From Cyanophora paradoxa CCMP329 (Eukaryota; Plantae; Glaucophyta): a DNA stretch of 64,000 nt. The translations under genes were made by a program, and so were the position numbers. Positions 1 to 64,000 of this stretch are shown here, one piece after another. The first letter of the stretch is position 1. Every line of letters begins with the position of its first letter. The notes below the pieces were generated by a model. That model was given only the letters and a program-made list of their open reading frames with translations. It did no database searches and had not been told where the DNA came from. The DNA lies in the NCBI GenBank assembly GCA_004431415.1, contig QPMI01000709.1, forward strand, positions 271,254 to 335,253, written 5' to 3'.

Positions 1-829
1 CCCGCGCCCGAATCGGAGCACTGGGAAACAACCTGTATTACATAGGGATTTAGAATATATAAGATGAGCTAGGGGTGCAGGGTTCTAGGGGGATGGTCAG
101 AGCGAGCCGAGGGCACCATGTGCCATCCACTGTAGTTTCATTCGAACTGGATATCTTTGGATGGGAATTAGTTATATTAGATCCAAATGTATCATGAGAA
201 CGACAATGAAAAGGGCGGATAGAATATATGCAACGGTCGGGACTCACAATTAAGCCTAACCTGTAAGTCGCCACAAAAACGTTCGTTGAGCTCACAAACC
301 TGACAACGGCACATCACACACATCTGACATCATGAAAACTGACCTCGACGGGTGACTCCACTACCACTCAAAAACAGCATTTATATTGCATATAAAGGCT
401 TTTAAAAGCCTCGTACATATCTGATTCATTGGGCAAAGTTTGTTGAAACGAGATTTCGGAAACAATTGCTGCTATGCCCTAACGTTAACATGACCCAACA
501 TGCACTGCGGGGGCCTGGAGGGTGCGGGCCTTCGCGCTCCGCATTGTTGGCGACGAGAGGCCCCCACGGGCAAGATTGCTAGAGGAGAAGGCGCTGCGCA
601 TCTCGCTCGAGGGGTACCGAGGCGTCTGGGAGACGGCGGCCCGAGGCAGGCGAGAGGGGCTCTTCGGAGGCTGGTGCGGGCCTGGAGGGTGCAGGTACGG
701 GAGGCCTGGAGCCTGGCACTCTCCCCCACAATCCTTTTACTTCTTGTGTAACACGTTCACACGGGTAGCGGCGGGTAGGGGGAGAGGGGCGGAGGGGGAG
801 GGGGGGAGAGGGGGAAGAGACAACAAACC

Positions 830-3300
830 GCCAGCGCCGCCGCGACGCCGCGCAGCTGCGCCGCAGGGAGCGCGTGAGCGCCGCCCCGCCCCGTACCCGC
901 CCGCCGGCCCCGCGCCGGGGCCCTCCCCAGGGAGGGCCGGCGAGGCCCCGCCCCTAGGGCCGGCCCCGCCGCCCGCCCGGCGCGCGGCGCACCTGCTGCG
1001 GGCCCCCGATCGCCGCAGGCCGCCGCCACCAGCGCCGCCGCGCCGCCCCGTACCTGCCGCACGGCCAGCGCGTGAGCGCCGCCCCGCCCCGTACCCGCCC
1101 ACCGGCCCGCGCCGGGGCCCTCCCCAGGGAGGGCCGGCGAGGCCCCGCCCCCTAGGGCCGGCCCCGCCGCCCGCCCGGCGCGCGGCGCACCTGCTGCGGG
1201 CCCCCGATCGCCGTAGGCCGCCGCCACCAGCGCCGCCGCGACGCCGCGCAGCTGCGCCGCAGGGAGCGCGTGAGCGCCGCCCCGCTCCCTACCCGCCCGC
1301 CGGCCCCGCGCCGGGGCCCTCCCCAGGGAGGGCCGGCGAGGCCCCGCCCCTAGGGCCGGCCCGCCGCCCGCCCGGCGCGCGGTGCACCTGCTGCGGGCCC
1401 CCCGATCGCCGCAGGCCGCCGCCGCCAGCGCCGCCGCGACGCCGCGCAGCTGCGCCGCAGGGAGCGCGTGAGCACCGCCCCGCCCCGTACCCGCCGCCGG
1501 CCCCGTGCCGGGGCCCGCCCTCCTCAGGGAGGGCCGGCGAGGCCCCGCCCCCTAGGGCTGGCCCCGCCGCCCACCCGGCGCGCGGCGCACCTGCTGCGGG
1601 CCCCCCAATCGCCGCAGGCCGCCGCCGCCAGCACCGCCGCGACGCCGCGCAGCTGCGCCGCAGGGAGCGCGTGAGCGCCGCCCCGCCCCGTACCCGCCCG
1701 CCAGCCCCGCGCCGGGGCCCTCCCCAGGGAGGGCCGGCGAGGCCCCGCCCCTAGGGCCGGCCCGCCGCCCGCCCGGCGCGCGGCGCACCTGCTGCGGGCC
1801 CCCGATCGCCGCCGGCCGCCGCCGCCAGCGCCGCCGCGCCGCCCCGCATCTGCCGCGCGGGCAGCGCGTGAGCGCCGCCCCGCCCGGGCCCGCCCGCCGG
1901 CCCCGCGCCGGGGCCCTCCCCAGGAAGGGCCGGCGAGGCCCCGCCCCCTAGGGCCGGCCCCGCCGCCCGCCCGGCGCGCGGCGCACCTGCTGCGGGCCCC
2001 CGATCGCCGCAGGCCGCCGCCGCCAGCGCCGCCGCGCCGCCGCGCAGCTGCGCCGCAGGGAGCGCGTGAGCGCCGCCCCGCCCCGTACCCGCCCGCCGGC
2101 CCCGCGCCGGGGCCCTCCCCAGGGAGGGCCGGCGAGGCCCCGCCCCCTAGGGCCGGCCCCGCCGCCCGCCCGGCGCGCGGCGCACCTGCTGCAGGCCCCG
2201 TGATCGCCGCCGGCCGCCGCCGCCAGCACCGCCGCGACGCCGCGCAGCTGCGCCGCAGGGAGCGCGTGAGCGCCGCCCCGCCCCGTACCCGCCCGCCGGC
2301 CCGCGCCGGGGCCCTCCCCAGGGAGGGCCGGCGAGGCCCCGCCCCCTAGGGCCGGCCCCGCCGCCCGCCCGGCGCGCGGCGCACCTGCTGCAGGCCCCGG
2401 GATCGCCGCAGGCCGCCGCCGCCAGCGCCGCCGCGCCGCCCCGCACCTGCCGCGCGGGCAGCGCGTGAGCGCCGCCCCGCCCCGGGCCCGCCCGCCGGCC
2501 CCGCGCCGGGGCCCTCCCCAGGAAGGGCCGGCGAGGCCCCGCCCCCTAGGGCCGGCCCCGCCGCCCGCCCGGCGCGCGGCGCACCTGCTGCGGGCCCCGG
2601 GATCGCCGCAGGCCGCCGCCGCCAGCGCCGCCGCGCCGCCGCGCAGCTGCGCCGCAGGGAGCGCGTGAGCGCCGCCCCGCCCCGGGCCCGCCCGCCGGCC
2701 CCGCGCCGGGGCCCTCCCCAGGAAGGGCCGGCGAGGCCCCGCCCCTAGGGCTGGCCCCGCCGCCCGCCCGGCGCGCGGCGCACCTGCTGCAGGCCCCGTG
2801 ATCGCCGCCGGCCGCCGCCGCCAGCACCGCCGCGACGCCGCGCAGCTGCGCCGCAGGGAGCGCGTGAGCGCCGCCCCGCCCCGTACCCGCCCGCCGGCCC
2901 CGCGCCGGGGCCCTCCCCAGGGAGGGCCGGCGAGGCCCCGCCCCTAGGGCCGGCCCCGCCGCCCGCCCGGCGCGCGGCGCACCTGCTGCAGGCCCCGGGA
3001 TCGCCGCAGGCCGCCGCCGCCAGCGCCGCCGCGCCGCCCCGCACCTGCCGCGCGGGCAGCGCGTGAGCGCCGCCCCGCCCGGGCCCGCCCGCCGGCCCCG
3101 CGCCGGGGCCCTCCCCAGGGAGGGCCGGCGAGGCCCCGCCCCCTAGGGCTGGCCCCGCCGCCCGCCCGGCGCGCGGCGCACCTGCTGCGGGCCCCCCGAT
3201 CGCCGCCGGCCGCCGCCGCCAGCACCGCCGCGACGCCGCGCAGCTAAGCCGCAGGGAGCGCGTGAGCGCCGCCCCGCCTCGTACCCGCCCGCTGGCCCCG
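830..3300. repeat. GC-rich tandem satellite, ~199-bp unit, ~12 copies
   Basis: Marker GCGTGAGC(G/A)CC recurs about every 199 bp (~873, 1071, 1270 ... 3062, 3262). The Pro/Arg/Ala ORFs across it are repeat translations. Confidence 0.95.
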
Positions 3301-5579
3301 GCACCTGCTGGTTGCGCGGCGGCGCGTGTCGGAAACCCAGGCCATGCTGCACGGTCAGCGGGGCGCGGTTTAGAGCGGGCGGGGCGGGAAGGCGGGGCTC
3401 TCACGAGCTGCGCTGGCTTGAGTTACGATCGGGCACGCCCGCTGCGATCGGCTGGACGGCGGTGCAGCGCGCGGCAGCGGCTGGGGCTGCACGGGGCGGT
3501 CAGCGGGGCGCGGCGCAGAAGAGGGCTCGGGCGACGATGGACGTGAATTCGCAGAGTGCGCAGAGCATAGATGAGGTGCGCGGTTGGGCGCGCGTCGTGC
3601 GGCGCTGGCTGCAGCGGGGCGAGTGGAGTCGCGATTGTCAGCGAAGGAGGCGACGGCGCGCGGGGCGCGGGGAGTGCGCGCGGGGGAGGACGAAGCGTAC
3701 CACGGTGAGAATGCACTACGTAGAGCCCGCCTGCGAGAAGGCGAGGCTGTACGCGAGCGGGCCGGGGCGCGGGCCGGAACGCTGGCGCTCGCGGGGCGCC
3801 GCTTCTGAGCAGAGGACGGGCCGCGGGGGCTTTCCAGGATTTCGAACGTGCGGGAAAGGCTGTAGAGAGGCCGGAGAGCGCGTGCGAACGCGCGGGATGC
3901 TCTGCGAGCCGGGCCGCCCGGCCGCTGGCGGCCGGATTCCCGGAAATCCCCTGCCGAAATTCCCGGAAATTCCGGAAATCCCATAGCTAGCTGCCGAAAT
4001 TCCCGCCGGACCTAGGTCGACCTGCTAGGTTGGCGCCCGGCGATCTGATTTTACTATTTTACTGCTTGTGTTAAGTAATGTAGTATTTTTGAAATCCTTT
4101 TATGTTCTTTTTCAGACAAATATTAGCGCTGCTGCGCATGATGGCATGGTGATGCTATGATGTTTCCTTGAGTTTTTAGTACTGCAGTCCGAGTCAAAAA
4201 CGGGCCATATTTGGCACTGACGTATACCTCGAGTCTCGATGTTCTGCGTGGCGCGTTTTGAGCCTCTTCCTGATCAGCCCGCCCGGCCGCGGCCCGCTCG
4301 CCGAGTCCGACGGTCGCGCGCGCGCTGGCCGCGGGCCGGCCCGGCGGGCCGATCGATATCGATATCGCCGAGTCGCAAGCGTACGGTATACGCGTACGCG
4401 TGCCGTACCGTAGTACGCCCGTCCAAAATTGCTGCAAAATGCCGCACTGCGGCAGTGCACCCGCATGCATGAGCGCGCGCTAGCATGAACTTTACAAGCC
4501 TGAAGTTTAGTAATGTTGCGCACGGCGCGCATGCCATGATCATCGGATGCGCATAGCATTGCACTGCGGCACATACGTACGGTATACGTTCTATACTATA
4601 GTAATCGTACTCGCGATCGGTATACCGTAGTACGTATACGTATGCGCATTGCGCCGCGGCGTTAGAATTCGGCCGCGGGCTACAATAGACCTGAGACAAC
4701 CGTTGCAATTGAACAGCCTGCAGAGCAGATCAAGATTCTAGAGGCGCCGGCATGCGCAGCAGCTGTAGCAGCGCGCCGCGGCGCGCGCACATGCCATGAT
4801 CATGATTGCCGACGGCGGCCGCGGCTCGCGATCGGCGCGACCCGTTTGAACGGCTGCAGCCGCGGCCACAGCATCTGTGACTTCCAATTCAACCCGCCGG
4901 GCCGGCCCAGCCGCTGAGCCCAGGTCATCGGCGCGGCGCTTTCAATTGCATGTTTCCTCTTTCTGCGGTCCGACGGTCGCGATCGCAGTCTCTGAGTTAC
5001 CCAGCCTGGCAGCTGCAGCTGCAGGCCCAGTCAACGTCGGCGTGCGGCGGTGTGCGCGCTCTGAGGCTCTGAGCTCCTGAACAACAGCCGCTGAGCAGCG
5101 GTACGTGCACGTGGATGTATATGGCCCATGGGCGCGCCCGTGCAAATGCATATGCACGTGGCCAGCAGCAGCCGCGGCATCTCTGTGCGCTCACTGTCAT
5201 GATCGTGATCAGCTGCGTGCGCAGCCGCGGCCGCTGAACGAGCCGGGCCGGGAAGGCGATCGCCGTCCGGGATCCGCGGCCGTCAACGTTAACGTTCAAC
5301 GGTTCCCCAAGTCCCGGCGCGGGCCCGGGGCGGCCGGGGGGGCGCGGCGCTGCACATCCTTCAATTTGCAATCAATAGTTAAAGCAATTTGGACGTGAAG
5401 CGATCATCGGATACAAGCGCCCGGATTCGGAGTCGCCGTCCGTTATATTTTGATCAGGTGCGAATGCGCTGGTTTTGCAATTGGATCTCTAGATCTAGAT
5501 GTGCTTAAGGTGCCTAGCTATAGGCTAGGTGCCATGGCCAGGCTGCAGCCTGCAGTTGGCAGCTGGCAGCTGCAACTGG

Positions 5580-5680
5580 ATCGGTGCACACCTGTGCGCT
5601 CACCGGCTAGCGCCTCTAGATCAACTGCTGCTTGCAGCTATCGGTGCACACCTGTGCGCTCACCGGCTAGCGCCTCTAGA
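5580..5680. repeat. 41-bp direct repeat, 60-bp period
   Basis: ATCGGTGCACACCTGTGCGCTCACCGGCTAGCGCCTCTAGA occurs at ~5580 and ~5640. Confidence 0.85.
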
Positions 5681-6057
5681 CAATAGCGCTAGCTATAGCT
5701 TTCGAATTCGCCGCGCCGTGCACTGCAGCACGTGCACGCTTAGAAATACATGCTCACTCCGCGAGCTTTAATTTTGCAATTGCAGACGCAGCGATATCAT
5801 GGCCACGGCGCATGCCCGTGCTCATGCGCTCGGCTCCGGCGCGTCGACGTCTCCCATATGCATGGCCACCTCGGCCGCCGACCGCACGCTCTCGAAAGAG
5901 TACGCCGATTTCACTGATCATGATCAAGGTATCGATCAAGGTGCACATGTGCATCCATCGTCCCAGGTGCGCTTATAATCAGCTTCGAAGATATAACTGC
6001 TTGCGATATTAATATTCTAGCTATAGATCTGATTAATATTCCAATGCCACATGCACA

Positions 6058-7314
6058 TTGGCATCTTTAATTTTAATCACGCGGCCATCAATTTCGCGCG
6101 GGCCTGCGCTGATCATGATCGCAATGTTTAATCGTGATCATCGGATGGTGATCATGACGCGAGCCGCGCGGGCGCGCGCGCATGCGCAGGATTCGCTGGG
6201 AGAGGTGACGGGCCGCATCGGCGCCCTCCAGATCCCGTCCTCGGAGGGCGAGGCCTCGGGGGCGGCCCGCTCCACGCCCGACGGCTCGCCCCACTCGAGC
6301 TCGGCCGCCGTTGATCGCGAGGCGGAAGGGGGGGTCGGAGGCTCGCGCTCGGGCTCGATTTCGGGCCCCGCGAGGCGATACTCGAACTCGAGCTCGAGCT
6401 CGAACGCGCCGCGGCCGCATGCGCGGCAGAGCCATGCCGAGGCGCATGCGTCTGGCCATGCATATGGCCATGGCCAGCAGCGCTCGATCGCGAGCTACAC
6501 CTACGGTCAGCGGCAAGAGCAGCACGAGCGAGCGTACAGTGAGCGGCGGCGGCCGCACTCGTTCGCCCAGTCTCCGTCGACCTCGGCTCGAGCTCGCAAT
6601 ATTAATCCACCCGGCGCCGGCGCCGGCGGATCCGGAGGCCCAGGGCGCGTGCAGGGCGCGGCCGCGGGTCCCTCGCAGCTGCAAGGTCACGGCCACGTGC
6701 ATGGCCAGTACTTGCAGCTCCGTGGGCACCCGTACCCCCATCTGCAGCTGCTCCCCGCGGCCGGGGCGGCCGTGGACGTGGACGGGACCGCGGCCGGCCT
6801 CCCCGTGGCCAGCGTCAACATCGTTGAGATTTCTCCGGGCGTCTACGGCTACGGTTACGGCCCCGCCCTGCAGCTGCAGGCCGCACCCGGTCAGAATTTG
6901 AATTTCCAGTCGTGCGTCTCATTTATTCCATTATGATATCGATTATACGATGATGACGATATCCATCGAATTTCCTCTCGTACATGCTAAAATGCCCTCG
7001 CATATATCAGTAAACATATTTGAACGTAATTAATGATTCATGATCAACGATTTTGCATGCGCAGGGATTATCTTCTGGCCTCGCAATTGCAGCCTTACGC
7101 CGTGGCGGGCCCTTCCGACGCGCAGGTCCGGATCCGACTCTCCCGGTCACAATCGGGGTCTATAGCTATAAATTAATGAATATTAACTAGTACTAGTAAT
7201 GTTCGAATTCAAAATCGTCCCCGGCCAGAACTGACTGGAGGGCATGTTAATGCGCAGGGGCCCGCCGGCGCCGCCCTGCAGCTGGTTATGGGACAGCAGT
7301 ACCCCGTGGAAATG
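6058..7314 (+). CDS. 5' part of a spliced host low-complexity (Gly/Ala/Gln-rich) gene, interrupted by the viral insertion
   Basis: ORF 6058-6936 plus short GC-rich exons between AT-richer GT..AG introns. The last exon 7258-7314 reads GPAGAALQLVMGQQYPVEM and ends in the TSD. The start codon is uncertain. Confidence 0.55.
7309..7314 (+). other. Left target-site duplication GAAATG
   Basis: The same hexamer lies immediately outside both TIR ends (7309-7314 and 34148-34153). Confidence 0.95.
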
Positions 7315-7409
7315 ACACATATTGAAAAACGAATTTAAATCCCTCGTTCATCTCGATCGCTTCGCGATCTCGATTCACTCTGGATTTAAATTCGTTTTTC
7401 AATATGTGT
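7315..7409 (-). other. Left terminal 95-nt hairpin
   Basis: 28-bp perfect arms (7315-7342 / 7382-7409), inner stem GATCGC-TTC-GCGATC, and symmetric 12-nt linkers. Confidence 0.95.
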
Positions 7410-7728
7410 TAATTTAATACTAAAATACATATTTTTCGATTAATTTCTTAAACTTTTTATGCAAACTTTGTATAAAATAATGCAAACTTTGTATTAAAAA
7501 TGAAAACGCGTTTACCAAAATGCATATTTTCGATTAAACTTCGATAGATTCAATTGATCTTATATCGATTGATTATGTACTTTGTTGTTTACATACAAAT
7601 CTGCGATAGATTAACATTAAACTGCTTAAAGATCGATATAATTGCGATTAAATTGCATAAATTCGCATAAACTCGATATATCTCTCATGTATTGAAGTAG
7701 ACCACCGCCCATTCTGTATCGAAAAACG

Positions 7729-7990
7729 CAAAAAGTGTCACAGAGTTGCATTGTGTCCAATTGAACAATCGATGAGATTGCTGATGTACATTTTTGCACC
7801 GAAAAAGTGTCACAGAGTTGCATTATCTCCCATTAAACAATCGATTAGATTGCGGGATTTTCTATTGGAATATATCGGAACTGCATTATGTCCAATTAAA
7901 CAATCGATGAGATTGCGGATTTATATTTTAGATCGAAAAAGTGTCACAGAGTTGCATGGTCTCCAATTGAACAATCGATTAGATTGCATA
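7729..7990. repeat. Sub-terminal ~60-72-bp degenerate tandem repeat (4 units) inside the TIR
   Basis: AAAAAGTGTCACAGAGTTGCAT...CCAATT(G/A)AACAATCGAT(G/T)AGATTGC is repeated, and mirrored at ~33475-33735. Confidence 0.85.
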
Positions 7991-8020
7991 TGTTCTATAA
8001 AACAGAATAATTGAATTCAA

Positions 8021-8580
8021 GTGTGACAGGTAGTATTCAAATGATATTCAGTAATAGATATATTTGTTTTTGAGAAAGTCAGTAAGAGGGGTAGAATGTC
8101 TGTGACAGGTGTGACAGGTGTGACAGGTGTGACAGGTGTTTTCAGAAGTCTGTCATTTTTGAAAAATTTAGAAAGTTTGAAAATAGGTGTCACACCTGTC
8201 ACACCTGTCACACTCAATTAAACTACCTGTCACACCTGGTCTCCTTACCATTTTCAGTAAGACAGAAAGGTATTCATGAAATCGACTATTGTTGGGTGGA
8301 TTTTGAAGGTGTCACACCTGTCACATAGACTGTTTTCAGTAAGACAACAATAAATTCTTGAATATCTCAGTAAGAAATAGAGTCTTTTGTTAATTGGGTG
8401 TGACGGGTGTGACAGGTGTGACAGGTGTTTTCAGAAGTCTGTAATTTGTGAGAATTTTAAAAAGTTTGAAAATAGGTGTCACACCTGTCACAGGCGTCAC
8501 AGTCAATTAAATAGGTGTCACACCCGATTATCTGACCATTTTCAGTAAGACCATCTGAAATTCTGAATTTCTCAGTGTCA
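8021..8580. repeat. Arrays of 9-bp TGTGAC(A/G)GG repeats in opposite orientations around AT-rich spacers (iteron-like)
   Basis: Cassettes at ~8101-8240 and ~8397-8527, mirrored in the right TIR at ~32945-33365. Confidence 0.85.
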
Positions 8581-8581
8581 A

Positions 8582-8983
8582 CTAACTCGGAAATCGCAAT
8601 ACTCTATGTTTCTCCGATTTCTCCAACCCTGAAAACACACCTGTTATTCTCTCATCTATCTCATGAGATACTCTCGTGGTTTTTCTCTCTGCTTCTAATC
8701 CACAACTGAATATATCAATCGCCAGCATACCTTCATTTGAGTAACAATGAGCAGTGCAGTGGCTCTCATCCAGCAGAAGAACCATTGCAAAACCAGGAGG
8801 AGAAATACCACCATCGAAAATCTCGCAATGCTTGTGAACTACTCGAATACCTTGCTCTTGAATAATAGTTTGTAAGAACTGCATTAACCACCTGGTCGTT
8901 GTCTCCAAGTCTTCCACTCCTACTGCTAATTGGGTTCTGAATTTGTAATCCAGCATCACATGGAAGCCTCGATGAGTATTCAT
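8582..8983 (-). CDS. speD: S-adenosylmethionine decarboxylase proenzyme, short prokaryotic/phage type (SpeD/SpeH-like)
   Basis: 133 aa. N-terminal G.H.MLD, PPG...V.LL.ESH self-cleavage site (E/S, pyruvoyl), HCY...G..AIDIFSCG. Confidence 0.88.
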   Translation of the reverse strand: MNTHRGFHVMLDYKFRTQLAVGVEDLETTTRWLMQFLQTIIQEQGIRVVHKHCEIFDGGISPPGFAMVLLLDESHCTAHCYSNEGMLAIDIFSCGLEAERKTTRVSHEIDERITGVFSGLEKSEKHRVLRFPS

Positions 8984-9023
8984 TTATGAATAATTTAGAA
9001 AAATTAAAAACGCGATTGGTAGA

Positions 9024-9173
9024 ATGCGAACCATCTTAGCAAGAGTGCTACCTTATGAGTTGGTGGATATCATTCTGCTGCACTACCACAAGACCTGTCC
9101 AAACTGCTTTGACACATGCATAATCACAAAGGGAAAATGGGGAAAGATCCTCATTTCTCTCTCAAAGATCTAA
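9024..9173 (+). CDS. Small 49-aa ORF with an F-box-like LPxELxxxIL motif and CxxC
   Basis: Own translation: MRTILARVLPYELVDIILLHYHKTCPNCFDTC...; it fills the gap between two genes and is below the ORF-track cutoff. Confidence 0.4.
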   Translation: MRTILARVLPYELVDIILLHYHKTCPNCFDTCIITKGKWGKILISLSKI

Positions 9174-9442
9174 TCAAAGTACAGTACCACTGGTTTATCA
9201 TCTATCACAATTCCTGATGTAGTCTTTTTTCTGTAAGCATGAGAGGATTTCTTGTTGCACTCTCTGCATCCACTTCCCCTTACATGATTAAATGGGTAGG
9301 TTTGGAGGATCTTGTTGCATTTAAGGCATCTAACAGAGACCTTCTCTTGTGCTTTCTTATACACTGTCTCACTATAATCGAATTTAGCATCACCATGAAC
9401 CATCATTGCAGATTCTATGAATTTCTTTGTTTTATCATCCAT
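9170..9442 (-). CDS. Zn-ribbon protein, DUF723-like repeat of phages and giant viruses
   Basis: FIE.A..VHG..FDYS..VY.....KV...C..C......P.NH..GSGC..C pattern. Confidence 0.7.
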   Translation of the reverse strand: MDDKTKKFIESAMMVHGDAKFDYSETVYKKAQEKVSVRCLKCNKILQTYPFNHVRGSGCRECNKKSSHAYRKKTTSGIVIDDKPVVLYFD

Positions 9443-9467
9443 TCCTCTCTATATATACCTGAGATTT

Positions 9468-10295
9468 CTATGGAGCAGTATCCTGCCCGAAAATGGGGAA
9501 GTATCGATTTGTGCCGTAATATTCTGCATATGTATTCTGTCTTGCAATAGCATCGGTTCTCTCAGCATAGAGAATGCATTTGTAGATACCAAATCTGGTG
9601 GCTCTCACCAAAAACTGGTAATCTTCAAGACCGAAATTCACTCCATGATAAGCAATCCCGAAATTGTCATATGGAGTGATTACAACTGCAATATTTGGGG
9701 TTCCACCCTCTACTTGACAGACAGCATAAACATCTGGTGGAATATCCACGACCACCTTGTAGTGGTCACCAATCTCAACAAGAGAATCAACTACTGATGT
9801 CTGCTCATTCACAACAATTGGGAAGATCTTGATAATATATGGTGCATTCATACTGGGGACATAGGTGCGAATTCTGGTGTTGGGATCAATGGGATTGGGT
9901 TGATCATTTACGAAAAGAGGCGCACCAACAGCTCCACCAATCCGAAGACCATCACCAATATATGCTCCCCCCGTTTTGCAGTTAATAGCTCCCGACCGAG
10001 ATTCAAAAGAATAAGTAGAAAGAGGATCACCATAACTGTCTGGGTCTCCATAATGGGCAGAAAAGTTCGCATTTGTCACAAGGAGTTTCGTTGTCTTAAC
10101 TATACCATTATTTTTATCACATCTGAGTTCCTGCAATCTCAGTTTATGGGTGGAACCAAAGGTATTCATTGTAGGTTGTACTTCTGTGGATTGGAGACCT
10201 TCTACATCATCAAAAGTAGCATGCTGCAAAACGTGATTTGCAGGTGCTGCTAATGAGAGTTGGGGTGTAATAATTCGCTCTACTGGGGCAGCCAT
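9468..10295 (-). CDS. Putative virion fibre/spike protein, paralogue A
   Basis: Shares an N-terminal ~120-aa domain (SL...A.H..QH, STE, LR.DK..G.VK.T, GGA.IG.G) with the ORFs at 10319 and 11569. Confidence 0.55.
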   Translation of the reverse strand: MAAPVERIITPQLSLAAPANHVLQHATFDDVEGLQSTEVQPTMNTFGSTHKLRLQELRCDKNNGIVKTTKLLVTNANFSAHYGDPDSYGDPLSTYSFESRSGAINCKTGGAYIGDGLRIGGAVGAPLFVNDQPNPIDPNTRIRTYVPSMNAPYIIKIFPIVVNEQTSVVDSLVEIGDHYKVVVDIPPDVYAVCQVEGGTPNIAVVITPYDNFGIAYHGVNFGLEDYQFLVRATRFGIYKCILYAERTDAIARQNTYAEYYGTNRYFPIFGQDTAP

Positions 10296-10318
10296 TTTAC
10301 ATTAAAGTAATATATAAT

Positions 10319-11164
10319 TTATGGGGTTGGGTTATCAATCACATCTGGTTCCTGGTAAAACCCTGTTTGAGAAAGAGTATCAGGAGTAACACCTCTTAGA
10401 GCTGAGACAGCAGCTATATCTGTTCTGATACCCATAACTGTAATTGTATATTTTCCAATATCTGTAACAAACAGATCATAGGTGAAATTGTTATTATAAA
10501 CACAGAACCCTGTGCCGAAATGATCATATCCTTGAACACTGAAATTGTATCTGTGACCTGGCTGGTTATTGTTGGCTCTACATAAAGAAAGCATTGCAGA
10601 AGGAATGACCAGCCCTCTCATTACTCTTTTGGTTCCTTCAATCAATTCAGAGTTTTCAAGTGTGACAGTATAACCTTGGTAAAATTGAATAATTGGCTGT
10701 TGTGCAACTGGTATATATAATCGAATTCGTTGTGGGTCTTCAACATTCTGTTCAAGAGTATCTGGGACATCATTGTATGCAATTGATGAGGAGAGTTGAC
10801 CTGAAACTCTGCAACCACCACCAATAAATGCTCCACCTGATCTCACAGTTACAGCAGCAGAATTCTTGTCAAAATCGAGGGCTTTCAGGTCTACACTGTA
10901 AGCATCAGGACCTCCATTAGTGGGTTGGAAGAAGTTCGCATTTGAGACAAGGAGTCGAGTTGTTTTAACCACACCTGAGTTTTTGTCGGCTCGAAGTTCT
11001 TTAACTCGAATAATCGAATTCTTATCAAAGGAGTTACCATTGGAATTGGGTCTCTCTGTGGATTCTAATCCACGAACCTCATCATTTACTTCATGCTGGC
11101 GAAAGTGCATAGCAGGGGATCCAAGGGAATATATTGGAAGTTGAACTCGATTATATTCACCCAT
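10319..11164 (-). CDS. Putative virion fibre/spike protein, paralogue B
   Basis: Same N-terminal domain; the C-terminal part resembles paralogue A (YD.FG, G.Y......RTD). Confidence 0.55.
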   Translation of the reverse strand: MGEYNRVQLPIYSLGSPAMHFRQHEVNDEVRGLESTERPNSNGNSFDKNSIIRVKELRADKNSGVVKTTRLLVSNANFFQPTNGGPDAYSVDLKALDFDKNSAAVTVRSGGAFIGGGCRVSGQLSSSIAYNDVPDTLEQNVEDPQRIRLYIPVAQQPIIQFYQGYTVTLENSELIEGTKRVMRGLVIPSAMLSLCRANNNQPGHRYNFSVQGYDHFGTGFCVYNNNFTYDLFVTDIGKYTITVMGIRTDIAAVSALRGVTPDTLSQTGFYQEPDVIDNPTP

Positions 11165-11295
11165 TGCTTCTTTTACTAAGAAGGAAAGAAAAATAAACGA
11201 CTTTCAAGAAGGACATGCAAGATACATGCCTTTCTTATGCATGATCTATGAAAAATAACAATTAACCCATCTCTCATTCTTCGAATTCGAGTTCT

Positions 11296-11559
11296 TTACA
11301 TAGGAGCACTCACAGGAATTTCGCTTGCCTTTCGAACAGTCCCCCTTGCAAACGCTTGCTCTACAATCGCTTCCTTTGTGAGTGGAATCGGAATTCCAGC
11401 GGCAATACACGATTTAACTTCTTTGTCCACAATCTCATCAATCGCGATTCTTGCCCTATTATGAGCCGCATTATCGATCCAATCCTGAACAGAGTAGGCA
11501 CAGTATTCCATTCCCAGTTTTTCAGTATCAGTTAGAACCACTTGGTAGATGTTTGACAT
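11296..11559 (-). CDS. Small protein resembling marine-phage tail-fibre-associated hypothetical proteins
   Basis: LTDTE...MEY.A.S.QDW.DNA..NRARIAIDEIV motif, recalled from cyanophage/pelagiphage ORFs that lie next to fibre genes; not searched. Confidence 0.6.
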   Translation of the reverse strand: MSNIYQVVLTDTEKLGMEYCAYSVQDWIDNAAHNRARIAIDEIVDKEVKSCIAAGIPIPLTKEAIVEQAFARGTVRKASEIPVSAPM

Positions 11560-11568
11560 TCTTTTACT

Positions 11569-12579
11569 CTATATTGCAGAAATTAATTCACCTTGCCATA
11601 CAGTGTAAGCTGTTCCAGCATCACCAAATAAGGCACCTTCATCAAGTTTGATTCGGACTGCATCGTTTCCAGCAAGATTAATAATAACATTGAACCCTAA
11701 ATTTCTGAATCCAGCACCACCTGCGACTCCTGTAAGACCACGCAATGCGACAGAAGCACCATTCACTGTCATAGTAACCCCTGTGTTAGTAGTAGTTGCC
11801 GATGTGGTGGTTCCTATAAATATGAACCGGTAGCTTCCTGGGACAGGTGCTGTAAATACCCCGTTTGCAAATGAAGAAGTATCTGCAAACACATGACCCC
11901 AGACAGTTATGTTTCCTATGGTGGTAACTGAACTGTTAAGTCCGACACAAAAACGTGGGTGATTTGGAGTTGACAGGTAACATGATGTCCCATTAACACT
12001 CAAACCATAATACGAATACTGTGTGCTATTATAAGTGTAGGTTTTTTTAAATGTAGAAGCAATCATTGCCCCACCTCTCTTGATCTCAAAATTGTCACTT
12101 GCACCCACAGTATCAATGGAATTCGTTTTAATTCCACCACTTGCTGTGAGCAACCCAGTAAATCCTCCTGTTGTCCCACTCACAGCCCCAGCATAATTGG
12201 TTGCTGTCACTGTCCCATTAACAGCGAGTCCAGTCCCAATCCATGCCCCGCCACTGTAAACTTGGAAAGCCGCCGAATTCCTATCAGCCGGATTAAAAGC
12301 CGTTTTGGAATCCTGTTGACCTTCATATAGATTTTCTTTGGTGACCAGCCCCGAAGAGATTGCGGGTCGATTCGATACGATTATTTGAGTAGCTTTAACG
12401 ACTCCATCAGCCTTGTCAGCTCGGAGTTCTTTGACTCTGAGTATGCTTTGGTCATTAAAAGAATCGGTTTTCGCTGTCTCAGTCGAAGGGTGGCTCGGAG
12501 ATAAATCATAGACTGTGTGTTGCACATTATGGACAGCACTGGCTGATAAGGAAAACACAGGTGTGAATACAGTCGACAT
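11569..12579 (-). CDS. Fibre protein, paralogue C, with a C-terminal C1q/TNF-like head
   Basis: Shared N-terminal domain; C-terminal F...G.FTAPVPG.Y.F and L..ND.V.I......L.......T.W.G.LI match C1q motifs. Confidence 0.7.
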   Translation of the reverse strand: MSTVFTPVFSLSASAVHNVQHTVYDLSPSHPSTETAKTDSFNDQSILRVKELRADKADGVVKATQIIVSNRPAISSGLVTKENLYEGQQDSKTAFNPADRNSAAFQVYSGGAWIGTGLAVNGTVTATNYAGAVSGTTGGFTGLLTASGGIKTNSIDTVGASDNFEIKRGGAMIASTFKKTYTYNSTQYSYYGLSVNGTSCYLSTPNHPRFCVGLNSSVTTIGNITVWGHVFADTSSFANGVFTAPVPGSYRFIFIGTTTSATTTNTGVTMTVNGASVALRGLTGVAGGAGFRNLGFNVIINLAGNDAVRIKLDEGALFGDAGTAYTVWQGELISAI

Positions 12580-12600
12580 CTTTTGATTGTTCTTTACTTA

Positions 12601-15600
12601 TTATGTGAGAATATTATTGTTTTGGAGAGGTCCGACAGCAATCCAATGGAGTTTAAGGGTGCGATTTGCTGCTGTGACATTTGTGAAATTAGTCGATGCG
12701 AAAGCTGTGAATCTAACGATCCATGTAAACTTAGTTTTTAGTCCTACTCTCTCATTATTAACATACTCAGGTCCGATATACACACAGTTGGTCATTTCCC
12801 AATTTACAGAGTTGTAGCTATTCTCGATAGAGGTAGTAATCACTGCATCACTATAAAATGGGGTAGAGAATACGACCGTTCCCGATAACTGAAAGGTCTC
12901 TCCTGCATTGTATATTCTATTTTCCAAAACTACATTCGCTGTCCCCTGTTGCACATATGCATTTGCATTCACATAATTACCGAAATTCGTAAGCAACTCT
13001 ATGCTGTGATTGTGAGTAGGTGGCGAAGTGGGTGTGTTAATTAAATCGTCATAGTTCCCGCTTGTAGCCACAGCATGCAAGTTTGGTGTATTAACGAGAT
13101 CATTATAGTTTCCACTTGTAGCCACAGCATGCAAGGTCGGTGCAGTAGGGGTGTTAGTTAAATCATTGTAGTCACCACTTGTAGCCACAGCATGCAAATT
13201 CGGTTTAGTAAATAGTCTATCCCATGTCCATTGAAAGGGAGTGTAGATTCTGATATAATTACACTTTGATCAATCCAACGAGGTATATAAGTGGTGAAAT
13301 CGGGAATTCTTGATAAATCATAGTAATCACCTGTGAATGCTACACTACTCCAAGTTGGCTTCTCCGTAATATCAGTCCATTTACCACTAAATCCTGCCGG
13401 GACATCTGTGAGTTCTTTGTAGCTCACCTTTTGCTTTGGTATGGAGAGTTCAATGGGCGAAAATGCACCTGAAAGGTAATTCTCAGAAGAGAAATACATG
13501 AGATTATGGCTGTTTGGGAACACATCCACAAGATTAAAGGTGAAATTCGTTGGTAATTCGACTCTACTAATTGGAGTGTTTGCATCTAATATATATTCAG
13601 CACCTGGGTGAACAACAGGAAATGTCTGAGCATTTGGAGTATCAACAAGGAAATTCGGAGCATGAACATCACCTGTGACAGTTCCACCAGTGAGAGGAAG
13701 GTAAGCACCCTCCACAGCAATTCCTGCGATGATTGTTGCTCCATTGTCTCTCAGATAATCCTCTGTTACCACTCTTGATATGGTCTCATTGTGAATATTC
13801 TTTGCTGCTGCCCTCTGATTAATTTCTAAAACTCCCTCACCAACTCCACCATTATAATTCGTTTTAATCCATGCAACCTCGCATTGTTTATAGTCATCTC
13901 GGTTCCCCAAAAGTGCATCTGGTAACAATCTCTCTCTGCTGAATATTAATTTCGGTCTTGATGAATCTAAATCACTCACATCAGTAACATTAATTTGGAT
14001 TGCTGCGTTTTTATCATCATAGTTTGCTGGATCAGATGGTAGAGAGATCAATCCTCCTGTCATTGGGATGTCATCTGCATAGTAGCTGGTAAGATAGATA
14101 CCTGGTTTGGTGTCTTTAATTTCAATACCACCACCAAGTCCCAATATTCCATTTCTTGTAGGGGTCTAATGTATAATTCGCCTTCCATTGTGGTGCCTGC
14201 ATCGATTCCTTTGCGATTCACATAGTAATCATTTAATTGTAATCTTTCTGGTGTGTCTATATTTTGGTAGAGACTTACCCCATTGTTAATATCTCCTAGT
14301 AAAACATTACCTGCTGATGCAAAAGTGGGCTGCTCTCGTATTTCGCTCCAAATATGTAAATGGTCTTCCGGCGGAAACTCAGGTGGTATTCCATCAATAT
14401 CGCCCCAATCATGCCTGTGATCTTCAGGTGGATATTTCTCAGGTTTACCTAAGATCTCATCCCAGTCATGGTTGTGATCCTCTGGTGGATATCTCGCGGG
14501 TTTATTGTTGATCTGCTCCCAGTCAAGGTACATCTCAAAAATCTCAGGTTGTAAACCATCTGGTAATAATTCTTCATGGGGTTCATATGGTTGCTCATAA
14601 TCAACAACTGGTGGTTCGTGACCATCTGCTAAATATTCCTCATGGGGTTCATAATTCTGCTCATATTCATACTCTTGTGGATCTAAACCATCTGGTAAAT
14701 ACTCTTCCTCATTGGGGTCATATTGATCATACTCATATTCCTGTGGGTCGAAACCATCAGGTAAATACTCTTCCTCATCTGGGACGAAGTAGTAATCATC
14801 AAGCTCCAAAATATCGATTTCAGGTGGTAGATACTGCTCATCAATCTGCTTTCTTGGTTCAATTATCGGTTTATTTCGAACCTGCTCCCAACTCACAATG
14901 TGTTGCCCAAAGGGAACTGTTTCATCTGCTGTATACTCTCTTCCTGGTTGCTTCTTGGGTGTTAAATCTGGTGGATCCCATGGAAGAGGGAAGGGAACTG
15001 GGAAAGGTCCATAATACTCAAAGATCTCTCTGATGGTCTTCTCACTTACAAGTTTCTCACCATTTGCATACACATTGCTTCCATGGATATTTCGCCATTG
15101 CCTGGTTCTGATACCAAGATCTTTGGTGTTGGTTACCAATGGTAAAAGGTGCCTATCCATTTCGACAAGGTCTGGGTGTAAATGAATTGTTACTGGTTGA
15201 GTGGGGCTACTGTTGACAGTGATAGACGCCTTATTCTTTGCTGTATCACCAGGTAATTGGAAACCGAATTGCGCATTAGAAGCCGAATTCGCCACAATAT
15301 CTCGTGGATAAACATTGTTAGTGAACTCGATTTTGTTGGTTTCTCCATGGGGGGCTATCTGTAATATTTCGGGAATTTGTGCAATTGCATTTGATCCTTC
15401 ATTATAGATTCTTAAACCACTCTGATGCCCACCCTTCTCATTTTGAACATTGAATATCAACCTTCCACTATCGAATCGAGTTGGAATATCTGGATGGGTT
15501 CCACTGGTTTTCAGTTTTCTTGGTCTGCTCCTGGTTGCTTTAATCTGGGCTACCTGATTCGATTTCACATTCCCCATGCTGAAAGCAACACTCACATCCT

Positions 15601-15793
15601 CTTTTTCAGGATCCATTTCGTTTATTGAAAGTGCATGCATTCTTGGGTGAGTCTTTGAGGGTTCATCTGCACTATGGTCGATTGAGATTGACCCTCTGGC
15701 TGTCAAGTTATCGAAATTTACATGTTTGTTATCTGCCTTCCCTCTTCCTGATGAAGGAATGGTTTGCAGGTTTGCTGGATAATTGAAACTCAT
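12601..15793 (-). CDS. Large (~1060-aa) fibre/shaft-like protein split by two single-base frameshifts
   Basis: ORFs 14060-15793, 13158-14144 and 12601-13197 join if one C is added to C-runs near 14163 and 13240. Contains EEYLPDG acidic repeats, H.H.W..I..KP repeats and LHAVATSG.Y.DL.N.P repeats. Confidence 0.7.
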
Positions 15794-15842
15794 CCCAATT
15801 TACTCTACTTATAGAGATTTATTAAATTTGAGTTAAGTAAAG

Positions 15843-17384
15843 ATGCCCCTTCGTGTAATTCTCTCATTATCAGGTGGGGGAGCTCGTGGTATAATTATTA
15901 CGAGATTGCTAAAAGAAATCGAAACTCGAACAGGAAAAAGAGTAATAGACCTTGTTGACCTGGTGAGTGGAACATCCACTGGTGGGATAATTGCAATCGG
16001 TCTCAATGTGAAAAATCCCGAATTTCCAAACGAACCTAAACTCACTGCAACCGATTTGCATTCCACTTATCTCAACCAACTGCCTTTAATCTTTGCAAAT
16101 CCCAGAAATATTATTGATAATGCACTTTTCAACACCAAGTATGATGTGACCCCATTGGAGACAGCCATTCTCACTGTTACTGGTGAGTCTCTCATCCAAG
16201 ACTCTCTAAAAGATGTGGTGATCACAAGTTTTGATACTGTGAGTATGAAGCCCATCTTTATTACCAATGATAACTTCTACAAATCCATCCCCAGCAAGAT
16301 TGCTGCAAGATCCACCTCTGCTGCTCCTACTTACTTCTCACCTGTGAACTATGATGGGATGTCTCTAATTGATGGTGCAATCTCAGGTAATAACAATCCC
16401 AGTGTATGTGGTTACAGCCATGCTAAGAAGATCTATGATGATGATGATGATATAATTGTGATCAGTATATCCTGTGGTGAGGTTAATGAAACAGATGCCC
16501 CCAATGTGGGATATTCCTATGAAGATGTGAACAGCTGGGGTATCCTCTCTTGGATTGCTTCGACCTCTGGAAGTCCATTAATTAATATGTTGATGGCTGC
16601 AAGTGAACTCTCAGCCCTGGAAAAGATGCAAGAGTTTCTCCCATATAATGATGACCAGGGATATGCAAGATATTATAGACTCTCTGTCCCACTTCCAAAG
16701 ACCATAGTAAACTCTCTGGATGATACCTCTAAGATCCCTGATATGATAGATGCAACCGAAATGTATATAGCAGCAAACACAGTCATGATTGATAGACTCT
16801 GTGATTTACTGGTTGCAAATTATGAAATCAAGAACCCTGCAAGGTTCTATATATCATCAACTCTGAATAACATGCCTCCCATTGATGCTAACTGGTATCT
16901 TCTATCAGATGGTGCATTCACTGCATCATCATCAAAAATTGGAAGGGAGGCATTTAAAGCAAGACCTTCATTAACTGGTTGGGAGGCAAATGCATCTGCT
17001 CCTGATGGGATATGGAGTGTTCCCACTGAGTATCTGCAAGTATCCTTCCCATATATATTTGAGGTAGCATCTATAATTGCATATGGTTCTGGTGTGACCA
17101 ATGCCTTTGTTAAAACCTTCAATGTTGCAACATCACAAGATGGTGTTTCCTGGTCATTTATCAAGTATGAAGGTGTGAATAGAGTGTTTATGTGTGAAAC
17201 AATTAATAATGCCCACAACAGTGGTGATGTCTCATACAGTTCTGGGTATCCCACCTCTATAAGAGACGTTTTCTATATTGGCTACCCTCTGAGGACAAGG
17301 TATATTCGTATTTATCCACTGGTATATATAAATACCCCAACAATGAGAGTGGATGTCACAGGTGCATTTATTCGAAGTGCATAG
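15843..17384 (+). CDS. Patatin-like phospholipase fused to a C-terminal discoidin (F5/8 type C) domain
   Basis: GGGARG oxyanion loop, GTSTG nucleophile, SAAPTYF and DGA catalytic Asp; C-terminal W.A, EYLQV, S.DG..W and RYIRIYP......MRV discoidin motifs. Confidence 0.88.
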   Translation: MPLRVILSLSGGGARGIIITRLLKEIETRTGKRVIDLVDLVSGTSTGGIIAIGLNVKNPEFPNEPKLTATDLHSTYLNQLPLIFANPRNIIDNALFNTKYDVTPLETAILTVTGESLIQDSLKDVVITSFDTVSMKPIFITNDNFYKSIPSKIAARSTSAAPTYFSPVNYDGMSLIDGAISGNNNPSVCGYSHAKKIYDDDDDIIVISISCGEVNETDAPNVGYSYEDVNSWGILSWIASTSGSPLINMLMAASELSALEKMQEFLPYNDDQGYARYYRLSVPLPKTIVNSLDDTSKIPDMIDATEMYIAANTVMIDRLCDLLVANYEIKNPARFYISSTLNNMPPIDANWYLLSDGAFTASSSKIGREAFKARPSLTGWEANASAPDGIWSVPTEYLQVSFPYIFEVASIIAYGSGVTNAFVKTFNVATSQDGVSWSFIKYEGVNRVFMCETINNAHNSGDVSYSSGYPTSIRDVFYIGYPLRTRYIRIYPLVYINTPTMRVDVTGAFIRSA

Positions 17385-17691
17385 AAATTCAGGACTTCTG
17401 ATGTATGGTGCGCCAGATTATGGCGATTTTTTACAGTAGCTACTGTATTTTCGCATTATTTTACTGTATGTTCCTTACAGTAGAAAGTAGCCGATTAATC
17501 GTTTTTTCGAAATATTTGTACGTAATATATACGTATATATACTCGAAACCTACATCATCGTGTAGATCTTTTCAAGCGCTTTCCAGCGCTATGTCGGCGG
17601 TCGCGATCTGATGATCTGGTGGTGAGATACAAGCGTTTGAAGATGCCGACAGCCCCACAGTCGTAACGTGAAGTGATGCCGACAGTAGTAA

Positions 17692-18346
17692 CGCGAACCG
17701 TCAAGTATATATGCACATATATACATTTTGACCACAAAATAGCGGATTGGTCGGTCGGCGACTCGGAGGTTCGATGTCACACGAAAAGTATGGTGTAGAT
17801 ATGGTGTATATATGTTGCACTCTTTCGGAGGTAATGACTTATTGTTGATATAGATATCAGTTATGACTCATTGTTGAGGTAGATATCCGAAGACGACTCA
17901 TTGTTGATATAGATATCAACAATTAGTCATAACCGGAGTCTTTCATCAATAGGGAAGCCAGAGTTTAGTATCGAATACAACAATCATAGATGTCTGCATC
18001 TGGAAATTCTATCTGCATCATCAAAAAGTCTTCTGCAATCTATCAGCCTCAACAACAATTCATAAGTTCTATCAGCCTCAAAACTCATTAATATTTTCTA
18101 TCAGCCTCAACAATCATGTACATCATCGCTATCGAATACAACTTCCATTGATGTTTTGTATCAAATACAACAATCATTACAAGATTGATGTCCAGAGGGA
18201 GCCCAGGAAATCCAACAGACAACTTTCGACATATATACCGCATATATACACAAAACCTCCGTAATCTCGGTTTGGTCAAACGGAATTTCTGGTAAAAAAG
18301 TGTATATATGTATATATATATATGCATATATACTTGACGGTTCGCG
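17692..18346. repeat. Internal island bounded by inverted repeats, containing short tandem repeats
   Basis: A perfect 24-bp IR (17692-17715 / 18323-18346) extends degenerately inward. Internal repeats are GACT(C/T)ATTGTTGA..TAGATATC x3 and TATCAGCCTCAA x3. Confidence 0.75.
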
Positions 18347-18494
18347 ATTGCGCGCAGTTCACAGTCAAGTTGAGTCAACCGATAAACGCAGGTAACTCTT
18401 CACCAACTGCTCCGTTTTCAATTCTGAAAGCAGATTCGGAATCCTCCCGACAGCGACTATCAGGTTTCGGTGAGATCGGGCACTAACAAAATAA

Positions 18495-18502
18495 AAAATT
18501 GA
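18495..18502 (+). promoter_or_regulatory. AAAATTGA giant-virus-type early promoter motif
   Basis: Exact octamer ~32 nt before the ATG at 18535; related motifs precede four other non-structural ORFs. Confidence 0.55.
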
Positions 18503-18534
18503 CAAGGATTTTCTGGATTCTCTCAACTTCTGCT

Positions 18535-18777
18535 ATGGATCCCATCTACCAAGACCCTGCTATCATCCATGCTGCCCAATCAGACTGGATCCATGATTTC
18601 AAAACTGCTTTCTATTACAATTTCTTCATGTCACAGCCAGAGCATGTGAGACTGTTCTTTGTTTACAATTACCAGCTGGTCTCAAACCTTGAAACTTTCT
18701 TCTTGGAAATTCTTGAAAAAGATAGACAAATGAGGAAAATTCGCCAGAGGTCTAAGAGATTCCGAAAGCGTTGTTAA
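18535..18777 (+). CDS. Small hypothetical viral protein with a basic C-terminal tail
   Basis: ATG at 18535 (MDPIYQ...) follows the AAAATTGA motif; C-terminus RKIRQRSKRFRKR is NLS-like. Confidence 0.5.
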   Translation: MDPIYQDPAIIHAAQSDWIHDFKTAFYYNFFMSQPEHVRLFFVYNYQLVSNLETFFLEILEKDRQMRKIRQRSKRFRKRC

Positions 18778-18778
18778 T

Positions 18779-20177
18779 CTATTTCCTCTGCCCACTTCGT
18801 AAATTGAAGCGAGTTTGGGGTGCAGTATATGTTTCCTTGGTGGTTGAAAAGTCATTATACCATCTCTGACTGTTAACTTCTGATAATTTCTGGGTTCCTG
18901 CTATGGTCAACTTCTTTAATTCTTTCTCTACTCTGCCTTCTTTTGTGCTCTTGCTTCTGTGAGGGGCTCTTTTGGTACTTCACTTGCTTTTTCTATGCCC
19001 TCCTTTCTGATTGCTGAATCAACCCTGGCTTCCTCTTTTGCCTGTTCAAGGGCATCCACTGTGGGGGTTTCATGATACTCAACACCTTTGATGGGCAGCA
19101 GTTCATGAAAAGCGAATCTACCATCAACTATCTCACCACTGGGGCTTCTGATTCTGAACTTGAAGCCCTCTCTTCCCTCTACACTATAAACAATTCGAGA
19201 CCAATTCACTCCCTGCTTTGCAAATGGGTTCTTTTCAACTTTCACTCTCACAAACATTCCAGGTTTCAGAGCATCGAGATACTCAATCGATTTCTTGAAT
19301 CTCTGATCCTCCATACTCACAATCTCTTTGTAGTGGGCTTCTGTGGTTTCTGCTGGTTTTCTCTTGGTTGCAGAGTGAATGGTGTTATTATAATTATACT
19401 CAATGTCACCCAACACATCAAAAAATCGTGCAGTATTATTTGCAATGCAGTAGTTTGTGATCAATCTCTTGATCTGCCTGTTAAAGGCTTCAATCCGACC
19501 TTGGGTTCTGTGATCTGCAACATCACTTAGTTGATGCTCAATGAATTTCGTTCCCAAATAATCTGTGAATAACACATTGGTAAATTCGCTTCCACTATCA
19601 CTCTGAATGCGAACAATAGGTCTGGGACTCTCTGTTCAAGTTGCTTGAATGCTGCAAGTGTAGTAAGAGCACTTTTGTCTCTCATTGGAATAATGAACCC
19701 TGTTCTCAGGGTTGACTCCATTGCACTCATAAATGTATCATAACCATCATTCTGCTTTTTGTATGCAGGAAAGAAGAGCAGATCAATCACATAGGTATCA
19801 AGGGGTTGCCTAATTAGAATCATGGGATCTCTCTTTCGAGATAGGGTGGGTGCATTAATTTGGACAACCTCCTGCTTATCATACCATTCTCTCATCTTCT
19901 TGTAGTTCTCCTCTGGTAGTTCCTGTCTCATTGCAGTAAATCCCTTGTAGCCTGTCCTGGGATCATAGAACTTCTTAGCAATCTTTGACTCTTTTGGTGC
20001 TGTCTCAGCTGGGAGTGTCTCTGGGATTAATTGCTTGACCATCTCTGATCTTTTTAATATTCGACTGCTCTTCTCCTCCACTGGAACTGTGATGGGCAGA
20101 ATATTCCCTCGATCTTCAATTGCTTCTTTTCTAACAATTCTGGGTGGTTGTCTCAATCCTATTTGTGTAGAAGGCAT
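18779..20177 (-). CDS. Retroviral-type (rve, DDE) integrase of the Polinton type, with frameshifts
   Basis: IDLL..., then QSDSGSEF after a one-base shift at ~19625, then GRIEAFNRQIK and YNNTIHS..KRKP. A second shift in an A-run at ~18940 extends the C-terminus to ~18779. Consistent with the 6-bp TSD. Confidence 0.9.
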
Positions 20178-20360
20178 CTTTACCTTATCTCTCATATAAT
20201 AAATGCAAGAGTCTGTGTGGAAGGAGAACACAATTCCCAACTATTTTGCAATCGAGCCCAATGATCCAGGATTAAGATGTATATGGCTGCTGCATTTAAT
20301 TCGCGGTTTATTACTTCTTGGAGAGCGAAACCAAAGAAAAAGAAAGATTGATGAAGTAGA

Positions 20361-23300
20361 TTAGAGCCCAAATGGAATGCTGTGAATTCCATCGTCTAAT
20401 ATCTTCCTTTTGCTATCGAGTTGGTTTAGAGCCACCCTTCTGCTCTCCAAATCATATAGGTTGTGGTCTTGTCTTCGCTTGTTTACTACTGCTACTGTTT
20501 TGGTGATTCCTTCAAACAAGCATCTTTTGAAATCATCAAAGTGAACCTCTTTGGAGGAAGTCCCAGACATTTTTATTTTATCAAAGGTCTCAGTTCTGAA
20601 AGCATAGAGTTTCGATCTCAGACCTACATACTCCACAATCTTTGCATTGGGAAACTCGTTTTTATATTTACCTGGAATCAAGCGATTTCTCCTGTCATAG
20701 AGAGGGTGGGCAGTATCATAATTACTGCAATCCAGGTGTTCAGAAATTCGCTTCATCTCATTATTTAGATCATTTGTATGCAGCAGGAGACAGAAAGAAT
20801 CTGTATCATGGAATAGTAGCTCTGCTGTTTCCCAAGTTCTCCTCACCACATCATAAAAGAACCTGCTATTATGGAGTTTCGCGAAATCCAGCACAAAAGC
20901 ACCAATTGCAACAGGTTTATCTAAGTGAACATGCTTGGAATACATCTCAAAGGCAACAGCATTTTCGTTTAATACATTGGTTGCCTTGATGAGTGGACTT
21001 GCAGCATATTTCTTGCAGAGTTTCTCACTGTTAGCAATCTTAACCACAGAGCGACCCCTGCATGATTCGAGGCATTTACCATAGATTGCATTGTTCATTA
21101 ATTTAAAGAAGTCACTCTCGAATCTGGACATAGATTGGCGCCTCAGTTTCGTATTTAGATCAATATAACTCTTCATAAATGCAGAGGTTGCAAATGAGAG
21201 AACCCTGTGAACCTTCGTGATTATAATACCTTTGCTCACAAGATAGACCAAGAGAGGTTGGGAGATCACATAGTTGTTTTTGGGTGTGAATGTTGCTGTG
21301 AGTTTGGGGTCTTTGCTTATCTTCTCACCTGTGATATCCAGTAGTTTTCGTTGATACTCACCCAGCATTTCGGTGGTGACATGTTCTTTATTAACTACAA
21401 GTGGAAAATCATAATGATCTGTGAGAGTGTGTGGGTATTCCAGGTCTACTTCAATAAAGGCACTTCGTCCTGGGGTCTCTTTAAGTGCCTCTGAGACATC
21501 TTCCCATCGAAAATCTCCAATGGGCAGTTCTTGACTGAGAGCAAAACCATACAGATTATTTGCATCCAAGAGAACTATATGGTCATCTGGGTTTTCCACC
21601 TTTGCATATCGAGTAGGCATTGTAGCAAACCCACCTCGAATTGCCCTCTCAATAAATTCGTATTGCCCTACATCACTGATCTGCTCAATCTTTGCTCTGG
21701 TGTAAATGAGCATTGCATCCCAGGATAATCCAGGAGCCGAAACATAGTGGGCAGGATCCAATCCATATTGGGAAAACGCCAATTCTCGGAATGTCTGGAA
21801 TTTACCCATTAGATCACTTGCATCCACTGCCTGGAAGTCCATGAAGTGCGAAGCATCTATGAATTTCCACATGCCCCATTGCAGGGAGAGGTATTGGTCG
21901 AAATTTTTGCTCAGAATCTCAACACGAAGTTTATCATCTTGCTGTGCAATTTTGCGGAATATTTCGTGTCCACATTCATCCATGTGATCCACCACAATTG
22001 CTACTTTGGTTTGCTTTGAGATTCTCCTGTGGAGGTTGCAGTTTCGGCATGCTTTTCCAATAAAAGCTCCTGATTGATGACAATGGTCTCTCACTGGGAA
22101 ATTCTCATGGGTAAATCGTTCAGCACAGATATAACAGTGTTTAGTGATCTTGTATTGTGCTTTCTGCTCCTCTGTGAGTGGATGCATGGGAATATTGGTG
22201 AATAGAGTGCGAATTACTTGGGGTCTGATCTCTGTGAGAGTGGTAAACAGAGCACCAAGGGGATCTGATCCATCAAAATAATGAGAGATCACCTCATCCC
22301 CCATCACAACTGTTAGAGAAACCGATTTTACCTCTCTCTTACTGCGGTTCTCATCAATTGGAACCGAGTGACTATCCATTTTCACATAGCAGATAGCGGG
22401 AAGCCACACAGTTTTGCGAAGGTGTTGCAGACCAAATGCAATGTGACTTCCAGATTTCGGGCATTTACCTTTGCTCTCCCTCCAATCAATGCAGCGATTC
22501 GCTTCTATATGTACATCCAGCTTCTCCTGAGTTCTGAAACGAGACAGACAGGTCTCACAGTAATAAATGCGACCATCATGGGCTTTATCAAAGGTGGTTT
22601 TCAGAAGTCTACTCAGAGACATGATGGTGATATAATGCCCTCTATCATCCTCTTCGTTTTCGATTAATAAAAGGTTAATCTTGGTCTTTCTCCTGGGGTT
22701 GCTGGATTGGTGGAGAGGATAGAAACACTGTGCAGTATTATCTGCCCATAAATGTTGATACTCAGTTCAGGGTTCTGCTCCTCAAATCGATCAATCACCT
22801 CTGCATCACAGGCAACTGGAAATTGGATGCCCTCGAAATTGAGTTCGTTCAACCATCTTCTATACTGGCTGGGTTCATTGCTCTTGTGTTTATTAATATC
22901 ATTTCGGTGCAGGTAAGCCAAGATTGCATACTTGAAGCAGTCTTGACCATCAATATTCTTCACATTCACAGTTGCTCTCTTTAATCCAATCCACTCAGGT
23001 GTTGAGAAGAAGCAACCACCCACAGGAGCATAGGACATTATTACTACTCTGAGCATCTCAATGCGATCCAGTCTGTAACTGTCAACTTGCATCATCTGCT
23101 CCTGCATGGATTGAAGGGCATTTCGCAGTTCAACATCAATATTTCGTGATCTTGTGATGACAAAGTAATCACTGTAAATGAATTTGGTGATCCACACCCT
23201 TGGATCACTCACTTTGGTGAATTTACAAATGAAGGTCAACCGAGTCTTAATTGCTCTCAGGTCTTGGAGTTTCTGTCTGAGTCTCTGAGGTAGAGTGGGT

Positions 23301-23641
23301 GCAATTCTCTCCAAGAATTCAATCCCATCTTGGATAACCTCCCCTCTTGCTCGATAGGTTAACCAAGAATATGCTTTGTTCATTGCTTCCCCATCCTCAA
23401 TCTCGGGTTCAATTGTTCCCAACCTTAAACCTTCATCCCTGAATTCCTCCATTTTCTCAAAACGATCATAGAGGCGATTTGTAATTTCTGTGAGTTGAGA
23501 TAACCTTGGTCTCCTATCCAAGATTGCTGCCTGGCGATCATATTCGAATTCTGTAATATCACCAGTAACTAAAAGGGTTCCTAAAAGACCGAGTATTTCG
23601 TTTTTCTTCTCTTTGATGATTCTATTGGATTGGCGGGGCAT
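20361..23641 (-). CDS. polB: Protein-primed family B DNA polymerase (pPolB); one frameshift at ~22745
   Basis: Motif A DANNLYG, motif B KLMNNAIYGK, motif C DTDS, and KLY. Also LDPAHY..APGLSWDAML, an endonuclease VII-like VRDHCH..G..C..CN insert, and the N-terminal CF.YAIL / LNF.GI.FP / INLLLI..HY Polinton region. Confidence 0.93.
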
Positions 23642-23697
23642 CTTTTACTTTAAGGGAACATATTATTTTTGGGCATTTTAAACGCATTTCCCATTTT

Positions 23698-23889
23698 TCA
23701 GGTTCTGATAATTCGCACATTCGTGCCTTTGGGGACATATACATTTACTGTGTCGAGTCTGCTTGCATAAACACGCTTCTTTTGATAGGGTCTACCGTTA
23801 ATTGCTTTGATCTTTGCAATATAATCCGCCACCTCTGCAATATCATTCTTTTCGACAAGCTGCCGCCGAATTTCATCGAAATAATCCAT
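23698..23889 (-). CDS. Small basic hypothetical viral protein
   Basis: 63-aa ORF with AAAATTGA on the minus strand at 23938-23945. Confidence 0.5.
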   Translation of the reverse strand: MDYFDEIRRQLVEKNDIAEVADYIAKIKAINGRPYQKKRVYASRLDTVNVYVPKGTNVRIIRT

Positions 23890-24032
23890 TTTCTGTCTTA
23901 GTCAAGTGAAACACGCAACGATCCCTTAAATCGCCAGTCAATTTTTGTCACAACACACCGATTTCCGATACGTTTTGATATCCTTCGATTATTCTTCGGA
24001 AAAGTGATCGACCCACAGGGGGGAGTCTGTGG

Positions 24033-24180
24033 TTAATTGGGTGTGACGGGTGTGACAGGTGTGACACCTATTTTCAAACTTTTTAAACTTTTTAAAAATC
24101 CTCAGACTCCTGAAAACACCTGTCACACCTGTCACACCCGTCACAGTCAATTAAAATACCTGTCACACCTGTCACACAAA
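24033..24180. repeat. Internal copy of the TGTGAC(A/G)GG iteron-like cassette, candidate replication origin
   Basis: Three units, an AT-rich spacer (TATTTTCAAACTTTTTAAA), then inverted units; closely similar to the TIR cassettes; ~60 bp past the helicase stop codon. Confidence 0.75.
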
Positions 24181-24243
24181 CCATTTACAGTAAGGGTTTT
24201 AAAAAATTAGAAATTCACAGTATAAGTATTGATTCCGTTTTAT

Positions 24244-26607
24244 TTACTCATCCCCAACCTCCTCATCACTGTCATCCATCAATCTGCGACCATGCTTCTT
24301 TATGATCCCAAAGTAACCACGGCAAAGTACACCATTCACTCGTTTTCTGTCAGAGTTCACATTAAAGACTTCGCGAAGTCTCTTCATAATGGTGCAATCT
24401 GAGATTTTCTCATCAGATTTGCCCATGTGGTCTCTCTTGAAGTCACTCATGATGGACTCACTTGTAGTGAAATCGCCTTGACTCTTGGTGAGTTCATAAT
24501 TCTCTCGAATCCACTCTCCAATCTTGTCATTCTCATTGAAATACTCCATACCTTGATCAACAATGGACTGGGGAGGTTTGGTGACGAATGTATTGAGAGA
24601 ATGGGTTCTCCACATTTCCAGGAGAATGGACATATGCGCCATTTTATAATCGTCATCATTCTTCATTAGGCGCATTAGAGTGGTGTCTGCTTTCTTCTCA
24701 CCAGGCTGAGGATCGACCTTGAAGACATTTTCGAATCGGTAGTAGATAATTCGCCTTTGGATTGCTGCATCTGGTTTACTGATTCCCAGGTTGTCATTTG
24801 TGGACAAGAACAACTGGAACATGGGAATGAATGTAACAAGATCTTTGAAAAGAGCTCGAACCTTCATCTCATTCCCACCAGTAACCTGTTTGATTTTGTT
24901 CAGTTGAAGCATATCACCATCTTCTGCTTCATTACTGAAAACAATTCGTTTACCAAGAATGCAAGCGAGTTCTGGGGAAGCCTCTGACGAACTCTTCTTG
25001 GGTTTAGTCCAATATGTCATGTCCAGTGACCCATAATACTCACCAAATGTGTCTTTCACCAACTCTTGGAGCAGTGATTTCCCATTTGCTCCAATTCCAG
25101 TCCAGCAAGTGTATCTCTGATTTTCTGTCAAACCACTCAGGGCATAGGCGATTAATCCCAGCATGAATTCGCGGTCTGTATCCGATTCAATAATATCTGC
25201 ATAGATGGATTTAATCTTTGCAACCTTCTCTTGGTCAATTTCTGTGGTGTAATCGTAGCCAACAGTCTTACTCACCATATCATATGGGAGTCCCTGTCGA
25301 AAAGTCATGGAGTTCAAGTCAAATACACCATTTGTGAACCCAATGATGTTGGGAACAGTATCAAGTCTCTCGAAAAAGGTCTTGTCACTGAACAGAACTG
25401 AAAGATCAGACATAAGTGCAGTTCTGTATGTAGTCTGTTTGAGGCTCTTAGCAATTCCCAGCAGAATCTTTGACCTTTCCTCCAAGGAATTGCGGTTCTC
25501 TTCATCACGAAGAGCTCTCTGTGCGAGTTGAACAGAACGTTGAAGATAAACTGGACAGACCTTGCAGCTCAAACAGAGAAAGATTCGCTTCCCAGTTTCA
25601 TCCATCTCCCAAATCCCACATACATCATTGAACTTGAACCAGGTCTTGTTGGAATACTTGTATTTGTCTTGCAGAACAAGATAGGCAACCTGTGCAACAT
25701 CATAATGGGCACCATCAGATCCAGCAGACCGATCAATCAGATTTTCGATATTCGCATCTGTCTCTTCCTTCACACGAATTGTGATAAGTCGCTTCTTGCA
25801 GTTTGCACTGTAACTCGAAACAATGTACTTGTCTTTCTCCTTTCCTTGAATAATATACCAATTGTTCGAGTCATGGCTTCCCTTGCAGCAGGGACAGATC
25901 AGACCTTTGTTCTCAGCAGTGAAATTGTATCCCATCTTGGTCTCATTGATGATTGTGGGCAAGATGAAATCGAATTCTTCCAGTTTAGCAAGAATATGTT
26001 TCTGCAAATTCTCCTCAGCGCACCTTGCATAATAAGAATGTGCACCTTTGGGGAATTCGTAGTTTTCAACAATCCACTTTTGCAACTCAGCAGTGGGTTC
26101 ATTTAACTCACACTCAGATGCCCATGGCTCTCTGATCCATGTTTTGTTGGGACTGGGACAAACATTAATTACCCCAGCAGTCCCAGTGGATGCAATCGTT
26201 TTGCAGTCGATCTTGGGGTTTCCTTTGAATGCACCTGCTTTATCCCAGATCTTAATGGTGTCGAATTCAGCAGGTCGAGCGAAGAATGCATGATATCCTT
26301 TTTTGGTTTTAGCAAGAGGATTAACACCACCGAAATCATCAGGGAATTGCTCCTCGAATTTGGCGAAATCCTCCTCTTGGTCGAAGTCAATTACCAGGAT
26401 ATTACGAGCGAGAATGCCCCAAGCAGTATATTTACCGGATTTCAGGGCTTCATCGAATTTATCCCAAGACCAGGTTCCGTCTTTATGAGCGAAAAGTGGC
26501 TTTTTGGTATCAGGATCAACAGGAATAACGATATTCTCAGACAGGACATCGTCTTCACGAAGCCATTCAACAAGGCGTTTCAGGGATTTCTTGGCGGCAG
26601 CGTTCAT
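24244..26607 (-). CDS. Primase-polymerase (Prim-Pol) + Zn finger + D5-like SF3 helicase fusion
   Basis: VIDFD and T.KGYH.FF primase motifs, CPCC..SH...C, D5_N-like IGFTNGVFDL, Walker A GIGANGKS, Walker B FSNE, motif C LSTN and arginine finger RRI. Confidence 0.9.
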   Translation of the reverse strand: MNAAAKKSLKRLVEWLREDDVLSENIVIPVDPDTKKPLFAHKDGTWSWDKFDEALKSGKYTAWGILARNILVIDFDQEEDFAKFEEQFPDDFGGVNPLAKTKKGYHAFFARPAEFDTIKIWDKAGAFKGNPKIDCKTIASTGTAGVINVCPSPNKTWIREPWASECELNEPTAELQKWIVENYEFPKGAHSYYARCAEENLQKHILAKLEEFDFILPTIINETKMGYNFTAENKGLICPCCKGSHDSNNWYIIQGKEKDKYIVSSYSANCKKRLITIRVKEETDANIENLIDRSAGSDGAHYDVAQVAYLVLQDKYKYSNKTWFKFNDVCGIWEMDETGKRIFLCLSCKVCPVYLQRSVQLAQRALRDEENRNSLEERSKILLGIAKSLKQTTYRTALMSDLSVLFSDKTFFERLDTVPNIIGFTNGVFDLNSMTFRQGLPYDMVSKTVGYDYTTEIDQEKVAKIKSIYADIIESDTDREFMLGLIAYALSGLTENQRYTCWTGIGANGKSLLQELVKDTFGEYYGSLDMTYWTKPKKSSSEASPELACILGKRIVFSNEAEDGDMLQLNKIKQVTGGNEMKVRALFKDLVTFIPMFQLFLSTNDNLGISKPDAAIQRRIIYYRFENVFKVDPQPGEKKADTTLMRLMKNDDDYKMAHMSILLEMWRTHSLNTFVTKPPQSIVDQGMEYFNENDKIGEWIRENYELTKSQGDFTTSESIMSDFKRDHMGKSDEKISDCTIMKRLREVFNVNSDRKRVNGVLCRGYFGIIKKHGRRLMDDSDEEVGDE

Positions 26608-26801
26608 TTCGAAAATCGGGGGCTTCTTATACTTAATGGAGAAATTAATTTCTCCGGATCCTTGTCATTTTTTGGCGCCTAACCTTTAAATACCTTTGGG
26701 TTTTCCGATTGGCGCTCGATACATGGTAATGATCCATCGAAAAGGCGATTGATCATGGTAACAAAAAGGATTCAGCGGATATCTGGGACTTTGGGGGCGG
26801 T

Positions 26802-27029
26802 TCAGTATTTCCTGGGACGACCTACTGGGCGTTTTACTGGATTATTTGGATCCATCTCAGCAGCTTTCCTGCGATAATATCGTTCCAGTGCCTTTTTACG
26901 ATATAATTCTCGAAACTCCTCATCTTGATAGCGTTTCTGGAAGTACAAGCGGTCATACAACCTTTTCTTTTCATTGGGATCCATTTCGCTCATTGCAAGT
27001 TCGAATTCGACCACAGATTCAGTTTCCAT
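26802..27029 (-). CDS. Small DNA-binding protein with an AT-hook
   Basis: Basic/Tyr-rich helix and C-terminal KRPVGRPRKY. Confidence 0.65.
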   Translation of the reverse strand: METESVVEFELAMSEMDPNEKKRLYDRLYFQKRYQDEEFRELYRKKALERYYRRKAAEMDPNNPVKRPVGRPRKY

Positions 27030-27230
27030 TTGATATGTTCCTTATATTGGGACGAGAAAATAATTTGTCCGGGTTCACCAATCAAACACACCTTACCCTT
27101 AAATCCCTTGTCATTTTTTGCAGATCGAGACCAGTTCCTGTCTACGCTTTTTTATTGCGGCTTCTGTTGCATATTCAGCGGATTTCCTGTCCAGGATAGC
27201 ATAGATCTCAGAGAGACTGAGCATTCGATA

Positions 27231-27464
27231 TTAATTGCCGAGATTTAATTTTGGATCTGTGAAAGATACAGAGCGTCGCCTCACAGTCTCTGTTTTAATA
27301 TGCTCCTCGAAATCAACCGAGTCTGTGGATAATCGCCTACCGCCAGATCCATGACTTTCAGTGTCAGAGAATTCGATTTCGACTTTTGTATCACAGCAGC
27401 CACTGTGACAATTGCTCACAATGTGGAGATTAAACATCTCTATGATTTTTCGCAAGAAATCCAT
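27231..27464 (-). CDS. Small Cys-cluster hypothetical protein
   Basis: 77 aa with an S.C.S.CC motif; co-oriented within the viral gene block. Confidence 0.5.
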   Translation of the reverse strand: MDFLRKIIEMFNLHIVSNCHSGCCDTKVEIEFSDTESHGSGGRRLSTDSVDFEEHIKTETVRRRSVSFTDPKLNLGN

Positions 27465-27491
27465 GATGCTCTCTCTCTTAATGCGAGATAA

Positions 27492-28226
27492 TTAAAGCCA
27501 TACTCGTCGTTTATATACTGTGGGGGCAACACCTTTATCGACCTCTGATTTGGTAGCACCAGGTTCAATGGTGCCCTTTTGGGTTTTGGTCTTCATCTCA
27601 TCAACTGCCTGCTCATCAATTTGAGTCTCTTTCTTACCAATGAATTGCTTATCTGGGAGACCAGTGATTCCCATTCTATACACCTCCTTTCGCAGCATCT
27701 CCTTTAATTTCGCTCTCTCTTTCTTCTCAGAGACATACTGTTCAAGAGCACTGGATTTCGCTTCCAGATCTTTAAGTTTCGCAGTCATTTCGTCCCATTG
27801 GGCTTTGGGAATTCGGTGGATATTCTGTGTAGGTGCGACCTTGTAGGTGACCTCACCAGCCATGGACTGAATTACCTTGTCTGATTCTTTGGAGACACCT
27901 TCACCTTTGCGAGCAAGTGAGAGATCTTGCAGACCAAGTCCTTTATCATCAGCAGCACCAATAATTCGACGAGCACCTTCACCAACTGCCTTCATCTTTG
28001 TGGCTTCGGGCGAAATATTCAATTGATCACTGGTGGATGCCTGGGGCGCTTTATCATCGGGAGATTCTTCATAAGCAGCATTGAGGGGATCTTCTTGTTG
28101 CTGTGATGCTTTAACTTCATTGACAACATTGAATTTCATGGGCTCTGTGTTAATAGAACCGGTTCCAGAGGATGCAGAATATGACATAGCACCAGCAGGA
28201 ACACCAACTTTGCGTTTGGAAGGCAT
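27492..28226 (-). CDS. Hypothetical hydrophilic coiled-coil protein (possible core protein)
   Basis: 244-aa ORF just downstream of the packaging ATPase; Lys/Glu-rich with basic termini. Confidence 0.55.
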   Translation of the reverse strand: MPSKRKVGVPAGAMSYSASSGTGSINTEPMKFNVVNEVKASQQQEDPLNAAYEESPDDKAPQASTSDQLNISPEATKMKAVGEGARRIIGAADDKGLGLQDLSLARKGEGVSKESDKVIQSMAGEVTYKVAPTQNIHRIPKAQWDEMTAKLKDLEAKSSALEQYVSEKKERAKLKEMLRKEVYRMGITGLPDKQFIGKKETQIDEQAVDEMKTKTQKGTIEPGATKSEVDKGVAPTVYKRRVWL

Positions 28227-28277
28227 TGTATATTTATTAGAAGCAGAGATTATTTTACAAACCTCTCTTATATCGCA

Positions 28278-29036
28278 TCAGTTTATTCGAATGAACACCA
28301 CTCTTGACCTCTTTGGGGCTTCCTCTTTCTGTGGAGGTGGTAGTTCGTCCTCTTTCTTTTTGGGCTTCCTGTGGAACCGAGGAAATGGGAAATCTTTGAC
28401 CAGATCCGCTTTATCAACATAATAGTTCACCGAATAATTCGCAGAAGACCACACAATATATTGGTAGGAGTGTACATACTCCTCAAACATCTTATAGAAA
28501 TCGTCCTTGTTTCGCATGATATTGTACTCCTCTTCAATGGCTTCGAGTTCTTTGCGATTTGCAGCACTCAGGAACACAGCATAATCCGAATTTACTCGAA
28601 TTGTTGAAGAAACCTTACGCAATTTCTGAGTTATGCAGAAAATTGTAATCGAGGAATGGCGGCCGCGCGAATACAGAGAGCCAATAATTTTATCACGAGT
28701 AAGGTCTACAATCTCATTATCTATTAAATCATCAAGGACAATACACAATTGGTTAACTGGCTCGCCCTTTTCTATTTTCTCTTGCCTTTCATCCAGTAAT
28801 TTGGAAATGTAAGCAGCATCCCATTTTCCCAGTTGCAGTGTTGCGACATCATCCCAAAAATGATTGAAACTCGTCCCACTTATAACAAGAACAACATCTA
28901 ATTTTTTCGCATCATGCAGCTGTTTCAACCAATATTTCACACATTCTGACTTGCCTGTTGCAGACTTTCCTATGAAAAGAGCACGAAATGGTGGGTTAAT
29001 CATTTCACCTGCATTAAACTCCTCTAAGTCGTTCAT
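28278..29036 (-). CDS. A32-like (FtsK/HerA) genome-packaging ATPase
   Basis: Walker A GKSATGKS, Walker B IVLDD, RGRH..I......Q and IR.NSDY. Confidence 0.92.
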   Translation of the reverse strand: MNDLEEFNAGEMINPPFRALFIGKSATGKSECVKYWLKQLHDAKKLDVVLVISGTSFNHFWDDVATLQLGKWDAAYISKLLDERQEKIEKGEPVNQLCIVLDDLIDNEIVDLTRDKIIGSLYSRGRHSSITIFCITQKLRKVSSTIRVNSDYAVFLSAANRKELEAIEEEYNIMRNKDDFYKMFEEYVHSYQYIVWSSANYSVNYYVDKADLVKDFPFPRFHRKPKKKEDELPPPQKEEAPKRSRVVFIRIN

Positions 29037-29098
29037 GGCTTTGTAGATCTTTCTTATTAAAGATAGATAAAAATAACGAAACGTTACTGATCATGGTT

Positions 29099-30472
29099 TT
29101 AGAGATTGATTCGCCTTAAACCATCTTTGTCAACAATAATGAAACTGTGCATGAGAGCACGAACATTAACTGTGATTGTCTGGTCAGAAGGCATGTATAG
29201 AGTAAGGAAAGAAGAGGAGGAGTTCGTGAGATCAACATAGCCAGACTGGGCAATGTTGCGAATCGCTTTCTCTCCATCAACACAGAATGGTAGACCACTG
29301 AGGACATATTTGTCTGCAACCTTGTCCATATTCGAGCACTTGAAGGCATCCGCAATTAATTCGGCACCTTTGAGGAGAGGAATTGGCTCAGTAGCATAGA
29401 GACGTTGACCATTAATTTCAACAGTGAAAGTAATGTCTTTTGAGTTAGCATGCGTTTTTAGGACACTGTGGGAACCATTGAAACCATCAATACCTGCGGC
29501 ATCACGAACTGAAACAAGAAGACCATAGACAAGACCAGAGATCTGTGACAGGTTAATACGATTTGGTTGAGCATTGCCTTTTGCAGCAAAATTGACACTG
29601 TCAACAAAACCAATATCCAGAGCAGGAATAGCCATACCAGTGGTCTTCACCTTCTCAATGACAGTAGCAAACAGTTCATCAGAAACATTAATAGCATGCA
29701 TGTAAAGACGAGGAGAAGTGACTTTAATTTCGGGGGTTGTTGTTGCACCAATTCCAAAAGTGGTGATTTGTTGACCAACATGGGCAAGAGTAGCATTAGC
29801 AGTAGCACCAAGTCCATCATCCTCTGTCTTATCAGCAGCTGTTCCACCAACAACAGGAAGAGCACGACCACCATAAGAAGTCTCAACATAACCCTTTCCA
29901 GCATCCTTGAACCAGACAGTTACCACCATTTCTCCTGAGAGAGCACCAAGAGGTAGGTAGTGGTTTAGCCATGGGACTGGGATTTCAGTGAAAAATGACC
30001 CACCAAGTCGGTTGGTTCCATGGGCAGGGATACCATGAACCATTCCCATTGAACGCTTCTTCTTGGCGAGTTGATCCTCACTGTAATAGATAAGAGGGAA
30101 ATGAGCAAGGAAATCAGAAGGCACATGGAAGGTGTAAGATCCATAGGTAATTTCAAGTCGAGAGACAAGAGCACCAACTGGGCGAACGTATCCATTGCGA
30201 ACAAGGTCGGTATCACCAGCAAAAGTGACAGCTGGAAGGTCAAACGCAAGTTCGAGTTTTCCACAGAAATTGTAGCGAGGGAGCTTGAAAGAAATGCGAT
30301 TTCCAGCATTATTCTCGAAAGTGTTGCTTGGGTTCACAACAACAAGAACTGGCTTCGACTTGGATTCAAGACCAAGCATGAGAGAGTTGTCCAAGAAGAA
30401 CGCCTTGGCTTCTTCCGGGGTTGTTAGAGCTTCTTTCAGAGAAAGACGTTGGAGGGTCGAAGTAATATCCAT
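29099..30472 (-). CDS. Double-jelly-roll major capsid protein (PLV-type)
   Basis: ~457 aa, beta-rich, with G..ISFKLPR....G.L.L.F.LP N-terminal pattern; lies between the ATPase and a penton. Likely start is MDITS. Confidence 0.75.
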   Translation of the reverse strand: MDITSTLQRLSLKEALTTPEEAKAFFLDNSLMLGLESKSKPVLVVVNPSNTFENNAGNRISFKLPRYNFCGKLELAFDLPAVTFAGDTDLVRNGYVRPVGALVSRLEITYGSYTFHVPSDFLAHFPLIYYSEDQLAKKKRSMGMVHGIPAHGTNRLGGSFFTEIPVPWLNHYLPLGALSGEMVVTVWFKDAGKGYVETSYGGRALPVVGGTAADKTEDDGLGATANATLAHVGQQITTFGIGATTTPEIKVTSPRLYMHAINVSDELFATVIEKVKTTGMAIPALDIGFVDSVNFAAKGNAQPNRINLSQISGLVYGLLVSVRDAAGIDGFNGSHSVLKTHANSKDITFTVEINGQRLYATEPIPLLKGAELIADAFKCSNMDKVADKYVLSGLPFCVDGEKAIRNIAQSGYVDLTNSSSSFLTLYMPSDQTITVNVRALMHSFIIVDKDGLRRINL

Positions 30473-30526
30473 GATTATCTCTTTTATTATACTGCAACAT
30501 AAAAAATTCACCAATGATCCTTGATT

Positions 30527-31537
30527 TTACGCAAAATTCGCAATAACCGGATAAGATGGATGTGTTTCCGCCATTCTCCTCTTGAAGTATTCGTACACAG
30601 GATCACCAGCAGGTTCATCACCATATCGAATTTCGAAGGTGAGGTGGACAGGTTGACCCTCGAAATCAATTGGTTCATTAACTGCATTCACAATATCAAC
30701 CGAAAATGTGGAAAGTCCCAGATTCTTGTTATAGTATTTATAAATCGGATGGGCTTCTGTCGAATTATAAACGACATGCTCACCATAATCTTTATCTGGA
30801 ACAACGATTTTGTGGAAATATCCAGTGAGGAGACCATCACCACATTGAACCAGATCACCCAACTCCTTTACTCTCACAAACAGAACACTATCCCTGGTCT
30901 TTTCAGGTTCAAATGAAGATATGATACCATGCACCATCGACCCAGTAAAGATACCATCAGTCAGAGTATTATAAACTTGTGATTGGATTGGGGTGTTACC
31001 ATATCTCCCAGGATCAAGACCAAGCAGTCGAGCAGAACTCAAAAACCTCTGAATCTGCGCCTGGGTTGGGTTTATTGCAGTTGAGAAAGCCAGGTAAAAC
31101 GGTATGGTGGAATGGAATATTACTCGTTTCAGTGTATCATCCCATTTACAGCGAATTGCTACTGGTGGCTCTCTCAATGCAAGTTTGGAGTTAATTACAT
31201 TCACCAGTTGTTGGTGGTTTTGAATGGGTGTGCTGCGACTTATCACAATGTGCTTCCATTGCTCATAATCGGCAGCAGGTCGATCAGTTGGAATACCAGT
31301 GCTTCCTGCACCAGAATAATATTCAGACCAATAAAGGTAGATTGCATTATCTATTGTCACATCTCCTACTTTGGTTTCACCACTCACCATGGGAATGCTG
31401 TTATAGAATTCTGCTGAAACCAGTCTTACTGCTCTCACAAATTCATAGGTGCTTGGGAGGCGAGCAATAAAACTCGAAGTTGGTCCATCTCCCGAAATTG
31501 TATTGAAAGAGCTCACTTCGATGTAATCCACAGGCAT
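30527..31537 (-). CDS. Minor capsid protein (penton) 1
   Basis: I.V.S.......S.F...LP......V..V.L.SAE..NS at the N-terminus and IDFEG.....TFEI at the C-terminus. Confidence 0.75.
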   Translation of the reverse strand: MPVDYIEVSSFNTISGDGPTSSFIARLPSTYEFVRAVRLVSAEFYNSIPMVSGETKVGDVTIDNAIYLYWSEYYSGAGSTGIPTDRPAADYEQWKHIVISRSTPIQNHQQLVNVINSKLALREPPVAIRCKWDDTLKRVIFHSTIPFYLAFSTAINPTQAQIQRFLSSARLLGLDPGRYGNTPIQSQVYNTLTDGIFTGSMVHGIISSFEPEKTRDSVLFVRVKELGDLVQCGDGLLTGYFHKIVVPDKDYGEHVVYNSTEAHPIYKYYNKNLGLSTFSVDIVNAVNEPIDFEGQPVHLTFEIRYGDEPAGDPVYEYFKRRMAETHPSYPVIANFA

Positions 31538-31565
31538 CTTCTTTTATCTATAAACATATATTAAA

Positions 31566-32496
31566 ATGATTCGGCTGGTCAATATAGATAGCAGAGACCG
31601 ATCAGATGGACAAATAGAAAACTCCTACAAAGTTGCACTCACAACCCCAGTGACCAAACCAAGAGAATGTCGAGTTTTGTATGCAGAAATCCCCAACAGC
31701 ATCTATAACTCCATTGGAACAGATCACCTTCTTGTCAGATTCTACTACCAAGGCATCTCTGAAACCAAGCAGGTCTTCCTTCTCCAAGTGGTTATATTAA
31801 TCAAGGGCATTTCGGGGTCACCAGTCCATATAATTATGGTCTGAATTTCACATTTACTGGGAGCAACAATCTCACATATGCATTCAAGGTCTACTACAAT
31901 CCTACCTCCTACAAATTAGAGTTTTACAGTAATGTTCAATTCGAGATGGTAGCATCTACACAGAGATTGGGTAAACTTCTTGGGGTGAGTTCTGTTGACT
32001 GGGTCGCTTCATTAGAGCAGAACTACGATTTCCCAGAGTCTGCAAGGTCTTTATATGCCCCCGAGAATTTCCTCTATTTTGCAGGAATCCCAATCACCCC
32101 AAACCATCCCCAATGGGGAATCACATTCACAGGATATGAATTCGAGGCATCTCGCTTAAACTACAAGTTAGAAGCATCCAAGATGACAGACATGAATGCA
32201 GAACAGTATTTATACATGCACATTAAAGAACTCTCCCCATTTGCTACAAACCACAATATTGTCCAAGATCACAACCACAGAATCAAGGGGCGATTCTCAG
32301 ATTGCAATTGAGTAAAGATATTGGACAGTATGTTTATCACAGTGGAGAGCACAGTGAATACATAAAAATAACCGATCGAAACCTTGTGATTAGAGAGTTA
32401 ACAGTTGAGTTTCGAGATTATTATGGTGATCTTGTTGATATGAATGGAATAGACAACTCATTCCAGTTGGAGTTCTTGGCTATTGGTAATGATTAA
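31566..32496 (+). CDS. Minor capsid protein (penton) 2, with two frameshifts
   Basis: N-terminal NIDSRDR...AEIPNS.YN and C-terminal L.V.FRD..G..VDMNG.D.SF.LEF; the frames join near 31775 and at the G-run near 32290. Confidence 0.75.
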
Positions 32497-32746
32497 ACCG
32501 ATCCTGATAGAAAAACTCCCCATCTGTCTCGAAAATATTAAGAAGGGGACTCTTAGCATCCTCTGTATACCATCGGCGAATTGTATTATCCCATTTAGCA
32601 CCATTCTTTTTCAAGAATCTACAAAGAGTTGATCTCCTTGTAATTCGCAATCCCATCTCTTGAAAGATCTCATAATGATCTTGCATTCTATTCACAATCA
32701 AGATGTAAGTCCCATGGAAATTGTGATATTGCTGGTTAATCGGCAT
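32480..32746 (-). CDS. Hypothetical protein with a DUF5710-like K..GA.WD...R.WY motif
   Basis: LKKNGAKWDNTIRRWY. The start is placed at MPINQ, downstream of an AAAAATGAC motif. Confidence 0.55.
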   Translation of the reverse strand: MPINQQYHNFHGTYILIVNRMQDHYEIFQEMGLRITRRSTLCRFLKKNGAKWDNTIRRWYTEDAKSPLLNIFETDGEFFYQDRFNHYQ

Positions 32747-32794
32747 GTTTCCTTTACAGCATGATGGGAAATCGTTTGTCATTTTTTTGGCGAA

Positions 32795-34147
32795 ACGAGA
32801 GTATCTCATGAGATAGATGAGAGAATAACAGGTGTGTTTTCAGGGTTGGAGAAATCGGAGAAACATAGAGTATTGCGATTTCCGAGTTAGTTGACACTGA
32901 GAAATTCAGAATTTCAGATGGTCTTACTGAAAATGGTCAGATAATCGGGTGTGACACCTATTTAATTGACTGTGACGCCTGTGACAGGTGTGACACCTAT
33001 TTTCAAACTTTTTAAAATTCTCACAAATTACAGACTTCTGAAAACACCTGTCACACCTGTCACACCCGTCACACCCAATTAACAAAAGACTCTATTTCTT
33101 ACTGAGATATTCAAGAATTTATTGTTGTCTTACTGAAAACAGTCTATGTGACAGGTGTGACACCTTCAAAATCCACCCAACAATAGTCGATTTCATGAAT
33201 ACCTTTCTGTCTTACTGAAAATGGTAAGGAGACCAGGTGTGACAGGTAGTTTAATTGAGTGTGACAGGTGTGACAGGTGTGACACCTATTTTCAAACTTT
33301 CTAAATTTTTCAAAAATGACAGACTTCTGAAAACACCTGTCACACCTGTCACACCTGTCACAGACATTCTACCCTCTTACTGACTTTCTCAAAAACAAAT
33401 ATATCTATTACTGAATATCATTTGAATACTACCTGTCACACTTGAATTCAATTATTCTGTTTTATAGAACATATGCAATCTAATCGATTGTTCAATTGGA
33501 GACCATGCAACTCTGTGACACTTTTTCGATCTAAAATATAAATCCGCAATCTCATCGATTGTTTAATTGGACATAATGCAGTTCCGATATATTCCAATAG
33601 AAAATCCCGCAATCTAATCGATTGTTTAATGGGAGATAATGCAACTCTGTGACACTTTTTCGGTGCAAAAATGTACATCAGCAATCTCATCGATTGTTCA
33701 ATTGGACACAATGCAACTCTGTGACACTTTTTGCGTTTTTCGATACAGAATGGGCGGTGGTCTACTTCAATACATGAGAGATATATCGAGTTTATGCGAA
33801 TTTATGCAATTTAATCGCAATTATATCGATCTTTAAGCAGTTTAATGTTAATCTATCGCAGATTTGTATGTAAACAACAAAGTACATAATCAATCGATAT
33901 AAGATCAATTGAATCTATCGAAGTTTAATCGAAAATATGCATTTTGGTAAACGCGTTTTCATTTTTAATACAAAGTTTGCATTATTTTATACAAAGTTTG
34001 CATAAAAAGTTTAAGAAATTAATCGAAAAATATGTATTTTAGTATTAAATTAACACATATTGAAAAACGAATTTAAATCCAGAGTGAATCGAGATCGCGA
34101 AGCGATCGAGATGAACGAGGGATTTAAATTCGTTTTTCAATATGTGT
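32795..34147 (-). repeat. Right terminal inverted repeat (1353 bp)
   Basis: Reverse complement of 7315-8677. Confidence 0.95.
34053..34147 (+). other. Right terminal 95-nt hairpin (G.A-paired strand)
   Basis: Arms 34053-34080 / 34120-34147, linkers AGAGTGAATCGA / GAGATGAACGAG, and cap GATCGC-GAA-GCGATC. Confidence 0.95.
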
Positions 34148-34153
34148 GAAATG
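34148..34153 (+). other. Right target-site duplication GAAATG
   Basis: Matches 7309-7314. Confidence 0.95.
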
Positions 34154-34608
34154 ATGTCCCCCGGATCGATGTCGTCGCCGCGCTTCCAGCTGCAGGCGCA
34201 GGCGTCAGCGATGGGCGCCGCTGGCGCCGGCTTCGCCCCGTTCACCGCCGCCCGTGGGCCCGCGCCCGGGCCCGCGCCCGGCAATGCCTTCTTCGCGGTG
34301 GCCACGGCCACGGGACCCTCGGAGGGTGGGGGTGCGGGGGATCTCGATCTCAACTCGAACTCGCCCCACGCTTTCTTCTACGAGCTCGAGGTCGACCCGA
34401 ACATCAATCCGGAGGCGGCGGCTGCCGCGACCGCGGCGGGCCTCGCGATCGGGATGGACATCGGGGGCGGATCTGGAGCATACGGAGGGCCGAACTCGAA
34501 CGTCAACGCCGCCTCGGCGGCGGCGGCGCTGCAGCAGGCGCAGCTGCAGCTGCAGGCGCAGGCGCAGGCCCAGGCGCAGGCGCAGGCGCAGGCGATTGCG
34601 ATAGCAGC

Positions 34609-34657
<49 letters not shown>

Positions 34658-35490
34658 TTACAGTCGATATCTATGCACATTCAGCAGCAGCAGCAAATGC
34701 AACAATTGCAAATTAATATTCAACAGCAGCAGCAAATGCAGCAGCACACATATAGGGGCCCGGGCGGCGGCGGAGGCGGCGTAAGAGAAACGGGAGCTCG
34801 AGCTCGAGGCAATATCGATGGGACGGGTCACGTCTACGGCTCGTTGCAGATGGGCGGCTCGACGGGCGCCGGCGCCGTTCATGTTGGGGAGAGCCGCGCC
34901 CCCGCGACATCCGGGGGATCCCTCGAGCTCCACAGCCCCTACGACCGCCCCCGCGATACGTACACTGATCGCGGGCACCCCCACTCGGTCCGCTACGGGC
35001 CGCCTGTGCATGCGGGGGCCGGGGCCCGCATCCGTCCTGGCCCCCGGTACCCGCCCCCGCCCCATGCATTTGGGCAGCTGCAGTCGGGGCCGGGGTCCGG
35101 GGCGGATCCGGAGGCGGGGGCGCCGGGGCCGCGGGTGTACCGGCCGCGGCGCCCCGTGGAGGTCATCCAGGCGGAGCTGACGGAGCGGGAGGACCAGGTC
35201 CGGGCCCTCCGCCGCGAGGTCCGCCCCGGCCCCCCGCTCCCCCGCGCGCCTCTTCTGATCTGTCATTGGTCTGATCGAGTGGCGTGAACGTTAACGCCGG
35301 GGCGCGCGCTCGCAGCTTGCAATCGCGCAGCGGCACAAGAAGCGGGAGGACGCGGCGGAGGCGGCCGCCCGGCTCGCCGCGGCCGCCCATGGCCAGCTCG
35401 CGATATCGGGTCCCGGGGGGCAGCTCGAGGGTGCCCCCGGGTTCCCCGGCGGTGGCCTTGCAATTGGAGGTGCGGACTCGCTTTCGGGCC
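34148..35490 (+). CDS. 3' part of the interrupted host polyQ/QA-rich gene
   Basis: The frame continues EM-MSPGSM...; contains QA repeats, (CAG)15 at 34610-34654 and a coiled-coil-like ELTEREDQVRALRRE. The 3' end is approximate. Confidence 0.6.
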
Positions 35491-36788
35491 TAGGCCTGCA
35501 GCTGCAGGTGCAGGTGCCGGACGAGGTCGACCACGTGGGCTTAGGCGCCTGCCTCGAGGTCCACTCTCATGCACAAGACCAACTCGAGCTCGCGATCGAC
35601 AGCTGATCGCAACATCGATATCGATCCGGCGAGGGCGGCAGCGGATCCCCGGACCGGGCGACCGGCCCCGCGGCCGGGGGCCGCTGGCCGTCGGTCGTGA
35701 TCAGCCGCGGGCACCGACGCCCCCCCGCGGATCCCGGATGTGGAGGCCGTTTGCCGACATTAATTCTCTAGGTTCATACAGCTAATGTATACGTAGTACT
35801 AGTCTTGCTCATGATCAGCTGCAAATGTCTTTTTTTTGCTCGATCGATATATATCCCTGATCATGATCATCGGATGTGCGATAGTACTTCGCTGTTTCAT
35901 TTCCCTATCGTTCTAGAAATTTTAAGCTGCATATCATAGTATGGCCATGCATATGGCCCAGTGGCTTCTCTTAATACTCTGAGAGTTTCCGAGTTCGAAT
36001 TCGTATGATCGATAGTAATATTAGTCTGCGTGTTATCGTTTCTTCATGATCAAACCATGTGACTCAGTGAGTGCACATATCTTGATTTGCAGATTTGGAG
36101 CTGTTATACTGTGATGAATTTCAAGTCAGCCTGCCTAGTGGCAGATTAAATTAGCATTCGATATTTCGCATTATTCATTGTCGGATCTGCGCATGCGAGT
36201 CTTGTTGATTCAGCCGAATACCTCAGCAATACTATGCATATCATAGTATGATACATACAGTAATTATAATACGCTTGCAATACCGTGACAGTGACAGTTG
36301 CATTTGGCTCCGTGACAGTTGCATTTGACAGTGACAGCTTCCAGGCTAGCAGTAAATTCAAACGGACCCCATTTCGAATTCTCCATCATATGCAGAAAAT
36401 TTAGATGCTAGCGCAGCGCCCTCACAGTAGTACGGTACGGCAGCCTGCGGGGCGCCGCAGTGCAGCTGGCCGGGCCCAATTGCAGGCTCTAATGGCAGTC
36501 TCTAGCCTCAAATTTCAAGTTTATTAAATAGCCACTGTGTTAGTGAGCCACAGTCTAGGCCTGGTTGCCGCCATAGTATTGAGCATGCAGTGTCGAATTC
36601 GTTGATTCATGATTTCGTGTTTCGTCTCACTGATCATGAGTCAGACTCAGAGATATCCCTCAGGGCGTTGCACTCTCGGGGAGCTCGAGCTCGAGGTGCC
36701 ACTGATCATGATAATGATATGCACCTCGCAATCGGGCGCGGCTGGGGATTTTCAAAGCCGACAGCGTACGCTTGCATACAGTAGAGGC

Positions 36789-38650
36789 TCATAGGAACAG
36801 GAGGGCCACGTCTTCCGGGGCCAGGGTAGCCCACGGCGGGGACGCGTACAGGTAGTAGTGCAGGGGTACGCCCTCCTCCCGCGCCCCGCACGCCTCCAGG
36901 GCGCCCCGGGCGGCACCAACGGGTACCCCCTCGTAGATGTCCGCCCCGGCCTGCGCGATCGCACGCGGCTCTCACTGATTCGGCGAGGAAAAGGGGGAAG
37001 GGTAGGGGGGGGGGGGGGGAGGGGGGGTGGCGCACGCGGCGGGCGAGGACGAGGGCGGCCGCCACGAGGGCAGCGGGGGTACGCGAGCCGGGGAGGAGGT
37101 GCCACTGGGAGGCCACCCTCGCGCCCCGCCCCGGAGGGAGTACACGTAGAACGAGACCTGCGGGGGGGGGGGGGGGGGGGGGGGGGGAAGCACGGATGAG
37201 GCTTCGGGAAAGCAAGTAAAAAAAAAGGAGAATTAGGGGAGTGGATGGGGGTACCAGATCGGAAATGTCGCCGGGCCCGGGCCCGTCGGCGACGTACGAG
37301 AAGAGGAGGCCGGGGCGGGGTACGAGGGCGTGCCGGGCCTCCTCGGGTCGATGCAGGGCGGGGGCGACGCGCACCGCCCCCAGCGCGCGGGCGGCGAGGC
37401 GGGCCGCCCCGGGTACGTCGTCCTCCGTCATCTCCCGCAGGCCCCAGGCCGCCGAGTCGTCCGCGGCGGGGGCGCCGGGGGCGGAAGCCGCCTGCAATCC
37501 TCGCACCCGGAGCAGCCTGAAGAAGCAAGGGAGTGAGCGGGCAAGGGAGAACTCCGGAAGGGGAAGGGAGGGAAGAGGGGCGGACCGTACGGAGAAGGCG
37601 GGGCCGGGGAGGAGGGCGGCGGTGGCGGCCATGGCGACCGCCGAGGACGCCACTGGGGCGCGGCGGACCACAATTAGAACGGGGCGAGGCGAGGCTTGCA
37701 AGAAAACGGGGTGGGACGGGGCGGGGCGGTGCGGGCGCGGAGGCACGGAGCTTGGCGGCGCAGGCCGTGGCGATGGCGGGGCGGGACGAGGGGGTTGGGG
37801 GGGGAGGGGTGGGATGGGGTGGGGTGGAGGCGGATCGGCGTGGCGGGACGGGACGGGGCGGGACGGGGCAGCTCGCTGGGGCTAGATATCGACGGGCTGG
37901 AGCACTGGCGGGGCGGGGCGGGCGGGGCGGGGCGGGGCGGGCGGGGGCGTACCCCCCGGGAGGAGACGAGGCGGCGGCGGAGCTCGCGGAAGAGGACGGG
38001 CGCGAGGCGCTTGCCGCGCAGCGCCGAGTGGACGGCCAGCAGCGTCCCCTCCACCGCCCCGCCTCCTCGCCCCGCACAAGCACCCGCTGCATCGGATCGA
38101 ACCGGGAGCTCAGCGGCGGGGCGGGGCGGGCGGGGCGGGCGCCAGGCCGGGCGGGGCGGACGGTGGGCATGGCGGCGGCGTAGGCGACGAGGCCGCGCTG
38201 CGCGTGCCGCACGCCCACGCTCACCGCCGGCGCCCCGGGCCGCTCCAGGACCCACCTGCGCGCGATCGCACTTCAAGCAGACCGCGCCAGCGCACGCGGC
38301 TTCGTGCAAGCGCACCGAACGAAGTCCGAAGTCACATCGAACCCGACGTAGTGCTCCTGCGACCGGGCGCGTTCAGCGGGGCGCTCGGCGGGCGCGGCGC
38401 TGTGGGCCGGCCGGGCGGACCGAGAGGAAGGAGCAGAGCTCGGCGAGGGCGGCGGCATCGGCCCAGTCGACGTCCTCCCACGCGAAGCGCGGCGGGAGGG
38501 GCGTCGGCGCGTCGCCCTCGCGCTGCGCGAAGCCCTCCGCCGAGGCGGACGACCAGAAGCCCGCCGCCCCCGCCACCGCGCCGGCGATCGGGCGCACCGA
38601 CGGTGCTGTGGCTGCAGAAGCTAAGAGAACACTCGCACGTGCACGGAGCG
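36789..38650 (-). CDS. N-myristoyltransferase-like protein (spliced, divergent)
   Basis: LP..F.W..VD......L.EL..FL..HYV, LAVHS.LRGKRLAPVL.REL.RR, GLREM...DV, SYV......I.DLVSFY and C-terminal LHYYLY......LAPEDVALLFL*. The 5' end is approximate. Confidence 0.8.
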
Positions 38651-39125
38651 TGCCACGGTGCGCCGAGCGTGCACCGGCAGTAGCTGAGCTGGCTCGAGCT
38701 CGCCGCGGGTTCGACTCCGGTCCGGGTTCGGCCCAAGCTTAGGTTCCGCCGCGCCCGCGTGTGCGCGGCCGCGGCCGGCCGCGGCAGCTGCAGCTTGCAG
38801 CCGCTGAGCTGCAGGCGACGCGATCGCGAGTCGCGACAGGCGCATGCGCAGCTGCAGGCATGGAAATTCATGGGCCCCCGAATACGAATTTGAAGCCTTT
38901 GAAGGACGTCGCGCGCGCGTCGACGTCGACCATGGCCAAGGCCGAGGGAGAATGGTGCGGCTGGCGCTAGCGCTGCGAGCCTACGACGTCCGACGGTCGA
39001 CGCGAGATATGCACTACAATATATACACTCAGAGCTGTGACTGCAATATTTAGCGGGACTGGGAGAGGGGCCGGGGGATTGGGGGGACGTGATGGGGGCG
39101 TACAGCGACGAGGGCGCGCGCCGGC

Positions 39126-42100
39126 TCAGGGGGCGAAGATGCCGGTGGTGCCGCGGCGGACGAAGAGGCTGCGGCGGGGCGCGGGGGCGCCGGCCGAGGC
39201 CGAGGCGGAGAGGTGGAGGGGGAGGAGGCCCTTGTTGGGCCCCCCCTCGTGCGGCGGCTCCTCGTCCGTCCGCGGGCTGTCGTACCCCCCGAGGCCCTCC
39301 GCCGCGGAGGCGCCCGAGCTCGAGGGCTCGGAGGGGGATACGCTGTTCAGGAGGGAGACGGCGGTGGAGAGGGAGGAGAGGGAGAGGGACGAGGAGGCGG
39401 AGCCCAGGCGGGGGGCCTTCTGCCCCCCCTCCCCGCGCTGCCGCCCGCCCGCGTCAAGCTCCCGCGTCCACCGGGGGAGCGGTCTCCGAGGGCAGGGGGG
39501 GGGGGGGGGCGAACGAACCTTCTCCCACTCGACGAGGATCTCCTGGAGAGCGGTCTCCTCGCGGAGGCGCCGCGGCACCGGCTGCACGACCTGCGCCCCG
39601 GCGGCGTCAGCGGCACAGACAGGATCAAAGCGTGAAGAGAGCGGGGCGGGGCGGGGCGGGGCGGGCCTGCTCGAGGAAGAACTTGAGGGCGAAGATGGTG
39701 TGCTCGACGGTGACGATGAGGAAGAGCTTCCAGAAGCGGCTGTAGCGCGTCCCCAGCGACGAGAAGAACTCGTCGATCTGCGCCGGCGAGGCGCGCGGCC
39801 ACGGGCTCAGCTGGCGGCTGGCGAGGGGTCGGCCCTAGGCTCCAAGGCTCGGGCCTCGGATGGCGGCCGGCCGGCAGCATGCGTGCGCCCACCCTCCTCC
39901 CCCTTGCTAGGGCTCCGAGGGCGGGCGGGGCGGGGCGGACGGTGGTGGAGACGAAGCAGATGAGGAGGACGTTGGTGATGATGGAGACGTTCGTGAGGAG
40001 GCGCAGCATCGTCAGCCACGAGCCGATGTCCCGCGCCGCCGTCTGCTGCGCATCAGAGGCGGCGGGGCGGGCGGGGCGGGCGGGAGGGGGGGAGGGGGCG
40101 GGGCGGACGACGCGGGGCCGCTGCTGGACGCCCAGGAGCTGCGGCGCGAGGGGCGAGGTCAGAGGCTGGGCGGGGCTCCCTTAACGCGCGCGCGCGTGCG
40201 GGCGGGCGGCGCCGGATATTACGGGCGGGGGTGCTGGTGCTATCGCCTTGGCCTAGCGCGAGGGCGCGGGCGGGGGGCGGGCCTTCATGGCGTCGGTGCG
40301 GATCTCGATGACGTTGTTGAGCCAGGCGAGGAAGGCGGCGAGGGGAAGCCCGCCGCGAAGAGGACGACGTACCCGAACTGCAGCACCTGCGGCCGGCGCG
40401 TGAGCAGAGGAGGCGAAGGAGCAGCGCTCACAAGATGCTTGGACGGGGGGTACGCGCCATCTCGCGGTACTCGTCGAAGAGGGAGGGCTCCTGGAGGCTC
40501 CCCTCCGCCTCCGTCTTGGAGGGCCGCAGCACGCCCCCCGCGGCCGCCGCAGAAGAGAGCACCAGCGAGCGGCGCCGCGAGGAGGCGAGGAGGTCGCCCC
40601 CGGAGGCGGAGGCGGAGGAGCGGAGGAGGGCGGCGCGGGCGCGGCGGTAGAGGGTCGTCGCGTTCGCCCGCACGAAGGGCACCAGCACCTCGAACACGTT
40701 CCCTGGGCGGGGGGGGTCGGGGTGAGGAAGAGCCGGCGGGCGTCCCCTCAAGCCTAGCAAGCGGTCCTAGCCAAAGGGGCAACAGCCGGAAAGAGGGGAG
40801 GCTAGGCCAGGGGTTACCGAGGAGGATCTGGAAGAGCATGATGGAGCCGAGCTGGCGCGACAGCTCATACCTGCGGCGGGGCGGCCGGCGGCGCTCAGAG
40901 TTGACAGGAGCACGCAATCAGCCATCAGCCATCTTGGTGCAGCGACCCGAGCCGTCTTGGGCCGTCTAGCGCTAGCCTGGCGGGCGAGGGAGGGGGGTCT
41001 CGCACATGCAGTTGGGGGGCGCCCCCTCCTCCACCGAGAGGCACCGCTGCTCGTACCCCAGGATCGACACCTGGAAGAACTGCAGGGGGGGAGGAGTCAG
41101 GGGGAGGCGGAATCCGAATCGGAGGGAGTCGATCACGTGCCTTGACGAAGGCGATGTAGAAGTACGCGATCTGCGAAGGGAGCGGCGGCGGGCGGGGGTG
41201 TGAGCGCGGGAGGGAGGCGGTTGCAGCGGCGGCGAGGAAACAAGCGCCCGGCCGGCGCGGGTGGCACAAGCACGGAGACGACGGAGTTCGAGGGTGAAAG
41301 GGAAAAGGGGCGCGGGCGGGGGCGGGCGGGCGCACGTAGTTGTTGACGAACTCGAAGATGAACATCTTGTTCACGAAGGAGCGCTCGTACGCGCTCTGCC
41401 CCCGGTCGCCAGCGAGGTCAGCGAGGTCTAGAGAGCAAGCGGGCCCCCCCACGCCCGCTTCTGGGCGCTTCTTCTTCTAGAGAGCGGGCGGGGGCCCCCA
41501 GGGCCCCGCACCTTGAAGCGGTGGTTCTCGTGGTCGGTGAGGCGCGAGGCGAGGCCCATGTACAGCGTGCTCATCGTCTCGATCGCCAGAACGCTGCGGG
41601 GAGTGAGGAAAGGGAAGGGTGGGGTGTGGGACGGGGCGGGGGGTGGGGCGCACAAGGAGAGGCCCCCCGCGACGGCGGCGACGAGGGGGCCGTGGCGGGC
41701 GTGGAGGTAGGAGCGCAGCACGAGGAGCACCAGCGTCGCGCACACGCACGCCAGCACCTGCCCCGGCCCCGTGCGCGGTGAGCTCAATCGGGGGGCGGGG
41801 CCACCTCCTCCGCCCCTCCTCCCTCCTCCCCCTCGGGGCCGCTCACCGAGGCGGCGATGGCGGCGTAGTTGACGAGGCGGACGCCCCAGCCGAGCCGCGA
41901 GGCGAACCGGTTCGTCCACACGTGCGCCGGGAAGCGCTGCCGGCGCCGGCGCCGGGCGATCGGTGAGACCAAGCGGGGGTCCCTGTCCCTTGGCCTGGGG
42001 CGGCACCTGCTTGATCTGGGCGAAGACGCGGGAGCGCTCCGGGGCGGCCAGGTCCACCCAGTCCATCGTCGGCGTGTAGAACCCCGCCCGCTCCTCGTCC

Positions 42101-43914
42101 TGCCCGGCAGAGAGGAGTAAGAGGCGGAGGAGGAGGGGCGGGGGGGGCGGGGGGGAGGGGGGAGGGGGGGGGAGACCTTCCTGAACTCGGGGCGGGGCAC
42201 CTCGCGCGACTGCAGGTTCCACGTACCCCACTCCAGCGAGCGCTCCCCTGCGGGGCGGGGGGACGGGTGAGCGGGGGGGGGTGGGGGGGAGGGGGGCCGG
42301 GGCCGGGGCAGGGGGCACCCTGGGTTCGGTTCCAGGAGATGACGAGCCAGGTGGCGGCCAGCGGCACGAAGATGCACCAGAACGGCGTCAGCGGGCCTGC
42401 CGCCCCGCCGCGTCAGAGGCCGAATCCTTCGTTTTATTCCTCATCTCGTCTCATTTCCTTGCGCGATCCATCTCCGCTTCCCATCCTCGGAGCATTCGGG
42501 CGGGCGGGCGGCCTCTCTCTCTGAGATTCTGAGGGCCCGGGCGGGGGGGCGCACCGTCGTAGGAGCGGAGCTCGCGGAGCTCCTCGATGCCCGTCGCCGG
42601 GTCCCGCACCGGCGCCGCCGGCCACCGGTCCACGAACTGAGGGGCGGAGTGAGGGGCGGAGGGGGGAGGGGAAAGGGGGCGGGCCTGGACGACGGCGACG
42701 ACGATGCCGAGGAGGGCGACGCGTATGAGCCAGCCTGCCGGGCGGCCGGGCGGGTGAGGCGCAGCTCTGGGCTGGAGCGGGGCGGGCGGACGGTTGTAGA
42801 AGCCGAGGAAGGCGAAGTACATGGCGACGGACTCGCCGAAGTAGTCCCGGATGCCCCACAGCGTCTCCGGCGGCATCCCCGAGAGCCAGTTCCACGCCCG
42901 CACCTGCCGCCGACTTAGAGCAGAGGGCTCGGGGGGGCGCCGCCGTCTAGATAGGGGGCCTCGACATGCGCGGCGCTCGCTCCAGATGGACGGCTAGATC
43001 TCGCTGGGGTGCGGCGGTGCTAGGCGCGCGCGCGCACCTTCTGAATAATCTCACCCCGCTCCTCATCGTCGTGCAGGGGGTAGTGCCTGAGCAGGGATGA
43101 GGGGGGGAGGGGGGGGGACGAAGAGAGGGGTACGGCACGCACCGTTTAATGACCTGCCGCCGGGCGAGAGACTCGAAAGGTATCTGGCACCCTCCTACTT
43201 TCCTGTTTTTGTGGGAGGGGCGGGGGAAAGGAGGGGGGATGAGGTTTGAAAGGGGAGGGAGGGGTACAGGATTTCGCACCATGAGGCCTCGAGATGAACT
43301 GGATGACACGGATGCGGTCGTTGGACGTGAAGAGCTTCGAGGGGTACCCTGCTGTGCGTGTGAAGAGGGGGGGCGAAAAGAGAGGGCCAGGCCGGGGGGC
43401 GAGGAAGGGGGGGGGGGAGGAAGGGGGTACGCACCCTCGAAGCGGGAAGCCTCCGCGAGGACAAAGGGCTCGTACTTGATGCCCTCGGAGGTTCGGACGC
43501 GCTTGAGGAGCTTCAGGAACTCCGCGCGCGAGGCCAGGACGTCGTCCGGTACCCCCAGCCGCAGGAAGATCTCCTTCCCGTCGCGGCTCTTGCTTTTTGA
43601 GACGACGAGCTGCGCGGGTTCGGATCGGCACGGGGCCGCTTGTCGGACCCGAGCCGCGCCGCGGGGCACCTTCGCTTCCCGGACCATCTGTGTCACTGAG
43701 GCGCGGGCGGCGCGGGTCAGCGGGGCCGGGTGGCGGCGCGGGCGGCCGAGTCGGCGCGGCCGTACCGATCCTCCGCTCCTTTATTCGGGCCTCCGCCTGC
43801 TCCCTACGCTTTCCCTGGTGCTCCGCAGCGTTGATCTGCAACGCGGAAGCGGTTTGTTGGACTGGAGGTGGCCGCGGAGCGCCTGCGGGCGCACGTTCTC
43901 AAAGACGATGACAT
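39126..43914 (-). CDS. Anoctamin/TMEM16 family channel or scramblase (multi-exon)
   Basis: IRDYFGE.VAMYFAFLGFY, LT..ENHR, YE.SF..K.F.FEFVN.Y, FDEY.EM, QFGYV.LFAA.FP, NN.IEIRTDA.K and IGSW. Both ends are approximate. Confidence 0.88.
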
Positions 43915-44656
43915 AGTCGAAGCGCGTCGTGGCTGCAGTGCGTCAGCGGGCACGCCGCTCGGGCACTGCCGATTGCAACGCGGACCTCGCGCCGACCCTG
44001 AAGACTCACGCTGGCTCCCGCCGCCACGCCCCAAGAACCGCGCACGGCTCGAGTCCGGTTCGTTCAGTTTAACATACTTGTCAGCGGCGCCCTCCCTACG
44101 TCGTCAATGGCCGACGTTAGTTCTGGCGTCGCGCGTTCCGGATGTCTAGGGGCGGCTCGATCGGCTAGCGTTCGACGGAATGATACCAGTCACATCAGGG
44201 GGCAAAAGGGGCGCCTAGACGCGGGAAACGGGGGGCGCGCGGACGACAGCCGGTTCGGCTCAGCGCTCGCGGCTTGCGAAATCGCACCTCCGCATCGTTA
44301 CTGGCGCAAAGTTTGGGCCCCAGCGTGAAACGCCAGGCCGGTCTCGAGACGATAGACCTGAAAGAAGCGGGCCGATCAGACGTGCCGTACCCCACCGAAA
44401 AGTCACGCTCACTGCTAGCGGTCGCTAGCGACTCGTTGCAGCTCTGAATCGAAGAACAAGCGTCTCCGCTTCATCGAGCCTGGGCTGGGGCGGTTCGAGT
44501 CCGACGCCGGCTTGTAGAAGAACACCAGAGTTGGCGCGCAATCTACCCGTGCGCTATCGCTCAGAACTTGCATCGTGAAACTCCCTTGCGAGCGCTCAGC
44601 GGCGGCGGACCGTGCCGTTCAGCGGGAGCGCACAGCGGCAGCGGCGAGCGCGCCGC

Positions 44657-46630
44657 ATGTCCACGGTCGTCCTGCAGGTCGGCCAGTGCGGCAATCAGCT
44701 CGGTGGAGAGTGGTGGCGGCTCGTCCAGGCCGAGTGCGACCCGAGCGCTGCTCGATGGTGGCGCGCCGCCCTGACTCGCGCGTACGCAGCGCGAGCGCGT
44801 CGCGTTCCTTCATCGACAGCGACGGGAAGGCGCGCTGCGTGCTGATCGACAGCGAGCCGAAGGTGGGCGCCAGCGACGGGAGCGGCGAGAGTTCCGCTGC
44901 TCAGCGCTGCGCGGGGCGGGCCGCGGCGTGCGCAGGTCATCCAGGGCCTCCTGAAGGGTCCCGGGGCGACCTCTTCCGCCCGGGGAACGTCGCGTACGAA
45001 CAGTCGGGCCGCGGCAACAACTGGGCCCTCGGTGCGCCCGCTCTTGGATCCCTCCCGCCCCGCCCGGCCCCGTCCCGCCCCGGGGGCGCTCCTCCGAGCG
45101 CCGCGCGCGCCGCTCCGCAGGATACTACAAGTCGGGGTACTGGGAGCCGTCGGCGGGGGCGGGGGCGGGCGGCGGGAATGTGGACGAGGAAGGTGCTGCC
45201 GCGCGGCCCCGCCCATGCCCGCCGCCCGGCTGACCAGGACGCGCGCACGCGCGGCAGAGCGGAACGGGCGGTCGCTGGTGGGGCGGGCGATGGCGGCGCT
45301 GAGGCGGGAGGCCGAGCGGTGCGACTGGTACCAGGGGTGCGTGCTGCTGCACAGCATCGGGGGCGGCACGGGCGCCGGCGTCGGCTCGCGCCTGGTCGAG
45401 GCCGTGCGGGAGGAGTACCCCCCCAACTACATCACCGCCGTCTCCGTGGCCCCCTTCCTCCAGGCGCGCAAACCGTACCCCTCGTATTGCCCCCAAACCC
45501 TCCAGACCCCGGCGCCTCTGCCTGAAACTCGTAGCCCCCTCAGGGCGAGACCCCCACGCAGTCGTACAACGCGCTCCTGACCATCGCCTGGCTCCAGAGG
45601 CGCGCGCGTACCCCCTCCCTCCCTTCCTCCAAACTCCATCTGACTCCATTCCGCCAAAGGCACGCGGACGCCGTGCTCTCTTCCCGAACGAGGACGCGCA
45701 GCGGGTGCTGGCGCGCCGGGAGGCCGGGCCGCAGGGGGGCGGGGGAGCGTGGGGAGGGGCGCGCGTCTCCACGCGGGACCTGAACCGGCACGTCGCGGGC
45801 TGCCTGGCGGGGATCCTGTACCCCTCGCGGCAGGGGCCCGGGGGCCCGTGGCGGCCGTACGACGCGGGGGACCTGGTCGCAACGCTGTGCCCGCTGCCAG
45901 CGGCCAAGTTCCTCGAGGCCCGCGCCTCGGGCCCGCGGCCCCTCGCCGCCCTCGACGAGCTGCTCGTCGGGCACGCGGGGTACGAGCGCGGCGGCTCCGG
46001 CCCGCCCCTCGTCAGCCTCTCCACCCAGCTCCTCGTGCGGGGCGACGCCGCCCTGTACCGCTCCCTCCTGCCCCTCGCCGCAGGGCCCGGCCTCGCCCCG
46101 GGCCACTCCCGCCACCGCCCGCCCGACGCGGCCGGGACGGGGCCCCGCGCCCGCCTCCTGCACGCGTACCCCAGGTCCCTGGAACCCCTTTCCCTTCGAC
46201 GTCCGTTTCTCCGAGGCCTCCGCCCCCGCCCCTCCAAGTCGGCCGCCCCCTCCAAGCGCGCGGCGGACGCGCCGCCGCCTCCGCCCGTGGTCACCGCGGT
46301 GCGCAGCCGGCCGGGCCGCGGGATAGAGGACGGCCCTGAATCTCACGCGCCCCGCCCCGCCCGCCCCGCCCCGCCCCGCTCCGGCGCGCCTCAGTGAGCA
46401 ACCGGAGCGGGTGGCGGGCCTCCTGGAGCACTTCCTCTCGCGGGCGCGCGCCATGTTCGACGCCCGCGCCTACCTCCACTGGTGCCCCCGCGGGCCGCGG
46501 CCCATCCCGGCCCGGCCCGAGCGTGACCCGGGGCAGGTACGGGCGGTACGGGTGCGGGGCGGAGGAGATGGAGGCGGCCTTCGAGGAGGCCGCGACCGCC
46601 GCCGCCGCCTACCGCGCCCTCGTCGCCTAG
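44657..46630 (+). CDS. Delta/zeta-family tubulin, probably zeta-tubulin (multi-exon)
   Basis: MSTVVLQVGQCGNQLG.EWW, DSEPKV, GRGNNWA.G, LHS.GGGTG.G.GSRL.E..REEYP and AYLHWY.RYG. Confidence 0.85.
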
Positions 46631-46711
46631 CCCCCGCCCGCCTCCTCATCTCAGCTGCCCGATCCGAGCCCGACCTCGGGTTGGAGCGCAGTCGCCCGGT
46701 CCCGTGTCCTT

Positions 46712-48457
46712 TCACAGAAAGAACGGAGCGAACTGCCGACTACTTGGTGATGCCGAGGCGGGCGGCGCGCTCGCGGCCGGCGGCGAGGCGCTTGCCCCAG
46801 CCATTCGCCTGCAGGAACTGCTGCACCACGGGCCACACCTGGGAGAGAGAGAGGCCTCAGCGAGAGCTTCCTCTTGAAATGCACGGGGCAGCACCTTGAT
46901 GAAGACGGCGTCGCGCCGCTCGGAGGCCGAGAGCTCCTCCGCCTGGGCGAGCCGGGCGCGGGGGCAGGGGCCGCCCCGAGTCAGAGGGCGGCCATCGCAA
47001 GCACAGCGCCAGTGCTGTATCTAACTCTAAGCCCCATTACCTTAAGATAGAGGAAGGCCTCGGCGGCGGCGCGGCCCTGCTGGTCCCGCAGCGTGTTCAG
47101 CACGAAATCCGGGTCCGACCCGATCACCACCTGGGGCGGGGTGAGGGGCGTGGCGCGGCCGGGGAGGGGCGAGTCCTATTCTCGGATCGGCGGGGCGGGA
47201 CCTGCATGGCGTCGCCGGCCTCGTCGGTCGCGAGCACGAGCGCCGCGTCGTGCGTCGTCGCCGGCCCTGCCACCCGGGGCGAGGAGAAGCGTGAGAGCGT
47301 GAGAGCGAGGCGGGCAGAGGGGGCCTGGGAATGCGAAGTAGTCCCCTGGTCCCTAGGCCGCGTCGAGGCTCGCGGTCCCGGATATCGGGCGGACGTCTCC
47401 CAAGGATCGGCGCCGGCGGCTCCCCAGATCCGGCCCCCTAAAGCCCCGCTCCGCAGGTCTAGGACGCCGCGGCGGGGAGGCGGACCCACGCCGCCTTAGC
47501 TGGCGTCCGCTGCTCGGTGCCCCGGGTCAGCGGCGGGGGGGAAGAAGAGGGGGTACTGCGGGTCGGGGGCGCGCCGTGATGCGGCCGGCGACGATGAGCT
47601 CCGCCCCGCCGTACTTCTTCGCCGCCTCGCCGTCGAGCACCCGCGCCTGCTCGCCCTCCGCGCGATCGGCAGCAGCGGCGCCGCCGCCACGTTCTGCGCG
47701 CGCCGCGCCCCTGCGGTGAGCGCGGCGGCGCGGGGTGCCGCAGTGCGGGCGCAGCGGCGCGCGCGCCATGGCGTCGATGCAGATCTTCTCGAAGTCGTCG
47801 ATGCGGCACTCCGGGGTGGGCTGGACCTTCCTGGTCGCCTGGTAGAAGACGAAGGGCTGCGCCGGGTCCGGGTTGCGGATGGTCGAGAAGACGTTGCGGG
47901 GGATCTCCTTCAGCTCCATCTGCTCCAGCAGCACGCGCTGCGGCGGGTTCGTGTAGCTCGTCACCAGTGCCTTCCCCTGCGCCCCGGCCCGGCCCCGCAG
48001 GCCCGCGCCTCAGCACGAATCTCGTCCCGGGTCCGGTCCCCCGGTCCGGCGGCGGCGCGCGCGCGTCGCGAGGGCATTTTAGCTGACCTGCAGACCAAGA
48101 ATGACCTGCTTCGTGTAGGCCGAAACGTCCTGGCGCAGAATCTCGGCTGCATCGGGTCAGCACATGCGCGCGCATGCGCAGCGCCAGCGCGGCGCCCTCG
48201 CGGCGTCCGGCGCGCGCCGCTCACCGGGTTCCAGCTTCTCGAGGCTAACATCCGAATAGCCGAGCTTCAACAAGGTCTGCGCGCGGCCGCCGGGCCTTGG
48301 TCGCGCGAGGGACCATCACCGAAAGCGGCCGGACCCGCTCGATTGCCGTGCCAGTGTTCCCTTTGCTCGCCGGGTCCTTCAGCGCCTTCTTGAATTCCTC
48401 CTCGAACGCCTCGAACGGCGCGGCGCTAGCGCTAGCGGGCAGTGTGTTGACGTCCAT
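46712..48457 (-). CDS. Unknown spliced host gene, copy 1 of a tandem duplicate
   Basis: Exon peptides (APFEAFEEEFKKALKD, SYTNPPQRVLLEQMELKEIP, VIGSDPDFVLNTLRDQ) are near-identical to copy 2, while the introns diverge. Confidence 0.6.
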
Positions 48458-48539
48458 CCATGCGCGATGATTGAACGACCGCGGCTGGTCTAGATCTGCG
48501 TGTGCGCTTTCTTCTTACTGAAAGAACACTGCGCGCTCC

Positions 48540-48910
48540 CTTCGAGAGGATAGACCTGAAAGAAGCGGTTCGATCAGACGTACGCGTGCCGTACCCCACG
48601 TGCACCGAAAAGTCACGCTCCCCGCTACGGTCGCTGGCGGCCCTGTGCAGCTCTGAATCGAAGAACGAGCGCATCCGCTTCATTGGGCCTGGGCTGGGGC
48701 GGTTCGAGTCCGACGCCCCGCTGACTCGCGCGTTCCTTCATCGACGCGACGGAAAGGCGCGCTGCGTGCTGATTAACAGCGAGCCAAAGGTTTGCTTCCG
48801 CGGAGCGCCCAGCGCCGAAAGCGGCGAGAGTTCCGCGGCTCAGCGCCGCGCGGGCCCGGGCCCGGGGCGCGCGAGCTAGATCGAGCCGCGGCGTGCGCAG
48901 GTTATCCAGC
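48540..48910 (+). pseudogene. Duplicated, deleted remnant of the tubulin upstream region and 5' exons
   Basis: Matches ~44345-44510 and ~44770-44945; retains DGKARCVLINSEPKV. Confidence 0.75.
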
Positions 48911-48940
48911 TCGAGCGCAGTCTCCCGGTCCCGTGTCCTT

Positions 48941-50687
48941 TCAAAGGAAGAACGGAGCGAGCTGCCCACTACTTGGTGATGCCGAGGCGGGCGGCGCGCT
49001 CGCGGCCGGCGGCGAGGCGCTCGGTCTGGCCCGTCGCCTGCAGGATCTGCTGCACCACGGGCCACACCTGGGAGAGAGAGAGGCCTCAGCGAGAGCTTCC
49101 TCTTGAAATGCACGGGGCAGCACCTTGATGAAGACGGCGTCGCGCCGCTCGGAGGCCGAGAGCTCCTCCGCCTGGGCGCGGGGGGCGGGGCCCGCCCCGA
49201 GTCAGAGTGGCGGCCCTCGCAAGCGCCGCGCCAGCTAGCGCTGGATCCAACTCTGAGCTCCATTTACTAGGGCCAGCTGGTCCCATGGCACCTTGAGGTA
49301 GAGGAAGGCCTCGACGGAGGCGAGGCGCTTCTGGTCCCGCAGCGTGTTCAGCACGAAGTCCGGGTCCGACCCGATCACCACCTGGCGCGGAGCGGGAGCG
49401 AGGGCGTAAGGCGCGGGCCGCGGCCGGGGAGGGAGGCTCGGATCGGATGGGCGGGGGGGGGGGGGGGGGGGGGACCTGCATGGCGTCGCCGGCCTCGTCG
49501 GTCGCGAGCACGAGCGCCGCGTCGTGCGCCGTCGCCCGCCCCTGCCGCACGGCGCGAGGAGTTTGAGCGGGGCCCCGAACCAGGCGGGCAGGGAGGGCCG
49601 GGCAGTGCGGTGCTCGACAGATCCGAAGCCCCGGCTCCCAGACCTAGGCGGCGGGGCGAGGAGGCGGACCTGGGGCACGGAGGAGGAGGAGCCCTGCCCG
49701 CCGCCGCCTTCGCCTCCGCCAGCGCCACCTCCGGCGCCATCAGCTGCTCGGCGCCCGGGTCAGCGGGGGAAGAAGAGGGGGTACTGCGGGTCGGGGGCGC
49801 GCCGTGATGCGGCCGGCGACGATGAGCTCCGCCCCGCCGTACTTCTTCGCCGCCTCGCCGTCGAGCACCCGCGCCTGCTCGCCCTCCCGCGCGATCGGCA
49901 GCAGCGGCGCCGCCGCCACGTTCTGCGCGCCCGCGCCCCGGGCCCGTGCGGTGAGCGCGGCGGGGCCCGGGCGGGGGTGCGGCCGCAGGGGCGCGCGCGC
50001 CATGGTGTCGATGCAGATCTTCTCGAAGTCGTCAATGCGGCACTCCGGGGTGGGCTGGACCTTCCTGGTCGCCTGGTAGAAGACGAAGGGCTGCGCCGGG
50101 TCCGGGTTGCGGATGGTCGAGAAGACGTTGCGGGGATCTCCTTCAGCTCCATCTGCTCCAGCAGCACGCGCTGCGGCGGGTTCGTGTAGCTCGTCACCAG
50201 CGCCTTCCCTGCGCCCGGCCCCGCGGCCCGCGCCTCAGCACGAATCTCGTCCCGGGCCCGCCGGGCCGGTCCCGCGATCCGGCGGCGGCGCGCGCGCGTC
50301 GCGAGGGCATTTTTGAGCGGACCTGCAGACCGAGAATGACCTGCTTCGTGTAGGCTGAAACGTCCTGGCGCAGAATCTCGGCTGCATCGGGTCAGCACAT
50401 GCGCGCGCAGCGCCAGCGCGGCGCCCAGCGCGCGCCGGCGCGGCCGCTCACCGGGTTCCAGCTTCTCGAGGCTAACATCCGAATAGCCGAGCTTCAACAA
50501 TGTCTGCGCGCGGCCGCCGGGCGTCGGTCGCGCGAGGGACCATCACCGAAAGCGAGCGGACCCGCTCGATTGCCGTGCCAGTGTTCCCTTTGCTCGCCGG
50601 GTCCTTCAGCGCCTTCTTGAATTCCTCCTCGAACGCCTCAAACGGCGCTGCGCCAGCGGGCAGCGTGGTGCGCTTGACGTTCTCCAT
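48941..50687 (-). CDS. Unknown spliced host gene, copy 2
   Basis: Paralogue of 46712-48457. Confidence 0.6.
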
Positions 50688-51415
50688 GGATGCGCGCTGG
50701 TCCGAAAGACCGCGGCTGGTCTAGATATGCGTGCGCGCTCCCTTCTAGTCGGTCGCAAGCTGCTTCTGTCGACCGGAAGTTACCGGCAGTAGTGCGCCAG
50801 GTCGGGCTGCACTACTTTGGCCGGCGCGACGATGAGGGTAACGGGCCCTCCCTCGACCACCACGGCGAACTCCTGCGCATGCCCGAGTCCAGATCAGTCG
50901 ATCGGCGTTGCTTGCACGCGGCAGTACGACTCGCACGTCATGATAGAGTCGCACAGTAGCTCCCGCCAGCACTGCCAGAAGCGCAGCTGATCTATCTGCT
51001 GTATCTCCGGACGAAGAAGCTTCCTGTCTACCAGCTTCCTGAATATGGGCTCCGCCGACGGTATGAGCGGTGCTGGGACCATGTTGCCCATCGTCGGCAA
51101 GCACTCCGCTGGATTGCCAACTTCGCTATGCAAGTACACACAGAACGACCACATAGTTGGAGCCTGCACGCCCCGCTGCCGCGCTGCCAGGCTGCTCTCC
51201 CGCCATCGCGGGCACGACTTGGCACGACGCTGCTCTACCCGCCGTGCCCAGGCCTTTGGGCACGACGCGCCCTAGCCCCGACGTGCCCAAAGCGGATTTG
51301 GGCACGGGGCCCCGGCAATCATGTAATAGGCCCGTCCAACTCGATTCTGCTACGTGGTGCAAAGGGTACGTAGTGGAGTGGCAACACCCAGAGGACGAAG
51401 TTTAAGGGGGTACAA

Positions 51416-54400
51416 ATGGCGTCCGACCTAGCGCGACAGCTCGCCGGCCTGAGCGCCAAGGCGGCGGTCGGGCCGGCGCCGATCCCTGGCCTCCGCGGCA
51501 AGGCGTCGATCCTCTTCACGCCCAGGAGGCTGCAGAACTCGATCTCGAGAGCATCCACTCGCTCGGCCTCGGCGGCCTCGGGAGCTTGAGAAGCTAGATG
51601 CGCGCTTCCAGGAGTATGAGCGCTCGCTGTTCAGCGCTAAGGCGAAGGAGACGAACGCGAGCTGCAGACCAAGGAAGAGAACAAGAAGCTGGACGACGCG
51701 ATCGCTGGCGTTCTGCGCCTCCTGAGCAACTACTTCCTGCAGAAGCCGGCGCACCGCGTCTTCGAGTACCTCGTTCGCCGCTTCAAGTGCGCATGCAGCG
51801 CTACCCCATCGCGATCACATTGCGCGGGGCTTAGCTGAGGCCGCCCCCGGCGCGCAGGGTCAACGAGTACAACGTGAACGATGTCATGCGCTGCATCCTG
51901 CCGTACCACGAGACGAACATCTTCGTCCGCGTCGTGCAGATCCTGCGCCTGCCGTGCGGCCCCGCCCCGCCTGGCGCCGCACGAGCGCGCCGCGTTAGCT
52001 GAGCGCGTGCGGCGCAGGGGACGATGTTCGCGTTCCTGGAGGGCATGCAGCAGAAGCGGGACGGCCGGTGACGCCGATCAGCCGCGTGGTGCTAGTCAAT
52101 GAGTGCATCCGCAACCAGGGCTTGCTCTCCTTCGTCTGCGAGTCGGTGCGCGGCGCCGCCGCCGTTCGCGCGCGCGCGACGCGTGCGAGCGGGGCGCTGA
52201 GGACGCGCAGACGCAGGCGGCGGTGGGCGCGGGCACGGCGGGGGCGACCTCGTTCTCGTTCGCCGTGGCTCTGGTGGTCGAGGTGCTGCACCGCGTGGGG
52301 CGGCCGCAGCCGGACCTCGTCTCCCGCGTCCTTCCCCTCGTCATCGACGGCCTCCGCGCCTCGGGCAACGCCGACTTCCAGGTCCGCCTCGCCCCCTCTG
52401 CGTTCCGCGCCACGCCTGACGCGCCGCGGCGCAGTGTGCGGCGTACATGATCCTGGGGGCGATCGCGACGAGGGCGCCGCTGGACGCAAAGGGCGTGGCG
52501 ACCCTCGGGGAGCTCCTGGCGAAGCACGCCCCGCAGGACGCGGCCGACAGCCCTGCCGCCCTCACCTGCCTCGTCCTCCTCTGCGAGGTGCGCCTCGCTC
52601 CTGGCCCCGGTCTCTCGGCGGCCTCCCGACGCGGGGCGCAGACGCAGGGCCCGGGGCGCTCTCGGTGAACGCGTTCCGCTTCGCGAGCAAGTTCGCGGGC
52701 CTGGCGCCGGCGCTGGCGGCCCTCTCGGCGCGGCACGCCATCGGGGCCTTCCTCGGCCCCTTCCTGGCGCACCTCGTCGAGCACTGCTACCGCCACGCCA
52801 ACTACCGCGCGCTGCTCCGCGAGCTCGCCGAGGGCCTCCCGGCCGCCGCCCTGCGGCCCCACGCGGAGGCGGCGGCGGCGGCCGTGCTCGCGCGGCACGC
52901 GGCCGGCGAGGGCGGGGCGGGGCGGACGAGGAGGTCTCGGGGAGCTCCTCCAACTGCTCGCCTCCCGCTTCCCGAGGAGCTCGACCGCGCCATCGCCTCC
53001 GCCCTGGGCGCAGGCGCCGCCCCGCCGCCGCCCGCCGGGCAAGAAGGAGGCGGCGGCGGCGCCCTCGGAGGGCCCCAGGCGGCGGCGGGGCGGGAGCGGG
53101 TCTTCGAGCTGGTGCGGGGCACGCTGGCCGGCACGCGGCACGAGCCGGTGGCGGGCGGGGCCGGCACGACGCTCCTGCTCGCCCTCGAGCACCCGGAGGC
53201 CGGCGTGCGCCTGGCGGCCCTCGAGCGCGTCCCCGAGGACCCGGCCCCCGGCGACGCCGAGGCGCTCGGCTCCGCCCTCCTCCGCCGCGCCGCCGACGAG
53301 GAGCCGCGCGTCGCCCGCCGCGCCCTCCGCCACCCCGCCCTCGCCCGCCTCTGCAAGCCCGACGACCTCCTCGCCGCGCTGGCGGGACCGCCGGCTCGAG
53401 CCCGCGGCGGCCGACGCCCTCGCGGCCGTGGCCAAGGCCCACCCGGAGTCGGCGCCCGAGGCGGCGCGCCTGCTGCTGCAGCGGCTCCCGTGGACGCCGG
53501 CGGCCGCCAAGCTCAGCCGCGCCTGCGTCCAGCAGGCCCCCGAGCTCGCCGAGCTCGGCGGGCGGCCGCCCTCTTCGGAGGCCTGGAGGGCGCCCTCGAG
53601 GCCGCCGCCGAGGCCGCCGCCGCCGCCGTCGGCGAGGAGGAGGAGGAGGAGGAGGAGGGCGGGAGGCGGGCGGCCGCCGGGCGACGTGCAAGGCGCGCGC
53701 CGAGGGCCTCTGCGTCAACGTCGAGCTGATCCGCCGCCTCGCCGCGGCCGCCGCGCCGACCCCGACGCCTGCATCCCGCCCCTCGCCGCCGCCGCCGCCG
53801 CCGGGACGGGCCCCGCGCCGCCCTCGCGACCCTCGCCTCGCCCGCGCCGCCGCCGAGGCCCACGATGACCGTGCGAGCCCGCGCTCCGCCCCCGAGCCGC
53901 CCCCGCCTAACATCGTACCCAGGGACCGCCGTGGAGTTCGCCCGGCGCTCCTGGCCCCCCTCCAGCGCCTCTGGAGACGGCCCCGCCGCCGGCCCGCCGG
54001 CGGCCTGCCTCAAGGCCGCCCGCGCGGCCGCGCGGGCTCGCCCCGCGAGGGCCTGCCGCCCCTGGAGACCCTCGCCGCCCTCTTCGGGTGCGGGCGCTGC
54101 GGCCGGCGCAGGCGGCCGCCGCCGCCGCGCACGCCGAGCGCGAGGCGCTCCTCTTCGGCCTCGCGGCGGCCCTGGCCGCCTCCGCCCTCCCGGCCCCGCC
54201 GCGCCCCTCTCCGCCGCCGCCGCCGGCGGCGCTGCCGGTGCTCAAGGAGCTGGTGGCGGGGCTGTGCGGGCGGCCTCGTTCGAGGGCGAGGCGCGCTCGT
54301 GCGTGGACGCCGTGGCCCGCACCCTGCCCCGGGCGCCTTCCTCGACCTCCTCGCCCTCCTCATCGCCTCCCACCGTGCGCCCGCCTCCGCCCCCCCTCCC

Positions 54401-57400
54401 GCCCGGCTCGGTTTGGCTCACGCCCCGCCCGCAGCGGCCGAGGTGCCGGCGAACGTGCGCGTGCGCTGCCTGCAGCTCGCCCAGGAGGCCGCCGCCGCCG
54501 CCGCCCGCGCCGAGCCGGGCTCCCGCGCCGCGCTGGGGCCCGCCGCCGCCCGCCTCCTCCCGGCCGCCTGCGTCGCGCTGGCGGCCCCGAGCGGCCCGTC
54601 CGCCGCGCCGCCGCCGCCTTCGCCGCGCTCCTGAAGGGCGCCCTCGCCGCCGCCGCCGCCGAGCAGCCGGCCGCCGCCCTCTCGCCCTCCTCACCCGCCT
54701 CGCCATCGACCCGGCGGCCGCCCCGGGGGCCGCCCCGCCGCCCCGCGGGGGCCGCCGCCCCACCCCTCCACCTCTTCTTCGGCGGGGCGCGCGCCAAGGC
54801 GGCCGCCGCGGCGGGCAGCGCGCGCAAGGGCTCCAGCCGCAAGGCGGCCTCGGCGTCGGACAAGGGCGGCCGCGGCGCGGCGCAGGAGGAGTGCGCGGCG
54901 GAGGGCCCCAGCGACGCGGCGCTCGACGCGCTCCTCGCCGTCATCGCCGGCGCCCCCGACGCCCTCGCCGCCGACCCGCCGCCCTGCCCGCCTCCTCGCC
55001 GAGCGCCTCGCCGCCCCGGCCCGCCCCCGTCCGCCCGCAGGGGCAAGAAGTGCGTACCCCCCGCCCGCCCGCCTGCTCCCGCTTGCTCGCCTGAGCCTCG
55101 CCGCCCGCTCGCTCGCAGGGAGGCGCCGGCGTCGGACGTGGCGGGCGACGTGGTCGACTTCCTCGCGGCCTTCGCCCTCCGCTTCGACGGCCCGGCCGGC
55201 TGGCACGCCCGCGCCGCCCTCCTCGCCGCCCTCGCCGCCGCCCGCCCCGCCCCCGCCCTCCGCCCTCGGGGCGCCCTCTGGAGGAGTCGGCCCCGCGCGC
55301 CGCCGCCGCCTCGGCCGCCGCCGCGGCGACGCCCGCCTCCTCTCCGCCGTCGCTGCGGTCGCCTTCCGCCCGGAGGCGGCCGGAGCGCTCGAGGGGACGA
55401 GGGCGCCGCCCTCTTCGACGCCCTCTCGGCCTCCTCGCGAGCCCCGCCGAGGCGGCCGTCCCGCAGGGCGGCACCACCTCCCCGGGCCGCGTCTCGGTCC
55501 GCCTGGACGCCCTCGCCGCCCTCGAGGGCGCCGGCGGCTGGTACGCCGCGCTGCCGGCCGCCCGCCAGGCCGCCGTCTTCGGCGCCCTCCTCACCCTCCT
55601 CGGAGCGAAGCCGCCCCCGAGTGCGCCGGCGCCGTCCACCGCGCCCTGCGGGCCCTCCCGTACCCCCGAGGCCCTCGCCGCCCGCTTCCGCCTCGCCGCC
55701 GGCGGCGCCGGCGCTGCGAGCGCACGCCGCCGCCCTCGGCCGCCAAGCGGGCCCGGCGCAAGGCGGAGGAGACTCCCGACAGCCCCGCTTCCTCGGCTTC
55801 GGGCGCGGCCGCGGCGCCCTCGGGCGTGGCGCTGCGGGGCGCGGCCCTGACGCTGGAGGTGCTCCAGTACAAGGCGGGCGAGGCCGTCGCGGCGGGCGGC
55901 GCGCCCGTCCTCCTCCCGCCCTCTTCGCCCTTCTGCGGGCCCTCCTGCGGCCCCGCCCGGCGGCCGCAGAGGGCGAGGAGGCGGAGGGCCCGGCGCCCGA
56001 GTACCTCAAGCAGCTGTGCATGGGGAGCCTGCGGGAGTGCGCGGCGGGCGGCTCGGCCCCCTCCGAGGCGCTGGACGTGGAGGCCGTCGTGCTCTGCGTG
56101 CAGGGCGCGGCGGACCCGCAGACGCGCAACGCGGCGCTGCTGCTCCTCGCCGGCCTCGCGAGGCGGCGCCCGACCGCGTCCTGGCGCACGTCCTCCCCGT
56201 GGCGGCCGTCCTGGGCCGGCCTCCCTCTCGGCGGACGACGCGGCGACCTTCGCGGCGGTGACGCAGACGATCGAGCGGGTCGTCCCCGTGCTGGCGGCGC
56301 ACGGCCCGACGGGGCGCGGCCCCTCCTCGAGGCCTTCGTCTCCGCCGTGCCCCGCACCGCCCCGCACCGCCGCCTCCCGCTCCTCTCCACCCTCCTCCGC
56401 ACCCTCGGTCCGCCTCGCCCTGCCCCGGCCCTCCTCCTCCTCCTCGCCGCCGCCCCGGCCCCCGGCTTCGACGCGCCCGAGTTCGCGGCGGCGCTCCTCC
56501 TCCACGAGGGCCCGCGCGCCGCCGCCGCCGCCCTCTCCACACTCCTCCACCGCGCCGTCCTGCCCCTCCCCGACGGCTTCCCGGAGACCGCGCGGCGGCG
56601 GCGCCCGCCCCCGCGAAGGGCAGCGGCAAGGCCAGCGCCCGCAAGGAGAAGGAGGCCGCCGCCGCCTCCGCCCCCGCCGAGGCGCCCCTTGTGCCCGAGT
56701 ACGTGGACCCGGCGACCCTGGGCCCGGCCCGCTGCCGCGCCCTCGCCCTCGAGTCCTTCAAGCTGGCCGCCCGCGTGCTGGGGAGCCGGCCCCTCGTCGG
56801 GGCCCTGCTGGAGGCCCCCGCCGACGCCCGCGCCGCCGTCGAGGCGAGCTGCGGCCGCCTCCTCGAGGCGCCCTCCTCGCCCTCCGCCGCGCCGCCGCCC
56901 TCCAGGCCGCCGCGGAGCCCGGCGCCGCGGCGGCGGCCCACGGGGCGGCCCTGGCGCAGGCGGCCGGCTCGGCGCTCGCGCGGGCCGTCGAGCTGCTCCG
57001 CCGGCGCCCTTCGCCTCCGCCATGGACGCGCTCCTCGCGCACAGCGACCCCGCCGTCCGCCGCCGCGCCCTCCAGGCACGCAGCGCAGCCTCTCCCGCCT
57101 CTTCTTCTTCTTCCGCGGCTCACGGTCTCCCCGCGCAGGTGCTGGCGGAGCGGGTGGGCCACACGCCGGAGGGCCCCGAGGGCGACGCGGCGCTGGAGGC
57201 GCTGCTCCCCGCCGCCTCCGCGTCCTCGAGGAGGACGGGCACCCCTCCCACGCCGCCTCCTCCGAGGTGCCACCCTCACTCCCTCCCTCCCTCCCTCTCT
57301 TTCTCTCTGATCGCCGAGCTCGCTCTGTCGCGCAGCGGGCGGGCAACGCGCAGGCGGCGCTCCTCGCCGTCGAGCAGCTGGCCCGGCGCCTCGCGGGGCG

Positions 57401-58632
57401 CCGCCCGGAGCCTTTCGTTGCGGCGGTCCCGCGCGTCCTCGCGGCGCTGGAGGGGCCCAGCGAGGCGCTCGCGGCCTCGGCGCTCCTGACCTCGCGGCGC
57501 TCGCCGTGGAGCTCGGGCCCCGCGTCGTGCCCCACGTGCCCCGCGCCCTCCCGCCCCTCCTCAAGGCCCTCGCCCGCTCCCTCGAGGCCCCAGCCCAAGC
57601 CCAAGCCGCGCGGCCGCGGCGGGCGGCGAGGCGGGCGGCCGGCGGTGCTGCCGGTGGCGGCGCTGGCCGCGATGAGGCGCTCGTGAGCACGGTGCCCCAG
57701 TTCCTCGGCCCGCACCTCCCGGACGCCCTCGCCGCCTGCGTCACCCCCGCCTCCTCGCCTCGGGCCAGCAGGCGCTGCTGGACCGCTCGGCGGCGCTCCT
57801 CTCCGCCGCCGCCGCCCGCGTCCCGCCCGCCTCCTCCTCCCGGCCCTCGCCGCCGCCCTCCCGCGCGCCGCGGAGGCGGGGCCCGAGGGCGTCATCCGCC
57901 TGCTGGAGGCGACGGGCGCCTGCTGCGCCTCGATGCAGCGGCTGGACGCCGCGGCGCTGCACCGGCCCGCCTTCGACCTCATCCTGCGCGCCCTCGAGCT
58001 GCGCCCGAGCCTCCCCGCCGAGCAGGCCCCCGCGGTGGAGGCCGCCGCCTCCTCCGCCGCTGCCTCCCTGGTCATGAAGCTCAGCGAGCGCGAGTTCCGG
58101 CCCCTCTTCCTCCGCGCCCTCGACTGGGCCTCCGCCCTCCCCGCCGGCTCCAGCTCGGGCTCCGGCGAGCGCGCGGACCCGAACCGCGCCATCGCCTTCT
58201 ACGGCTGCTCGGCTCCCTGGCGGAGCGGCTCAAGGCCATCTTCGTCCCCTTCTTCGGGCACGTGTGGAGGCGACGGTGCCCACTTCACTGGGGAGGTGGA
58301 GCTCGTCGGGACGCCAACGTGGCGCCGGCGGCAGCGACCGTCGCCCCCGAGGCCGCCCTCTCAAGCGAGCCCCCTCGGCCAAGCGCCGCCGGGCAAAGAA
58401 GGGGAGGCCGCGGCCCCAGCCTCCGCGGCCAAGCAGGCGGCCTCCTCCGCAGCTGTGGACCCGGAGCGGTTGGCGCGGGACGAGGTGATCGCCTGGCGCT
58501 GCAGGCGCTGCTCTCTGCTTCCGGCATGACGCTGCCGCCGCGACGGGCTTCACCACCCAGGTCTGTCGGCCCATCTCCTCTCTTTCCCTCCTCCCTCCCG
58601 TCCCCCACTGCATCCCCCCCCCCCCCCCCCGC

Positions 58633-58672
<40 letters not shown>

Positions 58673-59445
58673 CTCCCCCCTTCCGCCCTCCCCTCCTCGC
58701 CCAACCCCCTGCTTCAAGCCCTTCTCTCCCTAACCCCCCGCCCCCCCCCTCCCTACCCCCCCCTCCCGCCTCCGCCCCCCCCCTCCCGCCTCCGCCCCCC
58801 CTCCGCCTCCGCCCCCCCCCCCTCCCCCCCGCTCCCCGCCCACCTGCTCGCCTAGGACGGGCTACGCTGTGTATCGCAGGCGCGCTTTGATCGGATGATG
58901 CCCGCGTTGGTGGGCCTCTCCAGCACACGACGTCACCCCGCCCCGTCCGCGCGGCGGCGCCGCCTCCGGTCCGGCGCCAGCCGCCGGCGCAAGCTCCGAG
59001 GGCAAGAAGAAGAAGAAGGAGAAGGGAAGGAGGGGCAGGAGAAGGCGGGGCGGCGACGGGCCCGTACGAGGCGCGGGTGAGACGCTCCTGGCGCCCTGCC
59101 TGGCAGAGATGGCCATGGCAGCGGCTCCGACGTGCGTCCACCACTGCCCCGCAGCCACACTCGGCGGCCACTGACTCTCTTCACAGGCGCTGTGGAAGCC
59201 CCTGAACCATGCCCTGCTGATGGCGACGCGGAGCGAGGATCCCGTCATCCGGCGGCGGCGCTGCGGTGCTTCGAGGTGGTGGCGGCACGGGTGGCGAGGA
59301 GTACCTCGTGCTGCTGCCGGAGAGCATCCCGTTCCTGGCGGAGCTGATGGAGGACGCGGACGCGGGGGTGGAGGCGGAGGTGCGGCGCGCCATCAAGCTC
59401 CTCGAGAGATGTCGGAGAGTCCTCCAGCGCTACCTCTCAGGATAG
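51416..59445 (+). CDS. UTP10: U3 snoRNP protein UTP10 / HEATR1 (BAP28), multi-exon with many frameshifts
   Basis: N-terminal MASDLARQL..KASILF, EYLVRRF.V.EYN...M.CILPYHET..FVR.VQI; C-terminal KLSE..FRPLF, LWKPLN...L and YLVLLPESIPFLAELMED. Confidence 0.9.
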
Positions 59446-61369
59446 TCAGCTCCGCCCCCGACCCGACCTGGAGTGGGGCGGGCACCTCGGCAGCGAGTCG
59501 GCCCCCCTATATGCACTATGATAGCTAGCTATCATAGTGTAGTAGAGCAGGTCTCCTTTAATTTTGATTTCCTTCATGCCTGCGCATGCAGCTGTGCACC
59601 ATGGCCATGCATATGCAGGTACCGGTGCACGTGGCATATGGCGCATGCGCAGGTGCAGGCCTACGTACGTACCCCCGGTATAGTATACTCCGGCGCCGCG
59701 GACGATTTGCAAATTGATCATCATGGCATGCATATGAGCGCGGCCGATCGCGAGCTCGATCGCGAGTTGACTGCGGGCCGATATCGATCGCGAGTTGCTT
59801 ATGCAAAATTAAGAGTGAAGTCGAGTTAATTCTTTAATTTTAATTTTAATTTTCAATTCGAAACGCCGCAGCCAATCGGAACTTCGTTGGTCGAAAAACA
59901 AACGTGGGTTTGTTTTACTCGCATGAGCCTGATCGAAATCGGGTACCCTAAGTTGTGATTCAGTCGTACCCTCCCCACACATTTGCCTGGCGAGATCTTC
60001 TTTGAGCCGCATCTCGCTGGGCCGCGATCGCATCAGACGGCAAGCAGAAGTAGTTTCGCACTGTCCGGGCCGCCGAGCGCGCGGGAATGGCTGAGCTTCA
60101 ATACAAGATCGACTTCGCGTTCCGCCATCGGATGCTCTTGAAGGCCGAGGCCGAGAACGGGATCCCGGCCGGCACGACGCAGCTTCGCAATGCGCACGCC
60201 ACCCCCATCAAGCCGCTGGCGTTGTTCCTCGCCGAGAAACGGGCGAAGAAGAGCCCCAGAGCCGTCAAAGCCTTCTCCGTCATCCAGAAAGTCATTGGGC
60301 GATTAGGGCTACTGCGGTGCTGTTTTGTCATAAGCAAGCAACTCGAGACACGGTTTACGGTGCGCGGCGGCTGGGCGGGTGTGCACACGCGTGCCAAGCT
60401 CACTCGCGCGCGCGCGCCATGCAGGTCACGCCCGAGCGAAGCTCCTGGAGGGCGAGGAGATGGTCGTTCTGGTCCAGCGCCTGAAGGAGCCCTACAGCCT
60501 CGCACCCCCGCAGTCCATCGGTTCGTTTCCGTCAGCGCTCTCCAGCTCATGATCATCCACTTGCTGTACCGCTGCTGACTGTGCGTGCTCAGAGGAGGCA
60601 TGCGCAGAGAAAGCCGATCCAGACCTTCTCAAGACTGATGCAGGCCCTGGTATGTCCGAGGAGAAGTGTGAGGGCGACCGTGGCCGGGACCATCTCGTCG
60701 TTCCTGCCGATGGACGTGTGACCGGGCACATCAACCGTACAAGCCAGGGAAACCGACCCTCAAAGGAATTCTTCTGCTACCGGTGCACTTGTTTACTCGA
60801 AGCCCTTTTGGCACTCGCAATCAATTGCCTGATCATGAACTTCAATGCTGCAGTCTGCTGCTTGCAGTGAAGAACCCATGGGAGCTACCGGCTTGTTGGC
60901 TGTGACTCGCGGGTGCTTGTCGTGGAGGCCATCTGGAAGTTCGATTTGGACAGCACTGGTAATCTCTCTTCATTCTTTGTGATGCGTGTGGCTGCTCCAG
61001 CATTAGAACATTGGAACCCCTTCGATATATATCTAGATCTAGGGGGGGGGCCAGGGATGGTCAAGTGACCCTATGAAAAGTGCCTGCCACATCACTGGCT
61101 AGGTTCCCCCCTCCCCCCCTCCAATCCCCCCCCTCCAATCCTCCCGGCCCTAGCACCCCCCCCCTCCCCCCCCCCTCTCCTTTGTTGGAGGCCCCTGTTC
61201 CTTTTCCTGGGCAACTGGATGTCTCTCTTGTCTCTGCTTGTCTCTGCTTGTTGTCTTATGCATATGTATTCTGTAGATCTGTGTCTTGTTTTCTTTCTTC
61301 GTAGCTTTCCTTCGATAAATCTGTCTGTCTGATACTGTGCTTGTTCTATCCAACCACATACACAGCTAG

Positions 61370-62230
61370 CTGCATGTGTAGTCTCAGGCCCTGCTGCTCT
61401 GGCCCATGTGCAGTCTCAGGCCCTGCAGCTCTGCTAGCTACGAGCCTGCCTCCGCCCATGCCTTCGAATTCAGGCCCCATTCTTTCTGAGCCCCACTAGT
61501 ACTGGGCCATTCCTGGAGGCTCTGCTGCTCTGCTAATCAGGAAAATGTGCCCCCTGTGTCGCTTGAGGCCCCTTCCTTTTTGAGCCCCAGGCCACTGGGC
61601 CGTTCCCTGTGGCCCATGTGCAGTCTCAGCTGCAGGCCTTGCTGCTCTGCTAGCCAGGAGCATGTGCCCTCTAGTGCCACTTGAGGCCCCTTCCTTTTTG
61701 AGCCCCACTGGGCCGCTCCGAGTTCCCAGAGGCCCATGTGCAGTCTCAGCTGCAGGCCCTGTGCTCTGCTAGCCAGGAGCATGTCCCCCCTGTGCCAAGC
61801 CCCACTGGGCGGTTTCTTCCGGAGGCCCATGTGTAGTCTCAGGCCCTGCAGCTCTGCTAGCTATGAGCCTGCCTCAGCCCATGCCTTCAGGCACCATTCT
61901 TTCTGAGCCCCACTAGTACTGGCCATGGGCCATTCCTGGAGGCCCAAGTACGTGCAGTCTCAGCTGCAGGCCCTGCTACTCTGCAGCTGCTAGCCAGGAG
62001 CATGTGCCCTCTAGTGCCGCTTGAGGCCCTTTTTTTTCTGAGCCCCACTGGGCCATTTCTTCTGGACGCCCATGATCATGAGCAGTTCCAGCTGCAGGCC
62101 CTGGTAGCAGGCCCTGTGCTCTGCTAGCCAGGAGCATGTGCTGTCTACTGCGGCTTGAGGCCCCTCCCTTTCTGAGTCCCACTGGGCTATTCCTCCCTTC
62201 CAACTACAGGCCCTGCTACTCTGGCCCTGG
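61370..62230. repeat. Degenerate ~120-bp CpG-poor tandem repeat
   Basis: Recurrent CCCATGTGCAGTCTCAG, CTCTGCTAGCCAGGAGCATGT and TGAGCCCCACT blocks. Confidence 0.8.
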
Positions 62231-64000
62231 CCTTCTAGATTGCTCCCCTTTTTCAGTGCCCTGTGTTTTCTTCCTATTTTCCATCTCCAAAGGCCGCTAG
62301 CCACTAGCTGCTTAATTTGTCCCCGTCTTCGTTCTCTTTTTTTGACTCTAGATCCTCTCCGTGAGTGTAAGCCTCCTCGTGACTGTATCCTTTACAGAAG
62401 AGGCTCTCTGGCAGAACCACGAGCTTCAGGCTTTGAACCCACAGCTGCAGAGCCAGCTGGCTTTGGGTGCCTTTCCTTCCCTCACCATCCACTTTTATGC
62501 AAACGTTTTTACCACTTACATTGTGTTTTTTTCAGAATTCGAAGTCCAACAGGGAGTCAACATTGACCCAGCTGCAGGTCAAGGTAGGGGCCTTTCTTCG
62601 TCTTTGAATTTCTGCTCCGGAAAGGGATCTGATCACATCCCATCGTTCATATGCATCAGATGACGATAATGCACATGGCGACCAGGGCAGGGATGTGCCT
62701 TCAGTAGTGCCCCTTGGTGCACACACTTCTTGCTTGAGCACACCTGTGATTGCGGCTGACAGCATTTAACATGCACTTTAATCTAGATGATGTCTCTGAT
62801 GAAGACTCGAGTGAGGGCATGGTGCCAGCAGATATTGACAGTCTGAGTACAGGTAATCATGCCTCCTACAGATATATAGCTCTCTACTGTGTTGTTGATA
62901 TGTCTCTATCAGGGACACACTCCGAGGACTCAGAGCAATTCGAAGACCACCAACAAGTATTTACTAATGACAAGGAACCGGTGAAATCATGCCACTTTGC
63001 ACAACTTCAAATTGCATCAGCCATTTACTGCTCCAACAGTATGAACAGTATGCTCCAGCTCCCTTGCCTCTCTTGTCAGGACCTCAGAAACGCAAGTATA
63101 GCCCTGACAACTCCATGCCTCAAGATTTTGATTCAACTGTTCAAGCTTCCGGTGCACGTGCATTCATGGCCAATCACTTGTCAAGCCATGATCTAACTCT
63201 GTCATCTCTATGTCAGGGGTTCAATTTCAGCTCGATGAAGACAACACATACATCTTCAAGAACAAGCTTGCCCGCCTCGGCCCGGAGCTTCCTCTGCTGG
63301 GGAACCCTAATTTAACATCCTTGAACAGTACTGCTGACATTAACACACAAGTTCACAAGCAAGGTGGGTCGTTTTTATAAGAGTGGCGATTCTGTGTGAT
63401 AATTGTGTTGGAATTTGCTCAGTTGAAGTGCATCCCACCACGCAAGTGGACGAATCCAGGCTGGACAACCCAGATATTGAGCTCAACATAGTTCCAGGCC
63501 TTGAGAGCCTCCAGCTCCAGGGTGAGGTTTGAAATTTCTTGTAGAGAAATAAATTAACCTTGACTTTTTCATGTAATGCAGCTGGATGTGTTCTTGAGGA
63601 CCTTCATCCAGGGCACGTTCTCGAGCTTAATCAAGCCCCTGTTGGAAGCGCTTTATATGGCTCTTTGAATGCTGCCTCGGGCAACCACAAGTCTCTCCCA
63701 GGCTACAAGGAACTTCAAGAGGTTGATAGATTTGAAGATCTTCACTCTGTAGTGAACAGTCAGGACTGGAGCTAAGAATCCTGAGTAGATTCGAGAACCC
63801 TGAGAAGATTCAAAGAATTCAATCCATGCATGTGAAATGCAATGTAAATAAATACTCATACCTGAAAGATCTGCCCTTGGCGCACGTATACGCACCTAGG
63901 CCGGGTTCGAGCTCTATAGCTATGCATCCTCCTGGGAGGGTCCCTGGCTTGCCCTGCACGTCCCTTTTGGAGCCTCTGCGGCACTCTTATACACTGTCCT

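Follow-up and report, generated by a model that had tools for sequence, protein, structure and literature searches.

An analogue of the virus described here is phage N15, which is linear and hairpin-ended and has a P4-like primase-helicase. In the replication origin of the staphylococcal pathogenicity islands (SaPI), as far as the accessible part of the source goes, iterons lie in opposite orientation about an AT-rich centre immediately downstream of rep and are bound by a C-terminal winged helix (PMC9371898). In phage P4 a winged-helix domain binds the origin repeats, the alpha protein having a Toprim primase, and for pRN1 ORF904 the available portion of the same account states that specific binding to its origin was not seen (PMC4234260). 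For C962R of African swine fever virus (ASFV) the text, in its accessible sections, leaves direct DNA binding unclear (PMC10516667). Among Polinton-like viruses (PLVs), Barth et al. proposed the terminal inverted repeats (TIRs) as primase-helicase origins, modelled the replacement of PolB by a helicase and described in Gezel-14T a repeat of >300 bp that occurs in the TIR and after the end module (PMC11296320, available part). AEP-SF3 fusions are described as frequent in cryptophyte PLVs (PMC12220804, in part), and a 2026 preprint describes pPolB and D5 in one element with palindromic ends and states that the replication mode of most Polinton-like viruses is unknown (bioRxiv 10.64898/2026.07.28.741278). 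Our search of the literature on Polinton-like viruses and virophages, which left most subscription papers outside, found no description of iteron origins.

The window (the whole 64,000-nt stretch of DNA that was analysed) contains a Polinton-like virus of 26.8 kb (~27 kb, 7315-34147) integrated in a single-celled eukaryote. Its boundaries and principal genes are as follows (features without a strand are given by coordinates only).

7309..7314, plus strand: left target-site duplication, 6 bp, GAAATG
7315..8677: left TIR, ~1.36 kb
7315..7408: left terminal 94-nt imperfect palindrome, -32.4 kcal/mol, z -12
18928..20195, minus strand: retroviral-type (rve) integrase with one frame break near 19623; foamy-virus integrase match, E 2.6e-6, in the second half
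20361..23641, minus strand: Polinton-type pPolB with one frame break near 22744; motifs A/B/C intact, exonuclease I/II lost
24244..26607, minus strand: Prim-Pol / D5-type SF3 primase-helicase, 787 aa, intact ORF
28278..29036, minus strand: A32-type packaging ATPase, Pox_A32 E 6e-10
29099..30472, minus strand: major capsid protein, 457 aa; Atlas capsid clusters score 0.98, of low recognition value
32795..34147: right TIR, with the terminal palindrome at its end
34054-34147: right terminal palindrome
34148..34153, plus strand: right target-site duplication, 6 bp

The element has what is expected of a Polinton-like virus, namely a PLV-size capsid protein, an A32 ATPase, TIRs, a target-site duplication, a length within 14-40 kb and a shift in GC content from the host (~40% in the element versus 47-89% in the host flanks, from the composition along the window). 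The TIRs are ~1.36 kb each, and left and right differ by one base and one 9-bp unit. The 94-nt palindromes are present at both ends, in keeping with the hairpin ends of the original prediction; they are possibly the hairpin ends of the genome. By the strict Maverick/Polinton definition, pPolB and rve integrase are both present, each gene split once in the window, and the proofreading exonuclease motifs of pPolB are missing. The capsid protein is 59% identical to a EukProt protein labelled Cyanophora paradoxa; the Pfam scan of 25 ORFs gave no match for it, no cysteine protease and no tyrosine recombinase. The ORF at 30527-31537, also lacking a Pfam match, has the size and position of a minor capsid (penton) protein. 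Numerous variant contigs from DNA runs of one organism map to the element (read depth is not copy number), so that we regard it as a multi-copy family. The extremes of cumulative G-C skew fall within the TIRs; we set this aside as evidence, because the skew tracks the one-sided orientation of the genes.

Other parts of the element and its surroundings can be described briefly. The sole long plus-strand gene (15843-17384) fuses a patatin-like phospholipase to an F5/8 type C domain. An S-adenosylmethionine decarboxylase gene on the minus strand (8582-8983, Pfam E 6e-11) has its 3' end inside the left TIR and this end is duplicated in the right TIR. A fibre-like ORF with a weak C1q match (11569-12579, minus strand) looks like a segment swappable among copies, since short-read contig joints occur across 11.4-12.2 kb. 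Three 29-nt units in tandem occur twice (17834-17918 and 18039-18117), their cores being roughly inverse to each other, in the gene-poor 17.4-18.5 kb stretch, which is variable between copies; they may form a second protein-binding array. Each TIR has three ~70-nt repeats (7730-7987 and 33469-33732) that start with the iteron core TGTCACA in another context, and the host DNA at 720-3354 is a tandem array of ~13 copies of a GC-rich unit of 198-200 bp.

The exact 9-mer TGTGACAGG occurs in 29 copies in the window where 0.28 are expected, a count that none of 100 shuffles reaches. Twelve copies are in the left TIR, 11 in the right TIR, five in an internal block and one stands alone at 29544 in the capsid gene. 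They build a cassette of three 9-bp units, a core of 54-55 bp (71-72% AT) and three inverse units, and a scan of the whole element for this architecture returned five cassettes only, two per TIR and one internal.

8101..8234: left TIR outer iteron cassette, 4+3 units
8390..8524: left TIR inner iteron cassette
24033..24152: internal cassette and candidate origin; three 9-bp units, 55-bp AT-rich core, three inverse units
24153..24194: two extra units (to 24177) and an ACCATTTwCAGTAAG motif that also lies beside the TIR cassettes
32948..33082: right TIR inner iteron cassette
33238..33362: right TIR outer iteron cassette, 3+3 units

The internal cassette reads (TGTGACAGG)x3, a 55-bp core and the inverse x3, and its core is 71% AT, where the element interior has 59%. 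From the helicase stop at 24244 to its first unit there are 67 nt, and thus the predicted position of the sole internal cassette, directly behind the stop of the Prim-Pol/D5 helicase, is confirmed by the element-wide scan. The join between cassette and helicase gene is not an assembly artefact, since a single short-read contig bridges 24116-24384 with one difference from the window. In the same organism another variant of the helicase, with 27 differences in 226 nt, likewise runs on into repeat units.

The product of the helicase gene matches D5_N and DUF5906 in Pfam, with Prim-Pol just below the cut-off (22.3 versus 22.8 bits). Across 98 aligned relatives the AEP residues D74, D76, H106 and D134 are conserved, as are Walker A (G504-K510), E560 and N604 of the helicase. 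An alignment-based structure model (pLDDT 87.8, versus 34 from the single sequence; residues 202-279 of low confidence) has its best fold matches in vaccinia D5 (Z 30.9), ASFV C962R (Z 25.9) and the SaPI5 primase-helicase (7ola, Z 25.3), and the N-terminus is modelled as pRN1-like (pRN1 Prim-Pol, Z 12.5). The C-terminus is predicted to be a winged helix of the P4/RFX type.

24286..24534, minus strand: predicted C-terminal winged-helix domain, residues 692-774, from the structure model

In the model these residues match RFX (1dp7, Z 10.0, rmsd 2.0, 75 aligned) and the P4 origin-binding domain (1ka8, rmsd 2.8, 76 aligned, at a Z of 7.0, in the range that the tool calls common); a C-terminal profile matches phage P4-type C-termini with a probability of 97.7%, compared with 0.1% for the reversed control. 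Of the claim that the helicase C-terminus binds the iterons, the part that holds is thus the predicted domain with its likeness to P4 and RFX, and the binding itself is a plausible role for it.

The closest protein to the helicase is 38% identical, no close relative for which DNA exists turned up, and the nearest relatives among IMG/VR viral contigs are giant-virus D5 genes (26-33% identity, E 1e-43 to 1e-61). The best phage matches reach 24-26% identity at E ~1e-14, on an E scale not comparable with that of the giant-virus values. In a quick ML tree of 56 rows (unrooted, without L009 and L018 and with no one-clade test) the helicase falls inside a 45-row eukaryotic-virus group with an SH-aLRT of 95, apart from the phage rows. 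This tree position and the phage matches of 24-26% do not place it within the phage or satellite P4-type helicases. A bacterial-satellite donor is not supported, because the helicase nests among eukaryotic-virus D5 proteins; the original prediction of a satellite-phage-like replicon, with helicase and origin acquired as one module, finds no support as to a satellite-phage source. The cassette is better read as an old cis-partner of the helicase family, since the helicase belongs to the eukaryotic-virus D5 lineage. Single-protein locus scans with the helicase and with the capsid protein found no relatives in viral contigs.

How does this locus compare with the known systems? Like SaPI/P4-type replicons, it combines a primase-SF3 helicase, with a C-terminal winged helix in the model, with opposed iterons, at least two per side, that flank an AT-rich centre directly behind the gene. 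The likeness to SaPI (SaPI5 PriRep/Rep) extends to the fusion of primase and SF3 helicase, the winged helix, the opposed downstream iterons and the AT-rich centre, and the predicted SaPI-like layout agrees with the origin as characterised in the available part of PMC9371898. Unlike SaPI, this is a eukaryotic virus with a capsid, A32 ATPase, pPolB and rve integrase, and it has five cassettes (four in the TIRs), a 9-bp period and a helicase of the eukaryotic-virus D5 lineage. With phage P4 alpha it shares, in the model, the winged-helix origin-binding domain; the primase differs, an AEP Prim-Pol here and Toprim there, as P4 alpha is presented in the accessible text. Poxvirus D5 and ASFV C962R are the best fold matches and giant-virus D5 proteins also end in the winged-helix domain found in the window helicase, yet the giant-virus genes tested have no downstream array and another type of AEP domain. 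The end modules of PLVs and virophages (Gezel-14T, entomopoxvirus PLVs, Halocafeteria elements) resemble the locus, as far as their available descriptions go, in the proposed TIR origins, the repeat in TIR and after the module (Gezel-14T), the presence of both pPolB and D5 and the palindromic termini; those descriptions do not name iterons or an origin architecture. A further difference is the interior position of the helicase in our element, 8-16 kb from the TIRs. The 'short repeat arrays' in the accessible part of the PMC11296320 supplement (2 of 9 rows) are 80-nt AT-rich units, unlike the iterons of the cassette.

By analogy with these replicons, we read the five repeat blocks as replication origins recognised by the virus's own primase-helicase, with a probability of roughly 0.65. 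In analogy to SaPI Rep, the winged helices would dock two helicase hexamers onto the opposed 9-bp iterons and the hexamers would melt the 55-bp AT-rich core; the Prim-Pol domain would then prime both forks. The pPolB, with its polymerase motifs kept and its exonuclease motifs lost, would not initiate from a protein primer but would carry out elongation. Hairpin formation would allow the palindromic ends to be closed or copied, and insertion of the genome, with its 6-bp target-site duplication, would fall to the rve integrase. The pPolB had been called eroded, and this is right for proofreading: in comparison with 6 homologs the Exo I and II residues are absent and ~110 aa are deleted. It is not right for the polymerase, whose motifs A/B/C are intact. 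The frame breaks of pPolB and integrase, one in each and at a short homopolymer, appear peculiar to this copy or its assembly, because at the pPolB break contigs from three DNA runs show, at full depth, a single-base difference from the window, and the integrase break gives the same picture; both frames are probably open in other copies.

The repeat is not confined to this virus. Viral contigs gave 103 stretches with a 16-mer of the repeat, 80 with flanks and 56 independent (23 two-way, 33 one-way); the full cassette pattern had 0 matches there. When primase-helicase genes with a 3' end within -400 to +800 nt of the array are counted, 13 of the 23 two-way phage loci have one versus 3 of 33 one-way controls (p 1.9e-4), and at 10 of 23 none ends nearby. 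The genes belong to VapE, D5/DUF5906, DUF927, AAA_25 and DUF3987, which we take to be primase-helicase families. In bacterial genomes a primase-helicase gene is found at 5 of 10 two-way loci, plus one primase, versus 0 of 20 one-way loci; two of these five are probably the same elements as viral-contig loci, since their Pfam scores are identical. The phage and bacterial counts together make the exact repeat a common partner of primase-helicases in prokaryotic elements. Two-way TGTGAC arrays in other phage contigs (L003, L026, L061 and others) lie near terminase genes with no helicase end adjoining; they are possibly origins set apart from the gene, or packaging sites.

Eukaryotic viruses were searched with a sequence-free array detector, in a sample mostly of giant viruses with few PLVs. 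It found arrays (score at least 5) behind 3 of 103 eukaryotic-virus helicases versus 0 of 968 other ORFs (p 8.7e-4), L190 having been shifted from controls to helicases post hoc on its Pfam result (otherwise 2 of 102 versus 1 of 969, p 0.025); the other 100 of the 103 have no array. The GC filter of the detector was tightened after a false positive, L137, whose array passed the first version and turned out to be coding sequence and tandem repeat. Each positive has its own repeat, GACGGCC in L124, CTATC in L187 and TGAGT in L190 (shuffles reaching the score: 0, 0 and 1 of 500), and no eukaryotic-virus relative among the loci scanned shares the repeat of the window. L124 is a 16-kb contig with A32 ATPase and GIY-YIG genes; L187 and L190 belong to the Prim-Pol subfamily of the window helicase, and their repeats, of other sequence, retain an 8-10 bp period. 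A finding that related elements lack such repeats would have told against the original prediction, and it holds for part of them: four of six independent loci of the same Prim-Pol subfamily fail the detector (L184, L193, L194 and L199, the last with just 270 nt downstream), as does the virophage locus L179, and giant-virus D5 genes have a downstream array in 0 of 74 cases at a score of at least 6. Weak repeat hints seen by eye in L179, L193, L194 and L199 were not counted. The window-type Prim-Pol subfamily occurs in 1 of 80 loci, the AEP domain of giant viruses being otherwise of another type. Judged from sequence, the link between helicase and array is real but not obligatory; the cassette would have been kept in some small mobile viruses and be absent from the giant-virus genes tested. 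At L187 a second opposed array of TACGGCA (12615-12850, 3 + 9 units) lies ~230 nt behind the helicase stop, and a T5orf172 gene is directly upstream of the helicase. L184 and L185 are both ends of one 50-kb contig with a same-subfamily primase-helicase at the identical position in each, which points either to an inverted repeat of great length or to a contig folded back in assembly.

The cassette might instead act as an origin of the stem-loop (cruciform) kind that has been proposed for pRN1 and phage BIP-1, in which structure and not iteron sequence is recognised and GTG triplets are maybe priming sites. We consider this unlikely, though it has more to it than the other alternatives. As available accounts describe them, ORF904 of pRN1 and BIP-1 resemble our locus in having Prim-Pol, SF3 and winged helix and a ~100-nt stem-loop 3' of the gene; pRN1 requires its 100-nt stem-loop and its primase starts at GTG, of which our cassette has 6 and 11 on its two strands (PMC4234260, accessible part). 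Folding of the internal cassette gives an uninterrupted stem of 25 bp with 6 bp more (-41.3 kcal/mol, z -11.2), a variant unit in one arm has its counterpart in the other, and the N-terminus of the helicase is pRN1-like, as noted. However, inverted iterons fold well by construction, and a stem has no need of tandem 9-bp units or of lone units outside it (8022, 8226, 8317, 24159-24176). The same source makes GTG dispensable in pRN1, which, in contrast to the tandem units and multiple copies found here, has no iterons in the available description; L187 and L190, moreover, differ in repeat sequence and keep the period.

Slightly less probable still is that the blocks are transcription-control, termination or packaging/resolution sites for another viral or host protein, their position reflecting the gap between helicase and pPolB. 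The internal block does sit within the stretch that separates the helicase 3' end from the beginning of the pPolB reading frames, the blocks of the left TIR come after the 3' end of a different minus-strand gene and share the CAGTAAG flank, and the phage arrays near terminase genes with no helicase ending there would fit as well. Such sites leave unexplained why arrays are enriched behind primase-helicases of unrelated families, in phages and bacteria as well as in eukaryotic viruses, with 0 of 968 other ORFs having one at a score of at least 5.

The origin was also predicted to have been copied into the TIRs. Of this, common ancestry stands: aligned over 113-122 nt, the internal cassette has an identity of 88.5-91% to the four TIR cassettes, and as the identity extends through the core the five share ancestry. 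The copies are compatible with either direction of copying. The outer flanks of the internal cassette are of the left-TIR type in the same orientation (one side agrees in 35 of 35 nt, the other has the CAGTAAG motif), and its core matches the TIR core only in reverse, for which an inversion between the arms is the simplest inference. Recombination between inverted arms is likely to have flipped the internal core and would keep the copies alike. That the internal block is a non-functional TIR relic of a rearrangement (an old genome end), with only the TIR copies working or with purely hairpin- or protein-primed terminal replication, is very improbable: left-TIR-type flanks, inverted core, terminal palindromes, a pPolB with intact polymerase motifs and the Gezel-14T repeat, described in the accessible part of PMC11296320 as a sign of module mobility, agree with it, but the match to the TIR is confined to the cassette and ~40 nt of flank, both helicase variants run into repeats, and the arrays of L124, L187 and L190 adjoin the helicase with no second array of the same repeat in the sequence examined.

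The cassette is real and non-random and makes a credible origin, which would be a variation on a known replicon type in a new setting. What sets it apart is that it is present five times, that its internal copy has the core inverted, that bacterial elements have the same repeat and that the element's pPolB is without proofreading motifs. A wider proposal, tentative and in our estimate rather doubtful, is that small eukaryotic DNA viruses keep a satellite-type iteron origin as a portable module of helicase and origin, the repeat changing with the helicase. This virus would then be a stable hybrid with a hairpin-ended genome, in which the origin was amplified into both TIRs and the proofreading-less pPolB, once a protein-primed initiator, was reduced to elongation in the wake of a self-loading primase-helicase. 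PLV TIRs have so far been proposed as origins without a defined site in the available part of PMC11296320. The element offers a 120-bp candidate origin, a likely 85-residue binding domain and a multi-copy family, on which direct binding, swap and replication assays can be performed. An opposed tandem array just behind a D5 gene can serve as a search rule, which may separate mobile from core viral D5 helicases. If the hybrid reading is true, Polinton-like viruses would gain a sequence-defined, testable origin, and this virus would be a living intermediate of replicon replacement.

What the first reader, a model, noticed from the sequence alone, without database searches (positions are those of the whole stretch)
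34053..34147. Strand-asymmetric terminal hairpins zipped by G.A pairs and capped by GCGAAGC: candidate self-priming telomere
Seen: each end is a 95-nt fold-back made of a 28-bp perfect stem, a 12x12-nt region and GATCGC-GAA-GCGATC. Pairing AGAGTGAATCGA against GAGATGAACGAG gives A.G, G.A, A.G, G-C, T-A, G.A, A.G, A-T, T-A, C-G, G.A, A.G. All 7 mismatches are G/A, six of them in three tandem 5'-GA/5'-GA steps. The complementary strand has only T.C mismatches and a TTC loop. At both ends the G.A version is on the strand that terminates 3', and its last base pairs with the inner arm, leaving the genome ahead as template. Known: tandem sheared G.A pairs and the d(GCGAAGC) mini-hairpin are exceptionally stable; parvoviruses self-prime from 3' hairpins; poxviruses have imperfect hairpin ends; Polinton models assume protein priming. 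Inference: a selected structure that folds on only one strand, for self-priming, end protection or hairpin resolution, while limiting cruciform formation in the provirus.
Basis: partly seen in the sequence, partly recalled or inferred. Interest (0 to 1): 0.92.

Follow-up and report, generated by a model that had tools for sequence, protein, structure and literature searches.

The report
One-strand G·A hairpin virus telomeres
A small DNA virus inserted in a microbial eukaryote's genome ends in fold-back hairpins whose mismatches are all G-with-A on the strand that ends 3', sister copies keep that design with different letters, and the hairpins likely let the virus start copying itself from its own DNA end.

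Summary
Observation confirmed base for base. The 95-nt fold-back is the tip of both 1.36-kb inverted repeats of a 26.8-kb integrated Polinton-like virus with a 6-bp target duplication. Short-read contigs of two runs hold it unchanged, so it is no assembly artefact. Seven of seven mismatches are G/A (about 7e-6 by chance). Two sister end types in the same organism rebuild the tip from three GCGNAGC mini-hairpin units between GGA triplets, mostly differing at the free N, again on the 3'-ending strand as far as contig layout shows. The inverted (flop) form is absent or minor. Its polymerase lacks proofreading and has an altered terminal-protein priming motif; a primase-helicase is also encoded. 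Best reading: a selected single-isomer 3' snap-back telomere that self-primes (0.45). Main rival: a structured 3' overhang patched by protein priming, as in Streptomyces (0.30). Terminal palindromes and the hairpin-priming idea are already in a 2026 preprint; the G·A strand code, covariation and single orientation were not found in print. Both strands still fold through the 28-bp stem; only the tip is asymmetric. No function was tested.

The parts
34053..34147 (+). Right terminal fold-back: 28-bp stem, three tandem GA steps plus one A.G, 6-bp stem, GAA loop (GCGAAGC at 34097-34103); purine version on the 3'-ending strand
   Evidence: unchanged in contigs of X1 and X4
7315..7409 (-). Left terminal fold-back, identical on the minus (3'-ending) strand
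7309..7314 (.). Left copy of the 6-bp target-site duplication GAAATG
34148..34153 (.). Right copy of the target-site duplication
7315..8677 (.). Left terminal inverted repeat (1363 bp) with 60-115-bp subrepeats and 12 TGTGACAGG iterons
32795..34147 (.). Right terminal inverted repeat (1353 bp), identical but for two indels (1 and 9 nt); 11 iterons
18928..20195 (-). rve (DDE) integrase; the reading frame changes between the first and second catalytic motif in this assembly
   Evidence: PFV integrase E 8e-6; PHROG transposase
20361..22622 (-). pPolB, C-terminal piece: endonuclease-VII-like zinc domain, dead exonuclease, polymerase motifs A, B, C present
22664..23641 (-). pPolB, N-terminal piece: terminal-protein fold and vOTU; in another frame from the C-terminal piece in this assembly
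24024..24155 (.). Internal copy of the TIR iteron palindrome (5 iterons) between helicase and polymerase genes
24244..26607 (-). PrimPol (below Pfam cut-off, E 2e-4) plus D5-type SF3 helicase
28278..29036 (-). A32-type packaging ATPase
29099..30472 (-). Double jelly-roll major capsid protein of a small, isolated clade (2 relatives found)
30527..31537 (-). Probable minor capsid protein (position and appearance only; not confirmed)
   Evidence: no family hit
7315..34147 (.). Whole integrated Polinton-like virus, 26,833 bp, 40.6% GC in 70% GC host DNA

Best explanation
The fold-back is the terminus of an integrated Polinton-like virus and is likely a selected hairpin telomere that only the 3'-ending strand would zip to the tip, so that the free genome's 3' end likely snaps back and primes its own copying. 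Shown: the sequence, its position at both ends, the all-G/A mismatches, two sister end types with the same design, and little or no inverted form among assembled ends. Inferred: (1) sheared G.A pairs and the GNA cap turn the 39-nt tip into a stable, nuclease-resistant near-duplex on the purine strand, while the T/C strand keeps open bubbles; (2) when a strand or end is unwound by the element's helicase, the 3' end folds flush and the polymerase extends it; (3) a nick at the 3' foot of the hairpin gives the 3'-OH that the integrase joins to host DNA, and host repair copies the hairpin into the other strand, which yields exactly the integrated arrangement seen, always in one orientation.
For: Flush 3' pairing at both ends. 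Sister types B and C have 29-nt tips of three GCGNAGC units between GGA triplets; 3 of their 4 differences fall on the free N (about 0.01 by a hand count, units not independent). B's purine version follows AT-rich interior DNA in one contig in both X1 and X4. GCGNAGC units are exceptionally stable and only GNA loops of 64 form them (PMC13037366); GNA/GNA zippers fold on the purine strand while the pyrimidine strand shows no clear melt (PMC11014236). The same core caps bacterial hairpins: 17 of 34 metagenome hits continue in a stem, 11 are attC-like with GNA on the strand that is recombined folded. The terminal-protein motif Ser-Gly of 66 of 69 relatives is replaced, with a 4-residue deletion, here and in the closest relative. 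In Halocafeteria such palindromes go mostly with elements lacking pPolB.
Against: No experiment. ViennaRNA separates the strands by only 1.4 kcal/mol (the model does not capture mini-hairpin stability), and PMC5449611 notes one case where the complement of a GGA mini-hairpin is as stable. The terminal-protein fold is intact in the model, the deletion shortens helix 2 rather than the loop, and a serine remains in the loop one place on; vOTU Cys and His are kept. Ordinary rolling-hairpin or cruciform resolution makes flip and flop ends, but depth bookkeeping leaves room for at most about 205 of 3100 (X4) and 457 of 3200 (X1) inverted junctions, so amplification needs an asymmetric cut that I cannot assign; no HUH nickase was found among 23 ORFs. 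No relative outside this organism was found with an end.
Confidence: 0.45

Rival explanations
1. Streptomyces-like end patching. The primase-helicase copies the genome from inside (iteron arrays as origins), leaving 3' overhangs; the overhang folds into a nuclease-proof G.A hairpin that is recognised, and the terminal-protein domain of pPolB primes the missing 5' strand. The hairpin protects and signals; it is not the primer.
For: Explains one orientation and one-strand design without extra steps, since only the 3' strand is ever single at the end. Streptomyces 3' overhangs carry GNA loops with sheared G:A and are patched by protein priming even though the terminal palindrome can pair (PMC4513846; PMC5449611). 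Terminal-protein fold, a loop serine and vOTU are kept. The 5' end starts ACACA, a short repeat like those used in slide-back priming (recalled). Loss of exonuclease together with an SF3 helicase is the mavirus pattern.
Against: Ser-Gly motif lost and 4 residues deleted. A perfect 28-bp stem buries the template end. Palindromic ends are reported mainly in elements with no pPolB at all.
Confidence: 0.3
2. Recognition signal only: the folded purine strand is a binding site for the PrimPol primase (like ssiA for RepB'), the integrase or the packaging machinery, or the free genome has covalently closed poxvirus-like ends of which only the G.A isomer is integrated.
For: Mini-hairpins occur at phage priming sites, ssiA and N4 promoters (PMC13037366). 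Mismatches in vaccinia hairpins serve packaging, not DNA synthesis (PMC8956199 abstract). A phage locus has the same architecture beside direct repeats (L185:2979-3044). An endonuclease-VII-like domain sits in pPolB.
Against: A primase site at the very tip does not solve end replication (inference). Closed ends resolved from concatemers come as flip and flop, and a design that favours one isomer would handicap half the ends.
Confidence: 0.2
3. By-product: an accidental fold-back of the end during repair, later drifting, or an assembly artefact.
For: The Halocafeteria preprint names accidental annealing as an alternative.
Against: Unchanged in short-read contigs; 7 of 7 mismatches G/A with no G.T or A.C; three end types with the same design; a fourth with another stem sequence.
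Confidence: 0.05

Closest known systems
Terminal palindromes of Halocafeteria seosinensis endogenous virophages (subtypes 1, 2, 5, 6) and PLV subtype 4 (bioRxiv 10.64898/2026.07.28.741278)
   Same: Palindrome inside the TIR, next to the target duplication, in an rve-integrating protist virus; hairpin priming proposed.
   Different: 52-nt example there, 95 nt here; the text has no word on mismatches, sheared pairs or strand asymmetry (figure and supplements not seen); those elements mostly lack pPolB, this one has an exonuclease-dead pPolB plus PrimPol-helicase.
Streptomyces typical telomeres (Tap/Tpg end patching)
   Same: Hairpins with GNA loops closed by sheared G:A on the 3'-ending strand of a linear replicon; terminal palindrome able to pair; single orientation.
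   Different: Several short palindromes rather than one 46-pair rod; other proteins (Tap, Tpg); bacterial chromosome, not an integrating virus.
Parvovirus 3' hairpin telomeres (rolling-hairpin replication; recalled, paper not held)
   Same: 3' end pairs flush and could prime; the left end of autonomous parvoviruses occurs in one orientation (recalled).
   Different: No HUH nickase found here; double jelly-roll capsid and own polymerase; integrates with a 6-bp duplication.
Poxvirus hairpin telomeres (PMC8956199)
   Same: Imperfect hairpin at the end of a TIR of a virus of the same kingdom, with an A32 ATPase.
   Different: Those are closed, AT-rich and come as flip and flop; here the tip is GC/purine-rich and the flop form is absent or minor among integrated ends.
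Integron attC bottom-strand hairpins (PMC5027507) and d(GCGNAGC) mini-hairpins (PMC13037366)
   Same: Strand choice encoded by purine-rich unpaired features and a GAA cap; 11 attC-like loci carry the same 27-nt core type as sisters B and C.
   Different: attC is a tyrosine-recombinase substrate inside bacterial DNA, not a genome end; no shared proteins (tblastn empty), so convergence is the simplest reading.

Membership tests
Polinton-like virus (endogenous) | Double jelly-roll major capsid protein | tested here: met
   ESM Atlas score 0.98 to Capsid_N clusters, though recognition value under the tool's mark; no Pfam or PHROG hit
Polinton-like virus (endogenous) | A32-type packaging ATPase | tested here: met
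   Pox_A32 E 6e-10
Polinton-like virus (endogenous) | Long TIRs, 6-bp target duplication and rve integrase | tested here: met
   integrase frame is broken in this assembly
Polinton-like virus (endogenous) | Minor capsid protein | tested here: inconclusive
   candidate 30527-31537 has no family hit; atlas look-up did not complete
Polinton in the strict sense | pPolB with terminal protein, vOTU and active exonuclease | tested here: not met
   TP fold and vOTU present, exonuclease motifs lost with about 90 residues deleted
Polinton in the strict sense | Maturation protease; 5'-AG...CT-3' termini (recalled) | tested here: not met
   no protease family among 23 ORFs; termini are AC...GT
Halocafeteria-type terminal palindrome | Palindrome within the TIR adjacent to the target duplication | tested here: met
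Halocafeteria-type terminal palindrome | Association with non-pPolB replication genes | tested here: inconclusive
   both PrimPol-SF3 helicase and an altered pPolB are present
Parvovirus rolling-hairpin telomere | Flush 3' fold-back | tested here: met
Parvovirus rolling-hairpin telomere | HUH replication nickase | tested here: not met
   none among 23 ORFs in Pfam or 9 in PHROGs; several ORFs remain unknown
Poxvirus closed hairpin telomere | Flip and flop isomers in similar amounts | tested here: not met
   integrated ends only, by contig layout and depth
Poxvirus closed hairpin telomere | Covalently closed ends of the free genome | not testable with these tools
   only contigs were served, no raw or virion reads
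Streptomyces typical telomere | GNA loops and sheared G:A on the 3' strand | tested here: met
   sequence pattern only (against 36, 95); geometry not measured
Streptomyces typical telomere | Terminal protein linked to 5' ends after end patching | tested here: inconclusive
   PRD1-type TP fold kept, linking motif altered; linkage not testable here

The most novel reading that the evidence does not exclude
A lineage of Polinton-like viruses has left protein priming for a single-isomer, self-priming hairpin telomere whose strand choice is written in sheared G.A pairs and GNA zippers, the same structural module that marks the working strand of bacterial attC sites; the integrase opens it at its foot, so only one orientation is ever integrated.
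Probability: 0.35. Interest if true: 0.85.

Novelty: new variant of a known kind. Interest (0 to 1): 0.64.

Why it matters
How Polinton-like viruses copy their ends is an open question; no end has been assayed in the papers I read. This element gives a short, synthesisable end with natural variants (A, B, C) and two opposed predictions (DNA priming against protein priming), so the question becomes directly testable. It is also a natural case of non-Watson-Crick DNA pairing under selection at a viral terminus, and it suggests that palindrome screens allowing few mismatches and short gaps will see only the outer stem or miss such ends.

Tried and rejected
No whole genome is held for the window, so sister ends come only from short loose-end strings of contigs. 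Capsid relatives: none in viral contigs or metagenome contigs; 2 proteins in all. 18 pPolB loci: none has a terminal G.A hairpin; only 1 of 18 (L138) shows both ends, with a TIR and no fold-back; the rest say nothing. 74 viral loci with three GCGNAGC units: 1 has the full rod (L185, a phage), none encodes a relative of the element's proteins. Integrase piece found no relative at E 1e-10. Rfam: nothing at the right end. My first reading that the terminal-protein loop is shortened was corrected by the control model: loops are 4 residues in both, helix 2 is shorter. A review on unusual DNA motifs, a parvovirus review and a mavirus record were not held, so the Y-GA-R context rule (5 of 6 GA steps here fit it), single-orientation parvovirus ends, slide-back priming and Polinton AG/CT termini are recalled only. 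One break in run X4's interior contig at 34081 is unexplained and could be a rare inverted end, a lone palindrome or an error.

Full report
Observation. 7315-7409 is the exact reverse complement, so the purine version is on the 3'-ending strand at both ends and the last base pairs flush. Folding energies are -34.3 and -32.9 kcal/mol for the purine and pyrimidine strands, 0 of 200 shuffles as good for each. So both strands can form the outer rod; only the inner 39 nt are asymmetric. Seven G/A of seven has a chance of about 7e-6, and 1661 of 2,000,000 shuffles of the 24 letters gave only WC or G.A pairs; four other fold-backs inside the element have mixed mismatches.

What it belongs to. The hairpins are the tips of 1363/1353-bp inverted repeats around a 26,833-bp element of 40.6% GC in 70% GC eukaryotic DNA, flanked directly by GAAATG. 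It encodes an A32 ATPase, a PrimPol plus D5 helicase, a patatin and an AdoMet decarboxylase, a double jelly-roll capsid protein with only 2 relatives found, an rve integrase and a pPolB. Integrase and pPolB each change frame once in this assembly; I cannot tell error from decay. It is an endogenous Polinton-like virus, not a Polinton in the strict sense. The host is a GC-rich eukaryote with short introns (N-myristoyltransferase and HEATR1 fragments); the closest capsid comes from a EukProt entry (P0001).

Independent sequence evidence. 20 of 21 listed runs of one organism hold the stretch; I laid 4 and then 2 of these on the tip. All are contigs, and one may be the window's source. A 94-nt contig identical to the hairpin is listed in X1 and X4. 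21 (X1) and 16 (X4) laid contigs run over the ends of the stretch and several distinct flanks are printed, so the family has many insertions. Loose ends show sister end types with a like outer stem. Type B (X1, X4) has a 29-nt tip: T, GGA, three GCGNAGC units with N = G, T, T, then GGA, G. Type C (X1, X4, X13, X17; read from overlapping loose ends, unit number from X17 alone) is A, GGA, three units with N = A, A, A, GGA, G. By inspection both fold with a GNA loop, 4 pairs, GNA against GNA, 2 pairs, GGA against GGA; the same core in locus L222 gives that pattern. Three of the four B/C differences fall on the free N, which makes up 5 of 29 positions (about 0.01, counted by hand; tandem units are not independent). 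A fourth type has a stem differing at 5 of the 25 letters shown (X4, X13). Type A uses GA/GA steps, B and C use GNA/GNA steps: different letters, same chemistry.

Orientation. For B one contig runs from AT-rich DNA through the stem into the purine tip and stops at the end of the second arm in both runs (179+35+57 and 66+35+57 nt), which fits two ends of one element branching into two flanks; a nested insertion in the other orientation is less likely but not excluded. For A and C the interior path carries depth 3217 and then 3200 into stem+AG in X1. Bookkeeping of the depth table leaves room for 0-205 of about 3100 (X4) and 0-457 of about 3200 (X1) inverted junctions, depending on an unlisted depth that I had to assume. 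The tool warns that depth is no copy number and contigs drop rare forms, so this excludes a half-and-half mixture among assembled, mostly integrated ends, not rare flop ends, and says nothing about free genomes.

Physical basis, from papers. GCGAAGC melts at 76.5 C, resists 3' exonuclease, and of 64 GCNNNGC loops only GNA forms the structure; current models do not account for it (PMC13037366, passages and section 4.2). GGA/GGA and adenine zippers are intercalated bases between sheared G.A pairs, tolerate any middle base, and the pyrimidine strand shows no clear melt (PMC11014236, passages). Against: one complement of a GGA mini-hairpin is reported as equally stable (PMC5449611, passage). Five of six mismatch GA steps here are in Y-GA-R context, recalled as favouring sheared geometry.

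The module elsewhere. A 27-letter pattern for the B/C core found 34 metagenome loci; 17 of 34 continue with at least 9 of 12 WC pairs. Eleven look like attC sites (9 by pattern, 2 by eye) with the GNA strand as bottom strand by spacer layout (layout recalled) and cassette direction; that is the strand recombined as a folded single strand, purine-rich and often GAA-capped (PMC5027507, passages). Four lie just after IS21 istB (4 of 5 such loci tested). One phage locus has the whole rod with a 15-bp AT stem (L185). None encodes a relative of the element's proteins. The pattern fixed most letters, so identity of cores is not surprising; the covarying outer stems are the evidence.

Replication enzymes. 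The exonuclease is dead: motif I is present in 95 and the motif III region in 118 of 120 relatives but in neither the window nor its closest relative P0003, with about 90 residues deleted. This pairing of exonuclease loss with an SF3 helicase is described for mavirus (10.1101/2024.03.18.585575, passages). That paper places the linking Ser or Tyr between helix 2 and strand 4 of the terminal-protein domain, near Gly or Pro. Of 69 relatives with this region, 68 have 17 residues with Gly or Pro and 66 have Ser/Thr-Gly/Asn; the window and P0003 have 13, reading Asp-Ser-Tyr with no Gly. AlphaFold keeps the fold (mean pLDDT 80.5; pPolB N-terminal matches). A control model shows that the loop is 4 residues in both and that helix 2 lost a turn; a serine remains one place on. 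vOTU Cys and His are kept. Protein priming is therefore doubtful but not excluded.

Mechanism. Any model must explain a flush 3' fold-back, a tip built for one strand, one orientation in integrated copies and a duplication directly outside the palindrome. Lead model (0.45): the 3' end snaps back and primes; a nick at the 3' foot gives the integrase its 3'-OH and host repair writes the complement, which produces one orientation without a terminal protein. Its weak point is amplification, which needs an asymmetric cut by an unidentified nuclease (integrase or the endonuclease-VII-like domain are candidates). Rival (0.30): internal primase-driven replication with protein-primed patching of a folded 3' overhang, as in Streptomyces, whose overhangs carry GNA loops with sheared G:A (PMC4513846 and PMC5449611, passages). 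Rival (0.20): recognition or packaging signal, or closed ends with selection of one isomer (PMC8956199, abstract and introduction). Accident (0.05). All steps beyond sequence are inferred.

Novelty. Terminal palindromes next to target duplications, and hairpin priming as a model, are reported for Halocafeteria virophages and PLVs (10.64898/2026.07.28.741278; section 7 whole, other passages; figure and supplements not seen); its text has no 'mismatch' or 'sheared'. PMC12220804 has no 'hairpin' or 'palindrom' and PMC11296320 mentions hairpins only for poxviruses; passages only. Searches listed no paper on G.A-zipped or strand-asymmetric PLV ends; subscription journals are mostly not searched. 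Earlier AI notes of this scan describe plain terminal palindromes in other Polintons and protist viruses and GNA tips on giant-virus repeats; these are leads, unchecked. Verdict: a real, selected structure; new variant of a known kind; interest 0.64.

Noticed in passing
L219, L225, L229, L230, L231, L234, L237, L238, L242, L248, L251: attC-like sites whose terminal structure is a GGA + three GCGNAGC + GGA zipper on the bottom strand; usually counted as unpaired, it may be a stacked sheared-G.A rod.
   Followed up: partly
L222:2450-2502, L236, L240, L244 (similar DNA in L223, L233, L246): The same zipper caps a 12-13-bp stem just downstream of istB in GC-rich IS21-family elements; role unexplained.
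   Followed up: partly
L185:2979-3044: Phage non-coding region with the full rod (15-bp AT stem, G.A, GNA zipper) beside direct repeats; candidate replication origin or priming signal.
   Followed up: partly
window 7201-7314 and 34148-35287: The virus interrupts an open reading frame of a host poly-glutamine protein; the two flanks read through in one frame.
   Followed up: partly
window 8101-8510, 24024-24155, 32961-33366: Inverted arrays of a 9-bp iteron form 115-120-bp palindromes in both TIRs and once inside, upstream of the polymerase gene; candidate origins or promoters.
   Followed up: no
window 34117-34147 (records 7, 8, 14): Several flank contigs differ by one letter in the last 31 nt, possibly the terminal base, so the integration junction may vary by a nucleotide.
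   Followed up: no
window 720-3354 and about 46684-50658: Host 199-bp, 88% GC tandem array (13 copies) and a 2.23-kb direct duplication.
   Followed up: no
L144, L182, L203, L164: Long tandem arrays of GCGNAGC units (up to about 18) in viral contigs, some near contig ends.
   Followed up: no
window 15843-17384 and 8582-8983: Accessory genes: patatin fused to a discoidin domain, and an AdoMet decarboxylase whose last codons lie in the TIR.
   Followed up: no
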